Of a stretch of 64,000 bases of DNA, positions 1 to 64,000 are shown in pieces. How positions within the stretch are numbered: the first letter of the stretch is position 1; each line of letters opens with the position of its first letter. The translations under genes were made by a program, and so were the position numbers. Under the pieces are notes generated by a model that saw only the letters and a program-made list of their open reading frames with translations, was not told the origin of the DNA and ran no database searches. Origin of the DNA: a virus; the IMG/VR virus record IMGVR_UViG_3300045988_137032, positions 197,693 through 261,692 of that record. The stretch is one strand, 5' to 3'.

Positions 1-2193
1 ACTCGACTCGGAAGTAATGTGACAAACTTCATTGATATGAAGAAAACAGATAGAAAGAATTTCACTGGTAAGATTATCAGTGAAGCAGATATCTATCTGA
101 CATATTATAAGAAAATAATGGGCGATCGTCGTAAAGTACAAGTAGCCATGGCTCATACAACAGACATGATTACGAGATTGCATATTGACGATATTGATGC
201 ATTGAAAGAAGCTCAGAATTCTATTAAGAATCAGATACGAGATTACGACGATGCTATTACGAAAGCCCAGAAAGAATTAAGCGTGTATCAGTATCAACTC
301 GATGAATGTGGAAACTTATTTGATCTCCGTTCTCAATTGACTGATAAAGAAAAAGAGCTGAAGCATATCAAGAAAGTACTTGCTAAAGTAAGTGATGAAT
401 CTATGGATCTGGATAAGCTAAAAGCAAGTCTGGAAAAATGTAAGATTGAACTTATTAAAGCAAAATCAAATCTTGATAATATGAAGCTTTCTCGTACCAA
501 TTTAATCAATCAATTGGATAGTGTCATCAGTGAGATTGATGATGTTGCAAGAGAGATTGATCGAATTGATAATGACCAAAATCTCAAAGACATGGAGCAT
601 ATCATTGAATCCTTGAGAGAGAAAATTCAAAAGCGTGCTCATGAATCTGGATTGGCTGGATATATTTCTCCATGTTCAAAAGCTCAATTGGAAGAATTCA
701 TTAATGCTATGGATAGCGCAATGGATATTCTAATGACAACGTATGAACTTGGTAAAGGACCTATTGAGAAAGCTATTTCCTTTATTCATACGAATACGGA
801 TGCTGATGAATACGCAAGAAAGAATTCTGAGAAAGTTAAGAAGAATCGAATGCAAGCTCTTTGTGAGCAAGTATACGCAGAGATCTCGAAAGGTCTTGGT
901 GTAATCACTCCCGATTGCAAAGACTATACTGGATGTCCTGTATATAACTTCTATCAGATTCTTTATGACTATGCTTCTCAGAGTCCTGATAAAGTAGTTG
1001 AAGATGAAACCTTTGTAGCTTATACAAAGATGGCTTCTGCTAATATTCGTAAGGTATTACGAATCATCAAGAACTACAGCGAGCTTTATGATGAAGGAAG
1101 CATCATGCCAGATGCCATCAAGAAGCATTTCACACAAGAAGCAATCTTATCTCGTATTGCAAACATGCAATGGATTTATGATAAGAATCTTTTGTATGGA
1201 GAACTCAGTATCATTACGGAATATGAACTCCAGCAAGCTGATTTGGAAGAACTCCGTAAGCAAAAAGAAATGTATCGGAAGTATAAAGAAGCAAATAGCA
1301 ATAGTGAATACTTCCATACAAAGATGTCTGAATTACAGGATAAGAAAACAGACATCTCGTATCAGCTTGGTACAGTAAGAGCTGATATTTCCTCTACAGA
1401 AGAAAAGATTGATAATCTCACTGAGTATATCAGTGAGACGGAAGATATCATTTCTTCTATGGAAGAAAAAGATACTATTGAATCTGATTGGGAAGAATTA
1501 TCCAATAAGGTAGTATTAGCATCCGATCTTTCTAGTAAAGTAAAGACTATGAATGATAGAATTGCTACCATTCAGTATTCTCGTACTAAGCTTGATAAAG
1601 ATTATCAAAATAACGAATATAGGATTAAGTCCTATAAGGAATTGACTAAGGAGCTTAAGAAGCAAAATGAGTCCTTTATGGATCTCGATTACCTTAGTAA
1701 AGCATTATCCAGCAAAGAAGGAATTCCACTTATTTTCATCCAAGCCTATTTGAAAGATATTAAAGATATCGCTAATAATCTTTTAGATGTTGTGTATAAT
1801 GGAGATCTCAGGCTTGCTGAATTTGAAATCAGTGCAGATGAATTTGGTATTCCGTATATTACAAAAGGAGCTAAAGTAAAAGATGTTGTATATGCTAGTC
1901 AAGGTGAACGTAGTTTCATTTCTCTTGCATTATCTTTTGCTTTGACATGTAGAAGTCTTTCCAGTTACAATATCATGCTATTGGATGAGATTGATTCTAC
2001 ACTGGATACATCGAATCGTGAGAAGTTCTTACGTGTACTTGAAATGCAGATTGAAATGATTCATGCAGAGCAGGTATTCGTAATCTCTCACAACGACATG
2101 TTTAATGCATATCCTGTGGATATCGTAGATACCAAAGGTCAAAAGAATAAGAATGCCGAACTTGCTTCTTATATCAAGATTATAAAATCGTGA
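1..2193 (+). CDS. Rad50/SbcC-like SMC-type ATPase, 5'-truncated by window edge
   Basis: The frame of ORF 19..2193 stays open back to nt 1. Long K/E/L-rich coiled-coil, then ABC-signature-like 'ASQGERSFISLALSFAL', Walker B/D-loop 'IMLLDEIDSTLD' and H-loop 'VFVISHN'. No Walker A is visible, so the N-terminus presumably lies upstream. A hairpin terminator follows directly. Confidence 0.75.
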   Translation, partial: TRLGSNVTNFIDMKKTDRKNFTGKIISEADIYLTYYKKIMGDRRKVQVAMAHTTDMITRLHIDDIDALKEAQNSIKNQIRDYDDAITKAQKELSVYQYQLDECGNLFDLRSQLTDKEKELKHIKKVLAKVSDESMDLDKLKASLEKCKIELIKAKSNLDNMKLSRTNLINQLDSVISEIDDVAREIDRIDNDQNLKDMEHIIESLREKIQKRAHESGLAGYISPCSKAQLEEFINAMDSAMDILMTTYELGKGPIEKAISFIHTNTDADEYARKNSEKVKKNRMQALCEQVYAEISKGLGVITPDCKDYTGCPVYNFYQILYDYASQSPDKVVEDETFVAYTKMASANIRKVLRIIKNYSELYDEGSIMPDAIKKHFTQEAILSRIANMQWIYDKNLLYGELSIITEYELQQADLEELRKQKEMYRKYKEANSNSEYFHTKMSELQDKKTDISYQLGTVRADISSTEEKIDNLTEYISETEDIISSMEEKDTIESDWEELSNKVVLASDLSSKVKTMNDRIATIQYSRTKLDKDYQNNEYRIKSYKELTKELKKQNESFMDLDYLSKALSSKEGIPLIFIQAYLKDIKDIANNLLDVVYNGDLRLAEFEISADEFGIPYITKGAKVKDVVYASQGERSFISLALSFALTCRSLSSYNIMLLDEIDSTLDTSNREKFLRVLEMQIEMIHAEQVFVISHNDMFNAYPVDIVDTKGQKNKNAELASYIKIIKS

Positions 2194-2197
2194 TAAT

Positions 2198-2238
2198 AAC
2201 CACTCTAGTATATTTTGAATATACTAGAGTGGTTTTAT
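2198..2238 (+). terminator. intrinsic terminator
   Basis: 17-bp perfect stem aaccactctagtatatt/aatatactagagtggtt, 3-nt loop, T-rich tail. 4 nt after the stop of the Rad50-like gene. Confidence 0.8.
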
Positions 2239-2616
2239 AGATTCATGGTACTCACATCTATTTTCCTTCCTTTTCAAAGAAAAGAATTTTAATGAAGTAA
2301 TAAGCATATGCAATAACGTATACAACGTCTTCAATGAATTTTATTAAAAAATCCAATTGTATCATCTCCTTTCATAATTAATGGTTAACGAAGACTAGCA
2401 GGAAACGGACATATCCCACCAGTCTTCGTTAACCGTAGTCGATATTGAGAATATCTATACATGAAAAAATCGAGTGTGTATAAACTGTCATAAAATACTC
2501 TAGGAGGAAAATTTGATGACTTCTTATGGGAACAGAAAGAATGCAGGTTGATTTTTGAAAAACAAAGAATACTTCTATCACACTCGATTACCATAACGTA
2601 GGTATGAATATAAAAA

Positions 2617-2656
2617 AAGAAGGAAGGCTGATATATTTAAATCAGCCTTCCTTCTT
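2617..2656 (-). terminator. intrinsic terminator
   Basis: 16-bp stem aagaaggaaggctgat/atcagccttccttctt, followed by T7 on the minus strand. Downstream of 2716..3174. Confidence 0.8.
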
Positions 2657-2715
2657 ATAGTTAATTAGTAGACATTGGGCTCAACTGCTTCCTGCATATC
2701 GTTGACTTTATCCGA

Positions 2716-3174
2716 TTACTTAGACTTTTCATAAGCTTTCTCGGAACGATTAATCTCTTCATAATGTCTTCCATAGAGAGCCTGAGAAGTAGAATCAAAT
2801 GAAGACTTGTCATCATCTTCACAAGATTCAATTTCATCCTCAGACGGAAGTTCGTCGTAAAAGAACCGAGTACCTACAAGATCCTGAATCTTCTTGATAC
2901 AACCAGCATGGATCATATCAATCTCCATATCAGTATAGAAGATCTCAAGAACTCTCCTAACACCTTCAAGCTCACCATTGGCCATGAAGAACTGGTTGAT
3001 GTACCGACGAAGGAGAACATCGTCACTTGCCTTCAAAGAACCATGAGCGGCATCGTCATAAGAGAGGTTATTCTCATCACAGTAATCCTTCAATGTAGAA
3101 CTTGCATGTTGCATATCATCACAGGCATCACTATAGATGCGAAGCAGATTATCACGAATATTGCTTTCTTTCAT
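2716..3174 (-). CDS. hypothetical protein (acidic C-terminus; weak paralog of 3202..3630)
   Basis: ATG preceded by AAGGAGGG SD. 'RRYINQFFMANGELEGVRRVLEIFYTDMEI' resembles 'RNHYIKLSGQKEGLKELLRKYYTKYEI' in the neighbouring gene. Terminator downstream. Confidence 0.7.
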   Translation of the reverse strand: MKESNIRDNLLRIYSDACDDMQHASSTLKDYCDENNLSYDDAAHGSLKASDDVLLRRYINQFFMANGELEGVRRVLEIFYTDMEIDMIHAGCIKKIQDLVGTRFFYDELPSEDEIESCEDDDKSSFDSTSQALYGRHYEEINRSEKAYEKSK

Positions 3175-3201
3175 AATATCCCTCCTTAATTAGATGACGC
3201 C

Positions 3202-3630
3202 TCACTTAACTGCATCATTCATGTCATCAACCTGCTCACTACGTACAGACTCATCTGTACTATCTTCTTCGGACGCTTCATCGCACTGATCATTACCATC
3301 GCAGTCTTCATCAAGATCATCGTAAGTCTGTGCCTCATAGAATTCTCTCATCTCACAATTCAACTTATGACGATATGCTGCTGCATCTGTAAACAAGCCG
3401 ATCTCATACTTAGTATAGTATTTCCGGAGGAGCTCTTTCAATCCTTCTTTCTGTCCACTAAGTTTAATGTAGTGGTTTCTCATAGTCTCAAGCTCAATGC
3501 TTTGCCTAATGTCCTGATCATTGAGACCCTGTTCATACTCGCGATATTCTTCATAAGCAACATCGTAGGCAATAACTGCAGCGATATACTTCTCAATGAT
3601 GTCGGTCTTCAACTTATTTTTCTTTTTCAT
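3202..3630 (-). CDS. hypothetical protein (acidic C-terminus)
   Basis: ATG preceded by TAGGAGGT SD. Tandem with 2716..3174 and weakly similar to it. Confidence 0.7.
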   Translation of the reverse strand: MKKKNKLKTDIIEKYIAAVIAYDVAYEEYREYEQGLNDQDIRQSIELETMRNHYIKLSGQKEGLKELLRKYYTKYEIGLFTDAAAYRHKLNCEMREFYEAQTYDDLDEDCDGNDQCDEASEEDSTDESVRSEQVDDMNDAVK

Positions 3631-3686
3631 AATTATACCTCCTAAAATTAAAAAGGGGAAGACTTAGTATTAAGTCTTCCCCAATC

Positions 3687-4253
3687 TTACAAACCATAAC
3701 GGTCTTTCAGACGCTGATGCTGTCTTGCTACTTTGATAGCAAGCACCTTCTCAACATCCTTTGATTTTACACCATATCCCTGCATCAGCATATGAGATGC
3801 ATTATTCATATTATTGATACAAGGAATAATCTTGTGCTTGATGTAATCTTCCATGTCTTCGATCTCATCCTTCTTACGAAGATACTTCGTGATGATCTGA
3901 TGAGATTCACAAAGAAGTTTCATAGCTTTCATAGAAGCTCTCTTCTTCTTGCAATTGGTATCAAGCTTACCAATATCCTTATTCTTCACATGGAAGATTT
4001 CCTGAACGATCAGGACGCAGAGTTTCACATCAGCGATTTCTTCTGCGGTATGCACATAGCTGCCATCTCCATCAATATTATCGGCAATAACCTCGATGAG
4101 TTCACACATCTCCTCCAGACAAACGACAAGATAGGTTTCTTCGCCGATCATATCAAGGGTTTTACGAATAGCATCCAATGCATATTTCTTTGTAAAAGCG
4201 GGAACGCGTTTGTCTTTCATTCCCGCTTTAATAGCTGCTTCATTCATTGGCAT
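3687..4253 (-). CDS. MazG-like all-alpha NTP pyrophosphohydrolase
   Basis: Start moved to the internal ATG at 4253 (GAGGTG SD; the longer track ORF overlaps the upstream gene). Motifs 'CLEEMCELIEVIAD' and 'TAEEIADVKLCVL' match the EExxE...EExxD metal-binding pattern of MazG-type enzymes. Confidence 0.55.
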   Translation of the reverse strand: MPMNEAAIKAGMKDKRVPAFTKKYALDAIRKTLDMIGEETYLVVCLEEMCELIEVIADNIDGDGSYVHTAEEIADVKLCVLIVQEIFHVKNKDIGKLDTNCKKKRASMKAMKLLCESHQIITKYLRKKDEIEDMEDYIKHKIIPCINNMNNASHMLMQGYGVKSKDVEKVLAIKVARQHQRLKDRYGL

Positions 4254-4260
4254 ACACCTC

Positions 4261-5025
4261 TCATTCAAAGTTAGGGATTGACTTCTGTACTTGAGCCGGA
4301 GTACTATGGGCTTCCGGTTCTTTTGGCTTTTCTTCTTCATAAAGTGCTTTCTTCGTTGGGAAAGTTGGACTAACGAGTATAGTCGGTGGATCTTCTGTAT
4401 CCGTATCATCCTTTGTGGATTTTTCATAAAGCAATAGTAATTCCATTGCCATACTATCCATATTGATACCAACTAGCATATCATAGAATCCAATGAGTTC
4501 ATCCAAAGTCAATGTGCAATAGTTGTCAGGAGTATTAATCATGAAGAATGCACCTTCGCATGCAGTATTCGGATTCTCAGGATCTTTATAAACAACAGTT
4601 GGTGCCAATCGGATTGTGGATCCATTCGATAGCCGTATCTCTTGGAGATATTTTAAGGCTTCTTGTTTTTCGGTCTTAAGTTTATCACTGGAATCATAAT
4701 AGAAGAGACTTTCCGATTCTGTATAGCATGCGATTAATTTCTTAATCTTACCCGTAAGGATATGCTTATACATCCGATTCACATTCACACGTAAATTCGG
4801 ATTTCTGGAATCCTCATTCTTATCTTTTGTACCAGAGATATCGATCGTAATAAATGGATGTGGAGCTACCCGAAAGTACTCCACGCCCATAAATTTACTA
4901 CGATCAACGACTTTGATCTTATTCCCTTTCTTAAGGGCAAAATCTTTTTCGTCCTCAACCATGACCGAAAGCCTTATCTTCATGGTAGGTGTAACCTTAC
5001 CATATTCATAGCTTAAGGTAAGCAC
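4261..5025 (-). CDS. hypothetical protein
   Basis: GTG start with AAGGAG SD embedded in the end of the upstream gene. 254 aa, no motif recognised. Confidence 0.65.
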   Translation of the reverse strand: MLTLSYEYGKVTPTMKIRLSVMVEDEKDFALKKGNKIKVVDRSKFMGVEYFRVAPHPFITIDISGTKDKNEDSRNPNLRVNVNRMYKHILTGKIKKLIACYTESESLFYYDSSDKLKTEKQEALKYLQEIRLSNGSTIRLAPTVVYKDPENPNTACEGAFFMINTPDNYCTLTLDELIGFYDMLVGINMDSMAMELLLLYEKSTKDDTDTEDPPTILVSPTFPTKKALYEEEKPKEPEAHSTPAQVQKSIPNFE

Positions 5026-5028
5026 GTA

Positions 5029-5256
5029 TTACTCCTTCGGTGCAATCATGACATTCATATCGATATCAGTATCCGTGGAATATCTGCTATGGATCGTATC
5101 ACGAGCGAGCTCGTCGATCTCATTGCGTACCACGTTATCGTAATCCTTCATGACGATATTGTACCGGGTTTCCAGCTTCTTGGGAATGGAATCTCCAAGA
5201 GCCTCACGAAGACTTACCAAGAGATCATAGATCTCAGATTTCTTTGCGTTGATCAT
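5029..5256 (-). CDS. hypothetical small protein
   Basis: Start moved to the ATG at 5256, preceded by TAAGGAGGA. The longer track ORF overlaps the end of the RNAP beta-like gene. Confidence 0.6.
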   Translation of the reverse strand: MINAKKSEIYDLLVSLREALGDSIPKKLETRYNIVMKDYDNVVRNEIDELARDTIHSRYSTDTDIDMNVMIAPKE

Positions 5257-5266
5257 ACTATCCTCC

Positions 5267-7033
5267 TTAGGAATTTGAGTCAGTAGATTCGGAATCTTTT
5301 GCTTCCTTATTCTCATTGTCATTTCCCTGAGTCATATCCTCAGTATTCTCGACAACGATCTCATACTTCTCACGAGAAGTACCATTGACTGTGAACGAAC
5401 CACGGTTAAACTCAGAGAGCTTATTCAGCAACGCATAGTATTCTTCCTTCGTATCGCAATTGATCTTGATGTATTCATAATGCTCTTCAGCCATGACATG
5501 CTCAAGATCTTTTGCATATTCGAATCGGAATGCATCGGTCTCATTGGATTCATCAAAATAGAATCCTTTGATCTTACCGAACGGAGTCAGGACACCAGAA
5601 GTACCAGGGTCAGAGTTACCGCAAACAAGTAAGTCGATATTACCGAGGAAGCTCGGATGAGAACCACGATAACGAATCGAGATGTTGTTGGAATTCTTTC
5701 CACCCATAGAGTGGGGTCCCTTGATTGTATACTTGAACTTGCTGAAGAAGTCCATGTCGTTCATGTTATCGTTAAACCGGAGAATACCAGAAGAATGCAT
5801 CTTCTGAATCAGAATCTCACCAGTGAAACGGAACATGTTCGTGAAGTTATCCATGGTTGCTTTATTGCCAAGGGTAATCACAGAGTTAAGTCTGGAGGAG
5901 AAGTCCAAAGTCAGAAGAGATGCGATGTATTCATTACAACGCAGTCTCTTATTATCCAGACTCATATTATCCTTCAAACGAAGAGTACCAAAGTTCTGCA
6001 TCATCCAACGAAGGACTGCATAGATATCATTCTTCTCGTAATCATCCAGTTTCAGAATCTTACGAGTGGTAACATCTATCAGTCGATTGAAGAAGACCAG
6101 AATGTCTTCCCCCTTCTCAACCGTGTTGTTATTGGAAAGGGACTTGATCCAAACCGTCTTGTCATGGAAATCCTTAATCGTGGTACGAGAATTACTGACG
6201 GTAAGAAGACCGCCAATAATAGACTGGATATAAGGATACTTCATGAACAACTCACGGTTGACTTCAACGAAGCAATGACTGGAAATTTGGAAATAGATAT
6301 TCCGAGTTTCATCAGCATCAGAAAGATCCTTCTTCAGAGAAACGATATTATCTACTTCCAGATAGCTCATTGCCCATTCCCAACCATTTGCCAGATAGAA
6401 CAGCATGATGGGAATTTCTTTACGGAACACAAAGACATTATAGACGGGGATATTGTACTCAACACCAGCAATATCCTTGCCACCAGTCTCACTGCGTACC
6501 ATCTCATCAGCCTTGATACCATTTCGCTTCACGCAGATAGGCATCAAAGACTTCAGAGTAACTGCATTATTCGAAGTATAGGTAGACTTATCAACCAGCT
6601 GATAGATCATGTAATACTTCTTGCCACGGATATAGAAGAAGCCATCATCATCCTGAATCGGAATCAGCATCTGCTTGATGATTCGCTTCCTATGGATTTT
6701 CGGTTCATCCGGATTCTTTGTATCCGTTTCTTTCACAGTAACCTCAATGGTAACTGTGAGACAACCACAACGGTCGTCATTGATGAACTTATAATCGAAT
6801 CGATCCTTCTTACGCTTCTTCTTTTCACGCTTGAAGATGTGGTTATTGATATCGATCGTGGCTTCGTTATCATTCCACTTAAATCCGATGATTTGAATAT
6901 TCTTAACGATTTCGAGGCTACGCCAGACATCCTTGATGTACTCAACGAGAGGAAGATCAGCTTCCTTATTCATCAGAGGCACATTCAATTCTTTCTCAAA
7001 TTCTGACGTATACTCACCGATATACTTGAGCAT
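5267..7033 (-). CDS. multisubunit RNA polymerase beta-like subunit, N-terminal half (split beta)
   Basis: Start at the ATG at 7033 (AAGGAGGA SD). 'DDGFFYIRGKKYYMIYQLVDKSTY' resembles the RpoB 'GxFIINGxERVIVSQLxRSPG' motif. The C-terminal 'RYRGSHPSFLGNIDLLVCGNSDPGTSGVLTPFGKIKGFY' resembles RpoB '[28 protein letters not shown]'. The protein ends just after this motif, as in split beta subunits of jumbo phages. Confidence 0.6.
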   Translation of the reverse strand: MLKYIGEYTSEFEKELNVPLMNKEADLPLVEYIKDVWRSLEIVKNIQIIGFKWNDNEATIDINNHIFKREKKKRKKDRFDYKFINDDRCGCLTVTIEVTVKETDTKNPDEPKIHRKRIIKQMLIPIQDDDGFFYIRGKKYYMIYQLVDKSTYTSNNAVTLKSLMPICVKRNGIKADEMVRSETGGKDIAGVEYNIPVYNVFVFRKEIPIMLFYLANGWEWAMSYLEVDNIVSLKKDLSDADETRNIYFQISSHCFVEVNRELFMKYPYIQSIIGGLLTVSNSRTTIKDFHDKTVWIKSLSNNNTVEKGEDILVFFNRLIDVTTRKILKLDDYEKNDIYAVLRWMMQNFGTLRLKDNMSLDNKRLRCNEYIASLLTLDFSSRLNSVITLGNKATMDNFTNMFRFTGEILIQKMHSSGILRFNDNMNDMDFFSKFKYTIKGPHSMGGKNSNNISIRYRGSHPSFLGNIDLLVCGNSDPGTSGVLTPFGKIKGFYFDESNETDAFRFEYAKDLEHVMAEEHYEYIKINCDTKEEYYALLNKLSEFNRGSFTVNGTSREKYEIVVENTEDMTQGNDNENKEAKDSESTDSNS

Positions 7034-7057
7034 ACTTTCGTCCTCCTTGAAAAAATA

Positions 7058-7100
7058 ATGGGCCCACATGATTCTTTATAGATTCTTCATGTGAGCCCAT
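7058..7100 (-). terminator. hairpin/terminator directly upstream of the RNAP beta-like SD
   Basis: 14-bp stem with one mismatch (atgggcccacatga/tcatgtgagcccat), then TATTTTTT on the minus strand, ending at the AAGGAGGA SD of 5267..7033. Confidence 0.6.
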
Positions 7101-7132
7101 CGTATTACCGTTATGGGATACTCAGGTTAAAA

Positions 7133-7846
7133 TTAACCCTCGTTGGAACCAGTTGCCAGCTTATCGTTCTTGAACTTCAGCTTCAGACTGATGCTGGGGA
7201 GATAATAAATCTCCTCATCACCATCCTCAGTGAGCTCAGCACCAACCGTATAAAGGCCAGCGACATTCAGAGAATAGTCGCTGCTGTTGCCATCACGACG
7301 CTTCAGACGAACATGCTCCAGAATTGCATTGTGGACAATGCAGAACAGCGGAATGATGAACTCATGAGACTCCAGCTTGATATTGATCATTTCACCAAGC
7401 TTCGCCTTCGCCTTGCCAGAGATCTCTTTGATCACTTCATGGCTCTCAGTAATATTCTTGGAGTTCCACTGAGTTGCCAGATTGATGGTGGACTGATCAC
7501 TGTCGTCATCATCGATGGAGCTATCGCTCTGAGTGGACTTGCAATGCTTCATGTACACCATGAAGTTACCGACCTTCTCATCATCCTCGCTGTTGGTGGT
7601 ATTGTAACCGATAATCAGACGATTTGCGAGATTCAGTTCATAAGAATCCCACTTATCCTCACGCTCTGCAACCACATCCGTGATTGCATCAAAGATTGTA
7701 CCATAGATGGCCATCACAACCTTCGGGTTGTTGATGCCCAGACGGAGAGACCGCTTAATCTGATCGATTGCTTCGGAACCGATATCCTCGATCTCCTTAA
7801 CATCATCGACCACATTGTTTACAAACCATTCTTCACACTTAGTCAT
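7133..7846 (-). CDS. hypothetical protein (G/C-ending codon class)
   Basis: AAAGGAGA SD. 237 aa. Visibly richer in G/C-ending codons than neighbouring genes. Confidence 0.7.
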   Translation of the reverse strand: MTKCEEWFVNNVVDDVKEIEDIGSEAIDQIKRSLRLGINNPKVVMAIYGTIFDAITDVVAEREDKWDSYELNLANRLIIGYNTTNSEDDEKVGNFMVYMKHCKSTQSDSSIDDDDSDQSTINLATQWNSKNITESHEVIKEISGKAKAKLGEMINIKLESHEFIIPLFCIVHNAILEHVRLKRRDGNSSDYSLNVAGLYTVGAELTEDGDEEIYYLPSISLKLKFKNDKLATGSNEG

Positions 7847-7976
7847 TTTCGTTGTCTCCTTTGTGTTTTCTATAGGGTTTATAGTCGTCCTTTATGACAA
7901 GAACGAGCTTACTACAAAGTGTACTCTGAAATAAATTTCAAATTCACTTGTAGTAAGCTCGTTCATTATCACCTAT

Positions 7977-7987
7977 ATATAATATAT
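7977..7987 (-). promoter_or_regulatory. promoter-like core ATATATTATAT
   Basis: Exact core read on the minus strand, 130 nt upstream of the 7846 ATG. A 5'-leader hairpin (7905-7962) lies between them. Confidence 0.5.
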
Positions 7988-8012
7988 AAGCGAACTGTCT
8001 TTTTGATTGAAA

Positions 8013-8426
8013 TTACTTAGATGCATCAGGAATCTTCATATCCAGCATGAAAGCAGAACGCTTTGCAAAATACTGGGTAATGTACTTCTCGCTCTTCTCC
8101 AGAGCATTGCCAGCCATGCTGGAGAAGATGATGGACTTGCTGTGGTTGTTCAAGAAGACCACGGTCTTATAGGTACGCTCCGGATCCTGACCGGGACGAG
8201 GATTCTTGATACGTGTGGTGCTCTCAACGACGCAAATCGTTGCGGAGATAACCTTATCTTCCTGGCCCTTCGGATTCATCTCGATGGTGATAGATGCATG
8301 CGAGCTCGTATCAGTGACATTGGATGCCTTCACGTGGATGTCCATCTTCTCATTTAGCCAAGCCAGATCGCCAGTCCATGCTTCTGTCTTGTAGTGGTTT
8401 GCGAGACTCTTGATGTCAGTTTTCAT
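8013..8426 (-). CDS. hypothetical protein (G/C-ending codon class)
   Basis: AGAGG SD; 137 aa. Confidence 0.7.
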   Translation of the reverse strand: MKTDIKSLANHYKTEAWTGDLAWLNEKMDIHVKASNVTDTSSHASITIEMNPKGQEDKVISATICVVESTTRIKNPRPGQDPERTYKTVVFLNNHSKSIIFSSMAGNALEKSEKYITQYFAKRSAFMLDMKIPDASK

Positions 8427-8547
8427 GTTTAGATACCTCTTTCTAATTATATTTAGGAATCGCTTTCAGGTGACGGGAATCCTGAAAGCATTAATATCTA
8501 ATTGTAATTAGTATGTTATTTTCCAATATAATTAGTTAGAGGAAATC

Positions 8548-8727
8548 TCATTTAAAAAGACGATCAAACATCATCTCTTTTTCAATCACAGTGGCTTCAT
8601 CCACCTTAGTACCACATTTAGTACAGATATAGATTTCACGGTGACCATCAACCATCTCAAACTTCCATTCGTGATTGCAGAAATGACGAAGGAATTTCTT
8701 TTTGAATTCTTCTTTTGTAAGTTTCAT
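8548..8727 (-). CDS. small zinc-ribbon-like protein (59 aa, below ORF-track cutoff)
   Basis: My own translation: MKLTKEEFKKKFLRHFCNHEWKFEMVDGHREIYICTKCGTKVDEATVIEKEMMFDRLFK. GGAGAG SD upstream. CxH...CxxC pattern. Confidence 0.45.
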   Translation of the reverse strand: MKLTKEEFKKKFLRHFCNHEWKFEMVDGHREIYICTKCGTKVDEATVIEKEMMFDRLFK

Positions 8728-8791
8728 TAGCTCTCCATAGATGTCTTGAAAACAGTCTTATTAAAGTCGCCCACGGGTTCTTCATAAGGAA

Positions 8792-8832
8792 AGGATGGTG
8801 CTAGATATCAGAAATGATACTAGCACCATCCT
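8792..8832 (-). terminator. hairpin after the ligase gene
   Basis: 13-bp stem aggatggtgctag/ctagcaccatcct, 5 nt after the ligA stop; T-rich tail. Confidence 0.6.
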
Positions 8833-8837
8833 CTTAT

Positions 8838-10967
8838 TTATACCAGAGAAAGCTCGGCTTCCATAACCATCTTTGCTTTCTCAATCGGAACGATTCTTAC
8901 ACCATACTTTCTGGCTTTCTCAACCTTACTAGATTGAGTATCCGGAGAAGGTACAACCAAAAACGTAGTCCCACGAGTAACTATGTCAACAACCTTGCCA
9001 CCATGATCCGTAACCCATTTATCAAGGTCAGGATCACGAATCATCGTAAAGCATACAGTAAACTTCGGATCTTCGAGTTTTCCCTTAGTAGGAATAATCG
9101 TGAGTTCCTTTTCCAGCTTCCTAAGAAGCTTCTCATTATTCCGAACGCCTTCGATAATCTTCATGGCAGTTTTCTCACGAATTGTAGGGATTCCAACCAG
9201 AGTATGATACAGCTTATTTTCTGCTGTATAATACAACTGCTCCAAATCCATATACGGCATGATTCTCTCAAATGTCTTATGAGAGACTCCTTCAATACCA
9301 ATTGCTCCAAGCAGAATATAATCCGGAACTTCTTTCTTTGCATCAATTGCATCAATCCAAGATTCCAGCATCTTCTTACCGAAGCCATCGATATTGATGA
9401 TTTCCTTCTTGTGCTTTTCCAGCTTATAGAGATCATGGATATCCTTTACAATCCCTTCATGATAAAGCTTTGTGATAACTCCATAAGAGATACCATCAAT
9501 CTTCATCTTAGAAAGATAATTGAGAATCTTACCAATCTTCCTACAAGGACAATCCGGATTCACACAAGATGCAATATCGCCAGATTCACTGAAGACAAGA
9601 TCACTTCCACATTCAGGACAAGTTGTAGGAACTTCAAACTCTTTTCCGTCATAATTATGCTCACAATCACTATCGAAAGCCATATACGGAATGATGTCAT
9701 AAAGAACCTTAACCTTATCTCCCTTGTGAAGATGAAGTGCCTTAAATCTACCAATGGAACCGAGAGAAATATTCTCAATGGTATTTCCCTTCAGCTTCAC
9801 AGGTTTCACCTGCGCAACTGGAGCCAATCTACCAAAGAGACCCATATTGAAAGTGACATCCTTCAAGACAGACATCTCTGATTCTTCCGTAAACTTATAT
9901 GCAACTTCGAAGTTATTCTTATCATTCTCTCTACCGAGAATCTTTTGCAATTCCGGATTGATGATATAAATAACTGCTCCATCACAACGAAGTTCACCAT
10001 GAACGTACCGATGCCCTAAAGCAAACTTACGAATCGCTTCTCTATCTTTCAGTTTACACCGAAGGAACGGGAAGTTCTTGAATGCTTCTTTGGCAAGTTG
10101 CTGATCACCAGCTTCATTGCCAACTCTCAAAGGAATTGCATGGAGATATCTGGACTTCTCAGGATCAAACTCATCACTATTCAGAATACCAGAAACGATT
10201 GACCGAGTATTCTTATAATCAGTATGATACCTCTCATTGAATGCAACGAGATCACTCTCATACATCATAACCTCGGTCTTAAGTCCATAAGCCCCATTGA
10301 ACTCATGATACTCACGAATCGGGAATCCTTGAAAATGACGAGTGATATCTTGAGCTTCATTCCGTTCTGTAAATCCACGAGTAAGAACTCGATCGATTGT
10401 ACCATCGGCATTCATCTCAAAGATACCTGAGACGCCATCAAACTTCGGGAAGACATAAATGTCTTCATCATTCAGACTTACTTTCTTACCAGAAGTTTGA
10501 TAGATCTTATTCTCCATGGTCTGAATCCATTCATCGAGATATCGTCTGGATGGATTCGTTCTCTCCTCTTCCAATGACAGATAATGTGTCTTCGTCAAAG
10601 TACCTCTCAAAGAAGGATACTTATGATGAGCGATATTCACGGCATCTGGAGCAATTGGAACGGAAATGATATCAGATCCTCCATTATCCAGCATGATTGC
10701 ATACAGCGTATCATACTCAGAATCCGTAAGACCTGTATCCAACCCAGAATCATTATAGATGAACTGGGTCACATTGATAAGCCCCTGAATATTCTGAAGA
10801 TCATCTGCGAAATACGGAATCAAAGAATTTACTTGCTTCTTATGAATATAAGCATTCACAAGTTTCCGTACCTCAGAACTCTTCATAATTTCAGAAGCTT
10901 CCTGACATGACATATCTCCATCTACCAAAGATTGATATATGTCGTTGAAATTTACAGTGGTTGCCAT
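8838..10967 (-). CDS. ligA: NAD-dependent DNA ligase (LigA family)
   Basis: Domain Ia 'LTDSEYDTLYAIM', adenylation motif 'PKFDGVSG' (KxDG), Zn finger 'CPECGSDL...CVNPDCPC', HhH region and C-terminal BRCT-like 'FTVCFT...GTTFLVV'. 709 aa, typical LigA length. Confidence 0.9.
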   Translation of the reverse strand: MATTVNFNDIYQSLVDGDMSCQEASEIMKSSEVRKLVNAYIHKKQVNSLIPYFADDLQNIQGLINVTQFIYNDSGLDTGLTDSEYDTLYAIMLDNGGSDIISVPIAPDAVNIAHHKYPSLRGTLTKTHYLSLEEERTNPSRRYLDEWIQTMENKIYQTSGKKVSLNDEDIYVFPKFDGVSGIFEMNADGTIDRVLTRGFTERNEAQDITRHFQGFPIREYHEFNGAYGLKTEVMMYESDLVAFNERYHTDYKNTRSIVSGILNSDEFDPEKSRYLHAIPLRVGNEAGDQQLAKEAFKNFPFLRCKLKDREAIRKFALGHRYVHGELRCDGAVIYIINPELQKILGRENDKNNFEVAYKFTEESEMSVLKDVTFNMGLFGRLAPVAQVKPVKLKGNTIENISLGSIGRFKALHLHKGDKVKVLYDIIPYMAFDSDCEHNYDGKEFEVPTTCPECGSDLVFSESGDIASCVNPDCPCRKIGKILNYLSKMKIDGISYGVITKLYHEGIVKDIHDLYKLEKHKKEIINIDGFGKKMLESWIDAIDAKKEVPDYILLGAIGIEGVSHKTFERIMPYMDLEQLYYTAENKLYHTLVGIPTIREKTAMKIIEGVRNNEKLLRKLEKELTIIPTKGKLEDPKFTVCFTMIRDPDLDKWVTDHGGKVVDIVTRGTTFLVVPSPDTQSSKVEKARKYGVRIVPIEKAKMVMEAELSLV

Positions 10968-10996
10968 TTGTGCTCACTCCTTTCATTATACTATTT

Positions 10997-11007
10997 ATAT
11001 AATATAT
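10997..11007 (-). promoter_or_regulatory. promoter-like core ATATATTATAT (ligase)
   Basis: Exact core 29 nt upstream of the ligA ATG, immediately after terminator 11014-11054. The context TTTATATATTATATAAATAGTATAATGAAAGGAG is nearly identical to the copy at 46400. Confidence 0.55.
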
Positions 11008-11013
11008 AAATTA

Positions 11014-11054
11014 AAGTACCAGCCTATTATTTATTATATAATAGGCTGGTACTT
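11014..11054 (-). terminator. intrinsic terminator
   Basis: 17-bp perfect stem aagtaccagcctattat/ataataggctggtactt. 3 nt after the stop of 11058..11462. Confidence 0.75.
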
Positions 11055-11057
11055 ATG

Positions 11058-11462
11058 TCAATGCAATACACCTTCCTGAATCAGGATTTCGTTGATTTTT
11101 TCTTTCACGGTTTCCGGATTAAATACAAGGAACGGTTTCTCACATGTAAGATCCATTGTGGAATACATCTTATTGAGTTCGAGTAATGCTGCCCAAAGCT
11201 CCACTGTACCGTAGAGGTCATAGCTGAGCTTCTTTGGCTTAAACTTATACATACGAACTTCATCGGCAGGAAGAGATACAGTGATCGCATCCTCTGCCAT
11301 AAGATCCATATACTCACGAATCATTGACTTATACGGAACTTGAATGACTTCATTATTCTGTCGAATGCAGAATGTAGTATGTAAGTTCCGATAGCTAATT
11401 TCTTTTGTCTCGATCTGATCAATAAGTTCTTGAATGGTCGAGTAATACATCTTTTCTGGCAT
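11058..11462 (-). CDS. hypothetical protein (possible LysM/tail-protein-X-like motif)
   Basis: 'KKLSYDLYGTVELWAALLELNKM' loosely resembles the tail-X/LysM-like 'LDxIxxRYYG...LLxANP' pattern. Weak evidence. Confidence 0.55.
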   Translation of the reverse strand: MPEKMYYSTIQELIDQIETKEISYRNLHTTFCIRQNNEVIQVPYKSMIREYMDLMAEDAITVSLPADEVRMYKFKPKKLSYDLYGTVELWAALLELNKMYSTMDLTCEKPFLVFNPETVKEKINEILIQEGVLH

Positions 11463-11468
11463 ATATTA

Positions 11469-11867
11469 TCACCAGCCTCTCTTGTTGGAAAGCTGCTCGA
11501 CATTCGTGACAAGGTATTCTGCATCGCCAGTATCATTCAGTCCATCTCGAGCACCTTTAATAGATGTCAAGTCTGAAATAACTTTCGGAAGATCACCACC
11601 GGAATCAATATCAAATCCAGTAAGTGCCATAATAATGCCCTTGGCTTTAAGAAGAACCTGAGCAAGCTTCAACTGATTATCTTCGAGGTCATACATACGC
11701 TGCATGGGAGAGTTGCCAACAGGAGAGCCTTCTGGCTTTTTGAAACGAATTAGTTTCACATTACTACCATCGTAATAGTGTGCAACGAGCCATGCAACTC
11801 CATTGTCATCGGGAGGAATGAGATAGCACTCTCCAGTGGGCTTCTCACCCTGAGTCATCATATACAT
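11469..11867 (-). CDS. hypothetical protein
   Basis: AGAGGA SD; 132 aa. Confidence 0.65.
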   Translation of the reverse strand: MYMMTQGEKPTGECYLIPPDDNGVAWLVAHYYDGSNVKLIRFKKPEGSPVGNSPMQRMYDLEDNQLKLAQVLLKAKGIIMALTGFDIDSGGDLPKVISDLTSIKGARDGLNDTGDAEYLVTNVEQLSNKRGW

Positions 11868-11882
11868 AAAAATCGTCCTCTC

Positions 11883-12248
11883 TTACTTCGTAGTAGCGTA
11901 AGGATACTGAATATTCCCATTGATGAAATCGACTGTAAACTTACGTCCTTTTTCAACTTCACCATCGGAATTGATCTTATCCATCCATGTATTGCTATCC
12001 TGCATTTCAACAGTGAATGCTTTACCAAGCTTCACACTCTTTTGGTAATTTACTTTACATGCGCTATCATTTGCAAATAACTTATTCGCTGTAATATTAC
12101 CAGTACCAGTTGCTGTAAGAGAACTCATAATACGAGGAACCACAAGAGTAATTCGCTCCTGTCGTCTCATAGGTTTGAAATTCTCTGGAACGAAACCGTA
12201 TTCCTGATTATCAATCGAATAAATCATGTCAAACCCAGTGGTAGACAT
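11883..12248 (-). CDS. hypothetical protein
   Basis: AAGGAGGG SD; 121 aa. Confidence 0.65.
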   Translation of the reverse strand: MSTTGFDMIYSIDNQEYGFVPENFKPMRRQERITLVVPRIMSSLTATGTGNITANKLFANDSACKVNYQKSVKLGKAFTVEMQDSNTWMDKINSDGEVEKGRKFTVDFINGNIQYPYATTK

Positions 12249-12355
12249 AACGAATTTCCCTCCTTAATTAAAGTGCTTAAATTTCTGTTTTCATACTCAA
12301 TATTCACGAAAACAGATCTCATAAGCAAAACCTTAAATCCAAGGAGGTTATCGAT

Positions 12356-13561
12356 ATGGGAATCGAATTGAATAAAGACCAAGCAACAGCATTGATGTTA
12401 ATTGAGAACTGGTGGTATAGTAGAAATAAACAAGTTTTTGAATTATCCGGTGTTAGTGGTGCTGGTAAGACGTTCCTAGTAAATTACTTCATTGACCGTA
12501 TCGGTCTTAGTTTGCAAGATTGTGCATTCGTCGCATTCATGGGTAAGGCTGCCATGGTTATGGCAAAGAATGGCTTACCTGCGCAAACGATTCACAGTCT
12601 TATTTATGACTACATCAAAGTACCTGTATATGAAGAAACTGAGGATGGAAGAAAAGTTCCTGTCATCGAAGATAGTGGTAAAATACGATGCAAATGGATA
12701 TTTCGTAAGAAAGAAGAACTCTACAATCCAAAGCTTAAGCTGATTGTGATTGATGAGGCATCCATGGTATCCGAAGAAATCGCAAAAGACATTTTGAGTT
12801 ATGGAATTCCAGTTATTGCTATGGGTGACTTAAATCAGTTGCCTCCAGTAATTGGAAATCCATACTTCTTAAAGAGTGCCGATTATCATCTGACTCAGAT
12901 TATGAGACAAGCTGAAGGTAATCCAATCATCTACTTATCTCAGTGCGTTCTGAATAATATTCCACTTGAATCTGGTCAATACGGCGATAGCATCGTATTC
13001 AACCATGGCACAAAGATTACGAAAGAATTGCTGAAGCAAAATGATATCGTTCTCACTTATAGTAACACTATGCGTGGGCAAGTGAATGATTTCTACAGAC
13101 TGGAATTCTTTGGAAGAGAGCGTACTGATCTCCCTAAAGTAGGTGAGAGAATTATCTGCAGAAAGAATAATTGGAAACGAACGATTGATCGTATTCTGTA
13201 TCTTACGAATGGTACTGCTGGTGATATTGAGTTTATTGATGATGAGCATAGAAAAGAAAATCAGATGCGAATTGACTTCCATCCTGATTTCGTTCCTAGA
13301 GGAAAACGCTTTAAGAACATCGACATTGATACGGAGTTCTTAATGGCAAATCCTGGTGATCCAGATCCAAAGCAATTCAACTTCTTAAATAAGTTTGAGT
13401 ATGCTTATGCCATTACAACTCATCTTTCTCAGGGCAGCCAGTATAATCGTGTACTGGTTAAGAATGAAGATCGTTTTGAGTATTTTCCACACAATCTATA
13501 TAAAAAGCTTCAATACACAGCTATCACACGTGCAGTAGATAAAGTAACGATCATTTTGTAA
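12356..13561 (+). CDS. SF1B DNA helicase (Dda/RecD-like)
   Basis: Walker A 'GVSGAGKTFLV', Walker B 'LIVIDEASMV', 'GDLNQLPPV', 'AITTHLSQGSQYNRVLV'. AAGGAGG SD. Confidence 0.8.
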   Translation: MGIELNKDQATALMLIENWWYSRNKQVFELSGVSGAGKTFLVNYFIDRIGLSLQDCAFVAFMGKAAMVMAKNGLPAQTIHSLIYDYIKVPVYEETEDGRKVPVIEDSGKIRCKWIFRKKEELYNPKLKLIVIDEASMVSEEIAKDILSYGIPVIAMGDLNQLPPVIGNPYFLKSADYHLTQIMRQAEGNPIIYLSQCVLNNIPLESGQYGDSIVFNHGTKITKELLKQNDIVLTYSNTMRGQVNDFYRLEFFGRERTDLPKVGERIICRKNNWKRTIDRILYLTNGTAGDIEFIDDEHRKENQMRIDFHPDFVPRGKRFKNIDIDTEFLMANPGDPDPKQFNFLNKFEYAYAITTHLSQGSQYNRVLVKNEDRFEYFPHNLYKKLQYTAITRAVDKVTIIL

Positions 13562-13567
13562 ACACAT

Positions 13568-13616
13568 CAGGAGACATTATCTATGACATATAGTCTGGAT
13601 AATGCCTCCTGTTTAT
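13568..13616 (+). terminator. hairpin after the helicase gene
   Basis: 14-bp stem with one mismatch (caggagacattatc/gataatgcctcctg), then TTTAT. Confidence 0.55.
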
Positions 13617-13670
13617 CAATATACCATCTAACAGCTTTCTAACCGAAAGTATAAAAAGGAGTGTCGACCT

Positions 13671-14900
13671 ATGAGTAAAAATCTTTTATTGCAAGCATTG
13701 CGCAATAACGCAAAGACTGGTGACATGTTCACCACTAACGCTACCTTCACAGCATATAAGACAGGATTTCCTGCTCTTGACTATGCTATGGGTTTCAATG
13801 TAAACGTATACGACGAAAATGGTAAGGTTAAGAATACTTATCCTTCTATTGGTATTACTTGCGGTTCTATCGTGACGATTGTCGGTAAGACTCACGTTGG
13901 TAAAACTACACTGGCTACCCAGTTGGCATCCAGCATCGTAAGACCGTTTGATAACGGTTTCGTTCTTCATTTCGACCTTGAGGGTGGCACAAACATGACT
14001 CGTATTTCTACTCTGAGTCGTTTCACTCCTCAGGAACTGAAAGATGGAAAGTACATCGTGCGTCAGCTCGGTGTATCCATCGAAGAAATCAAAAAGACGA
14101 TTGCTGAACTATATCGTACAAAGACCGGTTCTCCTGATGAGTATAAGTATGACACTGGTGAAGTGGATGAATTCGGTGAGAAAGTATATGCTTACGTTCC
14201 CACTGTAATCATCATTGACTCCGTGGCATCCATGACTTCGTACATCAATGAGAATACGAAAGATGGTCAGGCCGAGATGGATACAATTTCTTCTCAGACC
14301 GATAGCTCTCGTTTTGCTGGTCTTATGACACGTTTCCTGAAGGAAATCATGCAGATGCTGAAAGCTGCTAATATCATTCTTATTCTGATTAACCACATCA
14401 AGGATAAGATTAGTATGGGTGTACCTCAGCCTGCTGAGATGCGTGGCTTAAAGCAGAATGAAACTCTGCCTGCTGGTAAAGCTCTCCAGTATTATACCAA
14501 CACGATGATTCGTCTTACTTCCATTGGCAGTGAGCACTATGATGTCGAGAATAATGGTTTCGATGGATTTGGTGTTGCTGCTACCTTTATCAAGAACCGC
14601 AGTAATTCGGATGGTGTATCTGTACCCCTTGTGTTTGATAAAGTCCATGGATATGATTCCATTCGTTCTTCTGTAAACTACGCTAAACAGATTGGACTGC
14701 TTGGTGGTAATATCAACGGTTACTATTTTGGTGACCGTAAGGATATGAAGTTCCCTGGTCGTACAATGCATGAAGCATTTAACCAGAATAAGGAACTCTA
14801 CAAGGTGATGTATGATACCATCATCCCTGTTCTTCACAGCAAGCTTTCTACAGTAAGTCCTGAAGAAATTCTTGTTGATGCTGAAGAACTGAACTACTAA
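13671..14900 (+). CDS. RecA/UvsX-family recombinase
   Basis: 'GSIVTIVGKTHVGKTTLATQLA' (Walker A), 'VIIIDSVASM' (Walker B), 'LILINHIKDKISMG' (compare RecA 'FINQIRxKIG'). Confidence 0.8.
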   Translation: MSKNLLLQALRNNAKTGDMFTTNATFTAYKTGFPALDYAMGFNVNVYDENGKVKNTYPSIGITCGSIVTIVGKTHVGKTTLATQLASSIVRPFDNGFVLHFDLEGGTNMTRISTLSRFTPQELKDGKYIVRQLGVSIEEIKKTIAELYRTKTGSPDEYKYDTGEVDEFGEKVYAYVPTVIIIDSVASMTSYINENTKDGQAEMDTISSQTDSSRFAGLMTRFLKEIMQMLKAANIILILINHIKDKISMGVPQPAEMRGLKQNETLPAGKALQYYTNTMIRLTSIGSEHYDVENNGFDGFGVAATFIKNRSNSDGVSVPLVFDKVHGYDSIRSSVNYAKQIGLLGGNINGYYFGDRKDMKFPGRTMHEAFNQNKELYKVMYDTIIPVLHSKLSTVSPEEILVDAEELNY

Positions 14901-14904
14901 TAAT

Positions 14905-14944
14905 AGCCACCATGAGTAAATAAAAACTCATGGTGGCTTTTTAT
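14905..14944 (+). terminator. intrinsic terminator
   Basis: 13-bp stem agccaccatgagt/actcatggtggct plus a T-run. 4 nt after the recombinase stop. Confidence 0.8.
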
Positions 14945-15013
14945 TTCCATATATACAAAAAAGAAAGAATGCAGGAAGACTCTGCTTCCCACATTCTTTC
15001 TCTTGTAGTGTAC

Positions 15014-15358
15014 TTACATGACGTATTTGGTGAAGTTGTCACCGAATTCATTAGCAAGCACACGATGTTGTGTTGAACATGCGGATATTTTTCGCATATC
15101 CGGATAACCGGCGCTAACAAAGTATTCTGCAAGTTCATCATCATTCATTTCGTTTGGATTGACGGAGCCAACCCGTAGGCCGGCTGTCTTAGCAAACGGA
15201 ACGAACATGGAAGGAAAATACCGAGGGCTGGTTAAGGGCGACTCGGTATTTTCTTCCACTATGTTGACCTGATTCTCATTCAGGTTCAAAAAGGATACCT
15301 GCTTTGTCAAGTTATTGACATTGCAGGTATCCATTTGCTGAATAGAAGCAGTTTGCAT
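15014..15358 (-). CDS. hypothetical protein
   Basis: GAAGGAGGA SD. Promoter-like core 30 nt upstream. Confidence 0.65.
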   Translation of the reverse strand: MQTASIQQMDTCNVNNLTKQVSFLNLNENQVNIVEENTESPLTSPRYFPSMFVPFAKTAGLRVGSVNPNEMNDDELAEYFVSAGYPDMRKISACSTQHRVLANEFGDNFTKYVM

Positions 15359-15388
15359 ATGTAATCCTCCTTCCCTATTATGATACTA

Positions 15389-15399
15389 ATATAATATAT
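15389..15399 (-). promoter_or_regulatory. promoter-like core ATATATTATAT
   Basis: Exact core 30 nt upstream of the 15358 ATG, within the palindrome TATAATGATATATTATA. Confidence 0.55.
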
Positions 15400-15420
15400 C
15401 ATTATAGGAAAGAATGATTA

Positions 15421-16320
15421 TTACAGGATAAGAGTCATACTCCCATCCATTGGGTCATATATGAAACTCTTAATTTTATTATTACGAGTAATGAAACTAA
15501 AGATGTGATTGCTCATACAACCATCTACTCTCAGTGTATTACTGACGATATACATATCCGCCATATAATAATGAGAATAATTCTTAAGGCAAGAATTTAA
15601 CGATGGCCATCTGAAGTTCGTAATCCATCTCAATTCGGAATCCGATTTCAAATCATGCTCATCAAGAACTACTTTCCGCTCATCCGTAAATTGAATCAAA
15701 CGAGAAAATTGTCCATTGACATACTCGATCATGGGGGCTTCATATTCCTTATTTCCTACACCAAGAATTTTGTAGGTATACATGGAAACATCTTCGATAT
15801 TCTTTCTCTTACAAATAGTAGGCGTGATTACAAAGTTATTTGTAAGTCCTTCAAAGATTGCATATCTTCCACCATGAATTACGAAATCATAAATAGATCT
15901 CGACAACGCAACCTGATAGAAATTGCTTCCGATAGATAGAAAGGATTCATCCACTTTAAAATTCTTCGTAAGAGAACTAAATGGATTGTATCCTTTACAG
16001 ATGGTGACGTTTTGAATTGTATTAAACTTATCTACATAAGCAAGATATGAGCAATCAGAATCCATGATCAAATACACAGGAACTTTTGGTGATCCATCAT
16101 AACCGAGTTTTATACAACGAATTGGATTTCCCTTAATGACAGAAATTCTATTGGAACCTTTCGGAATTGTGTGATACAACAGATCCGTTCCAACATCATA
16201 TTTCTCTTTCGACTTATGAAGATGATCTAATCCACGCAATGGATTCAAAAGAGTTACTTTCGTAGCATCTATATAAGATGCTGTATTCCCTCCATATGCG
16301 ATACAAAAAGATTTTTTCAT
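15421..16320 (-). CDS. hypothetical protein
   Basis: AAGGAGGA SD; 299 aa; no motif recognised. Confidence 0.7.
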   Translation of the reverse strand: MKKSFCIAYGGNTASYIDATKVTLLNPLRGLDHLHKSKEKYDVGTDLLYHTIPKGSNRISVIKGNPIRCIKLGYDGSPKVPVYLIMDSDCSYLAYVDKFNTIQNVTICKGYNPFSSLTKNFKVDESFLSIGSNFYQVALSRSIYDFVIHGGRYAIFEGLTNNFVITPTICKRKNIEDVSMYTYKILGVGNKEYEAPMIEYVNGQFSRLIQFTDERKVVLDEHDLKSDSELRWITNFRWPSLNSCLKNYSHYYMADMYIVSNTLRVDGCMSNHIFSFITRNNKIKSFIYDPMDGSMTLIL

Positions 16321-16380
16321 TTTCTATGATCCTCCTTGTATTTATATTAATTATAGGTAAAGTAACAAGAAGAATACAAA

Positions 16381-16419
16381 AAAAGAAGGGATACCTAACT
16401 GGATGTTAGGTCCCTTCTT
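16381..16419 (-). terminator. intrinsic terminator
   Basis: Bulged stem aaagaagggatacctaac/gttaggtcccttcttt, followed by T7 on the minus strand. Confidence 0.7.
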
Positions 16420-16423
16420 TTAT

Positions 16424-16732
16424 TTATGCTTCGTAAGAATTATCGGTGTCATCAGCAGGCTCATCGATCGGCTCGTAACGATCACGATCGAACTTGGCCT
16501 TGATCACGGCCTTGTGGATGAGGCGCTTGAACTGATCAATCTTCATGCTGACCCACTGGATAGCAGAGAAAGCCAACAGGGCAAGGCTGACAATGATCAT
16601 GATATCAGAGATGATATCCATGATCATGCAGAAAGTCGGGTGCTTATCACGCATAAGCTTCCGAGCAGCCTTGCGCTTAGCTTCTGCTTCATTGCACATT
16701 ACAACGTACTCATTCCAATTCATAGCCTTCAT
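16424..16732 (-). CDS. small membrane protein (one TM)
   Basis: Start moved to the ATG at 16732 (AAAGGAA SD). The 14 extra N-terminal codons in the track come from the duplicated leader. TM segment 'IISDIMIIVSLALLAFSAIQWV'. Confidence 0.6.
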   Translation of the reverse strand: MKAMNWNEYVVMCNEAEAKRKAARKLMRDKHPTFCMIMDIISDIMIIVSLALLAFSAIQWVSMKIDQFKRLIHKAVIKAKFDRDRYEPIDEPADDTDNSYEA

Positions 16733-16738
16733 AATAAT

Positions 16739-16796
16739 TTCCTTTCTGCGTATCTTTAATGTGCTCGCCAGCACTCATGTTTTTTATTTCGAACTA
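16739..16796 (-). repeat. duplicated leader/regulatory module, copy 1
   Basis: ttcctttctgcgtatctttaatgtgctcgccagcactcatgt is identical at 16739-16780 and 17099-17140. Both then continue with tttttatttcg (3-bp indel). Contains the SD and a small hairpin gtgct-cgcc-agcac. Confidence 0.8.
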
Positions 16797-16810
16797 CGGA
16801 TGCGGAACAA

Positions 16811-17092
16811 TTACCGCACTTCGTGCATGGTTGCCACTTCATTGAAGTGGCAATTGTACTTAACCCAATCACGGCTCACGAAGTACAAGTTTCCGGATCC
16901 GCTTGCGGCTTCGTCCGTATGATACAACTTAGTATTTTCGGGGCGACGGTGATCAAAATCACTCTTGATCACCTGTAGCATATTGAACGCATCCTTCTCC
17001 GAAATACCTTCAGCGATCATGGTACTATTGATAGTGATAGTACCATGATCGGTATCCATGTAGTTATTGATGATGACATTAAATTTTTTCAT
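16811..17092 (-). CDS. hypothetical small protein
   Basis: Start moved to the ATG at 17092, behind the second copy of the duplicated leader. Confidence 0.6.
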   Translation of the reverse strand: MKKFNVIINNYMDTDHGTITINSTMIAEGISEKDAFNMLQVIKSDFDHRRPENTKLYHTDEAASGSGNLYFVSRDWVKYNCHFNEVATMHEVR

Positions 17093-17098
17093 AATTGA

Positions 17099-17155
17099 TT
17101 CCTTTCTGCGTATCTTTAATGTGCTCGCCAGCACTCATGTGTGTTTTTATTTCGT
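17099..17155 (-). repeat. duplicated leader/regulatory module, copy 2
   Basis: See copy 1; exactly 360 bp downstream of it. Confidence 0.8.
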
Positions 17156-17163
17156 ATTGGAGA

Positions 17164-17493
17164 TTACTTAAAGATCAGGGTTGCGTTAGGATCGTTCATC
17201 ATCTTATCGAATGCATCGCGATCCATTCCGATGTCGGATGCCACGTACTTGTGGTCATCAGACTTCTTGTTGTTGAAGATGCGATTGTATGCATCCTCAC
17301 CGGCCTTTGCATCTGCGAAAGCCTTCTTCTGTGCAGGGGTCTGAGCATACTTTGCAGCATGCTCGAGGTTGCCAGTAAGAGCGTACTGAACGTACGGGTC
17401 AGTGCTGTTGATGGGATTGTACTTTGCGTTCAATTCGCTGGAGCTCATGGTCTTGACAGTAGTGGTAGCGGACTTTTTGAAGAAGTTAAACAT
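17164..17493 (-). CDS. hypothetical small protein
   Basis: AAAGGA SD; G/C-ending codon class. Confidence 0.65.
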   Translation of the reverse strand: MFNFFKKSATTTVKTMSSSELNAKYNPINSTDPYVQYALTGNLEHAAKYAQTPAQKKAFADAKAGEDAYNRIFNNKKSDDHKYVASDIGMDRDAFDKMMNDPNATLIFK

Positions 17494-17565
17494 AGTGGAA
17501 TCCTTTCTTGATCTCTACGGATCATACAAAATTGATTTTATTTTTTGAAGGTTATATTTCTATTC

Positions 17566-17623
17566 CCTTCTTATTATTCGCATTTATAATATATCATTAT
17601 AATTCGAGACTTTACGGTAAAAT
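17566..17623. repeat. 58-bp module, inverted partner of 63943-64000
   Basis: ccttcttattattcgcatttataatatatcattataattcgagactttacggtaaaat is the exact reverse complement of the last 58 nt of the window. Confidence 0.9.
17584..17594 (-). promoter_or_regulatory. promoter-like core (10/11), inside the 58-bp duplicated module
   Basis: TATAATGATATATTATAA on the minus strand, 90 nt upstream of the 17493 ATG, in a divergent intergenic region. Confidence 0.45.
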
Positions 17624-17705
17624 CACTATTCCATAAAGAGCCACCTGAAAACACTAATTTAAGCTTTTAGCCTTTAATACTAATAAAGAAAGGATTGATA
17701 TATCT

Positions 17706-18584
17706 ATGACTCTTGACAAAGACGTTGGTGTGATGTATCTTGCTGAAGAGACTTCTCCTGAGCAGAATACAGTCAAAGATCTCAAGGTTCATAATGATGG
17801 TGACGTCTTCTACGTTGAGTTTGAGTCTTGCATCCATTCATTTGGTGTCATGAACCGTAACTCCCGTATGTATGAAGCTGCTAATATCGAAGAGTGTCTG
17901 AAGACCGAGCGTATTCAGCACTATCTTTCCCATGGTGGTTGGTTTGGTGAGATGAACCATCCGACTCCGAAATATAAAGATCAGCCTCTGGCTCCTGAGC
18001 GTATTCGTGACATTGATATGGAGAATACTTCCCATAAGATGCTGAATCCTCATCTGGAGCGTAATCTTCTGGTTTCCCGTATTCAGAGCGATGCTGGTAC
18101 TGCTGCTGGTATGAATCTGGCTAAGAAGATGGTGCAGGGTTTCGTCCCTGGTTTTAGCTGCCGTGCTATTGCAACTATGACCATTAAGAACTCAAAGCCT
18201 GTCGTCAATGTGCGTCAGATCATTACCTACGACTGGGTTCTGTTCCAGTCTCATCGTGAAGCTGAGCAGATTCGTTCTGTGGATAATAAGTTTATCACGA
18301 AGAGTCCTGATGGTAATAAGGTTATTACCAATAACCATTTCATCAATGAATCTTCTGATATTGCTATTCCCATGAAGGATCTGATTGGTCGTATCTCCAA
18401 CAGTGATCCAAACGCTCAGGTTATGCTGGAAGGCTTTGATCTGGATATTGATTCTGTGATGGGCTTCACTCCAAACCGTAAGAATATGATTATCCGTGAT
18501 CAGGACTCCAATACTATTTACTGTGGCATCAACCAGAAGTCCAAGCGGATGGTAGATGATTTCTTCCGTTCTTTCGGTAAGTAA
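17706..18584 (+). CDS. prohead core protease (T4 gp21-like)
   Basis: 'VMNRNSRMYEAANIEECL...GGWFGEMNHPTP' aligns with T4 gp21 'VVNRNKRLYPKRILEKAV...QALGELNHPPR'. 'AAGMNLAKKMVQGFVPGFSCRAI' aligns with 'GPGDKLAANIRAGWIPGVSSRGL'. Confidence 0.8.
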   Translation: MTLDKDVGVMYLAEETSPEQNTVKDLKVHNDGDVFYVEFESCIHSFGVMNRNSRMYEAANIEECLKTERIQHYLSHGGWFGEMNHPTPKYKDQPLAPERIRDIDMENTSHKMLNPHLERNLLVSRIQSDAGTAAGMNLAKKMVQGFVPGFSCRAIATMTIKNSKPVVNVRQIITYDWVLFQSHREAEQIRSVDNKFITKSPDGNKVITNNHFINESSDIAIPMKDLIGRISNSDPNAQVMLEGFDLDIDSVMGFTPNRKNMIIRDQDSNTIYCGINQKSKRMVDDFFRSFGK

Positions 18585-18614
18585 TACTCATACTCATAAT
18601 GGAGGTGAGTACAC

Positions 18615-19340
18615 ATGAATTTATCTACACTCGTAACTCGTATCAAGATCGAGCTTGGATTATACTCCATTGCTCTTCCAGTTGAGAATGTCGATCAGTA
18701 TATCACGGATATCATTCAGAATATCACACTAAGAACTTTCAGTACGTATTGTCCTTATAAAGAAACTTACAGATTCGATTTGACTGATCTGAAAAGACTT
18801 GAAAAGCATGCGAACTGGGAGACTTATCTTCTTCCCGATATCTTCGTAGAAAGAGAAATCATGCAAGTCATTGACGTGCGTTATGATGAAGCTGATATCT
18901 CTGGCATTGGATATTGGGGCGGTGGTATTCCGATTCTCCACGGTAATATGCTGAATCAGGCCATCCTGTCAAATGCAGGTCTCGGTCTAACCAGACAGAC
19001 AGTTCCGAAGCTCTTATTCCATTACTATCCTCCTCGGAAAGTTCAGCTGTTCAACGTATTATGTAGTTCACAGCTTGTCTTCGAGATTGGACTAATGCAT
19101 GATAAGAATCTGAACTCTATCACTACCACTATGGAAGAATCCTTCCATAACTTGGCTGTCCTTGATGTGAAGGATGCGCTTTATCAGATGATGAAGCACT
19201 ACAATGAAATCCAGACAGCATATGGTAACATCAACATGAAGATTGATGATTGGCAGTCTGCTGCTGATCAGAGAAAGCAGCTTCTCGATGATTGGGATAA
19301 CTTGTACCAGATGGACATCATTCCATTTACATATGGATAA
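18615..19340 (+). CDS. hypothetical protein (possibly virion-associated, follows the protease)
   Basis: GGAGGTG SD; 241 aa. Position after the protease gene is the only functional hint. Confidence 0.6.
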   Translation: MNLSTLVTRIKIELGLYSIALPVENVDQYITDIIQNITLRTFSTYCPYKETYRFDLTDLKRLEKHANWETYLLPDIFVEREIMQVIDVRYDEADISGIGYWGGGIPILHGNMLNQAILSNAGLGLTRQTVPKLLFHYYPPRKVQLFNVLCSSQLVFEIGLMHDKNLNSITTTMEESFHNLAVLDVKDALYQMMKHYNEIQTAYGNINMKIDDWQSAADQRKQLLDDWDNLYQMDIIPFTYG

Positions 19341-19389
19341 AAGACGTTTTCTCTTTCATATTTTTCCTCCTTGATTCATATAACAGCCA

Positions 19390-19435
19390 GAAGATGACCC
19401 GTACTTAGTTTTGATTCTAAGTACGGGTCATCTTC
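19390..19435. terminator. bidirectional terminator between convergent genes
   Basis: 19-bp perfect stem gaagatgacccgtacttag/ctaagtacgggtcatcttc. Confidence 0.8.
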
Positions 19436-19437
19436 AC

Positions 19438-19623
19438 TTACAGATTACCGTATTTCTCGTTCATCTGCTTTGTAGTCATCTTTGAGTTCTTACGGGTAGT
19501 CAGGTAGTCATCGACCTTCTCATAGAGAAGTGCTGCCAGACCAATGCCGAAGAGAACAGCATAGACGGGAAATGCATCTTCACACATTTTCTGATAGTCG
19601 CTGTAAGACATATGTACGTCCAT
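19438..19623 (-). CDS. small membrane protein
   Basis: Start moved to the ATG at 19623 (GGAGGT SD). TM 'FPVYAVLFGIGLAALLY'. Confidence 0.55.
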   Translation of the reverse strand: MDVHMSYSDYQKMCEDAFPVYAVLFGIGLAALLYEKVDDYLTTRKNSKMTTKQMNEKYGNL

Positions 19624-19643
19624 GATAATATACCTCCAAAAAT

Positions 19644-19814
19644 TTATCTCGTTCCACCTAAGATAATCATAACTATGAAAACCACAAGCAGAATACAACC
19701 GAATGAGATTGCCGCTTTAACAACAAATGCAATCGTTGAAAAAATCAATGCGACAACACCGATTACAAATATAATGAAAGCCAATAGTAATAAAAGACAT
19801 CCACACATATTCAT
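19644..19814 (-). CDS. small two-TM membrane protein
   Basis: Start at 19814 or 19808, immediately after GGAGGA. The longer track ORF would begin inside the terminator hairpin 19831-19874. Almost entirely hydrophobic. Confidence 0.55.
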   Translation of the reverse strand: MNMCGCLLLLLAFIIFVIGVVALIFSTIAFVVKAAISFGCILLVVFIVMIILGGTR

Positions 19815-19830
19815 TCCTCCAAAAAAAGTA

Positions 19831-19874
19831 AAGAAGTAATAGATTGGACATCTTTCATCCATCTATTACTTCTT
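19831..19874 (-). terminator. intrinsic terminator
   Basis: 14-bp stem aagaagtaatagat/atctattacttctt, then a T-run on the minus strand, immediately before the GGAGGA SD of 19644..19814. Confidence 0.7.
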
Positions 19875-19887
19875 CGTTGTATTTGGT

Positions 19888-20190
19888 TTACTTTTTTAAC
19901 CGATTATTACAACAAGTGGAACAGCACTCATGCTGGCAATAATGCTCTTTTGCTTCCGGAGTTTTCTTATATACTGAAACGATATACTGAAGTTCTCTCA
20001 GCATATTCTTAGAATACTCACATCCAGGACATGCACAATTCTTACGAGCATTAATCTCATCTTTCAGCCATTCCTCAATCATAGGAATGCAAGTGCAGTT
20101 TGCTGTACGACCATTCTTACCAGTCCAAGGTAAATCAAGAGGAGTTCCAGCGCTTCTCTTACCACCACTACCATGCTGGTAGTATTTCAT
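19888..20190 (-). CDS. Cys-rich small protein
   Basis: ATG at 20190 (or GTG at 20196). Many Cys residues: 'CTC', 'CACPGC', 'CQHECCSTCC'. Confidence 0.55.
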   Translation of the reverse strand: MKYYQHGSGGKRSAGTPLDLPWTGKNGRTANCTCIPMIEEWLKDEINARKNCACPGCEYSKNMLRELQYIVSVYKKTPEAKEHYCQHECCSTCCNNRLKK

Positions 20191-20198
20191 GTCCACAA

Positions 20199-20441
20199 TT
20201 AATCACCTTCTTTATTTTCATCATAATGTGTGTATCTATATAGAAAATAGAATCCTCCGAGAAATGCTGCTACACCAACAAAAATATCTCCGGGATTCTG
20301 GATCATAATCAGATACTTCGGCACATCCAAATTACTCATAGTAAGTCTTACTGTAATGACGATTCCAGCAAGGAACATAATAAACGCTGTATGCTTATAC
20401 AGCATTTTCATTACATGATTATGATGATCGCTCTTTTTCAT
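20199..20441 (-). CDS. small membrane protein (two TM)
   Basis: Start moved to the ATG at 20441 (GGAGG SD 8 nt upstream). TMs 'FIMFLAGIVITV' and 'FVGVAAFLGGFYFLY'. Confidence 0.55.
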   Translation of the reverse strand: MKKSDHHNHVMKMLYKHTAFIMFLAGIVITVRLTMSNLDVPKYLIMIQNPGDIFVGVAAFLGGFYFLYRYTHYDENKEGD

Positions 20442-20504
20442 TCGTGAAGCCTCCATTCTCATGTTTTCTGTTAATTGATTGTCCGTAGGAGTATTTATAC
20501 AAAA

Positions 20505-20538
20505 AAATCCACAGTGAGTTTATCCCCACTGTGGATTT
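20505..20538 (-). terminator. intrinsic terminator after topoisomerase subunit A
   Basis: 12-bp stem aaatccacagtg/cactgtggattt, then T7 on the minus strand. Confidence 0.8.
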
Positions 20539-20545
20539 TATTTAC

Positions 20546-22909
20546 TTAGTCTACAGGATCATCAATTGTCACAGCCAGAATCTTATTCCGACTATTACCA
20601 CACTTGAAGACCTTCTTCGGAGATGCTGCTCTAGTAAGCAAAGGAACATCACCAGAAGAAATCGATTCATTGCCAGTCTTGGTATATGCATTGATCGTGC
20701 TACCGGGTTTAATCCCGCAGACTCTGACAAGACGCTCATTAGAATCCATCGTAAGGAGAGAAACCATTTCCTTCTTCTTAGTCAGAGGGAAATACTTCAT
20801 CTCAGTCACCTTTGCTCTGCCGAGATCAGTGACATAGAGAATGAATTTGTCCTTGGAAGAGATTCCGTTAAAGCCAACGCAATACTCGTTCTTGGAAAGG
20901 TTAATCATAGCCTTTCCCTGAGCAGCAGGCTTCAATACAGGAATATCGGAAAGCTCTTTCCGGAGTCCATTACCTTCATCGGTATAGATCACAATGTTGT
21001 TGATAGACTTATCAATAGAGAAAGCAACGTTAACGAGCTCATCTCCATCTGTCACATTGATTACAGACATGGTCTTGAAGTTGGAAGAAAGCTCATTGAT
21101 ATTGATAGCCTTCATGATACCATTTCTGGTAAGGAAGATACCAAAGATAGAATGCTTCTCAAGCTGAGCCTTTGTAGGTTGACGAAGAACTGCAACCACC
21201 TTGTCAATCCCCTTGCAATATCTTGCCAGAGGAATGCCATCATCATCAGGAGTTGCATCAGGGAGAGTATGAACCGGAATACGATACGCAATGCCATTGC
21301 TGTCAAATACGATCAAAGACCGTTCGTTATTGACAGGAATCACCATCGTACGAGTGCTCATCTTTTCCCCGATCTTACCAACATTACTCTCTTCGAGGAG
21401 TACCTTCTTAATGAATCCATCCTCAGAGACAGCAACGCAATGATCAGTGGCTTCAATTTCATCATCATTGCCTTCTTTCACAACGGCGCTCTTACGAGGA
21501 GTACCAAACATCTTAATGCCATCTTTCAGCTGCTGGATGATAACTTCATCAATCTTGGAATCATTATCCAGAGTAGCTTCCAGATCTTTAATCTGCTTGA
21601 TAAGCTCAGGGCCCTTTGCCTTATATGCGCTATAAGCTTCCTTCGTGAATGCCTGAATACGCATATTAGAAATGGTGGTTGCTTGCTGTGAATTGATACC
21701 GTACTTGGCCATCAATGCTTTTGCAAATGTGTCCTTGTTAGCAGACTCACGTGCAAGCTTGATGGTAGCTTCTGCATTCTTTCCCTCAAGGATAAGAAGC
21801 AGAGCATCGTTGATATTCTTCTCTTCCATCGTAGCAATCAGCTTCGAGTTAAAAGAAGAACGTACGGTATCTCTACGATAGGAAATCCAATCCAGAAGGA
21901 AAGACTTTACACCGTAGTCATAATCACGATAGTCATCGACCATCTTAAGACCAACCGGATAAGTCTTCTTCAGACCAGTTCCCTTCGTATAGAGTTTCTC
22001 GATCGTTTGATAAGGATTTGCGTTCTGGTCGAGATAGATAAGCGTTTTCACCGTACGCTCACCAGAGTAATCCTTGATGTCTTTGATCTCATCAAAGACC
22101 TTCTTCTCACGAAGTTCAACGATCTTACGGATAATGTCGTCGATAGTAGTCTGAAGAGGAATAGAGGTAATCGTAATGATATTCCTCTGAGAATCCACTT
22201 CGCATCTACCACGAAGTGTGAATGTGCCAATACCATCGGTATTGATCTTCTGGAATTGGCCATCATCCACAATGTCTGCTCCCGTAGGAGAATCCGGAAT
22301 CAAGAGAATCTTTGCATCCGAGTTCTTCAGGAGCGTAATGGTTGCATCCAAAACTTCCTTGAAGTTGAACGGAGGAATATTAGATGCAAATGCATAACCA
22401 ATACCAGACAGCTGAGGATTGATCAATGCATTGGGATATTTTGCAGGAAGATATTCAGGCTCCACATCGTCTCCAGTATACGTAGGCTTCATGTCTACAT
22501 TGGAGATATCGAAATCCTTGAAGAAGCATTCCAGTGCATACTTAGAGAGTTTGCACTCGATGTATCGAGAAGCTGCTGCTTCATCGGACTTATAGGAACC
22601 GAAGTTACCCTGACCTTCAACTGTAGTCAGATTATTTGCAATCGGAGAAGCCATCTTTGCACCAACGTCTTCAACCGATGCAGAGCCATGAGGATGATAT
22701 GCTGCTGTTGTATCGGCAGCAGCTTTTGCCATCTTAATGAATTGAGTACGACCCTTTCCCTTATAGAGAGAATACAGGAATCGTCTCTGGACAGGTTTCA
22801 ATCCGTCAATCATAGACGGGATAATACGATAGAGGTTCTTATTTGCACCAAAGAGCTTGATGTAATTTTCACACTCTTCTGCAAGATTCTTACGAATTAT
22901 TTGCTCCAT
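20546..22909 (-). CDS. type IIA DNA topoisomerase, subunit A (GyrA/ParC/T4 gp52-like)
   Basis: 'IDGLKPVQRRFLYSL', 'AAYHPHGSASV', 'AASRYIECKLSK' (catalytic Tyr context). ATG at 22909 with AAAGGTGA SD. Confidence 0.9.
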   Translation of the reverse strand: MEQIIRKNLAEECENYIKLFGANKNLYRIIPSMIDGLKPVQRRFLYSLYKGKGRTQFIKMAKAAADTTAAYHPHGSASVEDVGAKMASPIANNLTTVEGQGNFGSYKSDEAAASRYIECKLSKYALECFFKDFDISNVDMKPTYTGDDVEPEYLPAKYPNALINPQLSGIGYAFASNIPPFNFKEVLDATITLLKNSDAKILLIPDSPTGADIVDDGQFQKINTDGIGTFTLRGRCEVDSQRNIITITSIPLQTTIDDIIRKIVELREKKVFDEIKDIKDYSGERTVKTLIYLDQNANPYQTIEKLYTKGTGLKKTYPVGLKMVDDYRDYDYGVKSFLLDWISYRRDTVRSSFNSKLIATMEEKNINDALLLILEGKNAEATIKLARESANKDTFAKALMAKYGINSQQATTISNMRIQAFTKEAYSAYKAKGPELIKQIKDLEATLDNDSKIDEVIIQQLKDGIKMFGTPRKSAVVKEGNDDEIEATDHCVAVSEDGFIKKVLLEESNVGKIGEKMSTRTMVIPVNNERSLIVFDSNGIAYRIPVHTLPDATPDDDGIPLARYCKGIDKVVAVLRQPTKAQLEKHSIFGIFLTRNGIMKAININELSSNFKTMSVINVTDGDELVNVAFSIDKSINNIVIYTDEGNGLRKELSDIPVLKPAAQGKAMINLSKNEYCVGFNGISSKDKFILYVTDLGRAKVTEMKYFPLTKKKEMVSLLTMDSNERLVRVCGIKPGSTINAYTKTGNESISSGDVPLLTRAASPKKVFKCGNSRNKILAVTIDDPVD

Positions 22910-23002
22910 AAAAATCACCTTTCATATTTCTTTTGGTAGTTTGTATTTACATAATACACCATCCTATATATACGTTACTTAGACTATTGATTTACAGAAA
23001 GA

Positions 23003-23050
23003 ATGATATGGACAGTGTAACTACACGAGGTAATACACTGTCCATATCAT
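23003..23050 (-). terminator. hairpin between the topoisomerase B and A genes
   Basis: 17-bp perfect stem atgatatggacagtgta/tacactgtccatatcat. Only a weak T-tail, so it may be a processing site or partial terminator. Confidence 0.55.
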
Positions 23051-23085
23051 AACATGATGAAGAGAGTTTTCAATGAATGAATTAA

Positions 23086-25509
23086 TTAGTTGTCCAGATC
23101 ATCGCGTTTAATTTTGTAAGCACTCATCATCTCTTTACGTGCACGGAGATCATCCTCCGTAGTACCATGAAGCTTTGCAAAGATCTTCAGATCATGCTCC
23201 ACATCATCCATGGTGAGCTGAATGAGAATGCGATTATTGGGATCAAGAGTAGTATCCCAAAGTTCCTTACCATTTGCTTCACCAAGTCCCTTAAAGCGAG
23301 ACAGAATACGTGCTTTGTACTTATTGGCAGAATCAAGGAATTCGCCAATGCTCATCTTCTGCTCAGGGCCATCCTTCTCACGAACCTTCATACCATATCC
23401 ATATTCTTCATAGATCGGAATGAGGTCTTCGACCTTCTTGATGAAACGGTCAGTAATCTTGATGGACTGGAACTTACCATCGATAATACCAGTAATGGAT
23501 CCCTTGTCAGTTACTTTCAACTCAGGGAATTTCTTCTGGAGCATCTCGGTAAACTTCAGCAGGAACTTCTGGTTCGCAAAGAGAGATGCAATATCACTCT
23601 TAGCATATCCATTCATAACGAGATAGGCTGCAATTCGTTCCACAAGGAACTTATTGACGCCGAAGTGATTTGCTACACGGGTCAGCTCATCAGGATAGAA
23701 TTCAGTATCATAGATGAACTGCTTAAAGACAGAATTCTTCAGATAGTCTTTACCAGCGCTTTTAAGGATAACCTTGTAGTTCTTCAGTACCTTATCCTGA
23801 TATGCTTCGATGTACTCGTTCTTTGAACGGACAAACGGAGTCTTCTTATCATCAATATGATACAGAGGAGCAATTGCCTTATAGAGCTTACCAGCCTTTA
23901 CCAGCTCCGGCATATACAGTGCATGGAAAGCACCAATACCAGAGGAGATATTATAGCCATCGACATCAGAGTCTGTCTCAATGATAATCTTGTCATAGTA
24001 GCAATTGGCAAGATTAAACTTGGGGCCAAAGTTCGTCTTCAGAAGTTTGACGTAGGTATACCATTCCTTATTATTCAGAATGGTAGCAGCATCTCTCTTG
24101 AAGCCATTGGCCGTAACACCACGGAAGCTAAAGAATGCCTGTGTATCAGGATCACGTCCGTTCACCAGAGAACCTGCTGCGGAACGTCCCTCACAGATAT
24201 GCAGTTCCTTATATGCTTTACCGTCGTTGTTACAGGGAGTAAAGTTTGGAATCTTATGCTTGTCGAACTTATTGACAGTTTCCTTGATTGTCTGCTCACG
24301 AATCTTGGATGCATCAACACGAGCTTTGCAGTTCGTCTTAATGACCTTCACGATAGATGCAAGTTCATCCTTATGCTCAGAATCAGTATAGTACTTCTCC
24401 AGAGCATCCGTAGCAATTTGCTTAATAGGATTAAACAGCATATCGTTGGAGATCTCATTCTTCGTCTGACCAACGAACTGCATCTGAGCATCCGTGAAGA
24501 TATTCACAACCAGATTCATACCGGATTCGATATCAACCTTCAGAATGGAATACTTATTCTTCTCACGGTCAGACAGAGCCTCATTGGTCTTCTTCATAAA
24601 GAATCTCCAGATAGCTTCACGTACTGCATTCAGATGAACACCACCAGAGGTAGTATTGACATAGTTACAGAACGAATCCACCCAAGGCTCCAGAGTCGTA
24701 GAATAGCAGAAGGAAAACTGCAAGGAAAGACTTCTCTTGATCGTCTTCTCTCCACGATAGTCTTCTGTCAGTTTGGTATCTCCGGAGAAATTCTTCGGCT
24801 TAATGAGCATCGTATCCGTCACATGAGACTTCAAGAGATCACTCAGATTACCGGACTTATACTTCGTGGTAGAGATCACTTTCTCCATACCCTTCACAAC
24901 CGTATAGACGATCTTACAATCGGAAGGGATAAAATACGAAATACCATCCAGCCATTCTTTCAGATCATCCTTATTGATGATTGCAGATTTTCCGAGGTAC
25001 TTCGTAGAGGGAATAAACTTGAGAATACAACCGTGCTTCTTAGAAGTTTTTCTCGTAGAATCTTTCACAAGATTGCCGGATTCAAACTCAATGGTATGAC
25101 ATGTACCATCACGGTGAGATTCCCAACGGAATAACGAAGACAGAGCATTGGTTGCAGTCAGACCAACACCGTTTTCGCCAGAGGAAGCACCACCCTGTTC
25201 ACGGGTGAACTTACTACCGGAATTTAACTTAGTGCAAAGAATCGTCATCGGGATTTCAGCAGTCTCAGGAATACCACGACCATCATCCTCTACCTTCAGA
25301 GAACCATCGTTCACATCCAGAGTTACCTCGATATTCTTTGCAGGACTTTTAGGGTTGGCACATTCATCAATAGCATTCTGAATAACTTCCTTTGCCAGAT
25401 GCAATGCACCCTTACGGCCGACATACGAAATATACATGCCGGTCTTCATTTGAATCTTTTGAATATCCGACTCGATGTATTCCATCTTGTCATCTTTGTA
25501 TTGTGCCAT
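23086..25509 (-). CDS. type IIA DNA topoisomerase, subunit B (GyrB/ParE/T4 gp39-gp60-like, unsplit)
   Basis: GHKL motifs 'KEVIQNAIDE', 'EDDGRGIP', 'GENGVGLTA'. Toprim 'ICEGRSAAGS' and 'IETDSDVDGYNI'. 'RFKGLGEANGKELWDTTLDP'. Confidence 0.9.
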   Translation of the reverse strand: MAQYKDDKMEYIESDIQKIQMKTGMYISYVGRKGALHLAKEVIQNAIDECANPKSPAKNIEVTLDVNDGSLKVEDDGRGIPETAEIPMTILCTKLNSGSKFTREQGGASSGENGVGLTATNALSSLFRWESHRDGTCHTIEFESGNLVKDSTRKTSKKHGCILKFIPSTKYLGKSAIINKDDLKEWLDGISYFIPSDCKIVYTVVKGMEKVISTTKYKSGNLSDLLKSHVTDTMLIKPKNFSGDTKLTEDYRGEKTIKRSLSLQFSFCYSTTLEPWVDSFCNYVNTTSGGVHLNAVREAIWRFFMKKTNEALSDREKNKYSILKVDIESGMNLVVNIFTDAQMQFVGQTKNEISNDMLFNPIKQIATDALEKYYTDSEHKDELASIVKVIKTNCKARVDASKIREQTIKETVNKFDKHKIPNFTPCNNDGKAYKELHICEGRSAAGSLVNGRDPDTQAFFSFRGVTANGFKRDAATILNNKEWYTYVKLLKTNFGPKFNLANCYYDKIIIETDSDVDGYNISSGIGAFHALYMPELVKAGKLYKAIAPLYHIDDKKTPFVRSKNEYIEAYQDKVLKNYKVILKSAGKDYLKNSVFKQFIYDTEFYPDELTRVANHFGVNKFLVERIAAYLVMNGYAKSDIASLFANQKFLLKFTEMLQKKFPELKVTDKGSITGIIDGKFQSIKITDRFIKKVEDLIPIYEEYGYGMKVREKDGPEQKMSIGEFLDSANKYKARILSRFKGLGEANGKELWDTTLDPNNRILIQLTMDDVEHDLKIFAKLHGTTEDDLRARKEMMSAYKIKRDDLDN

Positions 25510-25618
25510 AAAATCGCCCTTTCTATTTTCATGCGTAGTCCTATACGGATTAAATGAAAGTTTCCCATATTCTTGGATTAAATCCTTCGGAACATAGTAA
25601 CTTGTCTAGCATGAAAAA

Positions 25619-25662
25619 AAGAATCCCACATGAATCGACTATCGAAATCATGTGGGATTCTT
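25619..25662. terminator. bidirectional-type terminator after the tubulin operon
   Basis: 15-bp stem aagaatcccacatga/tcatgtgggattctt, flanked by an A-run and a T-run. Confidence 0.8.
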
Positions 25663-25738
25663 TTATTTAACTGCAGTTAAATACAGCAATTTTGACGCGA
25701 TTGCTATACTTAGAATTTCGACTTACCTAAGTCTGGAA

Positions 25739-26311
25739 TTAGTACCAACCACCGGTAGCACCATTGTTGTGGTTACCACCATTCTTATGATTCTTCTTGT
25801 TGCCGCTGATCTCATCATCCTTGATGACGATGCTCAGGAACTTACGGTCGACCTTGTTGGCCAGCTTCTCACGGTTCATGGTGCAGAAGTGGGAACGCTC
25901 AACGGGAACACCAGGACGCATCATGCCCTTTGCGAAACCGATCTGGTCACGAACCTCACGCATTGCGTTGACCTGCTTATCGAAATCGTCCAGACCAACT
26001 GCAACGGAAGGAATGTCACGGCCGCAGATACGGCAGGTGATCATACCATCTGCACTCTTATAGGTGGCTGCCTTGCGCTTGCCCTTCTTGTTGTTGAAGC
26101 AGTGCATGCAGCCTGTCTTCAGCATCTTCTTATCGCCCTTATTCAAGCCCTTCAGCTTGAAGCGCTTGGACAGATGATCGGAAATGCTGGAGATGGGATC
26201 AGACATGGCCTTGCTGGCGAGCATCTGATTCATCGAACGCTCGTCGATCTTCTTGCCGATCTTGGCCATCTTCTTCTCGGAAAGACCACCCTTATACTTA
26301 TTCTTGCTCAT
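25739..26311 (-). CDS. basic zinc-ribbon protein with Gly/Asn-rich C-terminal tail (orphan)
   Basis: AAGGAGGA SD. Lys-rich. 'CMHC' ... 'CRIC'. Tail 'NKKNHKNGGNHNNGATGGWY'. G/C-ending codon class. Last gene of the tubulin transcription unit. Confidence 0.7.
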   Translation of the reverse strand: MSKNKYKGGLSEKKMAKIGKKIDERSMNQMLASKAMSDPISSISDHLSKRFKLKGLNKGDKKMLKTGCMHCFNNKKGKRKAATYKSADGMITCRICGRDIPSVAVGLDDFDKQVNAMREVRDQIGFAKGMMRPGVPVERSHFCTMNREKLANKVDRKFLSIVIKDDEISGNKKNHKNGGNHNNGATGGWY

Positions 26312-26329
26312 TGTATTTTCCTCCTTGTA

Positions 26330-27325
26330 TTAGAAATACTTCTCGTTATCCTTGTTACGCTCAATGATCTTCTTCATAGCATTGAGCGTCTTCGGATACT
26401 CATTCTCCGGCAGGCTGCTGATATAGAACCGGCGAGCACTGTCACGATTGTTGTTCTCGTCATCCTTACGCCAATTGACGTACAGAGTGAGAACCAGGTT
26501 GATGGTTTCCTTATCCAGAGTTTCCAGCTTGGTGAATGCCCAAGTGGTGAGGTCGTTGAACAGCTTCTTCTGAGTCTCAGTCATGCTGTTCATGCGCTCC
26601 TTCTTCTCCAGAATGACGCATGCGATAAAGGTCGGGATATACTCCTCGCCCTTACGGAAGATGAAGTCGATGAGATCACCGACATCAACTGCCAGCGGCT
26701 TATCCTTAGCCATCGCATACATGGAAGTCAGAAGCTTACGATAGATGTAGAACTTCTTGCTGCTACGGTCGTCGTTCTTGATATTCAGAATCTCGACCGT
26801 CGGAATGATGCACAGGCAGCTGTATGCGGTTGCCTCATCAATACCGGATTTCTTAGCCTTCTTCAGGCGCTTGGCCATAATGGCCTTGCTGGTCTCAAGC
26901 ATATCATCGATATCCGGGACCTTGGTCTCACTGTCAGTGGACTCATTGTTGCACTGACGGGTCAGAGACTCAGCGATGTCCTGGCAAATGACAGGATAGA
27001 GAACCATGTTCTCAAAGCCATCACCCTTATCCACCGACTTGAAGGTAACCTTCACGAAATCGGGATCGGTGATGACCTCATAGAGATCGTTCTTGATCTC
27101 CTTAACCTCGTTCCGATAACCATACTTGATCAGAAGAGGAATCACGGCATGACCGAACACGTCGAGCTTCTCAGCAAAGAATGCTTTCTTTGCTTCCTTC
27201 TTGGAAGAATAGAAGTCGTTCTCCTTCTTCCACTTCTTGAAGGTGATCATGAAACCCTTGGTCACGTCCTTGGGAATCTTAAATTCCCCACCACCACGGT
27301 TACCGTTGTTGTTTTTCTTAGACAT
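26330..27325 (-). CDS. hypothetical helical protein with Gly/Asn-rich N-terminal tail (orphan)
   Basis: Start moved to the ATG at 27325 (AAGGAGGC SD). N-terminus 'MSKKNNNGNRGGGEF'. 331 aa. Confidence 0.7.
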   Translation of the reverse strand: MSKKNNNGNRGGGEFKIPKDVTKGFMITFKKWKKENDFYSSKKEAKKAFFAEKLDVFGHAVIPLLIKYGYRNEVKEIKNDLYEVITDPDFVKVTFKSVDKGDGFENMVLYPVICQDIAESLTRQCNNESTDSETKVPDIDDMLETSKAIMAKRLKKAKKSGIDEATAYSCLCIIPTVEILNIKNDDRSSKKFYIYRKLLTSMYAMAKDKPLAVDVGDLIDFIFRKGEEYIPTFIACVILEKKERMNSMTETQKKLFNDLTTWAFTKLETLDKETINLVLTLYVNWRKDDENNNRDSARRFYISSLPENEYPKTLNAMKKIIERNKDNEKYF

Positions 27326-27444
27326 AATTTTTGCCTCCTTGTTTTTAACGGTATATATATTATCCCACAAAAGAGGGGATAGTCAAATTTACCAGAGTGT
27401 AACCACACTGCTAAATAACTATTCCCTCTTAAATGAAATCAGAT

Positions 27445-28581
27445 TTATACTCCGAACTTACTGAAGATATCCTGAAGATCAAGCTTGGAACCTGCTTCAT
27501 TCTTCTTCCGAGTATGTGCAACCTTCTGATTCAGACTGGTGAGATCAATATCATTCAGAGCAGACTCATCAGCCTTGCTCTTACTCTGTGCTTCATTGAT
27601 CTCATCAATCCGCTCGTTGATCTTACGGAGACGATCATTGGCCTGAGACATACCGGAACATACAAGGAATACATTGCTCGGAAGATGACGATCTTCCAGA
27701 ACTGCAATGTGCTCAAACTCCTCAACAGGAGTACCGATCACCTGCAGAACCTTCGGAATGTGAGTATCAAACCCATCATTCAGTTCTGCATTCAGAACGC
27801 TGATCACACCAGTTCTTGCAACGATACCATCACGCTCCAGATCTGCAATTGCAGAAGTCTTCAGAGACTCAACGATGGCAGTCTCGATATCAACGGAATT
27901 GACATCACGACGCTTGTCGATATTCTCAACACCAGCAACAACCAGACGACCCGGAGTATTGATGATATTGAGCATATCGCGCTCATCGATACTGCTGTAC
28001 TTCGTAGCAACCTGATAAGTGCCACGGAGAACATCAATATCCTTCACGATCTGCTCGTTGACTGTCTGCATCATTGCAACGGCAGTCTTCGGAACACGAT
28101 CATTGTCGTACAGCATATAGGTGTTATCACCCATAGAACCATACAGCTCTTTCAGATACTCAACCGAATTCAGCTGAGTACTCAGTGCCTCCTTCAGAGT
28201 CGGAAGAACACCGATCGTGACGACCGTACACTTCGTGAAGACCTCACGAATGATATTGGTCATCAGAATACTGGTACCAGAACCAGTGCCACCACCAGTG
28301 GAACTGACAACGAAGACAACATCAACACCGAATACATCCTGATACGTCGTATCATTCAGAATATTCATGATGCTGGTCTTCAGCATTTCCTTTGCGGCTG
28401 CACGTTCCTTACCGGCACCCTTCGCGTCACCGATCATAAAGTTCGGCACATCCTTCGGTAATGTCTGCAGATCACGCTCGGAAGAATTGATTGCCAGCAC
28501 AGGCACATTCAACTTCTTCATTGCAAGAGCGGCAACCTGACTACCACAGTTACCGATACCAATGACTGATACGTCTAACAT
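27445..28581 (-). CDS. tubulin/FtsZ-superfamily GTPase (PhuZ/TubZ-like)
   Basis: 'VIGIGNCGSQ' and tubulin signature 'SSTGGGTGSGTS'. Start moved to the ATG at 28581 (GGAGGT SD 8 nt upstream; the track ATG at 28596 is part of that SD). Confidence 0.8.
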   Translation of the reverse strand: MLDVSVIGIGNCGSQVAALAMKKLNVPVLAINSSERDLQTLPKDVPNFMIGDAKGAGKERAAAKEMLKTSIMNILNDTTYQDVFGVDVVFVVSSTGGGTGSGTSILMTNIIREVFTKCTVVTIGVLPTLKEALSTQLNSVEYLKELYGSMGDNTYMLYDNDRVPKTAVAMMQTVNEQIVKDIDVLRGTYQVATKYSSIDERDMLNIINTPGRLVVAGVENIDKRRDVNSVDIETAIVESLKTSAIADLERDGIVARTGVISVLNAELNDGFDTHIPKVLQVIGTPVEEFEHIAVLEDRHLPSNVFLVCSGMSQANDRLRKINERIDEINEAQSKSKADESALNDIDLTSLNQKVAHTRKKNEAGSKLDLQDIFSKFGV

Positions 28582-28642
28582 TTGACTTACCTCCATATAA
28601 ATTTTTCGTATAATAAGTAATGGTTATTACTTTCATACCTTA

Positions 28643-28653
28643 ATATAATATAT
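28643..28653 (-). promoter_or_regulatory. promoter-like core ATATATTATAT (tubulin operon)
   Basis: Exact core 61 nt upstream of the tubulin ATG at 28581, just after terminator 28664-28715. Confidence 0.55.
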
Positions 28654-28663
28654 AACTAAAAAT

Positions 28664-28715
28664 GCCGCATGAATAGATGGTACCAATAGAGATATTGGGC
28701 ATTTATTCATGCGGC
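28664..28715 (-). terminator. hairpin/terminator upstream of the tubulin promoter core
   Basis: 12-bp stem gccgcatgaata/tattcatgcggc with a 28-nt loop, then ATTTTT on the minus strand. Confidence 0.55.
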
Positions 28716-28756
28716 CAGTTTATTTAGCTTACAGACATCAAATATGTGTTTGTTGA

Positions 28757-29629
28757 TTAGGAACCATACACACGGTAAATGATGTGCATGTCCTTCGTAA
28801 GGCTCATAGGCTCAGTGGGGATATTCAGCTTCGAGAACAGATGGATGTCAGTGTAATCCTTCTTAGCAGCATCATATACGGCAGAGTACAGAGCAATGGA
28901 GTTCACACAGCTCTGATCAACGTGACCCTTGGAAGTGAACCACTCCTTGATATCCTTACGAGAAATGGTCAGGTTCATCTCAGTCAGAGACTGGACCTGC
29001 TTATCCATAGCCTTATTCAGCTCATCACTGGTAACCTCAGCGCCGTCCTCACCCTCGATATTGGATGCCTTGAAGTTGTGAATCACAGCATTCTGATCGA
29101 AAGTCTTCAGGTAATAAGCAGTAGTATCGTTAACCTGCTTCTTACCGAAGTAACGGGTCTGGTCATCGGAAGACAGAGCCTGGTTAGTATACCGGAAGGG
29201 AATCATACCAGAGACTGCGGTCTCCATATAGGTGACCTCATTTGCAGTCAGGTTGTTGGTAGCAGCACCCTCGATACCGATACCGAACAGGCAAACCTTA
29301 GTGCCGTAGGGATGAGGATTGCCATCACTACCAGTCATGGTAGAATCGGTAGCACCAATACCGTCGTTTGCAGACAGAGAGGGAACAACCAGAGGACCAG
29401 CAACGCCAAAGATCTGCTCCATAGCAAACTGGACACCACCAATGGGAACCATATTCTCAGTCTCAAAGACGACCTCATCAAGCTCAGACAGACCCGTCTC
29501 AGCATTCTTGTGGAGGCCATAGCCGCCGATAATCTGAGTATGAGTCCACAGGGTAGGCTTATGGTGGCTACGCAGCGGTGCACCGGCCTTATCCTTCATA
29601 GAAAAGCTATCCTTAAGAAGCTTAGTCAT
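28757..29629 (-). CDS. hypothetical abundant-class protein (possibly structural)
   Basis: Start at the ATG at 29629 (AAAGGATGA SD). 290 aa. Strong G/C-ending codon bias. No family recognised. Confidence 0.65.
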   Translation of the reverse strand: MTKLLKDSFSMKDKAGAPLRSHHKPTLWTHTQIIGGYGLHKNAETGLSELDEVVFETENMVPIGGVQFAMEQIFGVAGPLVVPSLSANDGIGATDSTMTGSDGNPHPYGTKVCLFGIGIEGAATNNLTANEVTYMETAVSGMIPFRYTNQALSSDDQTRYFGKKQVNDTTAYYLKTFDQNAVIHNFKASNIEGEDGAEVTSDELNKAMDKQVQSLTEMNLTISRKDIKEWFTSKGHVDQSCVNSIALYSAVYDAAKKDYTDIHLFSKLNIPTEPMSLTKDMHIIYRVYGS

Positions 29630-29718
29630 GATATATATCATCCTTTCTTACTATAGTAAAATTGAGTAATGCATTCTCAAACAAGGTTACGATAATGTTT
29701 TTAAGTGCTTATCTATCC

Positions 29719-32700
29719 TTACGGATTATCAATCAATGTATAGACACATTTATCGGTAAATCCAAAGGAAGTATCTACTGTATCGTTCGTGGAAGTTCCT
29801 GTGATGTCATAATAAGTATTATGCTCAATCATGGAAGATGCTTTTACCATAGAACGAATCTTAGTATCAAAAGATAATTCACTACCATCCGTAATCGTAG
29901 CAGATTGACTAATCAGCTTATCATGAATATTGATAGAAGAACGAAGTTTCTCAATATCATCACGAATTGCTACCTTATCCTTGAGAAGCATAGAAGAATC
30001 TCTCAGAACCATCTGATTTGTGATAGAAAGAACCATATCAGCAAAAGTGAGCATGGAACGGAGCTTCGTGACATATTTTGTATCCAGAGAATCTTTCATC
30101 TTAATAGAACCACCAGATACATGGCTAGTATCAGTAAGACGGTGGATTACATCTCTGAATTTCTTCATATGGTCAATGATTCTAGGAAGAAGCAGAGATA
30201 CAGATGCTGTATCCTTCAACTTCACATCACCTTCCATAAAATAATACGGAGTCCATTTCATAGCATCCGTAAGCTCAATCTGATAGTCAGAGCCAACTAT
30301 TTCCTTCATGTAAGAACCAATCACGTCATATACACCAAAATCAAATTCTCTCATAACTTCATTAATCCGCACAGAGAGAACCTCATCATGGAAATGACGA
30401 CTATGATCTTCCAGAATAGTACGGAGTTCAGCCTGCATATCATCAGTGAACTTACAGTTCTCATTCATATAAACTTCTTTGATATATCTGCTAATAAAAT
30501 CATAGAAGCCGAAATCATTCTCTTCAAGAATCTCTTCAACTGCAAGCGAAAGAACCTCGTCATGCATAAGAAGTCGCTCTTTGAAGTAATAGAAGATTTC
30601 ATAATACTGATTATCGGTAAGTCTAAAGAAAGACTTAAGCCAGATATAATCCGCAATCAGATAAGGTTGATTCTTATCGTTGATCTTCAGATCATCATGC
30701 TTCCAGATGAAGTCTCTAATCTCATGAATTTCATCCATCCATGTAAGACTACTAAAGAGCTGGAGAAGTACATTGATATTCATGCCTTCGTAGAACTTCA
30801 TCTTTGTAGACATCATCTCATGGATGATATGGTCTTCCATATCAACGTAAGCAAGGGCATACTTGTCATCAAGCCTATAGTCTACATAATATGAATATGC
30901 ATCAAGAAGTCTCAGCATACTCTCAGGTTTCATATCGAGAATATAGACAACTTCCATATTCAGCAAGTCCGTAGTATAAGACTTGAAGAATCGAATGAAC
31001 TTAAGAAGGACATCTTCCATGATAGAAGAATATCCCAGAGACTGACCAAGCATCTGAACATCAGGGACGATCTTCAGAAGCCTATTGATGATATGATTTG
31101 CATACTGAGGAATCATGTTGATATCACAGGATTCCACAAAAGACCACAGAGCCGGATTACGATACATCAAGTATTCCATAAAAGTACTTGCGTATCGTGC
31201 CTTAATCTCCAAGCGGCATCCTTTTACCATAGCAGCAAGTTCTTCTTCGAAGATGACCTTATCCGCATAAGTAGTATTACCATCATCTTCAGAAATAATA
31301 TCAGTTTCATCATAGACAGGCTTCATACTGATATAGTATTTATGACCACCACGATTATTGACAGGCTTTACAGGAATAAATTCAACTTTTTCATTCTTAA
31401 CGAAATTACCAAAAGTACGAATGAAATTGCCTTCTTCATCGAACTCATAGACCTGAGCACCTGTATTTGCAGCAGGATGGAAAACACAAAGACTTGCATC
31501 CTTAATCAGGTTACTGATATAATTACAGGTGGTAGCCATAGTTTTATCAGTAACCAGACAATCATCAATATTCTTATCAGTATCGACATGAGCAAGAACC
31601 CAACCCTGCTTTGTACGAGTATCCGCGGTGATGATATCCCAATCGGTAAACATCTTGTCATCACCGATAGTGAATACATCCTGATACTCTTCGCAGTAGT
31701 AGAGAGCATAGTAAAGATCCCGATATGCTCGATACTCTTCAATATTGGTCGTGGTACTCATCTTATCCAGAAGGAAATCATAGAGACTTACCAGATCGCC
31801 ATAAAGAGTATTGAGTTGCTCTGCCGTATAAGGACCTGCATCGGTTACTCTCTTAAAATAATTTACAAGGTTCGGATCAAGATAATGAGCATAAGGATGA
31901 GGATTATTTTCAGTATCCGTCATATGCTCTTTGAGAATTTCAAAACCCTTCTTGAAATCAAAGCCCATGACATGAAGAATCTTCGAAGGAGAAGAAAGAA
32001 TATTACCACGAAGATGATTCATCTTACAGGTAAGAGCACAAAGAAGCATAACGGAATCAAACAGAGATACCGACTGATAGGTAAGAATCTTTGGAATCTC
32101 AAGATAAATACGATATTCCTTGAATCTATTATCAAGAAGCATCTTCAGTGCATATACGTTATCGAAGAAGAGTCGGGTCATTCGATACGAAATCGAAATA
32201 CCCATGTACTTCGTCTCTGCGTAGTTATATTCAATCTCATAAAGATCCTTCATCAGATTTGCATCATTAGTCCAATAAGGATCAGATTCGGTAAGAGAAT
32301 AGTAGCCATAGTCAACACTACCTGTCTGAAGAGAATGGTAATAGTCGTTACTATTGATATCCAGCTTCTTGAAGTTGACCTTATACATCTTTTCGTAATC
32401 AGGTTCTTCTTCGCCAGTAATCTCATTCTTCTTCGTAGCTACAATAGGAAGTCCCGCTTCATCAAAGAGTCTATCTTTGAATAGGCAGTATTTGAAAATC
32501 TTGATGCGATCAAATCCTAAAATAGATGCGATATCCACAAGAACTTTATTACTACCTTTATCACGAACGAGCAGATTCAGATTCTGTACGATCTGAAGCT
32601 TCGTATCATTATCAAGAGCGCTATCATACGGAATGGAATAGCATCCGAATAAGACCTTAATGCAATACTCATCGAAGAAATCACGCTCAATGGTAAACTT

Positions 32701-33591
32701 CAGAATTCGTGCAATGAACTGAAGCAGAGTCATAAGCATGATACACATTGCGATGAAGTTATCGTAATAAGAAATCGTCTGACGATGTTCGCCAACGTAA
32801 ATACAGCTCATGAAATATTCACGACACTGAGAATAGATCAAAGAAAAGCTATTCCACATAGTAGCAGACGACACATTAGGGACTCTAATGATGTCAAATG
32901 CTTTTGCAGATCGTGCTGTGACATTATCAACTGCTTTGCTACCAAGATAGAGAAGATACTTTCTATCAGGATATTTAGCAACGAGCTTATCTACATAGCC
33001 AATCGTATACAGAACTGATATCTGACCGATATCTAGTTCATGAATAGGCTTTGATGTATCCAGACTATACTCTTCAGCAATCTCACTTGGCACGTAGAGA
33101 TAATCATCTTCACTCGTCTCATAGTCAGGTAAACCCATGAGCATACGATAATAGTTATTCTTCTCTACGTATTCAGAGATGATCTTTTCACGTCTTGCTT
33201 TAAGAAGAGCTGTACGAAGATCAAATGTCCAAAGAGTTTCTGTGTAAGTTGTTTCGGTGAAGCTATTTGTAATCGTTCTGATTTTTTCATATAGGGGAGG
33301 AATAGAAAATCTACTGGCTGCCATAGTGGCAATTTCTTCTTCAGATACATCGTAAACACCATCACCAATGGTGTGGTTAGCTTTTTCAAAAGCATCCTTA
33401 ATCTCATCGGTTGTGTAGTAATAGTTACCGAATGTATCTTTATTCTGTGCTGCTCTGACATATTCATCAGCAGCTTTTGTCATTTCAAGCGTGTCTAATG
33501 CATCAGCTTTTGCTTTGTATTTGATAACTGAATCTTGTACGATGGTGATAAAATCATCATACAACTGCGTTAGCATATTTACATCAGCCAT
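29719..33591 (-). CDS. very large hypothetical protein (~1290 aa) with internal tandem duplication
   Basis: Start at the ATG at 33591 (GGAGGTG SD; the track ATG at 33609 lies inside the SD). Two ~43-aa repeat units 58 aa apart near the C-terminus. No enzymatic motif recognised. Confidence 0.75.
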   Translation of the reverse strand: MADVNMLTQLYDDFITIVQDSVIKYKAKADALDTLEMTKAADEYVRAAQNKDTFGNYYYTTDEIKDAFEKANHTIGDGVYDVSEEEIATMAASRFSIPPLYEKIRTITNSFTETTYTETLWTFDLRTALLKARREKIISEYVEKNNYYRMLMGLPDYETSEDDYLYVPSEIAEEYSLDTSKPIHELDIGQISVLYTIGYVDKLVAKYPDRKYLLYLGSKAVDNVTARSAKAFDIIRVPNVSSATMWNSFSLIYSQCREYFMSCIYVGEHRQTISYYDNFIAMCIMLMTLLQFIARILKFTIERDFFDEYCIKVLFGCYSIPYDSALDNDTKLQIVQNLNLLVRDKGSNKVLVDIASILGFDRIKIFKYCLFKDRLFDEAGLPIVATKKNEITGEEEPDYEKMYKVNFKKLDINSNDYYHSLQTGSVDYGYYSLTESDPYWTNDANLMKDLYEIEYNYAETKYMGISISYRMTRLFFDNVYALKMLLDNRFKEYRIYLEIPKILTYQSVSLFDSVMLLCALTCKMNHLRGNILSSPSKILHVMGFDFKKGFEILKEHMTDTENNPHPYAHYLDPNLVNYFKRVTDAGPYTAEQLNTLYGDLVSLYDFLLDKMSTTTNIEEYRAYRDLYYALYYCEEYQDVFTIGDDKMFTDWDIITADTRTKQGWVLAHVDTDKNIDDCLVTDKTMATTCNYISNLIKDASLCVFHPAANTGAQVYEFDEEGNFIRTFGNFVKNEKVEFIPVKPVNNRGGHKYYISMKPVYDETDIISEDDGNTTYADKVIFEEELAAMVKGCRLEIKARYASTFMEYLMYRNPALWSFVESCDINMIPQYANHIINRLLKIVPDVQMLGQSLGYSSIMEDVLLKFIRFFKSYTTDLLNMEVVYILDMKPESMLRLLDAYSYYVDYRLDDKYALAYVDMEDHIIHEMMSTKMKFYEGMNINVLLQLFSSLTWMDEIHEIRDFIWKHDDLKINDKNQPYLIADYIWLKSFFRLTDNQYYEIFYYFKERLLMHDEVLSLAVEEILEENDFGFYDFISRYIKEVYMNENCKFTDDMQAELRTILEDHSRHFHDEVLSVRINEVMREFDFGVYDVIGSYMKEIVGSDYQIELTDAMKWTPYYFMEGDVKLKDTASVSLLLPRIIDHMKKFRDVIHRLTDTSHVSGGSIKMKDSLDTKYVTKLRSMLTFADMVLSITNQMVLRDSSMLLKDKVAIRDDIEKLRSSINIHDKLISQSATITDGSELSFDTKIRSMVKASSMIEHNTYYDITGTSTNDTVDTSFGFTDKCVYTLIDNP

Positions 33592-33717
33592 TCTTTTAGT
33601 CACCTCCATAATAGATTTTAGAACTTATACCAATGTCAAACCAATACTTTCTAGGCGATAATAAGAATATGCCCAGAAAACATCCTATTAACCCTAGAAA
33701 AGAGAGGAGTAATTATT

Positions 33718-34392
33718 ATGCCTAGAAATCTTCCCGGTATTGAATACAACCAGGAAAAGAATGAATCAGGAAAACTGATTCCCTTCATTGACGCTGGAGA
33801 TAGCATGTATCAGATCCCTCTGTACAAAGGGGTTGAGTATTTCTCGAATATTGACTCATACACAAACTTTATCAAAGGTTGCGAACGTATGGTGAGAACG
33901 AGTGATCGTTACTCTAAATATATCTATTATCTCAAGAATGTAATCGGACTGGATCATTGTCAGGTATTACCTGAAGTGGAACCTGACGTTGAAGGTAAGA
34001 TTGAAATTGAGATGCACCATGGACCTATTTTCACATTATTTGATTATTGTGAAATTATGACCGAATGGTTTATTCTGAATGGTAAGAAAATCAGTACCTT
34101 CCGAATTGCTGACGAAGTGTTAAATGAGCATCAGTTAAACCACGTACAGGTCGTAATGCTTTTAGCTACCGTTCATGAAGAAGTTCATAACCGCAATATC
34201 TTCATCAACTACAATCAGGCTTGGGGAGATCTCAATGCTTTTATTGATCGATATGGTGTGGCTATGAGTGATAGACTGAAAGAAAAACTCAATAAGTACA
34301 TCGATAAATCTATGATGTACGATAGCAATGACTTCAATATTCTCCAGCTCAATAATACGTTAATCCGTATATCAGCTCAGAAAGGAGACTAA
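33718..34392 (+). CDS. HNH-like (His-Me finger) protein, paralog of 43842..44507
   Basis: 'LDHC...KIEIEMHHGP...NEHQLNHV...VHEEVHN', an H-N-H-like spacing. Collinear similarity to 43842..44507. Confidence 0.5.
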   Translation: MPRNLPGIEYNQEKNESGKLIPFIDAGDSMYQIPLYKGVEYFSNIDSYTNFIKGCERMVRTSDRYSKYIYYLKNVIGLDHCQVLPEVEPDVEGKIEIEMHHGPIFTLFDYCEIMTEWFILNGKKISTFRIADEVLNEHQLNHVQVVMLLATVHEEVHNRNIFINYNQAWGDLNAFIDRYGVAMSDRLKEKLNKYIDKSMMYDSNDFNILQLNNTLIRISAQKGD

Positions 34393-34394
34393 AA

Positions 34395-34892
34395 ATGAAT
34401 TTACCAATTCAGTATGCGCTTCTTATTGCATTTGGTATTGTGGTATTCTCTGTAGTAGGTGGCTACCTGTCAGGATACCTATATACCACTAATAAGTATG
34501 CTTCTCAGATTAAAGAGATTACAGATAACAGCAACCAGATCATTAATAATTTCAATGATAATTCACCGACACTTGAGATAGACCAACGAATCAAGTGTAC
34601 AAGGGAACTTCTTACATTGATTGATGACACAGTATCTCTTGAATTAATCAATAATAAACGGTATGAAATTTTCCTCAGTTCCAATATCAATAATAGAGAT
34701 ATTGACAAAGACATTGAGGATATTGCACGTAGTGTATTTGAATCATTAAGACCTGAAGTATTCAGTGATAAAAATCTCGTTATGACGGAAGAGTACCTCA
34801 TGAAGTATATCCAAAAGAGAACCTTCGTTGCAGTGTTTACCTACGTCGACAAAAATGTAACGGTTAAGCTGAATAACATCACTCAGGCTTAA
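34395..34892 (+). CDS. membrane-anchored hypothetical protein
   Basis: N-terminal TM 'IQYALLIAFGIVVFSVVGGYLSGYLY'. AAAGGAGA SD. Confidence 0.65.
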   Translation: MNLPIQYALLIAFGIVVFSVVGGYLSGYLYTTNKYASQIKEITDNSNQIINNFNDNSPTLEIDQRIKCTRELLTLIDDTVSLELINNKRYEIFLSSNINNRDIDKDIEDIARSVFESLRPEVFSDKNLVMTEEYLMKYIQKRTFVAVFTYVDKNVTVKLNNITQA

Positions 34893-34910
34893 TCCGTTAC
34901 ATCAAAATGG

Positions 34911-35327
34911 TCAACTACTAAGAATCATTTCATAGAGGTATCGACCAGTTTCTTCCACGTATGTTTTGCGTATATTGCAAGCATACGTGGTTATTTTATC
35001 CGGCATCATTCCATACCGGTACTTTGCCTTATCCAATTCTTCTCTAAATTTGTAAGGCATGAAATCAATCGTATTATAGGTTCGCTTCAGTCGATAGCAT
35101 TCTCTTTCGTGATAGAAAAATTTCGTATGAGCAAAATATTCAGGGATATCGCTTACAAATAAAATCAGATCATCAATAAACTGATACTGAGATACATACA
35201 GTACCAGCCTAAATCCGTCTGACATAATTTCATCATGATGCTTGTAGAAGTAATTGCTAATCCATCCTGGAATTAATCCATCCGGTTGGCATACTCCATA
35301 TTTCTCATCATAAACAACTTCAAGCAC
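34911..35327 (-). CDS. hypothetical protein
   Basis: GTG start with GAGGAGG SD 8 nt upstream. Confidence 0.6.
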   Translation of the reverse strand: MLEVVYDEKYGVCQPDGLIPGWISNYFYKHHDEIMSDGFRLVLYVSQYQFIDDLILFVSDIPEYFAHTKFFYHERECYRLKRTYNTIDFMPYKFREELDKAKYRYGMMPDKITTYACNIRKTYVEETGRYLYEMILSS

Positions 35328-35340
35328 ATCGAACTCCTCC

Positions 35341-36147
35341 TCAATATATTAAAATTTTCATCAACGGAATCAATACGTTAGCGAAATTATAATCGATGTT
35401 AAGATGATTAACTTTATCATGTCCTTCATAAGGAATGAAAGTATCATCATCGTAAGAAGTAACTCCATCATCGGAGATCATCTTACTATTTTGATTAAAT
35501 TCCCGATAGTATCCAGGATCAAGCATTCTATGCTTGTATCCAGTGACAAAATCAGAAAGATACCGATAAAGTGCTTTACGGTTTCCGCCTTCTATATAGG
35601 TGAAAATCTTCATGAGGAATTTTAACGTATAATCTTCATGAAGCGTAAGAACTTCATCAGAGATTCCTTTCACACAGATAACTCTCTTATCTGGACGGAA
35701 GGAAGATTTGTAGTATACCTCAAGCGGAGGTAAATACAAATAAGAAGAATACACATTCTTCTCTCTAAATAAGCAAGGACCAAATTTATTATTCGGACAT
35801 CTACGAAGACAAAAAATAGCATCCTTCTTAATGCAAAGAATATCCTCGTCCTGGATATTATTCGCTTCAAAGAATCGTCTTCTGATGTCAACGAATGCTT
35901 TCTTTAATCCTTCATTAAATTCTTTATTCTTTCTGCAAAGCTTACCAATCTTCACAACTCTCTGAGTTCTCGGTAAAGCTGCTATTGCATCAACTTGTGA
36001 TTGCGGCAAAAGATTGTACTCGGAACATAGAGAAGTATTGGCGCTTTTCAAATCATACTCGATAATCGTTTTACCAGATAAAATAGAAATATTCTTATTG
36101 AGATAATTGTCTTTACGATAAAGACTGCTATATGTAATTTCGTCCAT
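35341..36147 (-). CDS. hypothetical protein
   Basis: 268 aa. 'YDLKSANTSL' and 'ILCIKKDAIF' faintly recall polymerase palm motifs, but the spacing is wrong (see rejected list). Confidence 0.6.
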   Translation of the reverse strand: MDEITYSSLYRKDNYLNKNISILSGKTIIEYDLKSANTSLCSEYNLLPQSQVDAIAALPRTQRVVKIGKLCRKNKEFNEGLKKAFVDIRRRFFEANNIQDEDILCIKKDAIFCLRRCPNNKFGPCLFREKNVYSSYLYLPPLEVYYKSSFRPDKRVICVKGISDEVLTLHEDYTLKFLMKIFTYIEGGNRKALYRYLSDFVTGYKHRMLDPGYYREFNQNSKMISDDGVTSYDDDTFIPYEGHDKVNHLNIDYNFANVLIPLMKILIY

Positions 36148-36210
36148 AATCCATCATTCCTTTTCCTAGATGTTATTTTCCTGTGAAAATCGAAATGAAA
36201 ATAAAAAAGG

Positions 36211-36240
36211 GGTAGCAGCGGGCTTTCGCCCGCCACTACC
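36211..36240 (-). terminator. GC-rich intrinsic terminator
   Basis: gcgggc-tttc-gcccgc core within ggtagcagcgggc/gcccgccactacc, followed by TTTTTTATTTT on the minus strand. Confidence 0.75.
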
Positions 36241-36251
36241 TCTTAATGACA

Positions 36252-36941
36252 TCAAGACTCGTACTCAGAATTTAATAGATCAAGAAGTGCTCGCTTCATG
36301 TCGGCTTCCGACATGCCTGATTCGTATTCGTCTCGGTTTTTAAGTTCTTTCTTTACTCGCTTCTTGCTCAGATCCTGTACCCATCTACGACGACCAGCTC
36401 GTGTAGCCATCATCTTCTTGAAGGTATCCTGCTTAATATTCTTGACGATGTCGTCACACATCGTCAAGATATCAAGCTCTCTGTCACTGAGCTCTTCAGA
36501 CTTCCGTTTCAACGGTCCAGTCTTTTTGTAGTCATAAATCGTAAATCCAAGGAACTCACTCTTGACGTAATCAGCCAAGAGATTCAGGTATTTGTACTTA
36601 CGCTCATTATGGGCACAGACGAATACGATATCACAATCAAGTTCATAATATCCCTTGATCAGTGTGGCAATCAAGCCTTTATTATGATCGAGTTTCTCGA
36701 TGTAGGCTTTCGCATATTCACTTTCCTCGTAGTCCTTATGGTCAAGAATGATTGCAATATCCGGCATAAGGATACTTCCATTACAGACTCTTGAACCGAG
36801 GACATTTGTTTCACCTCTTGTAAAAGAACCCTTGACGATTTCTGAAGACACAATCACGAATTGTGTATCCAGAATCTCGTCAGGTGTTCTATCTACGAGG
36901 TATTTCGTGATGAGCGTTTTGCCATCCATGAAATACACCAT
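36252..36941 (-). CDS. hypothetical protein (basic C-terminal region)
   Basis: 229 aa. GGAAGGAG SD. Followed by a GC-rich terminator. Confidence 0.65.
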   Translation of the reverse strand: MVYFMDGKTLITKYLVDRTPDEILDTQFVIVSSEIVKGSFTRGETNVLGSRVCNGSILMPDIAIILDHKDYEESEYAKAYIEKLDHNKGLIATLIKGYYELDCDIVFVCAHNERKYKYLNLLADYVKSEFLGFTIYDYKKTGPLKRKSEELSDRELDILTMCDDIVKNIKQDTFKKMMATRAGRRRWVQDLSKKRVKKELKNRDEYESGMSEADMKRALLDLLNSEYES

Positions 36942-36961
36942 AGATGATTTTTTCTCCTTCC

Positions 36962-39900
36962 TTAACGACGACGAATCACAAAGCTCTGATCTCCACCATC
37001 GTTACTATTTTTATTCTGAGACTTTGCCTGATTAACCTCCCTCTTTACTTCCTTCCTGATGTTCGGGAAGTATTCTTCCACGGAATCATCATAATCATCA
37101 TCGTCCTCCACTTCATCCTCTTCAGGTTCAGGGGATTCTACGGGAAGACCGGCGTCAGCACGTTTCTTGTTAACGAATGCTTGTACCTTCTGGGCAATGA
37201 CATCAACCGTCTCGAAATCTTCGGTTTCATCCAATGCTGTAAAGAAGGTTCCAACTGCTGTTGCTAACTCATGTTTCGGATCCTCCGGTTCAGGTTCTTG
37301 GACAACTTCAGCTTCCACATGCTCGACAGGTTCGTCTGTCTTCACATCAGGAGATTCTTCCTCCGGATGCTTCTCATAGAACATGCCGACAACATCAGCA
37401 GGTTGAGACACAGGTTCTGTAGTGGTTCCTTCATCAGGAGTTTCCGTATCGGCTTCACTAGTATCCTCAAGGACATACTCAAAGATACTATCATAGAAGT
37501 TCGGATCCGTAACCACCTTGTTATGAGCAAGTGTATCAAATGTGATATCGGGAGTATTTAGAATCTTGGTAAACCGTTCTGCTTCCTCCTTACTATCAGC
37601 ATCGTCGATATGGTCCTTGATGTCATCAGACATCATGGACTTATCACGGAAGTCCTTGATGAATGCTTCACACATCACCTTGTTATTTTCACCGGTAACC
37701 ATTGCATCGAATACCGGAGAACCATTCAAGGTATTGAGGAAACTAAATCCATCCAGATCACTCATGATCTTGATATACTTCTTAAAGAAGGAAACCAGCT
37801 TTCCTTCCTCAAGAGCATACTGCATGGCTTCCATGAGATCAGATTCCAAAGAATCATCCAGATGATAACCAGCCACATACTTATTACCCAAACGGATACA
37901 CATATAATCCTGTGCTGGGATCTTAACTCCAGCAGTCATCGAATTAAACTGATCCTTCGTCAGGATAACAGCAGGACGGAAGTTAATGAACGACTCATAG
38001 AACCATTCAACGAATGCCGTGAAGTTTGCCATGATGATTTCCATGCTTGCGTCATTCTCTGTCATGATGGGATCATCCGTTGCTTCCAGATAATCGAAAT
38101 TGATACTGATGGTATTCACCGTATCGGACAGAGTAAAGACGTTGTCATAGTTGTCACCAAAGTGAGTTTCTGCCATGACATCGTAATACGGAGTATCCTC
38201 ATCCTCTGCATTAATCAGAAGATCAGGATCCGACTTCTCCTCTTCAGAAGTTGCCTCAGCAGGTTCCTCGGCAGGTTCTTCTGCAAACATGATTTCATCA
38301 CGTTCCGGTTCTTCCTCTTTAGTAGTTTCCTTCACAGGTTCTTCCTGCTTAATGGGAGGATAAACCACATGATCGTGACGAACACGGGAGTTCGATATAC
38401 CATTAAGCTCCGTAATGGTATACTCACCATTCTCATCCTTGTAATAAAGAGTTGCCCCAGTGCGGATGGAACCGTCGACGATATCCTCATCACAAACACG
38501 AGGAATATTCAAAGTTGCCTTCCGAGACTCGGTAGTCTTCTGTGCACGTGCCGCGGATTCCTTTACAGACTTAAGGATGTCGTCCTCACTATCGAACTCC
38601 TCAGACAGATGCTCCTTCTTGGCAGTAGTCGAAGTACCAAAATACTTGGCGAAATATCCAGCATATGCAGGAAGATCACCCAGAGCATACTTAATGGTCT
38701 CGGGATTCTTACTTGCAAAATACTTGAATACGTCATCAATTTTAGCAACCTGATTATCCTCAGGATGCTTCGGGCAACCATTCTTTGCATCCATCAGAGC
38801 ACGCATCATCTTACGATGATAATCATCAGGATCCATACCGGTAGGTGCTTCAGGTTCTACCTTTGGAGTTTCAACCGGCTTTTCTTCCGGTTCATCATCC
38901 TCATCTTCATCATCAGAGGTATCGAGGAAGCTATAATCATCAGCTTCCTCTTTACCAATGGTATCAGCGAGACGATGAGTATCCTTGGATGCCAGTTTAC
39001 CCATATCGACAACAGCATCATTCGTATCGATATTCTGAGAACTCAGCCATGCATCAAACTGAGCACTGTCATCGGACGGATCAAACGAATCGAGATCGAC
39101 ATCATCGTCGTCTTCATCTTCGTCCTCGTCATCCGAGGATTCCTGATTATTACGACGAATTCCGGTTGCGGTGAGTTCAGGAAGATCATCGTCATCATCC
39201 TCCTCTTCCTCATCGTCTTCGTCATCATCTTCATCGTCGTCATCGACCTCAAGAAGACTGCTGTCAATCTTCTTACGGTTATAACCCATAGACTGAAGAA
39301 TCTGATCATTCTCGTCGTCATCATCGTCTTCTTCCTCTTCATCAGAATCAGAGATGAATCCGAATTCTTTTGCAAGATCGCCATCCCAAGGTGCTTCTTC
39401 CTTGGGAGATTCCGTCTTCTTCTCCTTCTTCGGAGGTTCGGGAGTTGCAACAACTTCCTCTTTCTTTTCTTCAACCGGTTCAGGCTTCTCAGAAGGATTC
39501 AGGACACTTGCAAAATTCTCACGGAGAAGTTCAACCAACCGATTGGTATCTTCGGTATCCTCCTCATACTTGAAATACTTGTGGACATACGGTTTCGGAT
39601 TACCAAAGAAATCCTTATCATTCTTATGACGCTCTGCTTCCTTTGCATGACGGATTTCTTTCTCCTTGGCAATCTGCTTCTTGAGACAATCGATCTGCTT
39701 TTGGTTCACAGGATGACCAGTTGCGGCTTCAATCTCATCACACAGATTACCCAATGCTACGAGAGCATCGATATAGTTCTTTGCACGTTCCTGCTTAGAA
39801 GGACGCTGTGCATAGAGCGTATATGCCAGATAGTGAATGTCTTCCCGAACCGTAGGGTCGGGATTGACATACAAATTGGGATCGTTCCGAACGCTTTCCA

Positions 39901-39964
39901 AAATGCCGGTATAAAGTTCTTCCGGCAAATTGAATACGTTACGCTTTTTATGCTTCTTGGACAT
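36962..39964 (-). CDS. hyper-acidic 1000-aa protein (long poly-D/E tracts)
   Basis: AAGGAGGA SD. Runs such as 'SDSDEEEEDDDDDENDQ', 'EVDDDDEDDDEDDEEEEDDDDDLPE', 'SSDDEDEDEDDDDVDLDSF', 'TSDDEDEDDEPEE', 'EPEEDEVEDDDDYDDSVEE'. Confidence 0.75.
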   Translation of the reverse strand: MSKKHKKRNVFNLPEELYTGILESVRNDPNLYVNPDPTVREDIHYLAYTLYAQRPSKQERAKNYIDALVALGNLCDEIEAATGHPVNQKQIDCLKKQIAKEKEIRHAKEAERHKNDKDFFGNPKPYVHKYFKYEEDTEDTNRLVELLRENFASVLNPSEKPEPVEEKKEEVVATPEPPKKEKKTESPKEEAPWDGDLAKEFGFISDSDEEEEDDDDDENDQILQSMGYNRKKIDSSLLEVDDDDEDDDEDDEEEEDDDDDLPELTATGIRRNNQESSDDEDEDEDDDDVDLDSFDPSDDSAQFDAWLSSQNIDTNDAVVDMGKLASKDTHRLADTIGKEEADDYSFLDTSDDEDEDDEPEEKPVETPKVEPEAPTGMDPDDYHRKMMRALMDAKNGCPKHPEDNQVAKIDDVFKYFASKNPETIKYALGDLPAYAGYFAKYFGTSTTAKKEHLSEEFDSEDDILKSVKESAARAQKTTESRKATLNIPRVCDEDIVDGSIRTGATLYYKDENGEYTITELNGISNSRVRHDHVVYPPIKQEEPVKETTKEEEPERDEIMFAEEPAEEPAEATSEEEKSDPDLLINAEDEDTPYYDVMAETHFGDNYDNVFTLSDTVNTISINFDYLEATDDPIMTENDASMEIIMANFTAFVEWFYESFINFRPAVILTKDQFNSMTAGVKIPAQDYMCIRLGNKYVAGYHLDDSLESDLMEAMQYALEEGKLVSFFKKYIKIMSDLDGFSFLNTLNGSPVFDAMVTGENNKVMCEAFIKDFRDKSMMSDDIKDHIDDADSKEEAERFTKILNTPDITFDTLAHNKVVTDPNFYDSIFEYVLEDTSEADTETPDEGTTTEPVSQPADVVGMFYEKHPEEESPDVKTDEPVEHVEAEVVQEPEPEDPKHELATAVGTFFTALDETEDFETVDVIAQKVQAFVNKKRADAGLPVESPEPEEDEVEDDDDYDDSVEEYFPNIRKEVKREVNQAKSQNKNSNDGGDQSFVIRRR

Positions 39965-40012
39965 AATTACTTTCCTCCTTGTGTATATTCCTTATATGGA
40001 TATAATGTATAA

Positions 40013-40879
40013 TTATACCCCGGCAATCAAAGAATCAATGAATGCCTTTGCTTCTTCACGAGTCTTAGGACGCCGCTTTTCTTTCTCGGGAAGTTTACCC
40101 TTCGAAGTTTCTACTTCCGTTTCAACTTCAAAGTCCTGATCAGGAGATGTGAGCTTACGGACATCATCACCAACCATGATGTTTCCGATCTCTTTCTCCT
40201 CATCTGCTTTGGAAATACGACGTCTGATATCAGCGAACTCCCATTTCTTATGGCAGAATGGACATACAAGATGATTGAAATCCTGATCGAATTCCAAAGT
40301 CCCCTGATCTTCACAGGTACACTGGAAACCACGATAACTGAGGGAATAGATATATGCGAAATCCATAATACAGACATCGCCATTCTGTCTTGTTCCCCAG
40401 TTGACATAGTTTGCTTGGGATACACCGATATCGCCAATGAGATATCTGTGACTAATCTCAGACAGAATCTCTCGCATATCATCTTGAGCTGCGAGATATT
40501 CGTCATACGAGAAAATCGTCACATATTCAAACACTGCAAGGAGACCATTCTCCATGCACTCATACACCTTGACGACATACGGATAGAGTTTCTTTGCATA
40601 ATGAAACTCTCGACGATTATCCATTCTTCCTGCATCATCCAATGCAATCTTAAACGCATAACCGTCAATGAGAATTCCATAACGATTCGTTCCGTTACCC
40701 AGCGGAGTAAACGGAACATTGAACTCCTTCAGAAGTTCAACGATCTTCGGAGTCTTATCGTTATTATTGACATCATGGTTAATGCTGATCAAATACAGCT
40801 TAACCAAGAGCTCCATCGGGAAATACTGAAGAATACGAGAACGGAACGTCCTCATCTTCGATACCAGTTGCTTTGCCAT
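40013..40879 (-). CDS. atypical protein-kinase-like protein with C-terminal zinc ribbon
   Basis: 'LGNGTNRYG' (Gly-rich loop), 'YAFKIAL' (AxK Lys), 'YLIGDIGVSQANYVNWG' (catalytic-loop-like D...N, non-canonical spacing), 'CIMDFAY' (DFG-like), 'CTC...CPFC'. GGAGG SD. Confidence 0.45.
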   Translation of the reverse strand: MAKQLVSKMRTFRSRILQYFPMELLVKLYLISINHDVNNNDKTPKIVELLKEFNVPFTPLGNGTNRYGILIDGYAFKIALDDAGRMDNRREFHYAKKLYPYVVKVYECMENGLLAVFEYVTIFSYDEYLAAQDDMREILSEISHRYLIGDIGVSQANYVNWGTRQNGDVCIMDFAYIYSLSYRGFQCTCEDQGTLEFDQDFNHLVCPFCHKKWEFADIRRRISKADEEKEIGNIMVGDDVRKLTSPDQDFEVETEVETSKGKLPEKEKRRPKTREEAKAFIDSLIAGV

Positions 40880-40894
40880 TATACTTTGCCTCCA

Positions 40895-42235
40895 TTACTT
40901 GAAAAGATGCATATCCTCCGAATAATCGTCCAAAGAAGAATACTCATCAGCGCCAGACGCTTTCAGTAAAGCTTTCTCAGCTTTCTTTTTCTTCTTCGTC
41001 TTGTCTTTCTTTTTCTTCTTGCTCACAAGCTCATCATAAGACTTACCGGCTTTCCGAGCTTCCCGACGCTTATCGAGTTCTTCGATACGCTTCTTCAGCT
41101 TCTTATGCTCTTTATCTTCCTGCTTGTGAATCTTCTCGAGCTTGCGTTCGGTCTCACTACGAGGATCCATGAATGCACGGATATTGAAACCGCCTTCATC
41201 CAGTGCATCACACATCTCAGCATACTCGGCGCTCTGAGGAGACTGATACTTATCACGATACAGGATAGAGCCATGAGTATACTGATAATGAACCAGATCA
41301 TCATAACGCTTATCCAAATCATCGAGACTGGTAATCGGACCAGTGATATCAGGACGATCATCATCGTGCCAAATACCACGCTTACGGTCTTCTTTCTCAA
41401 TCTCTTCGTAATCGTCTCGCTTATCGTAAATACCGCCAATGCCTTGTGCGGTGATACCTCTGGACTTATTCCTCTTGGAATCATCTTTGATTCTAGCAAG
41501 GATTGCATCCTGGGTTTCTTCGCCCATCTCGGCTTTGAACTTCTTACGGTCTTTCTTGTCATTGACAAAGACTTCAACCTCTGTCGGATGACCTTCATAA
41601 GCCCGCTGAAGACGTGCTTCGATTTCAGGATTCGGAAGAATATCATCGGACTCCAGTTCATCCACGACGCCATTGATGTTATTCATCAATTCCTTCAGAT
41701 CCTTATTGGGATCATCAATGAACTGACGGACATAATTCCAATCAATCGTCTTACGATTCTTTCCGATATACGTAGGATAAGTGATACCAACAACTGTGAC
41801 ATCACCATTGAATGCACGCTCCCAGAAATCTCCAACCTCATAAGAGCAGTTCTGTGTTGCAACAAGTGCCATACACTTATTGCACTGACGAACTGCTCTC
41901 ACATATTCGTCGAGCTTATTGATCTTACGCTTTATATTACGAAGCTTAGAAAACTCCTGGTAATAAGTTTGACGAGACTCTTTCTCACTATCAGTAAGAT
42001 TATAGTCATCGTCTTCGCCGTAGTCATGGACTGCAACATGATCCATCATCCTTTCCAATTCTTTACGTTCGTTGTCGGTCAGTTTACGGAGTCTGATTTT
42101 AACCGGTTCTTTACTCCGCCTCTGAGACCGTCTGACTGCATCTTCAGCTTCCATCTTTTGGACTGCGTCCTTATCAGAGGAAACGGTTTCTGATGCGGTA
42201 CCAAGGTTAAACACCAAGGTATCCAATTCGCTCAT
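40895..42235 (-). CDS. highly charged hypothetical protein (poly-Lys C-terminal tract)
   Basis: Start moved from TTG (42244) to the ATG at 42235 (AAGGAG SD 9 nt upstream). 'KKKKKDKTKKKKKAEK' near the C-terminus. Confidence 0.65.
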   Translation of the reverse strand: MSELDTLVFNLGTASETVSSDKDAVQKMEAEDAVRRSQRRSKEPVKIRLRKLTDNERKELERMMDHVAVHDYGEDDDYNLTDSEKESRQTYYQEFSKLRNIKRKINKLDEYVRAVRQCNKCMALVATQNCSYEVGDFWERAFNGDVTVVGITYPTYIGKNRKTIDWNYVRQFIDDPNKDLKELMNNINGVVDELESDDILPNPEIEARLQRAYEGHPTEVEVFVNDKKDRKKFKAEMGEETQDAILARIKDDSKRNKSRGITAQGIGGIYDKRDDYEEIEKEDRKRGIWHDDDRPDITGPITSLDDLDKRYDDLVHYQYTHGSILYRDKYQSPQSAEYAEMCDALDEGGFNIRAFMDPRSETERKLEKIHKQEDKEHKKLKKRIEELDKRREARKAGKSYDELVSKKKKKDKTKKKKKAEKALLKASGADEYSSLDDYSEDMHLFK

Positions 42236-42286
42236 TTTATTCAACTCCTTAGATTTTAAAATGTGTGTGATATGTCCTACCTACGA

Positions 42287-42297
42287 ATATAATATAT
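42287..42297 (-). promoter_or_regulatory. promoter-like core ATATATTATAT
   Basis: Exact core 51 nt upstream of the ATG at 42235, between the AAA+ gene and the charged-protein gene. Confidence 0.5.
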
Positions 42298-42305
42298 CAA
42301 TGAAT

Positions 42306-43613
42306 TTATTCCTTGAATTCCTTCATCTGCTTGTCGATGTTGGCAAGGCACATAGCCTGAAGCTTTGCAGGAGAATACTTAAAGGGTTTTGCTTCAAGTT
42401 CTTCCTTGCTCAAAACATCTTCCAGCTTAAGGTCATAGACTTTGCACATCTCACGAGCGAGTTCTTCGTCAAACTCATTCATCTGGATATGCAGGTCAAA
42501 GCGGCCATAACGCTTCACAGCAGGATCAAGTTTATCGTAGTAATTGGTAGTAGCGACACAGATAGAGACAGGATACATCAGACCATCATTCGCTTTAAAG
42601 AAGAAGGTGGGAGGATTATCAAGGAACGACAAAACATTTGCCATTGCAAGGGAATCCGTCTTGGATGCATTCTTGTCATCACGTGCTTTGCAAACACAGT
42701 CTATATCATCAATAGAATAGATGATAGGAACCAGTTCACCATACGGAGCACTGATGTTGGAACTGACCTCAAACTTATTGGGAGAGATCGGCATAATGCG
42801 ATGGATGCTGAGATGATTTGCAAGTGCCTGACAGAAAGTGCTTTTACCAGTACCAGGCTCACCATAGAGGATAACAGACAGCTTGGAAATCATGTTATAC
42901 TTCTTATAGAAGTAAGGGATATTATTGACCCAATTGTCAATATACTTGATAACCTTATCCTTATCTCTCATGACAAGGCTATCAAAGGATTTGAATACGG
43001 TCTTCTTATCACCACCGTAGTCATCATCAGAGCGACTAGAACTGATGAAATAATCGGAAAGAGATTTCTCAGATTCCTTGATAAACTTCTCCTTTTCTGC
43101 GATAATGGAATCAAAGACTTCTTTCCAGTTCTTACCGATAATCCAAATATCGAAATGAATCATCGAATCTGCATCATAATAAGATTTCCGATCTCCACCA
43201 GATTCAATGAAACTAGAAACCTTCAGATACAGATAAGTTTTCTTACCGGCTTTCACATAGTATTCACCAGCTTCCAGAGTATTCCGGACCATATCACGGA
43301 GATACTCGGAAACATCAGCACGGCTATTCTTAGGACCGCCAGTCTCATAATCTTCGAGCTCACGGCGGTGCTTTTTCAGCTCAGGATCCAACTCAATCAT
43401 ACGGGAGCATACGATCTTATAGAACATCGCTTCCGTAGTATCCTGAATCAAATATGGATTGTAATTGCCAGAGATTTTCTTGGCAAGGTTATTAGAAGCC
43501 AGCATAGGGAACTTGGGGGTCACTGTGCTGGCTTCTTCCTCTTCAGACCCTTCATCCGGATCATACAAATAGAGGTCAAAAATACGATCTTCGATACCTT
43601 GATACTTACGCAT
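42306..43613 (-). CDS. classic-clade AAA+ ATPase
   Basis: Walker A 'LYGEPGTGKSTF', Walker B 'IIYSIDDIDCV', second region of homology 'ATTNYYDKLDPAVKRYGRFD'. Confidence 0.85.
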   Translation of the reverse strand: MRKYQGIEDRIFDLYLYDPDEGSEEEEASTVTPKFPMLASNNLAKKISGNYNPYLIQDTTEAMFYKIVCSRMIELDPELKKHRRELEDYETGGPKNSRADVSEYLRDMVRNTLEAGEYYVKAGKKTYLYLKVSSFIESGGDRKSYYDADSMIHFDIWIIGKNWKEVFDSIIAEKEKFIKESEKSLSDYFISSSRSDDDYGGDKKTVFKSFDSLVMRDKDKVIKYIDNWVNNIPYFYKKYNMISKLSVILYGEPGTGKSTFCQALANHLSIHRIMPISPNKFEVSSNISAPYGELVPIIYSIDDIDCVCKARDDKNASKTDSLAMANVLSFLDNPPTFFFKANDGLMYPVSICVATTNYYDKLDPAVKRYGRFDLHIQMNEFDEELAREMCKVYDLKLEDVLSKEELEAKPFKYSPAKLQAMCLANIDKQMKEFKE

Positions 43614-43787
43614 AATAATTGTCTCCTTTCATGATGGACAGGTATTCTTAATCTAAAGAATAGTCAAGTGGTATTTACTTTTCCATTGAGTAACACTCAG
43701 CTAAAGGAACTACATAGGTTGGTATTCTATTTCTCCATATAAATTTGGTCTCCTTGTGTTGACAGGTGTTCAACTTGTGTCGAAAAA

Positions 43788-43836
43788 GTAAGTAGCGTAG
43801 TGATTGACTATTAACGTCTTTCACTACGCTACTTAC
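43788..43836 (-). terminator. intrinsic terminator
   Basis: 15-bp stem gtaagtagcgtagtg/cactacgctacttac, then TTTTT on the minus strand. 5 nt after the stop of 43842..44507. Confidence 0.7.
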
Positions 43837-43841
43837 CTTAT

Positions 43842-44507
43842 TTATGCATGGGAAAGTTCTTCCATCGGAACTTTCTGAGGAAGCTGGAAACCATCCACCT
43901 TGAGATATACGAAAGAAGGAGTAAGCTTCGAGAGCATCTGTGCATTAAACTTTCTGCTCTCAATTGCTTTTGCTTCAAACTTATCAAGGATAGATGTATC
44001 ACCATCGTAATCAAAATAATCCGCATATTCGTCCATGAACTTACGGTAATTACCATAAATCAGATTAAACGGGATTACGATGTTATCGGAAAAATGCACC
44101 ATCTGATGCAAAGACTTGGATAGAGGAATCAGTCCAACCATATTCTCGTAATGAAGCTTCATAACTTCATCAGAAATATAAAGCTCATTCAAGGGAATAC
44201 CATCTTTCAAAAACCGATTCAGTACGACATTCGTGATATCGTACAGGGTAAACGGTTCATGATGGATTTCGATACGAACACGGTTGCCATTTCCATTCTC
44301 TACGTTGTTAAAGAACGCGCAATGATTCATATCGACATACTCTTTCAAATACGAGATGTAATCTCGATATTCCATAGAAGAACGAATGGTACGCTCACAA
44401 CGCTTAATGAACTTAACTTTGTCTTTTGCATTATTGAGTGTAACTGTGTATTCCATATCTTCCGGAGCTTCGAAAGTACGTGTTACAATTCGATCAATTC
44501 CAGGCAT
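43842..44507 (-). CDS. HNH-like (His-Me finger) protein, paralog of 33718..34392
   Basis: 'MNHC...RVRIEIHHEP...KLHYENMV...LHQMVHF'. 'FIKRCERTIRSSMEYRDYISYLKEYV' matches 'FIKGCERMVRTSDRYSKYIYYLKNVI' in the paralog. Confidence 0.5.
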   Translation of the reverse strand: MPGIDRIVTRTFEAPEDMEYTVTLNNAKDKVKFIKRCERTIRSSMEYRDYISYLKEYVDMNHCAFFNNVENGNGNRVRIEIHHEPFTLYDITNVVLNRFLKDGIPLNELYISDEVMKLHYENMVGLIPLSKSLHQMVHFSDNIVIPFNLIYGNYRKFMDEYADYFDYDGDTSILDKFEAKAIESRKFNAQMLSKLTPSFVYLKVDGFQLPQKVPMEELSHA

Positions 44508-44570
44508 ATAAATCAGCTCCTTTCACATAGACTAATGAATCTAAGGTCTTTAATAAGCTGTTTCTTAGCC

Positions 44571-45215
44571 TTACTTCTTAAACCAGTCTAACATCTGGAT
44601 GGTAAAGACTTCAAACTCATCTGGTACAAATTCTACCCAATCAGACTCAGGATCATATCCTTCCGGTTGAATTGTTTCACCGCGCTGTGGTGTACCACAT
44701 TGAGTATTGAGTTTCCATGCGGTTTCATATCCAAGATCATACAGAGCCTTTTGTAATTTGTGCTTGAATATCCACGGACAACTCCATACCATGTCATCAG
44801 AAATAAATCCTGCAAATTGGCATGCTTCGAGATTGTCACATACTCCTTCCATCTCAAGAATTTCATCCGCAGTAGCAAGGATGGTAAATGCTTTGGACTT
44901 ATCTGATCCATCATCTTTTGTAGAGCAGATATTGCCATCTTCGTCAACATATTTTGTATTTAGAGGATAATACTGAAGAAGCTTTCCTCTATTATCGGGA
45001 GTATTCGCAAATATTTTCCAGTCATCATTATCCATTCCTTTTGATACTTTCTCAATGTATAAGGACATATCTCTTTGAGATATAAACTCATCTCTGAGTT
45101 CCTTATCATTCGTGAATGCTAAAAGAGGATGGATATCCTCTGTGGTTGCACCTGCTTTCATACATCTACGAATATTCTCATTCGTATTCTTTCGGTAGAA
45201 CTTCCAAATCTTCAC
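44571..45215 (-). CDS. paralog-family protein, member 1
   Basis: GTG start (AAAGGA SD) overlapping the upstream gene by 38 nt; an ATG at 45161 is an alternative start. Shares 'LLAFTNDKELRDEFISQRDM' and 'KALYDLGY' blocks with the family. Confidence 0.6.
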   Translation of the reverse strand: MKIWKFYRKNTNENIRRCMKAGATTEDIHPLLAFTNDKELRDEFISQRDMSLYIEKVSKGMDNDDWKIFANTPDNRGKLLQYYPLNTKYVDEDGNICSTKDDGSDKSKAFTILATADEILEMEGVCDNLEACQFAGFISDDMVWSCPWIFKHKLQKALYDLGYETAWKLNTQCGTPQRGETIQPEGYDPESDWVEFVPDEFEVFTIQMLDWFKK

Positions 45216-45855
45216 GTCGAATCAATCCTTTCCGTAATAAAGGTCTGAATAAATCAAGATAGCATATATAAGAATCCGCATATAATTCAATGGCATCTCC
45301 ATAGCCGTCTGTAGAAATACCATAGCTATCATTGTCATATATCATGGTAGGGTCGTCCGCAGTTTGAATTCCATAATAATAGGTGTAACGCAATCTATCA
45401 AGAGCAGCATGATATTCTCCTTTAAACATATTTGGTGGATATACACTGAGATCAAATAATTGATCTACAGCAAATGTCTCAGATGTTTCATGAAGATCAT
45501 ATGCTTCTGCTTTTGTAATATACATAAACCCATCATCATCGGGATAATAGTTTTCAACCAACTGCTTTTTGAATCTAGCATACTCATGACGTATCTTGAA
45601 TTCTTTATATTCAGACTTTGTCATTTCTACTTCATATCCTTTGAATAACTCCATATTATGGAGAAATTCAAACTTTGAAGCAAGTTTCTTTTTCGTTGTC
45701 CATGCGTACAGATACATCATGTATCCGTCATATTGCTTACTCGTAAGCTTCTTAAAGATTGTGCTTATATAGAGAAAGCATTCTTGCTGCCATCTATCCA
45801 GAGTATTCGTAAAATCATCTGGTAGTGTCAAATAATAAATATAAACGGTTATCAT
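45178..45855 (-). CDS. paralog-family protein, member 2
   Basis: ATGA start/stop overlap with the upstream member. 'LYAWTTKKKLASKF', 'FKGEYHAALDRLRYTYYYG'. Confidence 0.65.
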   Translation of the reverse strand: MITVYIYYLTLPDDFTNTLDRWQQECFLYISTIFKKLTSKQYDGYMMYLYAWTTKKKLASKFEFLHNMELFKGYEVEMTKSEYKEFKIRHEYARFKKQLVENYYPDDDGFMYITKAEAYDLHETSETFAVDQLFDLSVYPPNMFKGEYHAALDRLRYTYYYGIQTADDPTMIYDNDSYGISTDGYGDAIELYADSYICYLDLFRPLLRKGLIRREDLEVLPKEYE

Positions 45856-46373
45856 ATTAAATCACCTCCTATCACATCCAATACGATATTCCAAGTATTT
45901 CTCTCATAACAGGATTTTGCATATTGGTCTAATATACTGGAATCACTCTTATCTCTTACAAAGTTACCCAATACGTAATATAATAAATCAGCAAGAGCTT
46001 CCCTATATTCGCCAATAAATGGTGGAATTGGTTTGAATCCATGCTGATGACATTCACTCATAAAGATTCTCATGGATTTATTATGGATGAGATTATACTC
46101 TTCTACTGTAATCGGAATATTGAAATGAAAGACTTCATGATTTTTATCTACACCAAGTCCTTCATACAACATCAATTTTGCATCGATATATCGAGATACA
46201 AATCCATTATACCATTCTTGGGTTTCTTCATGACGTGCTATTTTGTACTTACACATTTTTCGTGTACATTGAAAAGCTTCTTTCAAATCTTTTTCTGTTG
46301 TATAAGCATACACTTTCCATATATCATTATCTTCGGAATACCGATAAATAATCCAGAATTTAATAAGTTCCAT
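45852..46373 (-). CDS. paralog-family protein, member 3
   Basis: AAAGGAGG SD. Promoter-like core 26 nt upstream. 'VYAYTTEKDLKEAF', 'FIGEYREALADLLYYVLG'. Confidence 0.65.
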   Translation of the reverse strand: MELIKFWIIYRYSEDNDIWKVYAYTTEKDLKEAFQCTRKMCKYKIARHEETQEWYNGFVSRYIDAKLMLYEGLGVDKNHEVFHFNIPITVEEYNLIHNKSMRIFMSECHQHGFKPIPPFIGEYREALADLLYYVLGNFVRDKSDSSILDQYAKSCYERNTWNIVLDVIGGDLI

Positions 46374-46399
46374 AATAAACCTCCTTTCATATTCTATTT

Positions 46400-46410
46400 A
46401 TATAATATAT
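46400..46410 (-). promoter_or_regulatory. promoter-like core ATATATTATAT (paralog array)
   Basis: Exact core 26 nt upstream of the ATG at 46373. Context: TTTATATATTATATAAATAGAATATGAAAGGAGG. Confidence 0.55.
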
Positions 46411-46539
46411 AAATATGGGTATCAGATAAAATTTAAAAGTAATAGACCTATCGTATTAAGAGCCGAAGGCGTATCTAGCATATCTTTCATAAAGTAATAG
46501 AAATAGACGTAATAAATATAAATCATGGGGTCTGGGACA

Positions 46540-46895
46540 GAGGTAAAAATATACGGACAGTTGACACTTTCTATTCTAATAGAAAAGATCAATACTGGCC
46601 GTATATTTTTGGCTCTCTGAAGTCCCAGGGCCCGTCCGGCCTGAGGACATTTCAAACGACAAGATATATTAATTATATTATTTATATAAGAATACCGGTA
46701 GAATGGATTCTCATCCATTCTACCTCTCATTTCACTCCTACCGGAATAGTCGCTCTCGCTCCTATTCCTTTCGCCATGCGTAGATGGGTTTTGGGCCTCC
46801 GCTTGGCTCCGGCCGTCACCCATCTACTGGCGAATAGGAGCTCATTCGTATTCTATTATATTATTATCAAATAGCGAAATCTGCGTGATTTCTTT
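46540..46895. ncRNA. candidate structured non-coding RNA region (unclassified, strand unresolved)
   Basis: GC-rich patches in AT-rich non-coding DNA with stacked helices. 12 bp: 46545-56/46599-610. Hairpin 46622-46649. 11 bp: 46697-707/46714-724. ~84-nt irregular hairpin 46758-46841 (helices of 10+4+10 bp). Hairpin 46876-46892. Confidence 0.35.
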
Positions 46896-46947
46896 CAGAT
46901 AGGGAAGCCGAAGGTTTGGTGGCGGCATATATAATATTATTATATAG

Positions 46948-47294
46948 TCACTAAACCGTGAAATGAAATCGCTAGTTTCAATTAATCAATTGAATTTTTT
47001 GCATTTTTAAAATTGAGCTACTCACTAAACCGTGAAACGTTTTGTCCCTAGGAACACTAGAGTTTACAAAAAGGCACTTTCGTGAAGTCAATAAATTAAT
47101 TGAGTTCGCAAAAATATTTCATTTCACGGTTTAGTTATTACACGGTTTAGTGAGTAGAAAATAGCCCTGGTCTTCTTGCGGAAATGGACCATTCCATTTC
47201 ACGGTTTAGTGAGTAGCAAATGTCATTTTTGACAAAAATCGGCCAAAAACGCCCGTTTCATTTCACAGTTTAGTGAAATGAAACGGGCGTTTTT
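46948..47294. repeat. cluster of six iteron-like 15-22-bp repeats (core CACTAAACCGTGAAATG)
   Basis: Plus-orientation copies at 46949-46965 and 47023-47037. Minus-orientation copies at 47120-47135, 47141-47157, 47195-47216 and 47259-47275. The last is embedded in the 22-bp hairpin. Confidence 0.8.
47245..47294. terminator. 22-bp perfect hairpin, bidirectional-type terminator
   Basis: aaaaacgcccgtttcatttcac-agttta-gtgaaatgaaacgggcgttttt. 2 nt after the stop of 47297..48529. Contains one iteron copy. Confidence 0.8.
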
Positions 47295-47296
47295 AT

Positions 47297-48529
47297 TTAA
47301 GCAAATGCACTAGATCGCTTGAGTAGATATAAAATCGGCTCTGTGTTAACTATGGATCTAGTCGGATATCTAGTTGACTTTTTATTGTATAAATCCGAAT
47401 AATATTGACCAAGCTCATTTATGTCAATAATAATGACATTATTCGACTTCAAGTCGCAGACATTAATATTCGATGATAAATCTATTATCTTCGAATTTCT
47501 ATGTCCAAAAACTGATCCAGCATATAAATCAATTATAAAGTTACAGCGCAAATATCCACCCAATAGTATATTCAAAATAGGCAATAATTCTTTTCCAGGA
47601 TTTGATACATAGTCCCTAACGTATTTAGCATCTGAGAAACAAACTCTAATTTGAAGAGTTCTGTCTATATCAGTTATACTATCGAAGTTTTGTACTGACC
47701 TATAATATCTATCAGCTGCATCGCTACCACATTTTCTGCGTATCTTCTTTAATGCATGATTATGGAAGTATTCCTTCATATCATATATACCTACAGAAAT
47801 ATGCTTTGAATGCGGTCCTTCTTTGGTTGGATCATTGAATTCAACTTTCCAGACGCTATTATCGTCTTTAGAATTACATTGAGTTATTCCATTCGTTAAT
47901 CCAATCAAACGATTATATCCAATATAAAATCTGTGATAGTCAGGCATAAGCACATTAGCAGATACTACGATATTCTTAATTTTTACATATTTTGGATTGA
48001 TTGTACAACCGCTCGGATCAAATAAGTATTTTGATGTCTCTTCACCAAAAACCATATCAAATAGAAACTTTATGTTTCTATTCTTTGTATCTGATTCTGC
48101 ATTATATAATGAATCGTAATATGTATTATTATCGGAATTTATCCCACACAATAATGAATTCTGTGAATCGTCATCATATAGATTAATCGGATTTACGTTA
48201 AGAAATTCCACATCAACTTCTGTTCTAAAATAGTATTTATCCTTCCTCGATTTCTTATCATCTGATTTATAATATACACGAGGCCTTGGATACCTTATAA
48301 GAATTCCAAACTTATTGCAAAATAGATAGAAATAGGGATCGTTTGGATTCCTTGGTTTAATTCCTCTTATGAAAGAGGAATTAAAATCATTCAACATTTG
48401 AGAAACGTGATTATAATAATTACTCACAAATTGTTCTTTCGTTAAATGGATTACCATATCAAAGGATGAGATTGCCGGGTCTGAATATGTATCTGAGGCA
48501 TATGCGAAATTCTTTGAGCCTATATTCAT
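47297..48529 (-). CDS. AT-rich orphan protein (410 aa) inside the non-coding island
   Basis: Strong AAAGGAG SD 8 nt upstream. A perfect 22-bp hairpin begins 2 nt after the stop. Markedly more A/T-rich and N/K/Y/I-rich than surrounding genes. Confidence 0.7.
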   Translation of the reverse strand: MNIGSKNFAYASDTYSDPAISSFDMVIHLTKEQFVSNYYNHVSQMLNDFNSSFIRGIKPRNPNDPYFYLFCNKFGILIRYPRPRVYYKSDDKKSRKDKYYFRTEVDVEFLNVNPINLYDDDSQNSLLCGINSDNNTYYDSLYNAESDTKNRNIKFLFDMVFGEETSKYLFDPSGCTINPKYVKIKNIVVSANVLMPDYHRFYIGYNRLIGLTNGITQCNSKDDNSVWKVEFNDPTKEGPHSKHISVGIYDMKEYFHNHALKKIRRKCGSDAADRYYRSVQNFDSITDIDRTLQIRVCFSDAKYVRDYVSNPGKELLPILNILLGGYLRCNFIIDLYAGSVFGHRNSKIIDLSSNINVCDLKSNNVIIIDINELGQYYSDLYNKKSTRYPTRSIVNTEPILYLLKRSSAFA

Positions 48530-48803
48530 TTTAAGGACTCCTTTCAGATTGATTTGGTCGTTAGTTTGGGGAGATAAGAAGCATTTGTGAGTTTTTATTT
48601 ACTATGATCACTACATTATCGTAATGATATTACGTTTACTCCTTTATTTGATTGACTTCGGTTGGTTAAATAAAGGCTTTACATTTTCACCTTTCATTGG
48701 TGAATTTGTATTGCTGTCATGAGCTCTGCTTATGATATTCATTGTGGATGAATGTTTTTGGAGCCAACCATAAATATTAGTTCGTGGTGAAAAATGTTAT
48801 ATC

Positions 48804-48857
48804 ATTAAATGAGCACTGAAGTATTTAACCCTTAGCTTCAGTGCTCATTTAATTTTT
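48804..48857. terminator. 18-bp hairpin in non-coding DNA
   Basis: attaaatgagcactgaag/cttcagtgctcatttaat with a T-run on the plus strand. No obvious plus-strand gene upstream. Confidence 0.5.
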
Positions 48858-49076
48858 AATATTAGCTGTACATACTTGTAATCGGTGTAGTTGTCATGAT
48901 ACCATAGAATAAATGCTCTTGGACACCGATCGACGGAAAGTGCTAACTAATTTAGTTAGTTTGATTAAGCGTATACCCGGCATTAATCAAATAGATTTCT
49001 ATTACTTTTTGTCCGACTTCAGGGGGAAAACAAGAGCCAATTGGAAGATCTGAAGCTAAGAAGCTAAGCAGATACG

Positions 49077-49211
49077 ATGAAAGAACGGGAAAGAAAAGAA
49101 GAAAGACAGAGAAAGAAAAGGAATAAAAGAAGAAAGAAAGATAGAAAAAGGAAGAGGAAAAGAATGAGATCGACAGAAGACGTCGACGAAATCCTCTTCC
49201 AAGTTGGCTGA
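49077..49211 (+). CDS. possible 44-aa Arg/Lys-rich peptide encoded by the polypurine tract
   Basis: My own translation: MKERERKEERQRKKRNKRRKKDRKRKRKRMRSTEDVDEILFQVG. The stop overlaps a hairpin plus T-run (49208-49235). No clear SD. Confidence 0.2.
   Translation: MKERERKEERQRKKRNKRRKKDRKRKRKRMRSTEDVDEILFQVG
49079..49169 (+). repeat. polypurine (A/G) tract, ~91 nt
   Basis: By my count only about five pyrimidines on the plus strand across this span (aagaacgggaaagaaaagaagaaagacagagaaagaaaaggaataaaaga...). Confidence 0.8.
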
Positions 49212-49459
49212 CCAGACATGTGGTCAGATTTTTTACCGTAATTTTGAAAAAATTCCATCTACTAGAATCCGAATTTATTTTTCAGATTTTTAGTAGATGG
49301 AAAATTTTTATAGTCTTTTTTGGTTAATTGATTACTACTAATAGATATATGCATGAAAAATATGAAAAAACGTGTTAAAGAAAAATCGAAAAATGTAACT
49401 AAACCTTCAATTTGAAGGAAAAGTAAAAATTCGTAAATTTCAAGTTTGAAAAAGTTTGA

Positions 49460-49533
49460 TTTTTATATCTAAAATCCGAAATTTTAGATATAAAAATAGA
49501 GTAACCGAGTTTTATTTACCTCAGTTACTCTAT
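49460..49533 (-). terminator. tandem hairpins after 49544..50503
   Basis: Hairpin B atagagtaac.../...gttactctat (49496-49533) and hairpin A, a 16-bp stem tttttatatctaaaat/attttagatataaaaa (49460-49496). Confidence 0.7.
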
Positions 49534-49543
49534 TTTTGTCAGC

Positions 49544-50503
49544 TTAAGATGCGGAGAAATTTTTATCCGGATCAGAATTTTCATCCTTAGCAGTACCTGC
49601 CATGGGAAGATTCTTAACCCAAGTTTCGAGACTCTGCATGTACTTCTCTTTCCACTTGCTCATCTGATTCGGATCATCGTTTTCGGAAATCGGCTTGACA
49701 TAAAGTGCCTTGAAACCGTTCTCCATAACCTTCCACTCCCAATACTTCGGAGTAGTATTGAAGCGATAATTCTTTGAGAATACGATTCTTGCAGAAGAAG
49801 CTGTCTTACCGTTGATAACACCGTCTTTATTTTTATCCCGCTTGAAATGGGAATCCATATAACCGGGAGAAGAATACTTCACACGATAACCCTTGCCCTC
49901 AAGATCAAGCACGATATGCTTAATTGGATCTGGAGTCTTCTCATTGGAATCATCTTTTTTACCAGATTCATCAGCTTCAAAGATAGTCTTCCACAGAGGG
50001 TCTACAAGATTGGTTGCTGTATAAGCCATCCTAAGTTCATCTCCTTTGATAGTATTTACAGATTCTTTGAAATGCTTCGGCAAGTATTTCTTTAGTCTGT
50101 TTTTATCTCCAACCATATCCGGTTGAATATGATATTCATGCATTTTCTTAATGATTGCTTTAGCCAACTGTTTTTCATGAGGTTTATCCACATGGTTAAA
50201 CATCCGAATTGCAAGAATGACATGCTTCTTATCTGGCATGGGATATTTCTTTAATTCAGGAATGCCGAAATCTTCTTCTTTTACCTTACTACGATCAATG
50301 GAAGATTCATTCAGGTTTACTAGTTTACTTAAAGCTTCATTGCTTGTATTGATAAAATCGGTAGCATTCTTTGCATCGAATTCCATTCTCGGTAAATGGC
50401 CCGTTAAAGGAATCACAGGAAGCATAGCTCCAACGGAGAATTCTTCCAATTCATCTTTGGAAATATCTAGATCAGAATCATCGTATATATCGATATTATC
50501 CAT
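49544..50503 (-). CDS. hypothetical protein
   Basis: AAAGGAGAG SD; 319 aa. Contains 'DFGIPELKKYPMPDKKHVILAIRMFNHV'. Double hairpin terminator downstream. Confidence 0.7.
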   Translation of the reverse strand: MDNIDIYDDSDLDISKDELEEFSVGAMLPVIPLTGHLPRMEFDAKNATDFINTSNEALSKLVNLNESSIDRSKVKEEDFGIPELKKYPMPDKKHVILAIRMFNHVDKPHEKQLAKAIIKKMHEYHIQPDMVGDKNRLKKYLPKHFKESVNTIKGDELRMAYTATNLVDPLWKTIFEADESGKKDDSNEKTPDPIKHIVLDLEGKGYRVKYSSPGYMDSHFKRDKNKDGVINGKTASSARIVFSKNYRFNTTPKYWEWKVMENGFKALYVKPISENDDPNQMSKWKEKYMQSLETWVKNLPMAGTAKDENSDPDKNFSAS

Positions 50504-50699
50504 ATTTCATTTACTCTCCTTTCTTGATTGCTGATTATATAAGTGTGAAATAAACCCTACACAAATTCCGGACGAATGGAATTGTGTAGGGTTTATTTTC
50601 ATAGGAATACACACATTTTGGAATTGAAAAATGATGGAGAACAAAGCTTGGCAGTGCAACTGCTACTGAAGCTCTACCATATTGTCACATCATTTATTA

Positions 50700-51893
50700 T
50701 TAATCAGAGGAAATCGTTAAGTAGTGCTTTACTTTCTCTGGACTCATTTCCTTATGGTATTCTGTATTTAAGAAGTTTGATACTTTATCTTCGGTAGATA
50801 AGTTTGGATCAAAGATGAAACCATATTTATTCTTCATCTCATTTAGAACCTCTTTATCTGCTTTATACTTCACATCGGAAGTATCATTATCGATTTTGAT
50901 CTTCACAGAAGAATTATCTCGATAGCGTTCACTAAGAACTTTCTTGAATGCAGCATCGTTTTCGTATCCATCAGGAAAATTGAATACATATCGAGTATGC
51001 TCAATACCGAGATCTTTCATCGTTTTATCTCTACGATTCATTTCATCAATCAAATCATCTGTAGATGAGAAAAGCTTTTCATTAGCATTAAATGAAATAG
51101 TCATATACTTTGGAGCAAGTTCATTCTCAATGAATTCATGATGGAAGTATAACTTCTTTGGATTGCATGTAATATGATAGAAGCCTTTAGGAGTTTCTTC
51201 ATTGAAGCACCATCTAGTGTAACTTCCACAGTAATACACAGATTCATCTACTTCAGAATTCACATGATAATGACCGAAGTATACTTCTCCTCTGCATACA
51301 TTTTCAAGTTCTTCCGATGAGAATGTAGGAACCCGTTTCCGAGTACCATCAAACTTTGCTGGAGATAAAGCAATCATAATATCTGTAATGATACCATGGC
51401 CAAAGATATAATCATACTCTTTATCAGAATACAGATAATCTCTGTAAGTATCTTCTTTTGATAAGATGTATTCTTCTGGGATATAAAGCACTTTCATATC
51501 AGGTAGTAATTCTTCATCAGATACAGAATGAATTACTTTGAAATCAATATCCGTTCTATTTTCATAAATACTGAATACTGTATATTGATTTACTTCATGA
51601 GATTCTGTTCCATAGACGATTCTAATAGGACAGTATTTTCCAATCTCTGGTTTATGGTTTTTCTTTGCAATTTTTACGATCTTATCCATAAGAGAGATTG
51701 CAAAAGATGATGCATCTTCTCCAAGGGTTAATCTGTGATCAAAGTAATCACCAGAAATAATAATGAAATCAAGTTTTTCAAGGGTTTCGATATAATGGAT
51801 GAATACTTCATCCAATTCATATTTCAAATGAGTTGTATCTACTGCTCCGATATGGATATCAGCAATTACAACTCCTTCATAGTTTGTGCTCAT
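50700..51893 (-). CDS. Mre11/SbcD-like metallophosphoesterase nuclease (T4 gp47-like)
   Basis: Calcineurin-fold motifs 'ADIHIG', 'GDYFDH', 'GTESHE', 'IFGHG', 'FGHYH'. Confidence 0.75.
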   Translation of the reverse strand: MSTNYEGVVIADIHIGAVDTTHLKYELDEVFIHYIETLEKLDFIIISGDYFDHRLTLGEDASSFAISLMDKIVKIAKKNHKPEIGKYCPIRIVYGTESHEVNQYTVFSIYENRTDIDFKVIHSVSDEELLPDMKVLYIPEEYILSKEDTYRDYLYSDKEYDYIFGHGIITDIMIALSPAKFDGTRKRVPTFSSEELENVCRGEVYFGHYHVNSEVDESVYYCGSYTRWCFNEETPKGFYHITCNPKKLYFHHEFIENELAPKYMTISFNANEKLFSSTDDLIDEMNRRDKTMKDLGIEHTRYVFNFPDGYENDAAFKKVLSERYRDNSSVKIKIDNDTSDVKYKADKEVLNEMKNKYGFIFDPNLSTEDKVSNFLNTEYHKEMSPEKVKHYLTISSD

Positions 51894-51980
51894 AATCTCA
51901 CCTCATGTATTAGGGTTAAGATTACGTAAAGTAGAAAATAGACTAGGATAGCAGAATATACTATCCTAGTCTATTTAAGT

Positions 51981-52574
51981 TTAAGCACCCATAATCACAC
52001 AGAGTGTGGTGGACTTGATCTTACCTGCATTCCAATCAGTGTCGTATGCAGACATAGAAGCATATGCAGAGAAGCTCTCAGTTGCTGCGGTAGCAGCATT
52101 CTTAGCTTCAGCAGCTGCTGTCTTTGCAGCATTTGCCGTAGTGGTTGCAGTTGCAGCAGCAGTCTTAGCGGCATCAGCAGTGGACTTTGCGGTATTTGCA
52201 GTGCTAACTGCATTGGATGCAGCAGTAGATGCAGAAGTAGCCGCTTCCTTAGCCTGAGTTGCTGCAGTAGAAGCTGCATTAGCAGTCTTAACAGCAGCAT
52301 CTGCGGAAGTCTTAGCCGTATTTGCAGTACTCAGTGCAGTATCGGCATTAGACTTCGCTGTGTTTGCAGTGCTAGTAGCAGTCTCTGCCTTACTTGCAGC
52401 AGTAGAGATGTTACTTTCCATCGTCTTGACTTTTGTGTCAAGTGTACCACCACTACCATCACTCAGGACGATCAGAGAGCTCAGGGTACGGGGAAGAAAC
52501 GGTGTCTTACCAGTAATATTACCAGCGCTATCAAAAACCTTCTGGTAGAGAACGCCCATATAGGCATTAGCCAT
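51981..52574 (-). CDS. Ala/Thr-rich heptad-repeat fibrous protein
   Basis: About 14 consecutive heptads of pattern A-[NDTS]-[TA]-A-x-x-x ('ANTAKSN ADTALST ANTAKTS ADAAVKT ...') between globular ends. Confidence 0.65.
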   Translation of the reverse strand: MANAYMGVLYQKVFDSAGNITGKTPFLPRTLSSLIVLSDGSGGTLDTKVKTMESNISTAASKAETATSTANTAKSNADTALSTANTAKTSADAAVKTANAASTAATQAKEAATSASTAASNAVSTANTAKSTADAAKTAAATATTTANAAKTAAAEAKNAATAATESFSAYASMSAYDTDWNAGKIKSTTLCVIMGA

Positions 52575-52600
52575 AATTATATTACCACCTTTCGTTTAGA

Positions 52601-53581
52601 TTACATTACACGAGCCAGTTCTGAATAGAAACGATTGATGCTCTTTGTATTTTTTATGATATCGTTAAGTGCCGCCTGACTGATCAGGAAGGTACTCAGA
52701 ATCACGTTTTCAATCACAAAGAATACATAAGGGAGATAATCGATACTCAGAATTGAAGAACCGTGATATGTTTTAATATATCTCTCGATATAATACCTGA
52801 GATTCAGATTACTCATTCTCGGAGAAAGGTTCTTAATGAATCCCAGCAAATCGGAGATAGATTTGATTTCAGCTTTGCCATAATCATCATCAAGCATATT
52901 CAGCTCGAAGTTATCCACAAAGTTTAACCCTTGTGCAGCATAGCTGGAAGTCAAAGAAGGATTGGGATATTCCCACAGTCTCTCCAGATAGAATCTCTTT
53001 ACGCAGTAAGTCACTTTGTCATAAAGAGCTTTATCCAGAGTGAGCGCATATTCCTTATTCAGAATACGTGTCATCATCTCGCTATACACAGTAGCAGTGG
53101 TTGTCATGAGCTCTGAATTCTTCATCACCTTTACAGGATCTGTCTGAAGCTTCAAAGCAATATACGCACCTTCCATAAGACCATAAAGTTGTTTTGCAGG
53201 AATGACAAGTTCTTCATCGTTCTTCATGGTGGCAAAAGCATTCACAAAGATCGTTGATACAACTTTACCATCCGCTTTACGTCTCACAATGAAAGGGAGG
53301 GCGACACCGACTTTATCTGTATTATTCCAGAGAATTTCGATGTCTCCATTGTTAAAGGCTTCCAATACTTTCTGTGACAGAGGAGAGATACTAGATCCAC
53401 GTTTGATCGTAGCATACTGGTCTTCGATATAAGACTTTTCAAGTGCGACGCCATTGGAAAGATACTTAACGATCTTTTCAACAACGCCATTCGCTTGATT
53501 GAATGTCTTATACACGAGGGAATCTTCCAACGTATTTTCACAGACGTAATCTTCGTCTGTTAAGAATCGTGAAATATCCAT
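52601..53581 (-). CDS. hypothetical protein
   Basis: AAAGGAGA SD; 326 aa. Confidence 0.7.
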   Translation of the reverse strand: MDISRFLTDEDYVCENTLEDSLVYKTFNQANGVVEKIVKYLSNGVALEKSYIEDQYATIKRGSSISPLSQKVLEAFNNGDIEILWNNTDKVGVALPFIVRRKADGKVVSTIFVNAFATMKNDEELVIPAKQLYGLMEGAYIALKLQTDPVKVMKNSELMTTTATVYSEMMTRILNKEYALTLDKALYDKVTYCVKRFYLERLWEYPNPSLTSSYAAQGLNFVDNFELNMLDDDYGKAEIKSISDLLGFIKNLSPRMSNLNLRYYIERYIKTYHGSSILSIDYLPYVFFVIENVILSTFLISQAALNDIIKNTKSINRFYSELARVM

Positions 53582-53665
53582 GTATATCTCCTTTCTATAG
53601 GTTATTTACTTAGCTAAGTAAGTGACTTACCCTATTGTTTTTAAGGGGTATTTTAGGGATAAAAA

Positions 53666-53691
53666 AGAGACTGCGATTTCTCGCAGTCTCT
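53666..53691 (-). terminator. intrinsic terminator
   Basis: 11-bp stem agagactgcga/tcgcagtctct, loop tttc, then T6 on the minus strand. Confidence 0.8.
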
Positions 53692-53718
53692 AAAATTATC
53701 CGATTGGAGTAACCTAGA

Positions 53719-54720
53719 TTAGATACCAAGCTCAGCCAGCATAGCGTCCAGATCGAAATCATCGGAAGACTCAGTGATAGGATCACCATCAATGATCTGA
53801 TTTGCGCGTTCACTGGTGGGATTATCCAGCTCGTTCTGAATCATGGTCCTTGCAATTCGATCGAGTTCAGGAATATCCTCCTGCTTAAATCCAAGCTCGA
53901 CAAGTTTTGCGCGATGAGAAGGAGTCGTGGGAGAATTATCAGTTGTGTTTACCTGAGGTTCTGCCGCAGCTGCCATTGCACCGGCGTAATCTGTCTTACT
54001 CGCATTGCTCTTTCCAGAAGGAGGCAGCTGACCTGCAGGCTGCTTACCAGCGCCGAGCTGCTTCTGAGCTTCCTTAGTAACCTGGGTATCGGCAACCTGG
54101 AGCTTACGGAGCCACTCACGGATTGCCTTCATGATACCAGACTCCTGGATCTTGGGAGGAAGCTTGGAATAGATCTTATCAACGAGCTTCTGGAAACCAG
54201 TGCTCACCTTCAGAATCTTCTTGTGGATATCATCAGCACGCTTCGTGACAAACTTATTACCAGCGAGGATTGCACCGGTACCTGCAGCGCATGCAGCGAG
54301 AGTCTTAGCGATACTCACAAAATCAGCATTTGCAGCAACCGCATTCACGAGGTTAGAAGCCTTATCAAGAGCCTTATCAAAAGCTTCGCTGATACGGACG
54401 GTCACAGGCTTCTTCGGAAAAAGCTTGTTCTTGATAGCATCAACGATCTTCTTGACCCATGCCTTGAACTTCTCCCAGACAGCCTTAACCTTCTCGCCGA
54501 AAGTCTCAGCCTTCTTCTCAAGAGCAGTGAATTCAACATTACCGTTTGCGCACTCAAGGGCGACATTCATGAAGTCAGAACGAATGGCTTCGCTCTCAGC
54601 AACAATGTGGTCACCCTCCATGTTAAGGACGGATTCCAGCATATCCTGGCAGGTCTCACGAGAGATCTCATTGTTCTGATATGCTTCGAAAATGGAAACA
54701 CGCAGCTTATCAAATGTCAT
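53719..54720 (-). CDS. hypothetical helical A/K/E-rich protein (scaffold-like composition)
   Basis: Start moved to the ATG at 54720 (AAAGGAGA SD). Acidic C-terminal peptide 'SSDDFDLDAMLAELGI'. G/C-ending codon class. Confidence 0.65.
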   Translation of the reverse strand: MTFDKLRVSIFEAYQNNEISRETCQDMLESVLNMEGDHIVAESEAIRSDFMNVALECANGNVEFTALEKKAETFGEKVKAVWEKFKAWVKKIVDAIKNKLFPKKPVTVRISEAFDKALDKASNLVNAVAANADFVSIAKTLAACAAGTGAILAGNKFVTKRADDIHKKILKVSTGFQKLVDKIYSKLPPKIQESGIMKAIREWLRKLQVADTQVTKEAQKQLGAGKQPAGQLPPSGKSNASKTDYAGAMAAAAEPQVNTTDNSPTTPSHRAKLVELGFKQEDIPELDRIARTMIQNELDNPTSERANQIIDGDPITESSDDFDLDAMLAELGI

Positions 54721-54888
54721 AAGTAAAATCTCCTTTACTATTAGATTTTTCATAAGAATTTACTTAGGACATGAAAGCCCTAAGTAGTTTCAATTGGTTA
54801 ATTAGCTGTTTTACTTAAAAATGTGAAGACTTGTCAAACCTCTATATAACATCTGTTTCCACTCTTCATGTTATCGAGGTGATTTGAC

Positions 54889-55698
54889 ATGAAAAACTTA
54901 CTCTCTATTACTCTTATTCCATTATTATTCATTTTCTTTTCTCTGGATGTAAATTACACTCCAGAAGGTGGATTGGTATTTGATACCAATTACACAGAGA
55001 AATCAATATCCATCATATCACAGTATTCTTCCACACAAACTATTTCTGATACCGATCTATCTTATCTGAAGAGATTTGGCGAAAGTAGATTTTATGATAC
55101 TTGGTTATCTTCTTTGAAAGATAGTATTGGTTATCTTGATGAAGAAAATGATTATACGAGTGTCGTGAATACAGCTACGAATTTCTATAATCTCTATAAG
55201 ATGCTCTATCCGGATTCTGATAAAGTGTCAGAGCTTGGATCATATATCCAGAAAGGTGAAGAGCTCACACAAGCTATTTCTACAATAACCGAGGATACAT
55301 CCAATATCATCAATAATTATTCCAATTATCTTAAGGGAGCTACTGTAAAAGTAAATGGTAGGTTTAATAATAGTGAGCAATATCTATATGCTAAGTATAT
55401 GAATCTTACTTATGGATATTACTTAGTTACTTTTACAAATATTCCAAATGAGTCATTTGATGGAACTATCATCTTAGCTATTCCTGAGAATACTCAGGTT
55501 AGAATTGGTAATACTTATACATCTGATATCGTTCTCTTTAATGACACGGAAAATGATATGGATGGAAAATCTTATCAGTGTGGAATCTCTGTAGATGGTA
55601 CAGAATATGAGAATCAAGTAAGTGAGTATGAAGATAACTTAGTTGATCTTTATATTACACTTCCTACACAGATTATTAATCTTGTGAGAATGATGTGA
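54889..55698 (+). CDS. secreted or membrane-anchored hypothetical protein
   Basis: N-terminal hydrophobic 'LLSITLIPLLFIFFSL'. GAGGTGA SD. Confidence 0.65.
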   Translation: MKNLLSITLIPLLFIFFSLDVNYTPEGGLVFDTNYTEKSISIISQYSSTQTISDTDLSYLKRFGESRFYDTWLSSLKDSIGYLDEENDYTSVVNTATNFYNLYKMLYPDSDKVSELGSYIQKGEELTQAISTITEDTSNIINNYSNYLKGATVKVNGRFNNSEQYLYAKYMNLTYGYYLVTFTNIPNESFDGTIILAIPENTQVRIGNTYTSDIVLFNDTENDMDGKSYQCGISVDGTEYENQVSEYEDNLVDLYITLPTQIINLVRMM

Positions 55699-55710
55699 GT
55701 TTACAAAAAA

Positions 55711-55746
55711 AGAGAATGCCTATTGTGGATAAGGCATTCTCTTTTT
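55711..55746. terminator. bidirectional terminator between convergent genes
   Basis: 11-bp stem agagaatgcct/aggcattctct, flanked by A7 and T5. Confidence 0.75.
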
Positions 55747-55747
55747 A

Positions 55748-56425
55748 TTATACCCGGAAGGTTCCTCCATAAAGGAACATGAATACTTGGAACTCATCAA
55801 TGATGAATTGGGACTTTATGTCAATGGCATCGGTCATAGCAATTTCAAAATCAGAATAATCAATCATCTGACCAATGACATCAATCGTATTCGTCAGAAT
55901 AATAGATTTTTCATTCCTGAATAGATTTGCTACTTTTGCATACCAAAGACGTTGTAAGGCCTTGTAGTATTCTTCATTGAAGATATCTGCTGGATATTTG
56001 ATTTTTAATAGTCCCCATAATCCATCGGATAGAGTAACAGAATTCTCAGATTCAAATTCTGTACTTATGATGGATATTGGTGTTACAAGGTCTTCTGATT
56101 CTTCATCTTCGTTTCGTGTATAGTACTTCCGGTCTTTCAGTTTGCAATAGGAATCTTTTCCTCCCATAAAACACAGCGCGTCGGATTCTTTCATCTCACA
56201 TTTCTCAATGATGAATTTATCCATATCACGTTGTGATTTGAATAACTTATAAAGAGGCTTGTTGTCGGTGATTGCATATAGCATTGGACTTGAGCTCATA
56301 TTATCTATCTTAAGATCACAATGCGTTGCATATGCGGTATCACCTGTTATGGGTGGTAATCTTAGTGCTTCACTTGAAAGTGTGCAAGTCCTTGGCTTAA
56401 GATAAAACTTGTATATAGTTTTCAT
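55748..56425 (-). CDS. paralog-family protein, member 4 (distal copy)
   Basis: Start moved to the ATG at 56425 (GGAGA SD). 'LYAITDNKPLYKLFKSQRDM', 'FNEEYYKALQRLWYAKVAN', 'IIDEFQVFMFLYGG' match the 44.6-46.4 kb array. Confidence 0.6.
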   Translation of the reverse strand: MKTIYKFYLKPRTCTLSSEALRLPPITGDTAYATHCDLKIDNMSSSPMLYAITDNKPLYKLFKSQRDMDKFIIEKCEMKESDALCFMGGKDSYCKLKDRKYYTRNEDEESEDLVTPISIISTEFESENSVTLSDGLWGLLKIKYPADIFNEEYYKALQRLWYAKVANLFRNEKSIILTNTIDVIGQMIDYSDFEIAMTDAIDIKSQFIIDEFQVFMFLYGGTFRV

Positions 56426-56488
56426 AAGATATATCTCCAAATAAAAAATATGCAGGGAGAATTCATACTTCTCCCTGCATATTTATCG

Positions 56489-56920
56489 TTATGTGATAGC
56501 TCCGTGATATGCAGTATCCATATTCTTTAATTCTTTCAGAGTAGGTAAATCTGGAACTTCTCCAGATTCAATCATCTCATTCAGAATCATTGCAGCACGT
56601 ATAAGAATCCTTGCATCTCTGTCATTTATTTCACGATGCTTATCAGATACTTCCCGCATGATTACTTCAACTGCATACTGAAGATCATTATCACGATCCA
56701 TAGATAGATCTTTCACGGATCTATAGTATTGCGCTGGTACATAGGAATCTCCATATCGTACCAATTCAAGATCATCTATTATCGATTGATCTAAGCATTT
56801 ACGCTTTACTTTAACGATTGCAGACGTATGATCTTGGTTATCCATTCTGAACTTCTCAACACGATCGATATCAGAACTCACTGCAACCAGCCTATGTTCA
56901 CTGTCGATCACACCATACAA
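56489..56920 (-). CDS. hypothetical protein
   Basis: TTG start with AAAGGAG SD 10 nt upstream; the start codon is uncertain. Confidence 0.55.
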   Translation of the reverse strand: MYGVIDSEHRLVAVSSDIDRVEKFRMDNQDHTSAIVKVKRKCLDQSIIDDLELVRYGDSYVPAQYYRSVKDLSMDRDNDLQYAVEVIMREVSDKHREINDRDARILIRAAMILNEMIESGEVPDLPTLKELKNMDTAYHGAIT

Positions 56921-56950
56921 TATCCATCAACTCCTTTCGTTATATAATTA

Positions 56951-57418
56951 TTAGACGCACAATGCGATGTCATGTACCGCCACGAGTTTACTGATGAACG
57001 ATGTCGGAAGTACTTCCTTTACAGAAGAACTTCTCATGAAGATATTGATAAGCTCTGCAATCTTGATTGCAATCACTTTTACAATCGGAACTACCAATGC
57101 GAGAATTTCCATTACATAATCCAGGAATCCAGTATTCATCCATTTACGGCTGATCTTCTGTCTTTCTTGAATGGACTTCATGGAATAATAGAATTCACGT
57201 TCCTTTCCATTAATTTTTCTACGAGACTTCCGATGGGTTCTCTTATCAACTTCATACAGTTGCATCCGAGTCATCTCAATCTCACGAAGTACACCATCGA
57301 AACTCTTATCCAGAGTATATTTATAATTTACCTCACTTTTCTTTTTCTTCCTTTCTTCTCCATAGAATTGAGCATCGTTCCATCTGATTTTCAGATCCCA
57401 GTTTTGTTTCTTAGACAT
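56951..57418 (-). CDS. hypothetical protein with C-terminal TM
   Basis: 155 aa. Basic N-terminal half. 'VMEILALVVPIVKVIAIKIA' hydrophobic segment. Confidence 0.6.
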   Translation of the reverse strand: MSKKQNWDLKIRWNDAQFYGEERKKKKSEVNYKYTLDKSFDGVLREIEMTRMQLYEVDKRTHRKSRRKINGKEREFYYSMKSIQERQKISRKWMNTGFLDYVMEILALVVPIVKVIAIKIAELINIFMRSSSVKEVLPTSFISKLVAVHDIALCV

Positions 57419-57482
57419 ATGATACTACACGACCTTTCAAGGGATGATCTAAGAAAAACCATTTTATTTTTCCTAGTCTAAT

Positions 57483-57493
57483 ATATAATATAT
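57483..57493 (-). promoter_or_regulatory. promoter-like core ATATATTATAT
   Basis: Exact core 64 nt upstream of the ATG at 57418. Confidence 0.5.
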
Positions 57494-57519
57494 AATTAAA
57501 TTCATTGAAACAAATAAAT

Positions 57520-57702
57520 ATGTTAATAGAGGGAGCGTGTATTGGGCTATGCTTTGCAGCGATATATTACGCTATCCGGAGAAATCTATTAACTAGCGGT
57601 GAAGAGGTAAGCTTTCTAGACTACAGGGATATCGGATGTTTCCGGTATTCGAAGTCGTGGTTTACCTATAGGGGAAGATGGGTTTGGAATAGGAAGGAAT
57701 GA
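57520..57702 (+). CDS. possible small membrane protein (60 aa), or part of a non-coding RNA
   Basis: ATG without a recognisable SD. 'LIEGACIGLCFAAIYYAI' hydrophobic segment, then a basic/aromatic tail. The stop abuts the 12-bp hairpin at 57701-57732. Confidence 0.3.
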   Translation: MLIEGACIGLCFAAIYYAIRRNLLTSGEEVSFLDYRDIGCFRYSKSWFTYRGRWVWNRKE

Positions 57703-57732
57703 CCTAGCAATATCTGCGTGTATTGCTAGGTC
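57701..57732 (+). terminator. 12-bp hairpin with loop TCTGCGTG
   Basis: gacctagcaata/tattgctaggtc, followed by attctccattttatttt. Confidence 0.5.
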
Positions 57733-58045
57733 ATTCTCCATTTTATTTTAATACGTTATGTAACAGTGAGATAGTAGTAGGGTGGAGTCCGGATAAGTCC
57801 TATGAACAAATGAAGTAATCCGGGAGAGGCTACGACCTCCTTGTGTTAAAAGATCAATTTATGCTTTCATGATGGATGACAAATCTCGTTGTCTGGTTGT
57901 CTTCTATGGTAAATGAGTCTAGTATTACGCATGCTAGACTCATTTTACCGTCATCTAGTACAAATAATGTAATAAGTAAAATCGCTATGGAATAGCTGTG
58001 AAATTTTCATAAGTTAATCTCCTTTCTTTATTATAGCGGATAAAA

Positions 58046-58084
58046 GATACGATATGACTCATATTCTTGAAGTCATATCGTATC
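58046..58084 (-). terminator. intrinsic terminator
   Basis: 14-bp stem gatacgatatgact/agtcatatcgtatc, then TTTTAT on the minus strand. After the stop of 58091..59284. Confidence 0.75.
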
Positions 58085-58090
58085 TTTGTT

Positions 58091-59284
58091 TTAACCAATC
58101 ACAGAGCGAACGATCTGCTCATAGCTGGCAATATCTTTCTTGAGTGCAACAGTTTCCTCATTATCAAAGGGAGTATCAAGGAACTTCTTGATATTAGACA
58201 GACTCATCTGTACGGAGTACCGAATCTGAGTACCATTCATAATGAAGTTAAACTTACCAAGATCGAAGTCACCTTCATTGATTTCCTTCTTGAAGGAATT
58301 GATGTAGTTGACTGCTGCATTAATGCGAGCAGAATACTTTGTGATGATGTCATCATTCAAGCTAATGTCTTCCCTCAGATAAACCAGCTTGAGATTCTCA
58401 TGATCGATGACTCTCCACATATCATTTTCACCAGCCATATAAATCTGCATAAACAGATGGAAGGAAGTGGTGAGAATGAAAGTGATATTGGTTTCATCAT
58501 CGAAATCATACGGACTAGATTCCTGGCTTGCCTTGATTCGATCAATCTGAAGGGCAAGCTTTTCAGGATCAGTACCGAGGAAATTCAGCTGACCAAACGG
58601 AGTATTCACATGAGCAATATTACATGCTGCATCTGCATAGTTGTAGAATTCCTTATTGGTCATGAACTCAGTAACGAGGTCAATATCCTTCATACGACCT
58701 GCCATATACTTATAGAGTCTATTGCAGAATGCCTGAGCAAGGACATTTTCCATTGCCTCGTCACCCTTATAAGTATCCCAAGTCTTGTAGGTATGAGTAA
58801 TTTCCTCTTTACCAGTTTTAGGATCAGTTGTCTTGAGCTCAATGGGCTCGGAGAAGATTTCACTTACAACACCACCGGTGACAGACATGATGCTGTCGCC
58901 CTTGAAGAATGCCATGACGTGATAAGACTCACAACCAACAGGCAGGATATTATCAATATCACAGACATTGGTGTTGATATCATCATCTTTCACCATCTCA
59001 TCACGAATGGTGAGGATAGATGCAACCTTCTGCTCAACATCAGGCTGCTTTTCCTTACTGACGAAATTCTGGTAGTCCTTGCCGAGAATCTTCACACTAC
59101 TGCACATACGCTTCAGATAGAAGAGTTCCATGGTAGTGAGTTCTTCGAGTTCGATAGACAGCATGACATGCTGAATGTAGTTGCTCATTCCACTACCGAA
59201 TCCACTCTTACCAATCTTTGCAGCTTCCTTATATCCATTGAAGAGATACTCGAAACCACATGCACGTACTTTTTTGATAATCAT
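58091..59284 (-). CDS. hypothetical protein
   Basis: 397 aa. ATGA overlap with the upstream small gene. No signature recognised. Confidence 0.7.
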   Translation of the reverse strand: MIIKKVRACGFEYLFNGYKEAAKIGKSGFGSGMSNYIQHVMLSIELEELTTMELFYLKRMCSSVKILGKDYQNFVSKEKQPDVEQKVASILTIRDEMVKDDDINTNVCDIDNILPVGCESYHVMAFFKGDSIMSVTGGVVSEIFSEPIELKTTDPKTGKEEITHTYKTWDTYKGDEAMENVLAQAFCNRLYKYMAGRMKDIDLVTEFMTNKEFYNYADAACNIAHVNTPFGQLNFLGTDPEKLALQIDRIKASQESSPYDFDDETNITFILTTSFHLFMQIYMAGENDMWRVIDHENLKLVYLREDISLNDDIITKYSARINAAVNYINSFKKEINEGDFDLGKFNFIMNGTQIRYSVQMSLSNIKKFLDTPFDNEETVALKKDIASYEQIVRSVIG

Positions 59285-59475
59285 TCCGCTTCACCTCTCA
59301 ACTGAATGTCTTTCTCAAGAATTTTACATGTATAAACACCATTGCTATAAGTTGCATTATCGCAATGATTGCATACTTCAGTAGTTTGCTTATCAGAGCA
59401 AAACTGCTTATATACCTCATTTGCGGAGCAGCATCCTAATTTGCAATCGAAGCCGTGGATATTAGTTGTTTGCAT
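59281..59475 (-). CDS. small Cys-rich protein
   Basis: 64 aa, 8 Cys ('CKLGCC', 'CSDK', 'CNHC', 'YTC'). Translationally coupled on both sides. Confidence 0.55.
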   Translation of the reverse strand: MQTTNIHGFDCKLGCCSANEVYKQFCSDKQTTEVCNHCDNATYSNGVYTCKILEKDIQLRGEAE

Positions 59476-60091
59476 ATTCGTTCATCCTCTCAGTTCTGTC
59501 TTTGTCAATGATGTCATCAATATAGATCAGGATATCTCTGCATGTGTTAAATGCAAATCCATCGTTGCGGAATGTATTGGATCGATTGATTTTGGCACAG
59601 TCTAATACACCCTGCGTATATCTTTCATCATCCGACTTATATCTACGATACATCTCTTCGAAGTTTGGATTTTCCATTTTAGATTCGCGGAGTTCCATTC
59701 TCTTAAATCGAAAAGCATCCGATACTGTGATGTAGATAGGATATGCTTTTATTCCCGGAGTAAGCATCACAGTCGGAATCATATCCGGTGTCATAGTAGT
59801 AATGGAATAGTCTGTATCAGGGAATCCTGTACCATATTGCCAAATTTCACCACCGGCAACCTCGTATTTTCTATGTTCCATGAGGAGATTATTGGCAACC
59901 ATTTCATCAAACTTCTTATTGTCGATGAAGATGTATTCGTTACTATCCTTCTCATTGCTTCTACGAGGCCGTGATGTATAGCTTGCTAACTTTGGTAAAT
60001 CAGGACCTTCGATTTCTTCGATCATATTCAAGATCGTTGATTTACCACTACCGGTTTTGCCCAGTAGTATAAAAACTACCTTGTCCATCAT
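59462..60091 (-). CDS. guanylate-kinase-like nucleoside monophosphate kinase
   Basis: P-loop 'LLGKTGSGKSTIL', 'SYTSRPRRSNEKDSNEYIFI', '...GGEIWQYGT' follow the Gmk pattern GxxGxGKST / SxTTRxxRxxExxGxxYxF / YGT. Confidence 0.7.
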   Translation of the reverse strand: MMDKVVFILLGKTGSGKSTILNMIEEIEGPDLPKLASYTSRPRRSNEKDSNEYIFIDNKKFDEMVANNLLMEHRKYEVAGGEIWQYGTGFPDTDYSITTMTPDMIPTVMLTPGIKAYPIYITVSDAFRFKRMELRESKMENPNFEEMYRRYKSDDERYTQGVLDCAKINRSNTFRNDGFAFNTCRDILIYIDDIIDKDRTERMNEYANN

Positions 60092-60213
60092 TATTCAATC
60101 CTTTCTCCATGTATATTAAGGTTATTCTTGTGTAATCTGGGTATTTTCATATTATTATGCTCACACAACGTAAATATAAGTCGTAACCACTAAGAAAGAG
60201 AGGTTTATTCACT

Positions 60214-60618
60214 ATGAATCCTATTATGAATTTCATTACTGGTGATGCCGGTACTGTGATGCTTACTGTCATCTCCATCATTCTGATGGTTCTTGGCATC
60301 ATTGCTGCTAAGGTCCTTATGCTGATGGCTAAGAAGCTTGGTATCGATGTTGATGACAAGACAATGACTACAATCATGAGTCTGATCAACAAGTTCGTTA
60401 TCGCTATGAATCAGGATACCGTTGATAACATGAAGAAGCTGAATGCGGATGGTAAGCTTACTCCGGAGCAGCAGATTGAAGTTTTCAATAAGGTATATGA
60501 GCAGGTTGAAAGCTCTCTGACTGATGAAGAGCGTCAGTATCTGATCAATAAGTTCAATAGCCTTGAGAAGGGTTTGAAGGCACTGATTGAATCTTCTGTT
60601 GGATCTAATCACAAGTAA
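60214..60618 (+). CDS. holin-like protein (LL-H holin family-like architecture)
   Basis: Single N-terminal TM 'VMLTVISIILMVLGIIAAKVLMLMA', then a long helical tail with 'QDTVDNMKKLNADGKLTPEQQIEVFNKV', reminiscent of LL-H-type holins. Confidence 0.45.
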   Translation: MNPIMNFITGDAGTVMLTVISIILMVLGIIAAKVLMLMAKKLGIDVDDKTMTTIMSLINKFVIAMNQDTVDNMKKLNADGKLTPEQQIEVFNKVYEQVESSLTDEERQYLINKFNSLEKGLKALIESSVGSNHK

Positions 60619-60625
60619 TAAGTAA

Positions 60626-60668
60626 AAAGTACGTAGAATGATATTCGTTGTCATCTACGTACTTTTAT
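60626..60668 (+). terminator. intrinsic terminator after the holin-like gene
   Basis: 12-bp stem aaagtacgtaga/tctacgtacttt plus a T-rich tail. Confidence 0.65.
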
Positions 60669-60933
60669 TCCTTGGACAATTTATTAGCAAAGTGATCCGT
60701 CGGTGGAAACAAAATGTATTCCTTGGCTAGATCTCCCTCAATGAGATCTGTGGACTTTCTTCCCGCCAAGAAGAAAAAGAAATGCAGTTCACGTTGGCGT
60801 TATGAAACTATTTGGTGTCGGTATCCCATTTAGATGTAATATCGGATATATTTTGTCAGATTGATGGCCTTTGCGGAAAACAACCTTAACATACAGGAAA
60901 TATGTGCTATATTCGTCAAGGATGTAGTTAACA

Positions 60934-60986
60934 GGTTAAAAATAACCGTATACAGTTTTGATGCTGTATACGGTTATTTTTTAACC
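60934..60986. terminator. 22-bp hairpin overlapping the stop of 60981..62003
   Basis: ggttaaaaataaccgtatacag/ctgtatacggttattttttaacc. Confidence 0.7.
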
Positions 60987-62003
60987 TAAGATATACTGAC
61001 CCATATTTCCTTTACAGGTCTTGTAGCTGTAGAAAAGTTTTGCGAATGTCTTATCGAAGGTTTCACCGTCAATAATAACGCTTTCCTCTTTTACAGATTC
61101 CGGAATCTGGTTATACGAAGAGAAGATCATTTTACCAGGAGTGAATAGAGAATCAGAATAATAGATGAGAAGATCCTGAATACCATATTCCCCACTAAGT
61201 ATACTGACTATCAAACTTAAGTCGGGATATTCATATGCGTAGTTCACGATCGCCTTTATATTATTGACTTTGACGGAGAAACGCATTCTATTTTCACAAG
61301 CTTTCATTTCTTTCTTGTGCAATGGCTCAAGACGATTTGCTTCTAAGAAGTCATTATACTTCTTAGCCCATTTTTTCATATGGAAGAAATTGACTTCGGC
61401 AACATCATTCGACCATTGATTTCTCCAACCAAGACCTTTTACATTTGTGATCTTAGTATTGGTGCATTCCTCTGCAACTTTTCTAAAGAGTTGGATGTAG
61501 AATTCAGGATGCCCATGGACATAGAAGTCCTGAGCACATACTACATTTTCAATGTACCATGTATCTCTCTTTTCGAGATATTCTACATCATCACTTGTAT
61601 GGCCATAGTATCCGATGAATCGGAAGAATTCAGTAAGACGTCCAAGAGATTGTGCTGCGATATCCATCTGAGATCCGTCAGCACCATTGAAAATACTATT
61701 ATCGCCACGTAAGTTGTATGTATTGATTCCAGTAATTTTTATAATGAATCGATCAAACCCGCCATCGAGAAGTTCATATCCATAAGTAAGAAAGCATGAG
61801 AGTTTTGTCACATAGTATATGGTAAAACCATCATCAATCTTTGAATACTTTACTTGTCTCATTCCATACGAATTTGCTCCATCGGAATCATGAATCTTCT
61901 CCATGATCGATTTGAATCTCTCTATGAAGGATTTATCCTTTGGATTCATATAGATATCAAAGCTGATAATCTTTGGTTTGATATGCGTATATTTTTCAGA
62001 CAT
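60981..62003 (-). CDS. hypothetical protein
   Basis: TAGGAGGT SD; 340 aa. Confidence 0.7.
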   Translation of the reverse strand: MSEKYTHIKPKIISFDIYMNPKDKSFIERFKSIMEKIHDSDGANSYGMRQVKYSKIDDGFTIYYVTKLSCFLTYGYELLDGGFDRFIIKITGINTYNLRGDNSIFNGADGSQMDIAAQSLGRLTEFFRFIGYYGHTSDDVEYLEKRDTWYIENVVCAQDFYVHGHPEFYIQLFRKVAEECTNTKITNVKGLGWRNQWSNDVAEVNFFHMKKWAKKYNDFLEANRLEPLHKKEMKACENRMRFSVKVNNIKAIVNYAYEYPDLSLIVSILSGEYGIQDLLIYYSDSLFTPGKMIFSSYNQIPESVKEESVIIDGETFDKTFAKLFYSYKTCKGNMGQYILG

Positions 62004-62083
62004 AATAACTACCTCCTACTTACTATACTTCGTTGTCTACTCAATAGTTCTTTGAAAGATTCCCTTTCAATTTGCTTCATATA

Positions 62084-62094
62084 TTATAATATAT
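62084..62094 (-). promoter_or_regulatory. promoter-like core (10/11), divergent pair, leftward copy
   Basis: ATGATATATTATAA on the minus strand, 80 nt upstream of the ATG at 62003. Confidence 0.45.
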
Positions 62095-62110
62095 CATTTC
62101 AAATAGAAAA

Positions 62111-62127
62111 TATAATGATATATTATA
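62111..62127 (+). promoter_or_regulatory. promoter-like palindrome TATAATGATATATTATA, rightward copy
   Basis: On the plus strand, 41 nt upstream of the ATG at 62169. Inverted relative to the copy at 62084. Confidence 0.5.
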
Positions 62128-62168
62128 CCGATGAAGCCAATAAGAAGATAACCAAAGGAGGTTAAAAT

Positions 62169-62429
62169 ATGGCTAAGAAAACAAAGCGTATTACCAATAC
62201 GATTATGGATGTGAGTGCTCAGACATTTGTTGTGAGCAGTTCTGCATTCATGGGCGCTGAGATGGTCAAGCTTTCTGCTGGACGGTTATCTCGTAAAGAG
62301 AAAAAGCAGATCAAGAAAGTGCAGATGGTCTCTGGCGTCGGTATGATCGCATCCAGCACTCTCATGGTTGCAGCGAACGTTGTTGCACCGATTCCGTTTG
62401 ATGGCACCCGTTACACGTTTGATGACTAA
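62169..62429 (+). CDS. small membrane protein, tandem paralog A
   Basis: 'LSRKEKKQIKKVQMVSGVGMIASSTLMV' matches 'MSRKEKKQLRKIRDTATMLTIAGSMGTMV' in the next gene. Confidence 0.65.
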   Translation: MAKKTKRITNTIMDVSAQTFVVSSSAFMGAEMVKLSAGRLSRKEKKQIKKVQMVSGVGMIASSTLMVAANVVAPIPFDGTRYTFDD

Positions 62430-62442
62430 GGAGGATATTACA

Positions 62443-62751
62443 ATGGGTAAGAAGTCTAAGAAAGAAATCGAGAAGAAGTCTGCAATGCCTATGAACCCTG
62501 GCAAGATGGCTGCGTATTCCGTGTATGCGACTGGTGCATGTGCATCTGTTGTGCTCGGTTCTACTCTGGCTTTGGACAATGTGAAGATGAGCCGTAAGGA
62601 GAAGAAGCAGCTCCGAAAGATTCGTGATACCGCCACGATGCTCACCATCGCTGGTTCCATGGGCACGATGGTCTACACCACCTTTGCAACTGCGAAGGCG
62701 TGTTCCAGCATCGATATGTCTCGTTATGAAGCTCTTGTCGGTAAGGATTAA
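62443..62751 (+). CDS. small membrane protein, tandem paralog B
   Basis: Start moved to the ATG at 62443 (AAGGAGGA SD). Confidence 0.65.
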   Translation: MGKKSKKEIEKKSAMPMNPGKMAAYSVYATGACASVVLGSTLALDNVKMSRKEKKQLRKIRDTATMLTIAGSMGTMVYTTFATAKACSSIDMSRYEALVGKD

Positions 62752-62793
62752 TAATCCAGTATCGACATTACAGTCAGGAAAGGAGTTGACTGT

Positions 62794-62967
62794 ATGAAGG
62801 ACAAAGCGAGAAAGAAAAAGAAGAAGCAGGCTAAGGTGACCTTTGATGAGAACTATGATAAGTTCTCAATTCGTGCCGTTTATGAGTTTGCCATGAAGCG
62901 GCATGAATATGAAGAAGATCATCCTGATCAGCAATTGCAAACGAAGTATACAGTTGTGAATGATTAA
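62794..62967 (+). CDS. small basic/acidic protein (57 aa, below ORF-track cutoff)
   Basis: My own translation: MKDKARKKKKKQAKVTFDENYDKFSIRAVYEFAMKRHEYEEDHPDQQLQTKYTVVND. AAAGGAG SD 7 nt upstream. Confidence 0.5.
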   Translation: MKDKARKKKKKQAKVTFDENYDKFSIRAVYEFAMKRHEYEEDHPDQQLQTKYTVVND

Positions 62968-63059
62968 AAATCATCATTCTAACTTGTATGTAAACTCTAA
63001 TTATGATAGCCCTGGATTTACTAGGGCTTCATAAATAAAAAACAAAGGAGAGATAAATT

Positions 63060-63638
63060 ATGAAAGAGATTAAGACTGTCGCATCTGTTCTGGAATCCAT
63101 TCGCCCCAATCCGGCTGTTAAGGACAACGGCAAGACGAACCACAACCGGTTCTCTAAGAAGGCTTTCAATGAGCTGCTGACCGCCATGGTCAACGACCCT
63201 GATTTCACCACTGACTTTGCAGTTTCTGCAAAGGGTGAGCTGAAGAGCGTTGAGGAGATCCGCGTCACTGAGGGCTTCCGCAAGTGGCTGCAGAAGGTCG
63301 TTGAGATTGCTGGCATTGATAAGGCCGAGTCCGCTGTCGTGCTGAGCAAGGACTTCGTCATTCCTAACATGGATGGCCTCTACGAGCTGTTTACCACGGC
63401 TATGTACGAGTACATGAAGAATGGCAGCCGTTTCGACATGATTCCCAAGAAGGATTTCAAGGCATCCTTCGCAATGAACAAAAAGGCTCCCAAGACCAAG
63501 ACTGGCACCCTGCTGAATCCCAGCACGGGTGAAGTCCTGGGTACCTACTCTACCGATATGGCAGAGCATTGGGAAGCCAGTGTTAAGTCCAGCTGCCCGA
63601 ACTGGATGAAGAAGCGCATGAAGACTCTGAAGAAGTAA
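63060..63638 (+). CDS. HU/IHF-like (DNABII-like) DNA-binding protein with ~85-aa N-terminal extension
   Basis: C-terminal half 'GIDKAESAVV...YMKNGSRFDMIPKKDFKASFAMNKKAPKTKTGTLLNPSTGEVLGTYSTDMAEHWEASVKSS' aligns by eye with HU 'LSKKDATKAV...[50 protein letters not shown]'. Strong G/C-ending codon bias. Strong terminator downstream. Confidence 0.5.
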   Translation: MKEIKTVASVLESIRPNPAVKDNGKTNHNRFSKKAFNELLTAMVNDPDFTTDFAVSAKGELKSVEEIRVTEGFRKWLQKVVEIAGIDKAESAVVLSKDFVIPNMDGLYELFTTAMYEYMKNGSRFDMIPKKDFKASFAMNKKAPKTKTGTLLNPSTGEVLGTYSTDMAEHWEASVKSSCPNWMKKRMKTLKK

Positions 63639-63672
63639 TCTTCTTTAGGGAGAACCCGAAGGGCATACAAAA

Positions 63673-63715
63673 ACAGATGCTATGATAATAAAATTCATAG
63701 CATCTGTTTTTTTTT
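63673..63715 (+). terminator. intrinsic terminator after the HU-like gene
   Basis: 13-bp stem acagatgctatga/tcatagcatctgt plus T9. Confidence 0.85.
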
Positions 63716-63727
63716 GTAATGACATGG

Positions 63728-63775
63728 AATAGCCTACTATAGATTCTTGTTCGAATGAATCTATAGTAGGCTATT
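63728..63775. terminator. second hairpin (19-bp stem)
   Basis: aatagcctactatagattc/gaatctatagtaggctatt. Confidence 0.55.
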
Positions 63776-63942
63776 TCTGATTGAAAGGTTTTCCATATAT
63801 CTTACCACAGGCAAGACAAATTGAAGGATATGAATGATTCTCCAAGTGTTCACTTTCCGACCAGCGCGACTTGGTATGGAAAAAAGCTACTGGCAAGAAT
63901 CTGCATTCATTACCTCTGTGTTGCGAAATGGATGGAAAATAA

Positions 63943-64000
63943 ATTTTACCGTAAAGTCTCGAATTATAATGATATATTATAAATGCGAATAATAAGAAGG
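63943..64000. repeat. 58-bp module, inverted partner of 17566-17623 (may extend past window end)
   Basis: attttaccgtaaagtctcgaattataatgatatattataaatgcgaataataagaagg; a perfect match that runs to the window edge. Confidence 0.9.
63965..63982 (+). promoter_or_regulatory. promoter-like palindrome TATAATGATATATTATAA at window edge
   Basis: Part of the 58-bp inverted copy of 17566-17623. It would fire rightward into sequence beyond the window. Confidence 0.4.

Follow-up and report, generated by a model that had tools for sequence, protein, structure and literature searches.

What does a tubulin do in a jumbo phage when its gene stands beside neither a shell protein nor a known adaptor? To our knowledge, phage tubulins are understood in two settings only, PhuZ spindles and TubZRC. 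PhuZ (phiKZ gp39, 201phi2-1 gp59) builds the spindle that keeps the chimallin nucleus at the centre of a Gram-negative host cell, and TubZRC partitions prophages maintained as plasmids; the type III system of Clostridium phage c-st consists of TubZ, TubR and tubC/S plus TubY. The answer that we favour for the locus described here, tentatively and a little short of even confidence, is that its tubulin, from a jumbo phage, is cytomotive and of TubZ type, is made early and positions DNA, a replication factory or capsids, with two neighbouring proteins, A and B, as accessory factors.

The window analysed comprises 64,000 nt of the record IMGVR_UViG_3300045988_137032, about a quarter of a phage genome of ~250 kb. 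An earlier note had called three open reading frames here, quoted peptides from A and B, and placed both subunits of a type IIA topoisomerase after B; the three frames, their strand and the peptides were all found in the DNA, and Pfam and PHROG agree on the topoisomerase. The features of the locus are as follows.

20546..22918, minus strand: GyrA/ParC-like type IIA topoisomerase subunit (Pfam and PHROG matches)
23086..25509, minus strand: GyrB/ParE-like type IIA topoisomerase subunit (Pfam and PHROG matches)
25610..25667, minus strand: strong intrinsic terminator after B (20-nt arms, 95% complementary, then U7)
25739..26311, minus strand: protein B, 190 aa, pI 10.0 (alignments, AF2 model)
26330..27325, minus strand: protein A, 331 aa, all-helical, basic, pI 8.9 (AF2 model, synteny)
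27359..27440, minus strand: strong hairpin between tubulin and A, with a short U-tract (inverted repeat)
27445..28581, minus strand: TubZ-like tubulin/FtsZ-fold GTPase, 378 aa (Pfam PF00091, hhalign, PDB profile)
28638..28654, minus strand: promoter-like element TATATATTAT-attaag-G, 57 nt upstream of the tubulin start
28660..28715, minus strand: hairpin terminator closing the upstream virion-protein gene and isolating tubulin (inverted repeat, U-run)

The gene upstream of tubulin encodes a 294-aa virion-type protein, and virion proteins in the window are akin to those of AR9, PBS1, phiR1-37 and Staphylococcus jumbo phages; by sequence, the phage is a jumbo myovirus distantly similar to AR9 and phiR1-37. 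No near-identical or related DNA for the locus was found among GenBank phages. Homologues of the tubulin number more than 740, many on contigs of 100-295 kb, and the relatives with tubulin, A and B form a large clade of phages of ~220-295 kb that are binned with Firmicutes MAGs. Where relatives lie in genome records, these are MAGs from gut and rumen, under the labels Lachnospiraceae, Clostridia or Bacilli. The host is probably a gut or rumen member of the Firmicutes, and the phage probably infects Clostridia or Lachnospiraceae.

The tubulin and its nearest relatives

The assignment of the gene at 27445..28581 to the tubulins, made in the earlier note from two peptides, VIGIGNCGSQ and SSTGGGTGSGTS, holds: the protein matches Pfam Tubulin PF00091 (E=8e-16, 59 bits, cut-off 33), and it contains GIGNCGSQ (T1, GxGxxG) and STGGGTGSGTS (T4, GGGTGSG), neither of which varies within the family. 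In this superfamily an acidic residue of the T7 synergy loop completes the active site of the next subunit, which couples GTPase activity to polymerisation; here the loop contains an invariant S197-I-D199-E200-x-D202. T99 and D202, both invariant, are the aligned counterparts of T100 and E200 in c-st TubZ, whose E200 is the residue mutated in the studied E200A variant (PMC5322520). Judged from these alignments, the nucleotide-binding (T1, T4) and catalytic (T7) residues are conserved and the loops intact. The start at 28581 also agrees with the homologues, which are 376-383 aa long and begin with ML.V, and with GGAGG upstream of the ATG. At the C-terminus, a charged linker is followed by a conserved tip, ...LDLQDIFSKFGV.

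Profile searches placed the protein in the family and pointed to one member of it. The best PDB matches of the family profile are c-st TubZ structures 4xcq (E=5e-17) and 3v3t (6e-15), and hhalign against c-st TubZ (CST189) aligned 312 of 358 columns, the tail among them, at a probability of 98% (E=9e-14) and ~26% identity; by this comparison, c-st TubZ is the closest characterised homologue, and the homology is full-length. The hhalign comparison with phiKZ PhuZ gave 49% over 109 columns confined to the N-terminal GTPase domain, to which the match of PHROG 4733 'tubulin PhuZ' (E=4e-10) is also limited. Assignment to the PhuZ type was rejected on these 109 N-terminal columns at 49%; the tail is also of a different type.

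Membership of the FtsZ/tubulin superfamily, the label 'cell division GTPase FtsZ' that relatives carry in their sources, and a weak match to TIGR00065 ftsZ would suit a protein aimed at the host, an FtsZ mimic or antagonist that blocks or redirects division with A and B as modulators. We consider this very improbable, as the match reaches 33 bits, far under the 295-bit equivalog cut-off for FtsZ, the protein is nearer to TubZ than to FtsZ, and its tail resembles the c-st TubZ tip and is unlike any FtsZ-type C-terminal peptide.

The kinship with c-st TubZ, a prophage partition motor whose TubR-binding tip is conserved here, raises a more serious alternative, namely genuine type III partition in the manner of TubZRC, keeping the genome as a low-copy plasmid-prophage or in a pseudolysogenic carrier state. 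B (or A) would then be a non-homologous centromere-binding protein, for which the basic character and zinc ribbon of B are suitable, and the centromere would lie elsewhere in the genome. PBS1/AR9-type phages, and jumbo phages generally, have been discussed as pseudolysogenic (PMC7824862), and several relatives were binned into bacterial MAGs. We nevertheless judge partition to be unlikely. No TubR homologue was found beside the tubulin gene, and the six-frame translation of the 64-kb window contained neither a TubR-like ORF nor a TubY. No iteron family or tandem array resembling a centromere (tubC/tubS) was seen in 25400-29800, nor were centromere-like repeats apparent in the rest of the 64-kb window, beyond which the genome extends for another ~190 kb. 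Lysogeny and plasmid-maintenance genes (integrase, repressor, Par) were likewise absent from the 64-kb window, related contigs resemble free phage genomes of 220-295 kb and not integrated elements, and the promoter described below resembles an early lytic type.

Transcription signals of the locus

The AT-rich early promoter consensus of the AR9 virion RNA polymerase is AAATATATATTAT-(6N)-G+1 (PMC5312081). The element upstream of tubulin agrees with it at 11 of 13 positions, the ten 3'-most in a row, and has the 6N-G as well. With at most one mismatch, TATATATTAT-6N-G occurs 16 times in the window (3.6 expected; 0 of 100 shuffles reach 16), and 24 of 42 distinct relatives have a copy upstream of their tubulin gene at a distance of no more than 200 nt, in most cases 60-100 nt. 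The promoter core pointed out in the earlier note is thus enriched in the window and recurs in relatives, and its match to the AR9 promoter suggests, by analogy, expression early in lytic infection. The cognate RNA polymerase was not seen in the window, so that the promoter is assigned by analogy: within these 64 kb no multisubunit RNA polymerase of the phage itself was noticed, and phiKZ RNAP-beta had no match in the six-frame translation. A split RNAP beta-prime ORF (NADFDGD) adjoins tubulin in a distant A-bearing lineage. A pattern search for beta-prime in the contigs of the phage's own lineage reached close relatives alone.

The terminators which had been proposed upstream of tubulin and after B are both real: the hairpin at 28660..28715 has an RNA folding energy of -30.5 kcal/mol (z=-7.1), and that at 25610..25667 has z=-7.6. 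Between them, however, lies the hairpin at 27359..27440 (-37.6 kcal/mol, z=-6.7), which overlaps a sigma-70-like TTGACT-16-TGgGATAAT and is kept after the tubulin stop in 47 of 53 relatives; it is a candidate leaky terminator or attenuator. This conserved hairpin splits tubulin from A and B and makes the single transcription unit of the earlier note doubtful: a single, simple operon of all three genes is improbable, and their co-expression is not assured.

Proteins A and B

Protein A is modelled as an all-helical protein (AF2 pLDDT 84.8, pTM 0.77) with the conserved motifs LLERKE and RKxD..KD.NRRY.LSSL..DYPK. Of 86 related loci, 73 have its gene immediately 3' of tubulin, even where tubulin identity has fallen to 34%, and some lineages at 34-42% identity keep it there although B, topoisomerase II and the upstream gene can no longer be recognised. 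No match to A was found in Pfam, PHROG or NCBIfam, nor by sequence profile search of PDB, and a Foldseek search of PDB with the model returned generic HEAT/14-3-3-like scaffolds only, none significant (E of at least 0.2); the only fold matches were three uncharacterised gut 'Myoviridae sp.' proteins. A is a candidate scaffold or adaptor.

Protein B (AF2 pLDDT 86.4) begins with N-terminal helices, followed by a C-x-H...C-x-x-C zinc ribbon, a long helical hairpin, a lysine cluster and a Gly/Ser/Asn linker that ends in a terminal G-x-W with an invariant Trp. In the alignments C67, C92, C95 and W188 are invariant and H69 and G186 nearly so; the conserved metal ligands are therefore C67, H69, C92 and C95, and not the four cysteines that 'CMHC...CRIC' would imply. 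The family comprises ~104 cluster representatives, nearly all of 155-195 aa. B occurs in 56 of the 86 loci, never without A, and is missing from 17 A-bearing loci; the topoisomerase II B-like subunit comes after it in most loci with both A and B. Again there was no Pfam, PHROG or NCBIfam match, PDB profiles gave only sub-threshold matches to the Elf1 zinc ribbon and a designed TPR, and Foldseek against PDB returned ribosomal zinc ribbons and helical hairpins with E of at least 1.7, none of them significant. In 41 loci an unrelated gene X, which matches no family and is not found in the window, sits between A and B; it was rejected as a paralogue of A (hhalign probability 0.1%).

Neither protein is homologous to chimallin, TubR or TubY. 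As TubY homologues both were rejected (hhalign against c-st TubY below 1%), and B was rejected as a TubR homologue, having no similarity to c-st TubR. Of the description of A and B as orphans, what stands is that they have no known family or fold; both are nonetheless conserved families. The matched Gly/Asn tails, part of the earlier case for a different adaptor set, did not survive comparison, as the N-terminal stretch of A is not conserved, is absent in distant members and is no family feature.

The mean column identity is 66% in the tubulin alignment against 32-34% in those of A and B. A and B thus evolve much faster than tubulin, and adaptor proteins of partition systems also evolve fast (Hayashi 2020, PMC7762940). 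Charges are complementary, with a pI of 5.0 for tubulin and basic values for A and B. Linkage of A to tubulin outlasts the other synteny, and B keeps to loci that contain A. On the other side, the tubulin tip is equally conserved in lineages without A and B and could serve filament assembly or another partner.

Do A and B then work with the tubulin? In c-st TubZ the tip of the tail is the interaction site for TubR/TubY (PMC5322520). Since the tip is common to c-st TubZ and to lineages that lack A, its conservation is no specific evidence of binding to A or B, and no co-variation of the tip with the presence of A or B was seen among the lineages compared. Because general synteny, including the upstream virion gene and topoisomerase II, is kept in the nearer clade, the adjacency of B is also weak evidence. 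These observations would fit a tubulin that is cytoskeletal by itself, with A and B unrelated early proteins that simply adjoin it: B could be, e.g., a regulator that binds nucleic acids or a phage RNA polymerase factor, its weak likeness to the Elf1 zinc ribbon and its combination of ribbon and hairpin recalling secondary-channel, Elf1/TFIIS-type factors, and A could be, e.g., a replication or host-takeover protein working with the topoisomerase. The conserved hairpin that ends or attenuates transcription after tubulin, the insertion of gene X and the A-bearing loci devoid of B are consistent with this as well. However, A still adjoins the 3' end of tubulin in distant lineages where the other synteny has dissolved, and neither protein has a significant match to a transcription-factor or replication family or fold; we rate mere adjacency as rather unlikely.

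As conserved neighbours without known family or fold, A and B can reasonably be read as a different accessory set. This part of the earlier proposal is retained, though its argument from the tails is lost and the tip lends it no specific support. In the accessory-factor reading that we favour, the tubulin would polymerise with GTP into dynamic filaments. Its synthesis would begin early in the lytic cycle, at a promoter like those transcribed by a phage RNA polymerase that is injected into the host, and inside the cell the filaments would position or move phage DNA, a replication factory or capsids. A and B would replace TubR and TubY: B may be an adaptor or regulator that binds nucleic acid and/or membranes through its zinc ribbon, coiled-coil hairpin, lysine cluster and Trp motif, and A may be a helical scaffold for short peptide motifs, e.g., the tubulin tip or the tail of B.

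A bolder version, which we hold to be doubtful, is that tubulin, A and B form an undescribed three-component cytomotive system restricted to a large clade of gut and rumen Firmicutes jumbo phages, with a swap of partners and a lytic organising role. Here the TubZ-type motor would have kept its ancestral partner-binding tip, and TubR and TubY would have given way to proteins of new fold: A, a helical scaffold for peptides, and B, a zinc-ribbon/poly-lysine tether to DNA or membrane. In lytically infected Gram-positive cells its task would be to organise phage DNA or a replication compartment that does not depend on chimallin.

The locus represents a third setting for phage tubulins, abundant and uncultured, in which a TubZ-like motor occurs in an AR9-like phage and none of the known adaptors is found. 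As partners of the tubulin, if they are such, A and B would be new adaptor folds for prokaryotic tubulin filaments and a concrete means of learning how infection of Gram-positive anaerobes is organised by jumbo phages. With its conserved tip peptide, the invariant Trp tail of B and confident models, the hypothesis lends itself to direct tests in vitro for which the phage need not be cultured.

Comparison with known phage tubulin systems

A tblastn search with the tubulin against 50,697 cultured/GenBank phage records, considered up to E<=1, matched Bacillus/Lysinibacillus phage G alone (gp138, 24% identity, E=8e-7). Its gp138 ('xxxxx') is an FtsZ/tubulin-like GTPase, also from a Firmicutes jumbo phage, and has no assigned function (PMC12484599). 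There the gene after tubulin encodes pyruvate phosphate dikinase, and the synteny with A, B and topoisomerase II is not shared; gp139 was rejected as a homologue of A, being this PPDK.

With the PhuZ phages our phage shares a jumbo-phage tubulin, probably early in both, multisubunit RNA polymerases encoded by its wider relatives, and the positioning of phage DNA or capsids, which is the PhuZ paradigm and is proposed here. The characterised PhuZ phages, however, infect Gram-negative hosts, and the host here is probably one of the Firmicutes. Inspection by eye had suggested that neither a chimallin-like protein nor TubR lies beside the tubulin gene, and none was detectable in the 64-kb window. 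For chimallin, this means no match in a phmmer search with phiKZ gp54, an insensitive method applied to about a quarter of the genome; the large ORFs in the window had no Pfam or PHROG match.

The c-st system is closer in the tubulin itself. Both proteins have a disordered charged linker and a conserved hydrophobic/basic tip, DLQDIFSKFG (motif DLxxIFSKF) here and DINDFFSKY in c-st TubZ, and in both loci an accessory gene lies directly 3' of the tubulin gene, that of c-st being tubY. The c-st system differs in having TubR (winged helix) and TubY (MerR HTH), homologues of which were not found here, and in residing in an SPbeta-like plasmid prophage instead of an AR9/phiR1-37-like jumbo myovirus. 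In TubY, a DNA-binding module and a coiled coil are joined to a lysine cluster with which the protein binds both DNA and membranes (Hayashi 2020, PMC7762940). B mirrors this architecture, by analogy only, in its putative N-terminal nucleic-acid-binding module, coiled-coil/helical hairpin, C-terminal lysine cluster and downstream position. The parts themselves are different: B has a zinc ribbon in place of the MerR-type HTH, the Gly/Ser/Asn linker of its tail closes with an invariant Trp where TubY has an amphipathic helix, and an intramolecular hairpin is predicted for B, whereas TubY is a parallel tetramer. Finally, the promoter here resembles a lytic-early type, unlike that of the c-st TubZ system, and c-st TubZ serves the partition of a prophage and not the lytic positioning that we propose for its homologue.

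The tubulin and its relation to TubZ of phage c-st

The minus strand of 25739-28596 contains three consecutive ORFs, present as the earlier note had described them:

27445..28581(-), tubulin, 378 aa, acidic (pI 5.0)
26330..27325(-), protein A, 331 aa, basic (pI 8.9)
25739..26311(-), protein B, 190 aa, very basic (pI 10.0)

Both subunits of a type IIA topoisomerase, confirmed by Pfam and PHROG, are encoded downstream of them. The two tubulin motifs, VIGIGNCGSQ and SSTGGGTGSGTS, were found in the 378-aa product, and the peptides quoted for A and B are present as well. The second ATG had been correctly chosen as the tubulin start: it is preceded by a good ribosome-binding site, GGAGG, and more than 100 homologs are 376-383 aa long, starting with ML.V. 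The protein matches Pfam Tubulin PF00091 (E=8e-16, exceeding the cut-off) and PHROG 4733 “tubulin PhuZ” (E=4e-10).

The best PDB matches of a profile built from 14 members of the family were two entries for TubZ of the Clostridium botulinum phage c-st (E=5e-17 and 6e-15). Archaeal CetZ and FtsZ ranked behind them; a role of the tubulin in interfering with host FtsZ is considered very improbable. In hhalign comparisons with family profile A1, c-st TubZ (CST189) aligned over 312 columns, into the C-terminal tail (98%, E=9e-14), whereas PhuZ of phiKZ, the tubulin of nucleus-forming phages, aligned over 109 N-terminal columns only (49%, E=2e-4). The family-invariant residues T99 and D202 align with T100 and E200 of c-st TubZ, and the variants T100A and E200A have been employed in work on c-st filaments (PMC5322520). 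The C-terminus of the family consists of a variable charged linker and a tip conserved as D-[LIM]-x-x-[IL]-F-x-K-[FY], represented by LDLQDIFSKFGV in the window and by IDINDFFSKYM in c-st TubZ, where the tip is regarded as a site of competition between TubY and the TubR-centromere complex (PMC5322520). The fold family and the catalytic residues are established, as is a homology with TubZ of c-st that extends to the tip. Taken together, the PDB ranking, the hhalign results, the aligned residues and the tip assign the protein, by sequence, to the TubZ type of the c-st kind (about 26% identity) and not to PhuZ.

Two conserved neighbor families

A and B had been regarded as orphans; in fact, both are families with conserved relatives. 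Word-indexed searches yielded only 16 relatives for A and two for B, because both diverge fast. Gene patterns were counted by profile searches anchored on synteny at 86 tubulin loci.

Gene patterns downstream of the tubulin in 86 loci
A, X, B: 41 loci
A, B: 15 loci
A only: 17 loci
Neither A nor B: 13 loci

A lies immediately 3' of the tubulin in 73 of the 86 loci; B occurs in 56 and is always accompanied by A. An exhaustive profile search produced about 104 cluster representatives of the B family, nearly all of 155-195 aa. In the nearer clade the entire neighborhood of the tubulin is syntenic, which limits what adjacency there can say for A and B as adaptors. At 34-42% tubulin identity A still adjoins the tubulin, and B, topoisomerase II and the upstream virion gene were not found there. 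No other observation argues as strongly for a functional connection of A with the tubulin as this retained adjacency in distant lineages; conserved linkage is established for A and, to a lesser degree, for B.

In 41 of the 86 loci A and B are separated by X, an unrelated conserved gene of some 318 aa (e.g., L027:8245-9201; also L024, L033, and L087) that has no Pfam or NCBIfam match. The window and its closest relatives lack it. The possibility that X is a paralog of A was rejected.

In the most divergent lineages (33-38% tubulin identity; L050, L051, L057, L059-L062, and L078), all without A and B, the tubulin gene is directly followed, after 0-94 nt, by that of a classic AAA (PF00004) ATPase of 433-800 aa, a pairing that could hint at a filament remodeling or disassembly factor. 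The homolog in the window (42306..43613(-), 435 aa) lies 14 kb from the tubulin and is 23% identical to the L057 protein (E=5e-6).

Protein A is all-helical, with a confident AlphaFold model (pLDDT 84.8, pTM 0.77), conserved motifs LLERKE and RKxD..KD.NRRY.LSSL..DYPK, and invariant residues K158, P174, E239, K241, Q251, R285, D288, R297, R298, and Y309. Its N-terminal Asn/Gly/Lys stretch, singled out earlier as a feature, is a variable low-complexity leader absent from distant members. It has no sequence relative in the PDB and no significant fold neighbor there, the best being generic helical scaffolds (E>=0.2, TM<=0.26); matches in BFVD are limited to three uncharacterized proteins from uncultured “Myoviridae sp.” of the gut (TM 0.5-0.6). 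In the model of B (pLDDT 86.4), N-terminal helices lead into a beta zinc ribbon (residues 70-100) and a long hairpin of helices (106-171); a lysine cluster comes next, and the chain finishes with a disordered Gly/Ser/Asn linker closed by G-x-W. C67, C92, C95, and W188 are invariant; H69, G186 and several lysines are nearly so. No significant fold neighbor of B was found in the PDB, and similarity to Elf1-type zinc ribbons is sub-threshold (E=0.03-0.1). The folds of both proteins are novel.

The phage group and expression of the module

None of 50,697 GenBank phage records matches the window at the DNA level, and the sole tubulin match among them is gp138 of phage G (24% identity). Relatives come from metagenomes (more than 740 tubulin homologs, many on contigs of 100-295 kb), from IMG/VR (93 related loci, most on contigs of 220-280 kb) and from GTDB genomes (five hits, in MAGs of Lachnospiraceae, Clostridia and Bacilli, among whose record titles are “Clostridium sp. 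CAG:452” and MAGs from sheep and rumen). The adjoining 1296-aa virion protein has distant relatives (21-26% identity) among the virion proteins of AR9, PBS1, phiR1-37, Staphylococcus jumbo phages, BpSp and the Fusobacterium JD-Fnp phages. Small PHROG families of virion and head proteins account for the matches of the prohead protease and several further structural proteins. Phages of the AR9/PBS1/phiR1-37 type are jumbo phages with multisubunit RNA polymerases.

For the window's own lineage, the search of these 64 kb found no RNA polymerase. In one distant A-bearing lineage (among L063-L079), an ORF of about 520 aa with the beta-prime catalytic motif NADFDGD lies about 3-4.6 kb upstream of the tubulin on the opposite strand (e.g., L070:1348-2934), consistent with a split subunit of a multisubunit polymerase of the jumbo-phage type. 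Five ORFs of 340-1000 aa in the window have no Pfam or PHROG match (36962..39964(-), 40895..42244(-), 47297..48529(-), 58091..59284(-), and 60981..62003(-)) and are candidates for divergent virion or polymerase components; the 1000-aa protein is kept in relatives, with counterparts upstream of the virion genes in L001 and L002. Two paralogous ORFs, 33718..34392(+), 224 aa, and 43842..44507(-), 221 aa, which are some 10 kb from each other and differ in strand, both match phrog_12252, a family of unknown function, strongly (E=3e-44 and 1e-49). The GyrB-like subunit, a single 807-aa ORF in the window, is called as two genes of 526 and 276 aa, about 440 nt apart, in a relative with 55% identity (L004:14281-17133, from GCA_948859995.1); an inserted intron or intein-type element, or else a frameshift, could account for this.

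Ahead of the tubulin stands agtTATATATTAT-attaag-G (28638-28654(-), with the G at 28632), which matches the core of the early promoter of AR9, used by the virion RNA polymerase and defined by experiment as AAATATATATTAT-(6N)-G+1 (PMC5312081). The motif TATATATTAT-6N-G has 16 matches in the window against 3.6 expected, a number reached in none of 100 shuffles. Exact copies are intergenic and directly 5' of minus-strand genes; sites at 7972-7988, 10992-11008, 28638-28654, 46395-46411, 57478-57494 and others, all on the minus strand, precede a 237-aa ORF, a NAD-dependent ligase, the tubulin, a 173-aa ORF and a 155-aa ORF. Of 42 distinct relatives, 24 also have the motif upstream of their tubulin start, at a distance of up to 200 nt and mostly of 60-100 nt. 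Its enrichment and recurrence suggest, by analogy with AR9, that the tubulin is expressed early in lytic infection, and it could serve to define the early regulon of an uncultured phage.

The three genes had been proposed to form a single private operon, which holds only in part. The strong terminators on both flanks are real (z of the RNA fold -7.1 for the one preceding the tubulin, -7.6 for the one after B), but a third strong hairpin with a short U-tract (27359-27440, z=-6.7) separates the tubulin stop from A. Since a hairpin at this position, varying in sequence, is kept in 47 of 53 distinct relatives, the tubulin is probably a terminated or attenuated unit by itself. Expression of A and B, which are 18 nt apart and each preceded by GGAGG, would depend on read-through or on a start of their own; the hairpin overlaps a sigma-70-like site. 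Through the hairpin, A and B may be expressed independently of the tubulin. Lineages that lack A and B, and c-st itself, conserve the tip of the tubulin tail just as well, so that the tip gives no specific evidence for interaction with either protein. It is unlikely, given the linkage of A in distant lineages, that A and B are early proteins with no relation to the tubulin, e.g., a nucleic-acid-binding factor or an RNA polymerase factor.

Comparison with known tubulin systems

Our tentative preference is for a dynamic, GTP-driven TubZ-type filament, made early in lytic infection of a Firmicutes host, that would position phage DNA, replication centers or capsids. A would act as a scaffold, and B as a regulator or as a tether to DNA and/or membranes, in place of TubR and TubY. 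Partition adaptors are poorly conserved even inside one system type (PMC7762940), and the fast evolution of A and B (mean column identity 32-34% vs 66% for the tubulin) fits this report. A genuine partition system of a prophage or carrier state, with a non-homologous centromere-binding protein, appears improbable. Integrase, repressor and Par genes were not detectable in the 64-kb window, about one quarter of the genome. Neither the module nor its surroundings contain iterated repeats resembling a centromere, which also limits the reading of A and B as adaptors. The window has one sizeable non-coding repeat, a GAAA-type purine-rich tandem array at 49079-49156, between the ORFs 47297..48529(-) and 49544..50503(-), with periods of 4, 22, and 31 and a TRF score of up to 96.

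Phage tubulins are already known as a kind. What is new is a large clade, not described before, of TubZ-like tubulins carried by jumbo phages of the AR9-like kind, with genome-record relatives in gut and rumen Firmicutes MAGs, the two structurally novel neighbor families, and the lack, in these 64 kb, of all known accessory components. Neither chimallin, the shell protein of nucleus-forming phages, nor TubR or TubY was detectable there; for the vicinity of the tubulin, the earlier note had stated this of chimallin and TubR. No description of the module was found in the searchable literature; it is a well-defined, testable lead and not a demonstrated new system.

In c-st, tubR (81 aa), tubZ and tubY (239 aa, with a MerR HTH) follow each other on one strand. 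Profile comparisons of A and B with c-st TubY and TubR were negative. TubY has been described (PMC7762940) as a DNA-binding module at the N-terminus followed by a coiled coil, with a lysine cluster at the C-terminus that binds to DNA, to membranes and to the complex of TubR with the centromere. In B the parts come in the same order, with a zinc ribbon where TubY has the HTH, and B is likewise encoded 3' of the tubulin; the resemblance is one of analogy and not of homology.

What the first reader, a model, noticed from the sequence alone, without database searches (positions are those of the whole stretch)
46430..46947. About 500 nt of GC-enriched, heavily base-paired non-coding sequence (candidate novel structured RNA)
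No ORF with an SD is present; the 133-aa track ORF on the minus strand has no SD and reads as nonsense. Inside otherwise AT-rich DNA there are GC-rich patches that form many helices. (1) 12 bp: aaaaatatacgg (46545-56) with ccgtatattttt (46599-610), enclosing a 7-bp hairpin at 46568-85. (2) gtcccagg...cctgaggac (46622-49). (3) 11 bp: ggtagaatgga/tccattctacc (46697-724). (4) A ~84-nt irregular hairpin at 46758-46841, built from gctcctattc/gaataggagc, gcca/tggc and gtagatgggt/acccatctac. (5) gaaat-CTGCGTG-atttc (46876-92). An alternative pairing ggaatag (46743-49) with ctattcc (46762-68) competes with helix 4, which is switch-like. The segment lies between two promoter-like AT elements (46400-10 and about 46926-47). 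It could therefore be a long leader of the paralog-gene operon or an independent RNA.
Basis: seen in the sequence. Interest (0 to 1): 0.7.

Follow-up and report, generated by a model that had tools for sequence, protein, structure and literature searches.

The report
Orphan structured RNA in jumbo phage
A roughly 400-base non-coding insert in an AR9-like giant phage contains a 170-base element whose folded shape is kept by matched mutations in a second copy, so it is probably an undescribed structured RNA of unknown role, found so far in only a few related metagenomic phages.

Summary
Window 46521-46917 is GC-enriched (0.44-0.46 against about 0.30), non-coding, and folds far better than shuffles (z -7.4 and -8.6).

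The core is a 170-nt module at 46687-46856, read on the minus strand. A related 267-kb phage contig (L007) carries a second, 81%-identical copy in a different intergenic region. Comparing the copies gives 58 pairs, 15 with compensatory double changes and 98.9% of cells paired. The junction strands GAAUGA and GAAAUGAGA are invariant, and both tetraloops stay GNRA (GAGA to GGGA).

No Rfam family, tRNA or protein family matches. No further homologue turned up in IMG/VR, JGI metagenomes, GTDB genomes, GenBank phages or PLSDB plasmids.

The block is a lineage-specific insert, absent from the closest relatives (L008, L010-L014, L061). It is not a leader of the downstream operon, because that operon's early promoter (46394-46417) lies between block and gene.

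Best reading: a new orphan structured RNA, function unknown. Main rival: a single-stranded-DNA element (sso-like) tied to the adjacent repeat array and a weakly Rep_trans-like protein.

The parts
46687..46856 (-). Module 2: a 170-nt element with two nested three-way junctions.
- P1: 46848-54 with 46689-95.
- J1 GAAUGA: 46842-47.
- P2: 46834-41 with 46734-41.
- P3: 46828-33 with 46771-76; 46818-27 with 46780-89; apical GGCC/GGCC at 46811-14 with 46794-97.
- P4: 46762-68 with 46743-49, GAGA loop at 46754-57.
- J2 GAAAUGAGA: 46725-33.
- P5: 46713-24 with 46697-708, GAGA loop at 46709-12.
   Evidence: - The RNAalifold consensus of the window copy and two L007 copies has 58 pairs, 15 of them with changes on both sides.
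- 98.9% of cells are paired, 0 of 500 shuffles reach the observed values, and slid controls give 0-2 double changes.
- MFE is -83.5 kcal/mol, z -11.6. The paralog gives -86.8, z -10.2.
- The minus strand is 9.4 kcal/mol more stable than the plus strand and carries the GNRA loops and G.U pairs.
- Covariance model R1 scores it 205 bits.
46521..46659 (.). Module 3: a long irregular hairpin of about 107 nt (46527-46633) plus a short GC-rich hairpin. The strand is not resolved.
   Evidence: - z is -6.1 on the minus strand and -6.5 on the plus strand.
- It is identical in window and L059; L007 differs by two 1-nt insertions in loop or internal-loop positions and two substitutions in the short 5' hairpin (46649, 46654). 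The next 100 nt (46420-46520) carry 6 of the 7 window/L059 differences.
- No paralog exists, so there is no covariation test.
46858..46917 (-). Module 1: the conserved 5' part of the block, including the hairpin gaaat-CTGCGTG-atttc (46876-46892) and an AT-rich linker (46858-46872).
   Evidence: - Conserved between window and L007 with two substitutions, one of them in the hairpin loop.
- It folds only weakly on its own, -13 to -18 kcal/mol.
46660..46686 (.). AT-rich linker between modules 2 and 3. It is more variable than the modules.
   Evidence: - It carries indels and substitutions in L007 and L059.
- Its early-promoter PWM score is 4.7 or less.
46394..46417 (-). Early (virion-RNAP type) promoter of the downstream 173/225/214-aa operon, followed by the SD AGGAGG and the ATG at 46373.
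   Evidence: - PWM score 25.7. The 20-mer TTTATATATTATATAAATAG is identical upstream of the gene starting at 10967.
- It resembles the AR9 early consensus AAATATATATTAT (PMC5312081).
- It is conserved in L007, L008, L010 and L061.
46945..47276 (.). Array of six copies of CTCACTAAACCGTGAAATGAAA. Four are in gene-sense orientation and two are inverted, with AT-rich palindromes TCAATTRATTAATTGA between them. This is context, not part of the folded block.
   Evidence: - 7 matches against 1.55 expected.
- The same architecture, with lineage-specific motifs, lies downstream of the homologous gene in L007, L008 and L061.
47245..47294 (.). Bidirectional intrinsic terminator of the 410-aa gene: a 20-bp stem plus T-runs.
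47297..48529 (-). 410-aa gene of unknown function immediately upstream of the spacer (context).
   Evidence: - No family hit.
- Only about six homologues exist among billions of proteins.
- The AF2 model has pLDDT 58. The top five Foldseek PDB hits are all Rep_trans rolling-circle initiators, but they are weak (E 0.02-0.05).

Best explanation
Window 46521-46917 is a lineage-specific non-coding cassette made of independently folding modules. Its central 170-nt module (46687-46856) is a structured RNA read on the minus strand, the same sense as the flanking genes.

The module folds into a closed domain. Helix P1 pairs its two ends. Two nested three-way junctions organise P2, P3, P4 and P5. Both tetraloops are GNRA. 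The purine-rich junction strands GAAUGA and GAAAUGAGA are invariant while the helices drift.

Inferred mechanism: the module is released or stabilised as a compact RNA whose conserved junction core is a binding or catalytic surface for a phage or host factor. It acts independently of the downstream operon, not as that operon's leader. It can be duplicated or moved between intergenic sites.

Shown: the non-coding nature, the fold, the compensatory changes, the strand asymmetry, the patchy distribution, and the absence from known families.

Inferred: that it is transcribed (by read-through of the upstream terminator or from an unrecognised promoter), that modules 1 and 3 belong to the same RNA, and any biochemical role.
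For: - Fold significance: z -11.6 for module 2, z -10.2 for its paralog, and z -7.4/-8.6 for the whole region.
- Covariation between the window/L007a copy and the L007b copy: 15 of 58 pairs change on both sides, including 3 in the long-range closing helix, 4 in P3, 1 in P4 and 7 in P5. 98.9% of cells are paired. Slid controls give 0-2 double changes, and 0 of 500 shuffles reach the observed values.
- Single-stranded junctions and the P3 apical loop are invariant while stems change.
- Strand asymmetry: the minus strand is 9.4 kcal/mol more stable. It has G.U pairs at three helix ends that would be A.C on the plus strand. Loops read GAGA/GAGA, changing to GGGA/GGGA in the paralog, so they remain GNRA.
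- Non-coding: the ORFs are not conserved and there is no protein similarity.
- Selective constraint on the block: substitutions and indels between lineages fall in the linkers and in 46420-46520, mostly in loops, and not in module 2 or 3 stems apart from two substitutions in module 3's short 5' hairpin.
- No Rfam family reaches gathering score or any meaningful E-value, and there is no tRNA or tmRNA.
Against: - No transcript evidence. Neither the phage early-promoter motif nor the AR9 late motif AACA-N6-T[AG] lies upstream of the block on either strand. A strong terminator sits 320 nt upstream.
- Covariation rests on essentially two independent sequences, one paralog pair. No R-scape-type statistic is possible.
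- The same topology folds with DNA parameters on both strands, so a single-stranded-DNA function would give the same signals.
- The family is tiny. It was found only in the window lineage, the L006/L007 lineage and L052. It is absent from 40 AR9-like IMG/VR loci and from all collection scans, so it could be a young selfish repeat.
- Modules 1 and 3 have no covariation support, and module 3 folds slightly better on the plus strand.
Confidence: 0.5

Rival explanations
1. The block is a single-stranded-DNA element analogous to the single-strand origins (sso) of rolling-circle replicons. When the gene-sense strand is displaced, it folds and recruits a priming enzyme. In this reading the 410-aa protein upstream is a Rep_trans-like or saddle-shaped DNA-binding initiator, and the six-copy motif array is its binding site or double-strand origin.
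For: - Layout is [gene]-[terminator]-[lineage-specific direct and inverted repeats with AT-rich palindromes]-[structured block in the same sense as the gene]. The repeat motif changes together with the protein in L008 and L061.
- The top five Foldseek PDB hits of the AF2 model are all Rep_trans rolling-circle initiators (4cwc, 4cij). BFVD hits include an inovirus "REP".
- ssoA is about 160 nt, heavily paired as ssDNA, orientation-specific, cassette-like and variable in position (PMC5703833). In ICEBs1 the sso lies just downstream of the relaxase gene (PMC4595007).
- Module 2 is 170 nt. Both full copies have the same orientation as the gene.
- DNA-parameter folding gives the same topology.
- The element is dispensable, being absent in L008 and L061, as sso cassettes are.
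Against: - The fold similarity is weak: E 0.02-0.05, probability 0.69 or less, TM 0.24-0.38, on a model with pLDDT 58.
- There is no Rep_trans or any other Pfam or PDB-sequence signal, even at E up to 10.
- Neither the block nor the protein has any similarity to 72,556 plasmids.
- The second copy in L007 is about 900 nt upstream of the gene, next to no repeat array.
- A rolling-circle module is not a known part of AR9-like phage replication (my knowledge).
- Loops that stay GNRA through substitution, together with invariant purine-rich junctions, are more typical of RNA tertiary cores.
Confidence: 0.2
2. The block is a selfish, non-autonomous palindromic repeat (MITE/REP/bcr1-like) that spreads between intergenic sites of these phages. 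Its pairing is kept only because its mobility needs a folded DNA or RNA intermediate, and it has no function for the phage.
For: - It has patchy presence among close relatives.
- A second diverged copy sits in another spacer of L007, along with a possible inverted partial copy at L007:4327-4220. That copy shares CGAATGAGC, AGCGGGAGCG and CGAAATGAGAG.
- It is GC-richer than its host DNA.
- It sits inside a 2.4-kb indel relative to L010.
Against: - No terminal inverted repeats or target-site duplication are evident at either copy.
- There is only one copy in the 64-kb window, even with filters off, and none in about 900 kb of related phage DNA.
- The junction sequences are perfectly conserved while stems vary, which points to selection on more than a hairpin.
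- The MFE fold of the putative inverted copy does not reproduce the architecture.
Confidence: 0.15
3. The block is a cis-acting leader or riboswitch-like switch, or a 3'-UTR element, that controls or stabilises a neighbouring mRNA.
For: - It has the same sense as both neighbouring genes.
- Mutually exclusive pairings exist: GCUCCUAUUC can pair with GAAUAGGAGC or be split between P2 and P4. In module 3, CCUGGGAC can pair with either of two partners.
- Both full copies lie downstream of a gene's terminator.
Against: - The early promoter of the downstream operon lies between the block and the gene, and that promoter-gene arrangement is intact in relatives lacking the block.
- The alternative fold is 5 kcal/mol worse, with P=0.001, in both paralogs.
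- The upstream gene already ends in a 20-bp terminator 320 nt away.
- The two copies have different neighbours.
Confidence: 0.07
4. The block is a decayed protein-coding gene or a small-peptide (type I toxin-like) locus.
For: ORFs of 133 aa on the minus strand and 31-32 aa on the plus strand exist in the window.
Against: - There are no family hits.
- The 133-aa frame is interrupted by stops in L007, and blastx against all ORFs of the related loci finds only self.
- The ATG at 46776 is AAG in L007.
- The small ORFs have no SD.
- Substitutions follow base pairing, not codon position.
Confidence: 0.02

Closest known systems
Orphan candidate structured RNAs predicted in phage and virus genomes by comparative genomics (for example [quoted passage not shown], PMC10690425) and motif collections of the Breaker/Weinberg type
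   Same: It is an intergenic, GC-enriched, multi-helix motif supported by compensatory changes. It has no assigned function, occurs in a phage and has a narrow distribution.
   Different: - It is not in Rfam 15.
- Its lineage was not found in IMG/VR by pattern scans, so it is unlikely to be in those catalogues. I did not check their supplementary lists.
- Support here comes from a paralog pair rather than a deep alignment.
ssoA-type single-strand origins of rolling-circle plasmids and ICEBs1 sso1 (PMC5703833, PMC4595007)
   Same: - It is about 160-170 nt and non-coding, with extensive intrastrand pairing.
- It has a fixed orientation relative to an adjacent initiator-like gene.
- It is cassette-like and dispensable, and sometimes present in two copies.
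   Different: - There is no sequence similarity to any plasmid.
- The conserved RS_B and CS-6 sequences are not demonstrated. Only a TAGCGG/AAGCGG hexamer in the P3 loop resembles CS-6, which I recall from memory as TAGCGt/a.
- The neighbouring protein is not a detectable Rep_trans member.
- The host is a 265-kb jumbo phage, not a small RCR replicon.
Three-way-junction ribozymes and aptamers (hammerhead; TPP, purine and similar riboswitches)
   Same: It is a compact domain closed by a terminal helix, with a three-way junction, short invariant purine-rich junction strands (GAAUGA, GAAAUGAGA) and variable stems capped by GNRA loops.
   Different: - The hammerhead core CUGANGA / GAAA / UH is not present. 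Here the corresponding strands read CGAAUGA / GAAAUGAGA / G.
- No Rfam ribozyme or riboswitch model scores.
- It is not in a 5' UTR.
Large ornate phage-associated RNAs (ROOL, GOLLD; PMC12286853)
   Same: They are phage-borne, highly structured non-coding RNAs of unknown function with many GNRA-capped helices.
   Different: - Those are 580-800 nt Rfam families, usually near tRNAs. No match was found here.
- The window has no tRNA.
- The proven unit here is 170 nt.

Membership tests
Any Rfam 15 family (4227 covariance models) | A score at or above the family's gathering threshold, or at least a convincing sub-threshold E-value | tested here: not met
   - There were 0 hits at gathering score in the whole 64-kb window.
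- With permissive filters on 46300-47400, nothing overlapped module 2 beyond chance snoRNA/pseudoknot hits at E 1.1 or higher, and nothing in the block scored better than E 0.29.
Hammerhead ribozyme | A three-way junction with core strands CUGANGA, GAAA and a cleavage site UH | tested here: not met
   - The junction strands are (C)GAAUGA, GAAAUGAGA and G. U4, G5 and the UH site are missing.
- No Hammerhead model hit.
Riboswitch or 5'-leader cis-regulator of the downstream operon | It lies between the operon's promoter and its start codon | tested here: not met
   The early promoter at 46394-46417 lies downstream of the block. The same promoter-gene spacing is kept in relatives without the block.
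Riboswitch or 5'-leader cis-regulator of the downstream operon | Near-isoenergetic alternative structures | tested here: not met
   The enforced alternative helix costs +5.1 kcal/mol in both paralogs, and its pair probability is 0.001.
Group I or group II intron | It interrupts a gene (exons on both sides) and has the catalytic core (P3-P8 with the G site, or domain V) | tested here: not met
   - The flanking genes are complete, with their own terminator and their own promoter and SD.
- No intron model hit at E up to 10.
Single-strand origin (sso) of rolling-circle replicons | A non-coding segment of about 150-300 nt with extensive intrastrand pairing as ssDNA | tested here: met
   The DNA-parameter fold of module 2 is -42.6 kcal/mol on the minus strand, with the same topology.
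Single-strand origin (sso) of rolling-circle replicons | Conserved RS_B and CS-6 sequences, or similarity to known ssoA/U/T/W/L | tested here: not met
   blastn with word size 11 against 72,556 plasmids gave no relevant match. Only a 6-nt resemblance (TAGCGG) to CS-6, recalled from memory.
Single-strand origin (sso) of rolling-circle replicons | It belongs to a replicon with a rolling-circle initiator (Rep_trans, Rep_1/2 or RepL) | tested here: inconclusive
   - The top five Foldseek hits are Rep_trans structures, but at E 0.02-0.05 on a model with pLDDT 58.
- Pfam Rep_trans is not detected even at E up to 10, and there is no PDB sequence hit.
Single-strand origin (sso) of rolling-circle replicons | Orientation-dependent conversion of ssDNA to dsDNA | not testable with these tools
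   This needs a plasmid ssDNA-accumulation assay (as in PMC4595007).
MITE/REP-type palindromic repeat | Many dispersed copies with terminal inverted repeats and target-site duplications | tested here: not met
   - One copy in 64 kb with CM filters off.
- Two full copies in the L007 locus.
- None in about 900 kb of related loci.
- No TIR or TSD at either copy. Only a quarter of the genome was visible.
Protein-coding gene or small-toxin ORF | A conserved reading frame and family similarity | tested here: not met
Conserved RNA secondary structure (generic criterion) | Compensatory base changes that keep the pairs, in excess of controls | tested here: met
   - For module 2, 15 double changes against 0-2 in slid controls, with 98.9% of cells paired. 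This rests on one paralog pair only.
- Modules 1 and 3 were not testable, having no diverged homologue.

The most novel reading that the evidence does not exclude
Module 2 is the founding member of a new class of compact structured RNA. It is a closed double three-way-junction domain with an invariant purine-rich core. It would act as a ribozyme or as a specific ligand- or protein-binding RNA, for example a decoy for a host factor. It is carried as a movable cassette in the long spacers of AR9-like jumbo phages.
Probability: 0.25. Interest if true: 0.7.

Novelty: new variant of a known kind. Interest (0 to 1): 0.5.

Why it matters
- Jumbo phages of the AR9/PBS1 type transcribe their genomes with their own RNA polymerases. 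Their unusually long spacers are unexplained.
- A compact non-coding element kept by compensatory evolution, with an invariant junction core and no relative in Rfam, would add an RNA (or ssDNA) component to that biology.
- It gives a small, synthesisable 170-nt target for probing, self-cleavage and pull-down experiments.
- If the rival is right, it would instead reveal a rolling-circle-like initiator, repeat array and sso module inside a jumbo phage. That would also be unexpected.
- The family is currently known from only a handful of metagenomic contigs, which limits generality.

Tried and rejected
Searches that found nothing relevant:
- Rfam at gathering and permissive thresholds.
- ARAGORN.
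- blastn against 50,697 phage genomes in distant mode, and megablast of a 20-kb window stretch: no match.
- Flank-protein searches in IMG/VR.
- Exact and degenerate pattern scans for module 2 in IMG/VR, JGI metagenomes and GTDB genomes. Only L052 is real, a near-copy of L007b. The other five hits fail the covariance model.
- CM search of 40 AR9-like loci, with 10-kb flanks around the conserved 221-aa gene: no hit.
- CM search with filters off on the window gave only noise.

Ideas considered and dropped:
- Hammerhead, group I/II intron, retron, type III antitoxin repeats, TnpB/IsrB omega-RNA and T-box were each considered. They were dropped for lack of the core sequence, the partner protein (no RT, RuvC or other Pfam hit) or the required position.
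- A 9-nt direct repeat CCTTCGGCT near both ends of the block was considered as a target-site duplication. It was dropped because the two copies diverge independently in L007 and L059 and no empty site shows it.
- Sigma-70-type promoters: none on the minus strand, and fewer overall than in shuffles.
- AR9 late-promoter motif: absent.
- The putative inverted mini-copy in L007 is kept only as a weak lead (E 0.033; its own MFE fold differs).
- Attempts to name the 410-aa protein by sequence all failed.
Full report
CONTEXT

The window comes from a jumbo phage of about 265 kb assembled from metagenomes. The exact flanking protein occurs on ENA contig ERZ27279122:k141_157782 (265,324 bp) and on several near-identical contigs. 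It is a distant relative of the uracil-DNA phages AR9 and PBS1: the 221-aa protein at 43842-44507 is 36% identical to AR9 g242.

The finding lies in a 923-nt spacer (46374-47296) between two minus-strand genes. These are a 410-aa ORF (47297-48529) and a 173-aa ORF (45852-46373) that heads a run of weakly paralogous genes.

THE OBSERVATION

GC rises to 0.44-0.46 inside against about 0.30 outside.

The 518-nt stretch folds much better than dinucleotide shuffles on both strands: z -7.4 on + and -8.6 on -, with 0 of 100 shuffles as good.

The region is non-coding:
- The 133-aa ORF has no family hit and is cut by stops in a relative.
- The ATG of the small plus-strand ORF at 46776 is lost in that relative.
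- blastx against every ORF of the related loci finds only the region itself.

RELATIVES

Flank proteins led to three kinds of relative.

1. L006/L007, from a 267-kb contig with flank proteins 70-76% identical, have a spacer of the same length.
   - Overall nucleotide identity to the window is about 90-97% across the 11-kb locus. It drops to 62-86% in the 410-aa gene.
   - Identity is 94-99% in 46511-46906 but only 77% in 46413-46510 and 84% in 46907-47005.
2. L059, a gut-metagenome contig, is identical to the window through module 3. Six of its seven differences fall in 46440-46520.
3. L008 and L061 carry a 23-26% identical homologue of the 410-aa gene. L010-L014 have no such gene. All of these lack the block entirely, while keeping the promoter-proximal 60 nt.

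The conserved block is therefore 46521-46917. It is a lineage-specific insert under more constraint than the spacer sequence around it.

THE KEY RESULT

L007 holds a second copy of window 46692-46851. It is 81% identical, lies in a different spacer (L007:3970-4139) and has the same orientation as the genes.

Aligning the window copy, L007a and L007b gives a consensus of 58 base pairs. Fifteen pairs have changes on both sides that keep the pair:
- three in the long-range closing helix (AGAAUAC/GUAUUCU becomes GUUGAUA/UAUCAAC);
- four in P3 (AUGGGU/ACCCAU becomes AAAUGC/GCAUUU);
- one in P4;
- seven in P5.

On that structure 98.9% of cells are paired. Sliding the 3' partners by 1-3 columns gives 0-2 double changes and 35-42% paired. 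None of 500 column shuffles reaches the observed values.

The stems vary, yet the junction strands GAAUGA and GAAAUGAGA and the P3 apical loop GGCCGGAGCCNAGCGGAGGCC are unchanged. Both tetraloops change from GAGA to GGGA, so they stay GNRA.

The module alone has z -11.6, and its paralog z -10.2.

The strand is the minus strand:
- It is 9.4 kcal/mol more stable there.
- The loops are GNRA there, and UCUC on the other strand.
- Three helix-end G.U pairs would be A.C on the plus strand.

When enforced it costs 5.1 kcal/mol in both paralogs, and its ensemble probability is 0.001. It may be a co-transcriptional intermediate, but a thermodynamic switch is not supported.

WHAT IT IS NOT

- No Rfam family.
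- No tRNA or tmRNA.
- Not a leader of the downstream operon. I derived the phage's early-promoter motif, T[GT]ATATATTATA, from 12 sites in the window. It is close to the AR9 early consensus AAATATATATTAT-(6N)-G (PMC5312081).
  - Within the spacer it occurs only at 46394-46417 on the minus strand. That is downstream of the block and immediately upstream of the SD and ATG.
  - The identical 20-mer precedes the gene starting at 10967.
- The AR9 late motif AACA-N6-T[AG] is absent from the spacer on both strands.
- No sigma-70-type promoter is found on the minus strand.

How the block would be transcribed is therefore unknown. Both full copies lie downstream of intrinsic terminators. The window copy is 320 nt from a 20-bp terminator, and L007b is 10 nt from one. 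This is the main weakness of the RNA reading.

DISTRIBUTION

Covariance model R1 finds only the window copy, L007a, L007b and L052, which is a near-copy of L007b. It finds nothing in any of these:
- 40 AR9-like IMG/VR loci;
- the rest of the 64-kb window, even with filters off;
- the candidates returned by pattern scans of IMG/VR, JGI metagenomes and GTDB genomes.

GenBank phages and PLSDB plasmids give no match.

A possible inverted, shorter relative lies at L007:4327-4220. It shares CGAATGAGC, AGCGGGAGCG and CGAAATGAGAG in order. However, its own MFE fold differs, so I treat it as a lead only.

THE SURROUNDINGS AND THE MAIN RIVAL

Right of the block lie six copies of CTCACTAAACCGTGAAATGAAA. 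Four are in gene sense and two are inverted, around AT-rich palindromes, and a bidirectional terminator follows.

The same layout follows the homologous gene in L007, L008 and L061, but with lineage-specific motifs. L008 has AAATCCCGCGTTTTT and L061 has ATCCCACTTTT. That is what one expects of sites read by the adjacent protein.

That protein has no sequence relatives beyond about six metagenomic proteins and no family hit.

An AlphaFold model from a five-sequence alignment is only moderately confident (pLDDT 57.9, pTM 0.65). Its top five PDB matches are all Rep_trans rolling-circle initiators (E 0.02-0.05, TM 0.24-0.38). The viral-library matches include an inovirus REP and TBP-like factors.

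Rolling-circle replicons carry single-strand origins. These are elements of about 160 nt that are heavily paired as ssDNA, orientation-specific, cassette-like and dispensable (PMC5703833). In ICEBs1 one lies just downstream of the relaxase gene (PMC4595007).

Module 2 fits that description in size, in orientation and in being dispensable. It folds the same way with DNA parameters.

Against this rival:
- The fold match is weak.
- Nothing matches known sso or Rep sequences.
- Copy b is not next to a repeat array.

I give this rival 0.2.

VERDICT

The central module is a structure maintained by selection, and it belongs to no described family.

The most likely reading (0.5) is a new orphan structured RNA on the minus strand, carried in a movable, lineage-specific cassette. 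Its role is unknown. Its invariant junction core suggests a binding or catalytic surface.

It is one more member of the large, mostly uncharacterised population of phage structured-RNA candidates (PMC10690425). It has unusually clean paralog covariation but a very narrow known distribution, hence the moderate interest score.

Noticed in passing
window 46945-47276; L007:6247-6588; L008:4660-4897; L061:4591-4888: There is an array of direct and inverted copies of a 15-22-nt motif (window: CTCACTAAACCGTGAAATGAAA, six copies) around AT-rich palindromes (TCAATTRATTAATTGA). It always lies downstream of the 410/440-aa gene. The motif sequence differs between lineages along with the protein, which looks like cognate DNA sites (origin, operator or centromere). 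The motif shares GTGAAATGAAA with junction J2 of module 2b.
   Followed up: partly
window 47297-48529 (-): The 410-aa protein has almost no relatives in 1.8-5.8 billion proteins. The top structural matches of its AF2 model (pLDDT 58) are Rep_trans rolling-circle initiators and TBP-like viral factors. All are weak.
   Followed up: partly
window 48880-49330 (-); L010:7600-8050; L008:2640-3100 and about 1000-1300; L060:10-180: A second kind of long non-coding element has a 120-200-nt tract that is over 88% C+T on the gene-sense strand. Conserved, partly covarying hairpins flank it (CCATCTACT...AGTAGATGG against CCGTCTACTG...CAGTAGACGG; CTGACCAC...CTGGTCAGCC; ...CCCCCTNAAGTCGGAC). The tract varies in length and sequence between relatives.
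   Followed up: partly
L007:3970-4420 (same slot as window 48880-49500): In L007 the CT-rich element is replaced by module 2b followed by a GC-rich, pyrimidine-rich cluster of hairpins. That cluster holds a possible inverted mini-copy of module 2 at 4327-4220 (cmsearch E 0.033).
   Followed up: partly
window 46440-48870: Relative to L010, where the CT-rich element abuts the promoter of the 173-aa gene, the window has an insertion of about 2.4 kb. It comprises a hairpin, the 410-aa gene, the terminator, the repeat array and the structured block.
   Followed up: partly
window 7994, 11014, 15406, 17601, 28660, 40017, 42304, 46417, 57500, 62101 (-); 62111, 63965 (+): Twelve strong matches (PWM score above 20) to an early-promoter motif T[GT]ATATATTATA lie upstream of genes. 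The motif is close to the AR9 virion-RNAP promoter, consistent with an AR9-like transcription strategy.
   Followed up: partly
window about 17560-17610 (-) and about 63958-64000 (+): An identical 43-nt stretch, CTCGAATTATAATGATATATTATAAATGCGAATAATAAGAAGG (promoter plus leader), occurs twice in opposite orientation, 46 kb apart.
   Followed up: no
window 46561-46607 (+): A perfect TTGACA (46561-66) and a TATATT (46602-07) sit on opposite arms of the module 3 hairpin. They are too far apart for a duplex promoter, but would be juxtaposed if the hairpin formed in single-stranded DNA.
   Followed up: no

Follow-up and report, generated by a model that had tools for sequence, protein, structure and literature searches.

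The six short repeats clustered at positions 46945-47276 of the analyzed stretch of viral DNA (64,000 nucleotides, hereafter the window) represent the "type A" version of a polymorphic array of sites that travels as one cassette with V, a fast-evolving orphan gene. The explanation that we favor, tentatively and as somewhat less than probable, is an accessory, allele-specific pair made up of the DNA-binding protein V and its cognate site array, the two arms of which would be bridged. The initial annotation had proposed the cluster as a candidate origin, centromere or packaging site. Its description as an array of sites has stood, whereas an essential cis-acting role has not, the array being absent or replaced in close relatives: because it is optional and replaceable among phages with 93-99% identical flanks, it is, judging from these sequence comparisons, very unlikely to be the essential replication origin, the packaging site or the tubulin centromere of the phage.

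By its gene content, the window belongs to a jumbo phage distantly related to AR9/PBS1. A 221-aa protein (43842-44507) belongs to phrog_12252 and retrieved by tblastn only the jumbo phages AR9, PBS1, phiR1-37, Listeria LPJP1 and Staphylococcus S6-like, at 36-42% identity. Other genes of the window code for virion proteins, for two subunits of topoisomerase II and for a PhuZ-like tubulin homologue (27445-28596, 19 kb from the array), and the ribosome-binding sites are of the Gram-positive type. A tRNA scan and an Rfam 15 search of the window found no tRNAs and no match at gathering score, respectively, and a permissive Rfam scan of 46300-49600 returned only hairpin-type chance matches. Comparison of the locus with INPHARED phages (megablast and blastn) and PLSDB plasmids (blastn) retrieved nothing.

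The repeated element is 22-26 bp long, with a core TCACTAAACCGTGAAATG and an internal dyad, TCAC-N6-GTGA, read from the sequence, whose half-sites are separated by one helical turn in each repeat; the extended consensus obtained with a repeat finder and by sequence reading is (C)TAC-TCACTAAACCGTGAAATGAAAT (22-26 bp). A search of the whole 64-kb window with CACTAAACCGTGAAATG, allowing up to three mismatches, gave exactly six sites, at 46949 (plus strand, no mismatch), 47023 (plus, one), 47120 (minus, one), 47136 (minus, two), 47195 (minus, none) and 47259 (minus, one), where 0.19 sites were expected from shuffled sequence and no shuffle reached six. Six converging repeats, two on the plus and four on the minus strand and seen nowhere else in the window, were what the initial annotation had described, and both points hold: there is no further copy. 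Its coordinates were also right overall, the exception being the fourth copy, which aligns best at 47136-47152 or 47137-47161 and directly abuts the third.

On the plus strand lie copy 1 (TAGTCACTAAACCGTGAAATGAAAT, 46945-46969), kept in the relative L043 and missing in L048, whose array has a single plus copy compared with two in the window, and copy 2 (GCTACTCACTAAACCGTGAAACGTT, 47017-47041), complementary to copy 5 at 21/21. The minus strand carries copy 3 (reverse complement AACTAAACCGTGAAATGAAAT, 47116-47136), which is decayed in L043 (CATTTCACACTTTTATTA), copy 4 (reverse complement TTTTCTACTCACTAAACCGTGTAAT, 47137-47161), copy 5 (reverse complement GCTACTCACTAAACCGTGAAATGGAAT, 47191-47217) and copy 6 (47255-47276), which lies within a terminator hairpin in the window and in the hairpin loop in L043 and L048, where the stem sequences are different. 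Start-to-start spacing is irregular (74, 16, 59 and 64 bp), and the copies converge in two arms, of two and four sites, around a center of ~80 bp. As had been claimed, the array lies in non-coding DNA; the ORFs that overlap it are at most 37 aa long, and none of them has support. Between the window and L043 the iteron cores are identical at 120/130 positions (92.3%) and the spacers at 178/220 (80.9%). A single 22-26-bp consensus, a dyad in every copy and cores better conserved than spacers bear out the description of the cluster as an iteron-like array of oriented sites.

Several other elements are interspersed with the copies. The last copy had been placed in a perfect 22-bp hairpin ending the adjacent gene, and the arms were confirmed (47245-47266 and 47273-47294, with a 6-nt loop); this hairpin (47245-47294) begins 2 nt past the stop codon of the minus-strand gene V, is flanked by an A-run and a T-run, and scores as an intrinsic, bidirectional terminator at the 3' end of V. 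Recurring AT-rich words in the spacers, another feature of the earlier description, are present as the palindromic words TCAATTAATCAATTGA (46978-46996, between copies 1 and 2) and TCAATAAATTAATTGA (47085-47103, in the central spacer), the latter kept in L043 and L048, and the spacer at 46960-47016 is 78-82% AT compared with ~66% in this region of the genome. A palindrome named C (CCCTAGGAACACTAGAG, 47044-47063) has a perfect form, CCCTAGGAACACTAGGG, in L043 and L048; its family is also interleaved with the type B and type D arrays described below, and it had no match in IMG/VR. A truncated C-like element (AGCCCTGGTCTTCTTGCGGAAA, 47161-47182) lies between copies 4 and 5 according to a by-eye comparison with the C repeats of L045, and was not recovered by substitution-only matching. 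The same holds for supposed "relics" of type B and type D repeats seen by eye in the window spacers, which were discarded. One further copy of the C-like palindrome stands alone between two genes at 63003-63030.

Immediately upstream of copy 1, an AT-rich stretch on the plus strand (46927-46947), a putative promoter, contains ATATATAATA, one mismatch away from the decamer ATATATTATA. This decamer has 12 exact occurrences, mostly immediately 5' of genes, which fits an early-promoter motif used by the phage itself and agrees with the AT-rich early-promoter motifs of ~10 nt of phages with virion RNA polymerases (PMC7598289). The copy at 46401-46410, on the minus strand, is probably the promoter of the block of genes that lies left of the array. 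A scan for sigma-70-type promoters gave a number of sites not above that in shuffles.

The behavior of the locus in related phages carries most of the argument. About 20 versions of the intergenic island were compared, on contigs gathered from relatives of V and from the cluster of a neighboring 173-aa protein, and the flanks of the compared phages are 93-99% identical to the window. The IMG/VR relatives L002-L006 show 85-92% protein identity. In L002 (77% identical), window segments 42001-46438 and 48878-51998 align by blastn to adjacent stretches, and the intervening 2.44 kb (46439-48877) are absent, with ~20 bp in their place; in L003-L006 an inversion breakpoint falls at exactly 46434. From this deletion and this breakpoint, the array is recognizable as part of a recombination-prone, hypervariable intergenic island, bordered by the early promoter (46401-46410) on one side and by a gene terminator on the other, which across relatives shows insertion, deletion, replacement and inversion. 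Within it, blastn boundaries delimit an exchangeable cassette of ~1.7 kb (46856-48591) comprising the array, the terminator, V and the V leader; in L045, L068 and L072 another version replaces it as a whole, between flanks that are 92-99% identical.

The contents of the cassette differ among these phages as follows: (i) the window, L042/L043 and L044 carry the V alleles v1/v2 and a type A array; (ii) L045, L072 and L068 carry v3, 27% identical to v1, and a type B array (TTGCGAAAATGCTCGTAT), an unrelated repeat, also converging and interleaved with the C palindrome (GACCCTRGTCTTCCTAGGGCTTCGCG), L068 having a 90.6% v3 sub-allele and the same variant, GCTCGTTT, in its plus and minus copies; (iii) L055 carries v6 (~30% identical) and a mosaic array of A, B and D pieces, with type D (GTAACGAAAATGTACCCTA) adjoining the gene and single A and B pieces farther off; (iv) L046 and L054 carry v4 and v5, respectively, on the opposite strand and no array; (v) L048 carries v5 (21% identical, opposite strand) and a type A array; and (vi) L050-L053, L070 and L002 have neither V nor an array. 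The type A array is therefore missing in L050-L054, L070, L002 and L046 despite flanks 77-99% identical. Wherever V is on the minus strand and tail-to-array (three allele groups, eight contigs), the array type follows the V allele, and all three array types (A, B and D) have converging copies and interleaved C palindromes and start right after the terminator of V. The exchange of three array types among near-identical genomes, as read from these contigs, is a distinctive feature of the locus.

A strict one-to-one co-variation of V and array is contradicted by L048 (v5 with type A) and was abandoned. We retained a weaker form, because L048 still contains a remnant of the 3' end of v1 and for this reason seems to be a recent gene replacement, and because three independent contigs pair v3 with type B. 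The v4/v5 alleles would have no need of an array, since v5 stands beside type A in L048 and beside none in L054. The allele-to-array association has to be read with the caveat that adjacency alone could yield it, since linked sequences recombine together.

The plasticity of the region would also suit repeats that are by-products of recombination, with no dedicated binding partner: short modules consisting of promoters, terminators and palindromes would have been duplicated or inverted and shuffled from one phage to another, their only "function" being transcription punctuation and the promotion of cassette exchange. Shuffling of this kind, mediated by PeSLs, has been described for T4-type phages (PMC2839356). 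Like the PeSL cassettes (PMC2839356, PMC4122927), the locus occupies a hypervariable intergenic island with conserved blocks on either side, phages ~95% identical differ there by the gain, loss and replacement of orphan genes, and the junctions carry stem-loops and AT-rich, promoter-like stretches. The promoter and terminator bounding the island, the insertions, deletions, replacements and inversions seen across relatives, the mosaic of A, B and D in L055 and the lone C-like palindrome at 63003-63030 all speak for it. We nevertheless consider this explanation quite unlikely. PeSLs form one family of a composite promoter and stem-loop motif dispersed in many copies, whereas type A is found only at this locus in 64 kb and the three repeats are unrelated, locus-restricted and each accompanied by one V allele; the cores are better conserved than the spacers; and the same converging layout for three unrelated types beside three V alleles is unexpected of passive debris.

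The convergent layout, with several sub-terminal sites on each side, and the presence/absence polymorphism among relatives could likewise be taken for the multi-site ends of a small, possibly nested, non-autonomous transposable element (MITE-like, or with ends in the style of Tn7 or Mu). This is extremely improbable, given that the repeats occupy a single locus in 64 kb, that no target-site duplications occur at the cassette boundaries, that V matches no transposase family and that the polymorphism boundaries coincide with the edges of the cassette or the island and not with the outermost repeats. Nor did database scans reveal other copies of the element: a search of IMG/VR for the type A 17-mer and one of GTDB (one genome for each of 185,579 species) for the 20-mer returned a single chance match apiece, present in one copy, and the motif is not in INPHARED or PLSDB. 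By this distribution, the type A motif was neither taken over from a host or a plasmid nor is it a mobile element with dispersed copies.

A different reading places the function in RNA. The array would be the body of an early plus-strand non-coding RNA of ~340 nt (46950-47294), in which the converging copies pair into a long, nearly perfect double-stranded hairpin, so that the repeats matter as helix arms and the transcript acts as an RNase III substrate, or as a decoy, trigger or sponge for a host factor. The array is indeed free of ORFs; a stretch one mismatch from the early-promoter decamer abuts copy 1, in L045 and L055, too, the first repeat adjoins a comparable AT-rich stretch, and a strong terminator ends the unit. 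The predicted fold reaches -125.8 kcal/mol (z = -12.5), although so extreme a z-score is trivial for any inverted repeat. Plus and minus copies share their changes in L068 and L055 (GCTCGTTT / AAACGAGC), as helix arms would, and the adjacent 160-nt element is clearly a conserved structure. Against this, the copies are unbalanced (two versus four, and one versus four in L048), and all of them share one sequence, which a helix does not require. Single-base variants would produce a plus-strand U-G pair in copy 2 of L043 but A-C in copy 6 of the window and copy 5 of L048, so neither strand is consistently favored. Furthermore, the asymmetric C element is oriented oppositely with respect to the putative promoter in the window and in L045, the promoter match is imperfect, and no Rfam family matches. 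On balance we regard an RNA as an unlikely explanation, though still a serious one. The one shared sequence, the dyads, the conserved cores and the same layout in three array types point to repeats recognized by a sequence-specific factor rather than through mere complementarity.

The best candidate for such a factor would be V itself. The gene (47297-48529, minus strand) has a strong ribosome-binding site and encodes a hypervariable orphan of 410 aa. No sequence-family match was found in Pfam, PHROGs or PDB, and neither tblastn against phages nor an IMG/VR search with V or its family alignment retrieved anything; the few relatives came from large protein searches and are 98% (P0001), 70% (P0002) and 21-28% (P0003, P0004 and P0005) identical. 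An AlphaFold model built from five sequences reached a pLDDT of 75.5 and a pTM of 0.81, and replaced an earlier one from three near-identical sequences (pLDDT 33), which was not used. The best PDB match of the model was yeast TBP (probability 0.85, E 0.035), and among 23 matches in BFVD at E≤1e-3 were a viral putative TBP, VETF-large-subunit-like proteins and two Inoviridae "Rep/G2P" models. The predicted fold thus weakly resembles a TBP-like DNA-binding saddle domain, a hint rather than an assignment because the TM-scores of the matches are low (0.2-0.36). The conserved V motif RFYIGYN, which we took to resemble the active-site motif of Rep_trans rolling-circle initiators, was dropped as such, no Rep_trans structure being among the top PDB fold matches. 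V is consequently not recognizable as an initiator from Pfam, PHROG or PDB sequence matches, and its fold similarity is weak.

In the pairing of V and array that we favor, each 22-26-bp repeat would be the binding site of a sequence-specific DNA-binding protein, with V as the best candidate, acting as a dimer, as is suggested by the TCAC/GTGA half-sites lying one helical turn apart. The protein would join the two-site and the four-site arms in a looped or paired complex with the DNA, leaving between them the ~80-bp center, which carries the shared C palindrome and the AT-rich palindromes. Such a complex would serve an accessory, allele-specific function, and not that of an essential origin, packaging site or centromere, since phages that are otherwise near-identical lack the cassette. 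The array may act as an accessory origin or as an incompatibility-type site; candidate roles would be replication from an auxiliary origin that has its own initiator, incompatibility or exclusion between co-infecting relatives, or local regulation. The pairing found in L048, the irregular spacing, the weak fold matches and the lack of a sequence family for V count against this model, and the upstream promoter-like stretch together with the downstream terminator would fit a non-coding transcript as well. A more far-reaching version, which we find rather doubtful, is that V and its array constitute a previously undescribed allele-specific cassette of jumbo phages, a "protein plus cognate multi-site DNA" unit in which V, through a TBP-like fold, would assemble on its own converging array, conflict between relatives infecting the same cell would drive the diversification of the specificity types A, B and D, and the role would be that of an auxiliary origin served by a private initiator, or of an incompatibility/exclusion determinant.

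The literal reading of the cluster as a replication origin, a packaging site or a tubC-like centromere of the tubulin operon draws on its clustered oriented repeats (six copies within 332 bp of non-coding DNA, where at least three clustered 17-22-bp sites are expected of an iteron origin), on the 78-82% AT spacers and on the PhuZ-like tubulin gene in the window. For an origin, dispensability is compatible with an auxiliary role, since T4 and similar phages tolerate the loss of individual origins. We still judge the literal reading to be very improbable. The initial annotation had itself named absence of the motif from the syntenic region of relatives as an outcome that counts against it, and this is what the comparison gave: the array is absent from L050-L054, L070, L002 and L046 and replaced in L045, L068, L072 and L055, which is at odds with the conservation of a pac or cos site among close relatives that have the same packaging machinery; no terminase gene was located in the window. 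No cumulative GC-skew inflection, as expected of a principal origin, occurs near 47 kb, no DnaA box (≤1 mismatch) was found in 46400-47300, and the copies lack the direct, helically phased spacing of iteron origins, two being on the plus and four on the minus strand at irregular intervals. Mixed orientation and the abutting copies 3 and 4 likewise disagree with a CRISPR array, in which direct repeats of at least 23 nt alternate with unique spacers in a single orientation.

A link to the tubulin operon, which had been raised at the outset, fared no better. The tubC site of type III TubZRC systems (pBtoxis, phage c-st) is found without exception immediately upstream of tubR, as a series of direct repeats (PMC6009700). 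The locus resembles it in its ~350 bp of non-coding DNA, in having two kinds of short repeats in two blocks and in the presence of a tubulin homologue in the same phage, but the array lies 19 kb from the tubulin gene, its copies are inverted and convergent, and it is not inherited together with the operon: contig ERZ27242401:k141_424234 has the tubulin gene and an identical 190-aa tubulin-operon protein, and its island has no array.

Iteron-like arrays and protein-site specificity cassettes are already known. Initiator-iteron specificity modules have been described as the lambdoid O/ori pair, in iteron plasmids, and in the pT181-family Rep proteins, which combine a conserved nick hairpin with a divergent specificity repeat. 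The V-array cassette is like them in having a cluster of 17-26-bp sites beside a gene, with AT-rich spacers, in that gene and sites are exchanged and diverge together between near-identical replicons, and in that a second element (here the C palindrome) is common to all specificity types. It is unlike them in that V matches no Rep family, DnaA box and skew signal are lacking, the sites converge and are irregular instead of direct and helically phased, and the module is dispensable and lies downstream of its gene. In sites of the lambda cosB, SPP1 pac and P1 parS type, oppositely oriented protein sites flank a bend; these sites are essential, conserved in relatives and adjacent to the gene for the protein that binds them (terminase or ParB). 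By analogy, the converging sites around a ~80-bp spacer suggest a bent or looped complex here too, although the array is optional and no terminase or ParB gene is adjacent. Distinctive of the present case are its occurrence in an AR9/PBS1-like jumbo phage and an orphan partner with a possible TBP-like fold in the predicted model.

We know of no cis-acting site (origin, pac, partition or exclusion) established in jumbo phages with their own RNA polymerases; to our knowledge, replication initiation and inter-phage competition in AR9/PBS1-like phages are essentially unknown, and most of their hypervariable orphan genes are without a role. If the more far-reaching version proves true, the V-array cassette would be the first cis/trans specificity module in these giant phages. 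A hypervariable orphan gene can here be matched to a candidate target in the DNA that varies along with it, which makes for a testable hypothesis, and a tidy iteron cluster in a phage genome turns out not to be necessarily an origin, a centromere or a packaging site, which guards against mis-annotation. As for the 160-nt element that neighbors the array, clearly a conserved structure, a 24-mer taken from it has no match in IMG/VR and occurs in the JGI metagenomes on one truncated contig.

The array of repeats adjoins V (47297-48529, minus strand), a member of an orphan gene family comprising at least six alleles that share 21–30% mutual identity. Conserved motifs of the family include SFD(L/M), NINPxNL, Y(H/P)(R/K)FYIGYN and SVFGxxN. 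All V alleles occupy the same hypervariable intergenic island, on either strand, and V is absent in some phages. In contrast to V, the genes around it are 93–99% identical, and between the window and the related contig L043 the V DNA is just 60–85% identical where the genomes reach approximately 90–97%. In the relatives L003-L006 (72% identity), the block matching window positions 46434-60619 (right end approximate) is inverted, and the breakpoint at 46434 falls exactly where the variable island begins on its left side.

Directly left of the array, positions 46690-46851 (about 160 nt) form a structured element, with paralogous copies in L043:4975-5134, L048:6940-7099, L049:368-538 and L050-L055. 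The islands of relatives hold elsewhere a second paralogue (copy B), which is 81% identical. Between copies A and B, 12 of the 49 predicted base pairs are changed on both sides and none is broken; for instance, GGTAGAATGGAT/ATCCATTCTACC is found versus GGAGAGTCAGAT/ATCTGACTCTCC, and GTAGATGGGT/ACCCATCTAC versus GTAGAAATGC/GCATTTCTAC. Because the element had no match in Rfam and contains no G-U pairs, it may work as RNA or as DNA, and from either strand. Besides, the first hairpin of the B copy at L053:4236-4406 has its loop and closing pairs as the reverse complement of what every other copy shows (GATGGGAATC versus GATTCCCATC), which is the signature of a hairpin-mediated inversion.

A block at 46525-46660 is conserved, with 97–99% identity in relatives; it contains an inverted repeat with 23-bp arms (46539-46561/46594-46616) enclosing a smaller palindrome, followed by a GC-rich hairpin (46620-46655). 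The 133-aa ORF called across this block (46422-46823) is probably spurious. Another extended region without genes, at 48878-49540 (about 660 bp), includes a purine-rich tract with AGAAAG-type repeats (approximately 49060-49180). It is 70–92% conserved in L002, L045 and L046, while in L043, L048 and L050-L055 a GC-rich structured segment and a B copy of the structured element stand in its place.

The window contains twelve exact copies of ATATATTATA, most of them preceded by T/G and located just upstream of genes: at 7978, 10998, 15390, 17585, 28644, 42288, 46401, 57484 and 62085 on the minus strand, and at 62079, 62118 and 63972 on the plus strand. Presumably, it serves this phage as its early promoter motif, for the virion RNA polymerase. 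A near-consensus form (GATATATTAT) precedes copy A of the structured element on the plus strand in relatives. In the tubulin operon region (25739-28653), the motif at 28644 is followed by the gene for a PhuZ-like tubulin (383 aa), a 346/331-aa gene and the gene for a 190-aa basic Cys-rich protein; neither a small TubR-like gene nor a repeat block was found upstream of the tubulin gene in the window. Three tandem minus-strand genes downstream of an early promoter (44571-46373; 214, 225 and 173 aa) look by eye like diverged paralogues, with motifs in common near residues 20–45.

Finally, a solitary palindrome (AGCCCTGGATTTACTAGGGCTTCA, 63003-63030) resembling the C element, the palindrome interleaved with the array repeats, lies between two plus-strand genes; therefore, the C element may not be particular to the arrays, but a hairpin with a general role in punctuation or regulation in this phage.
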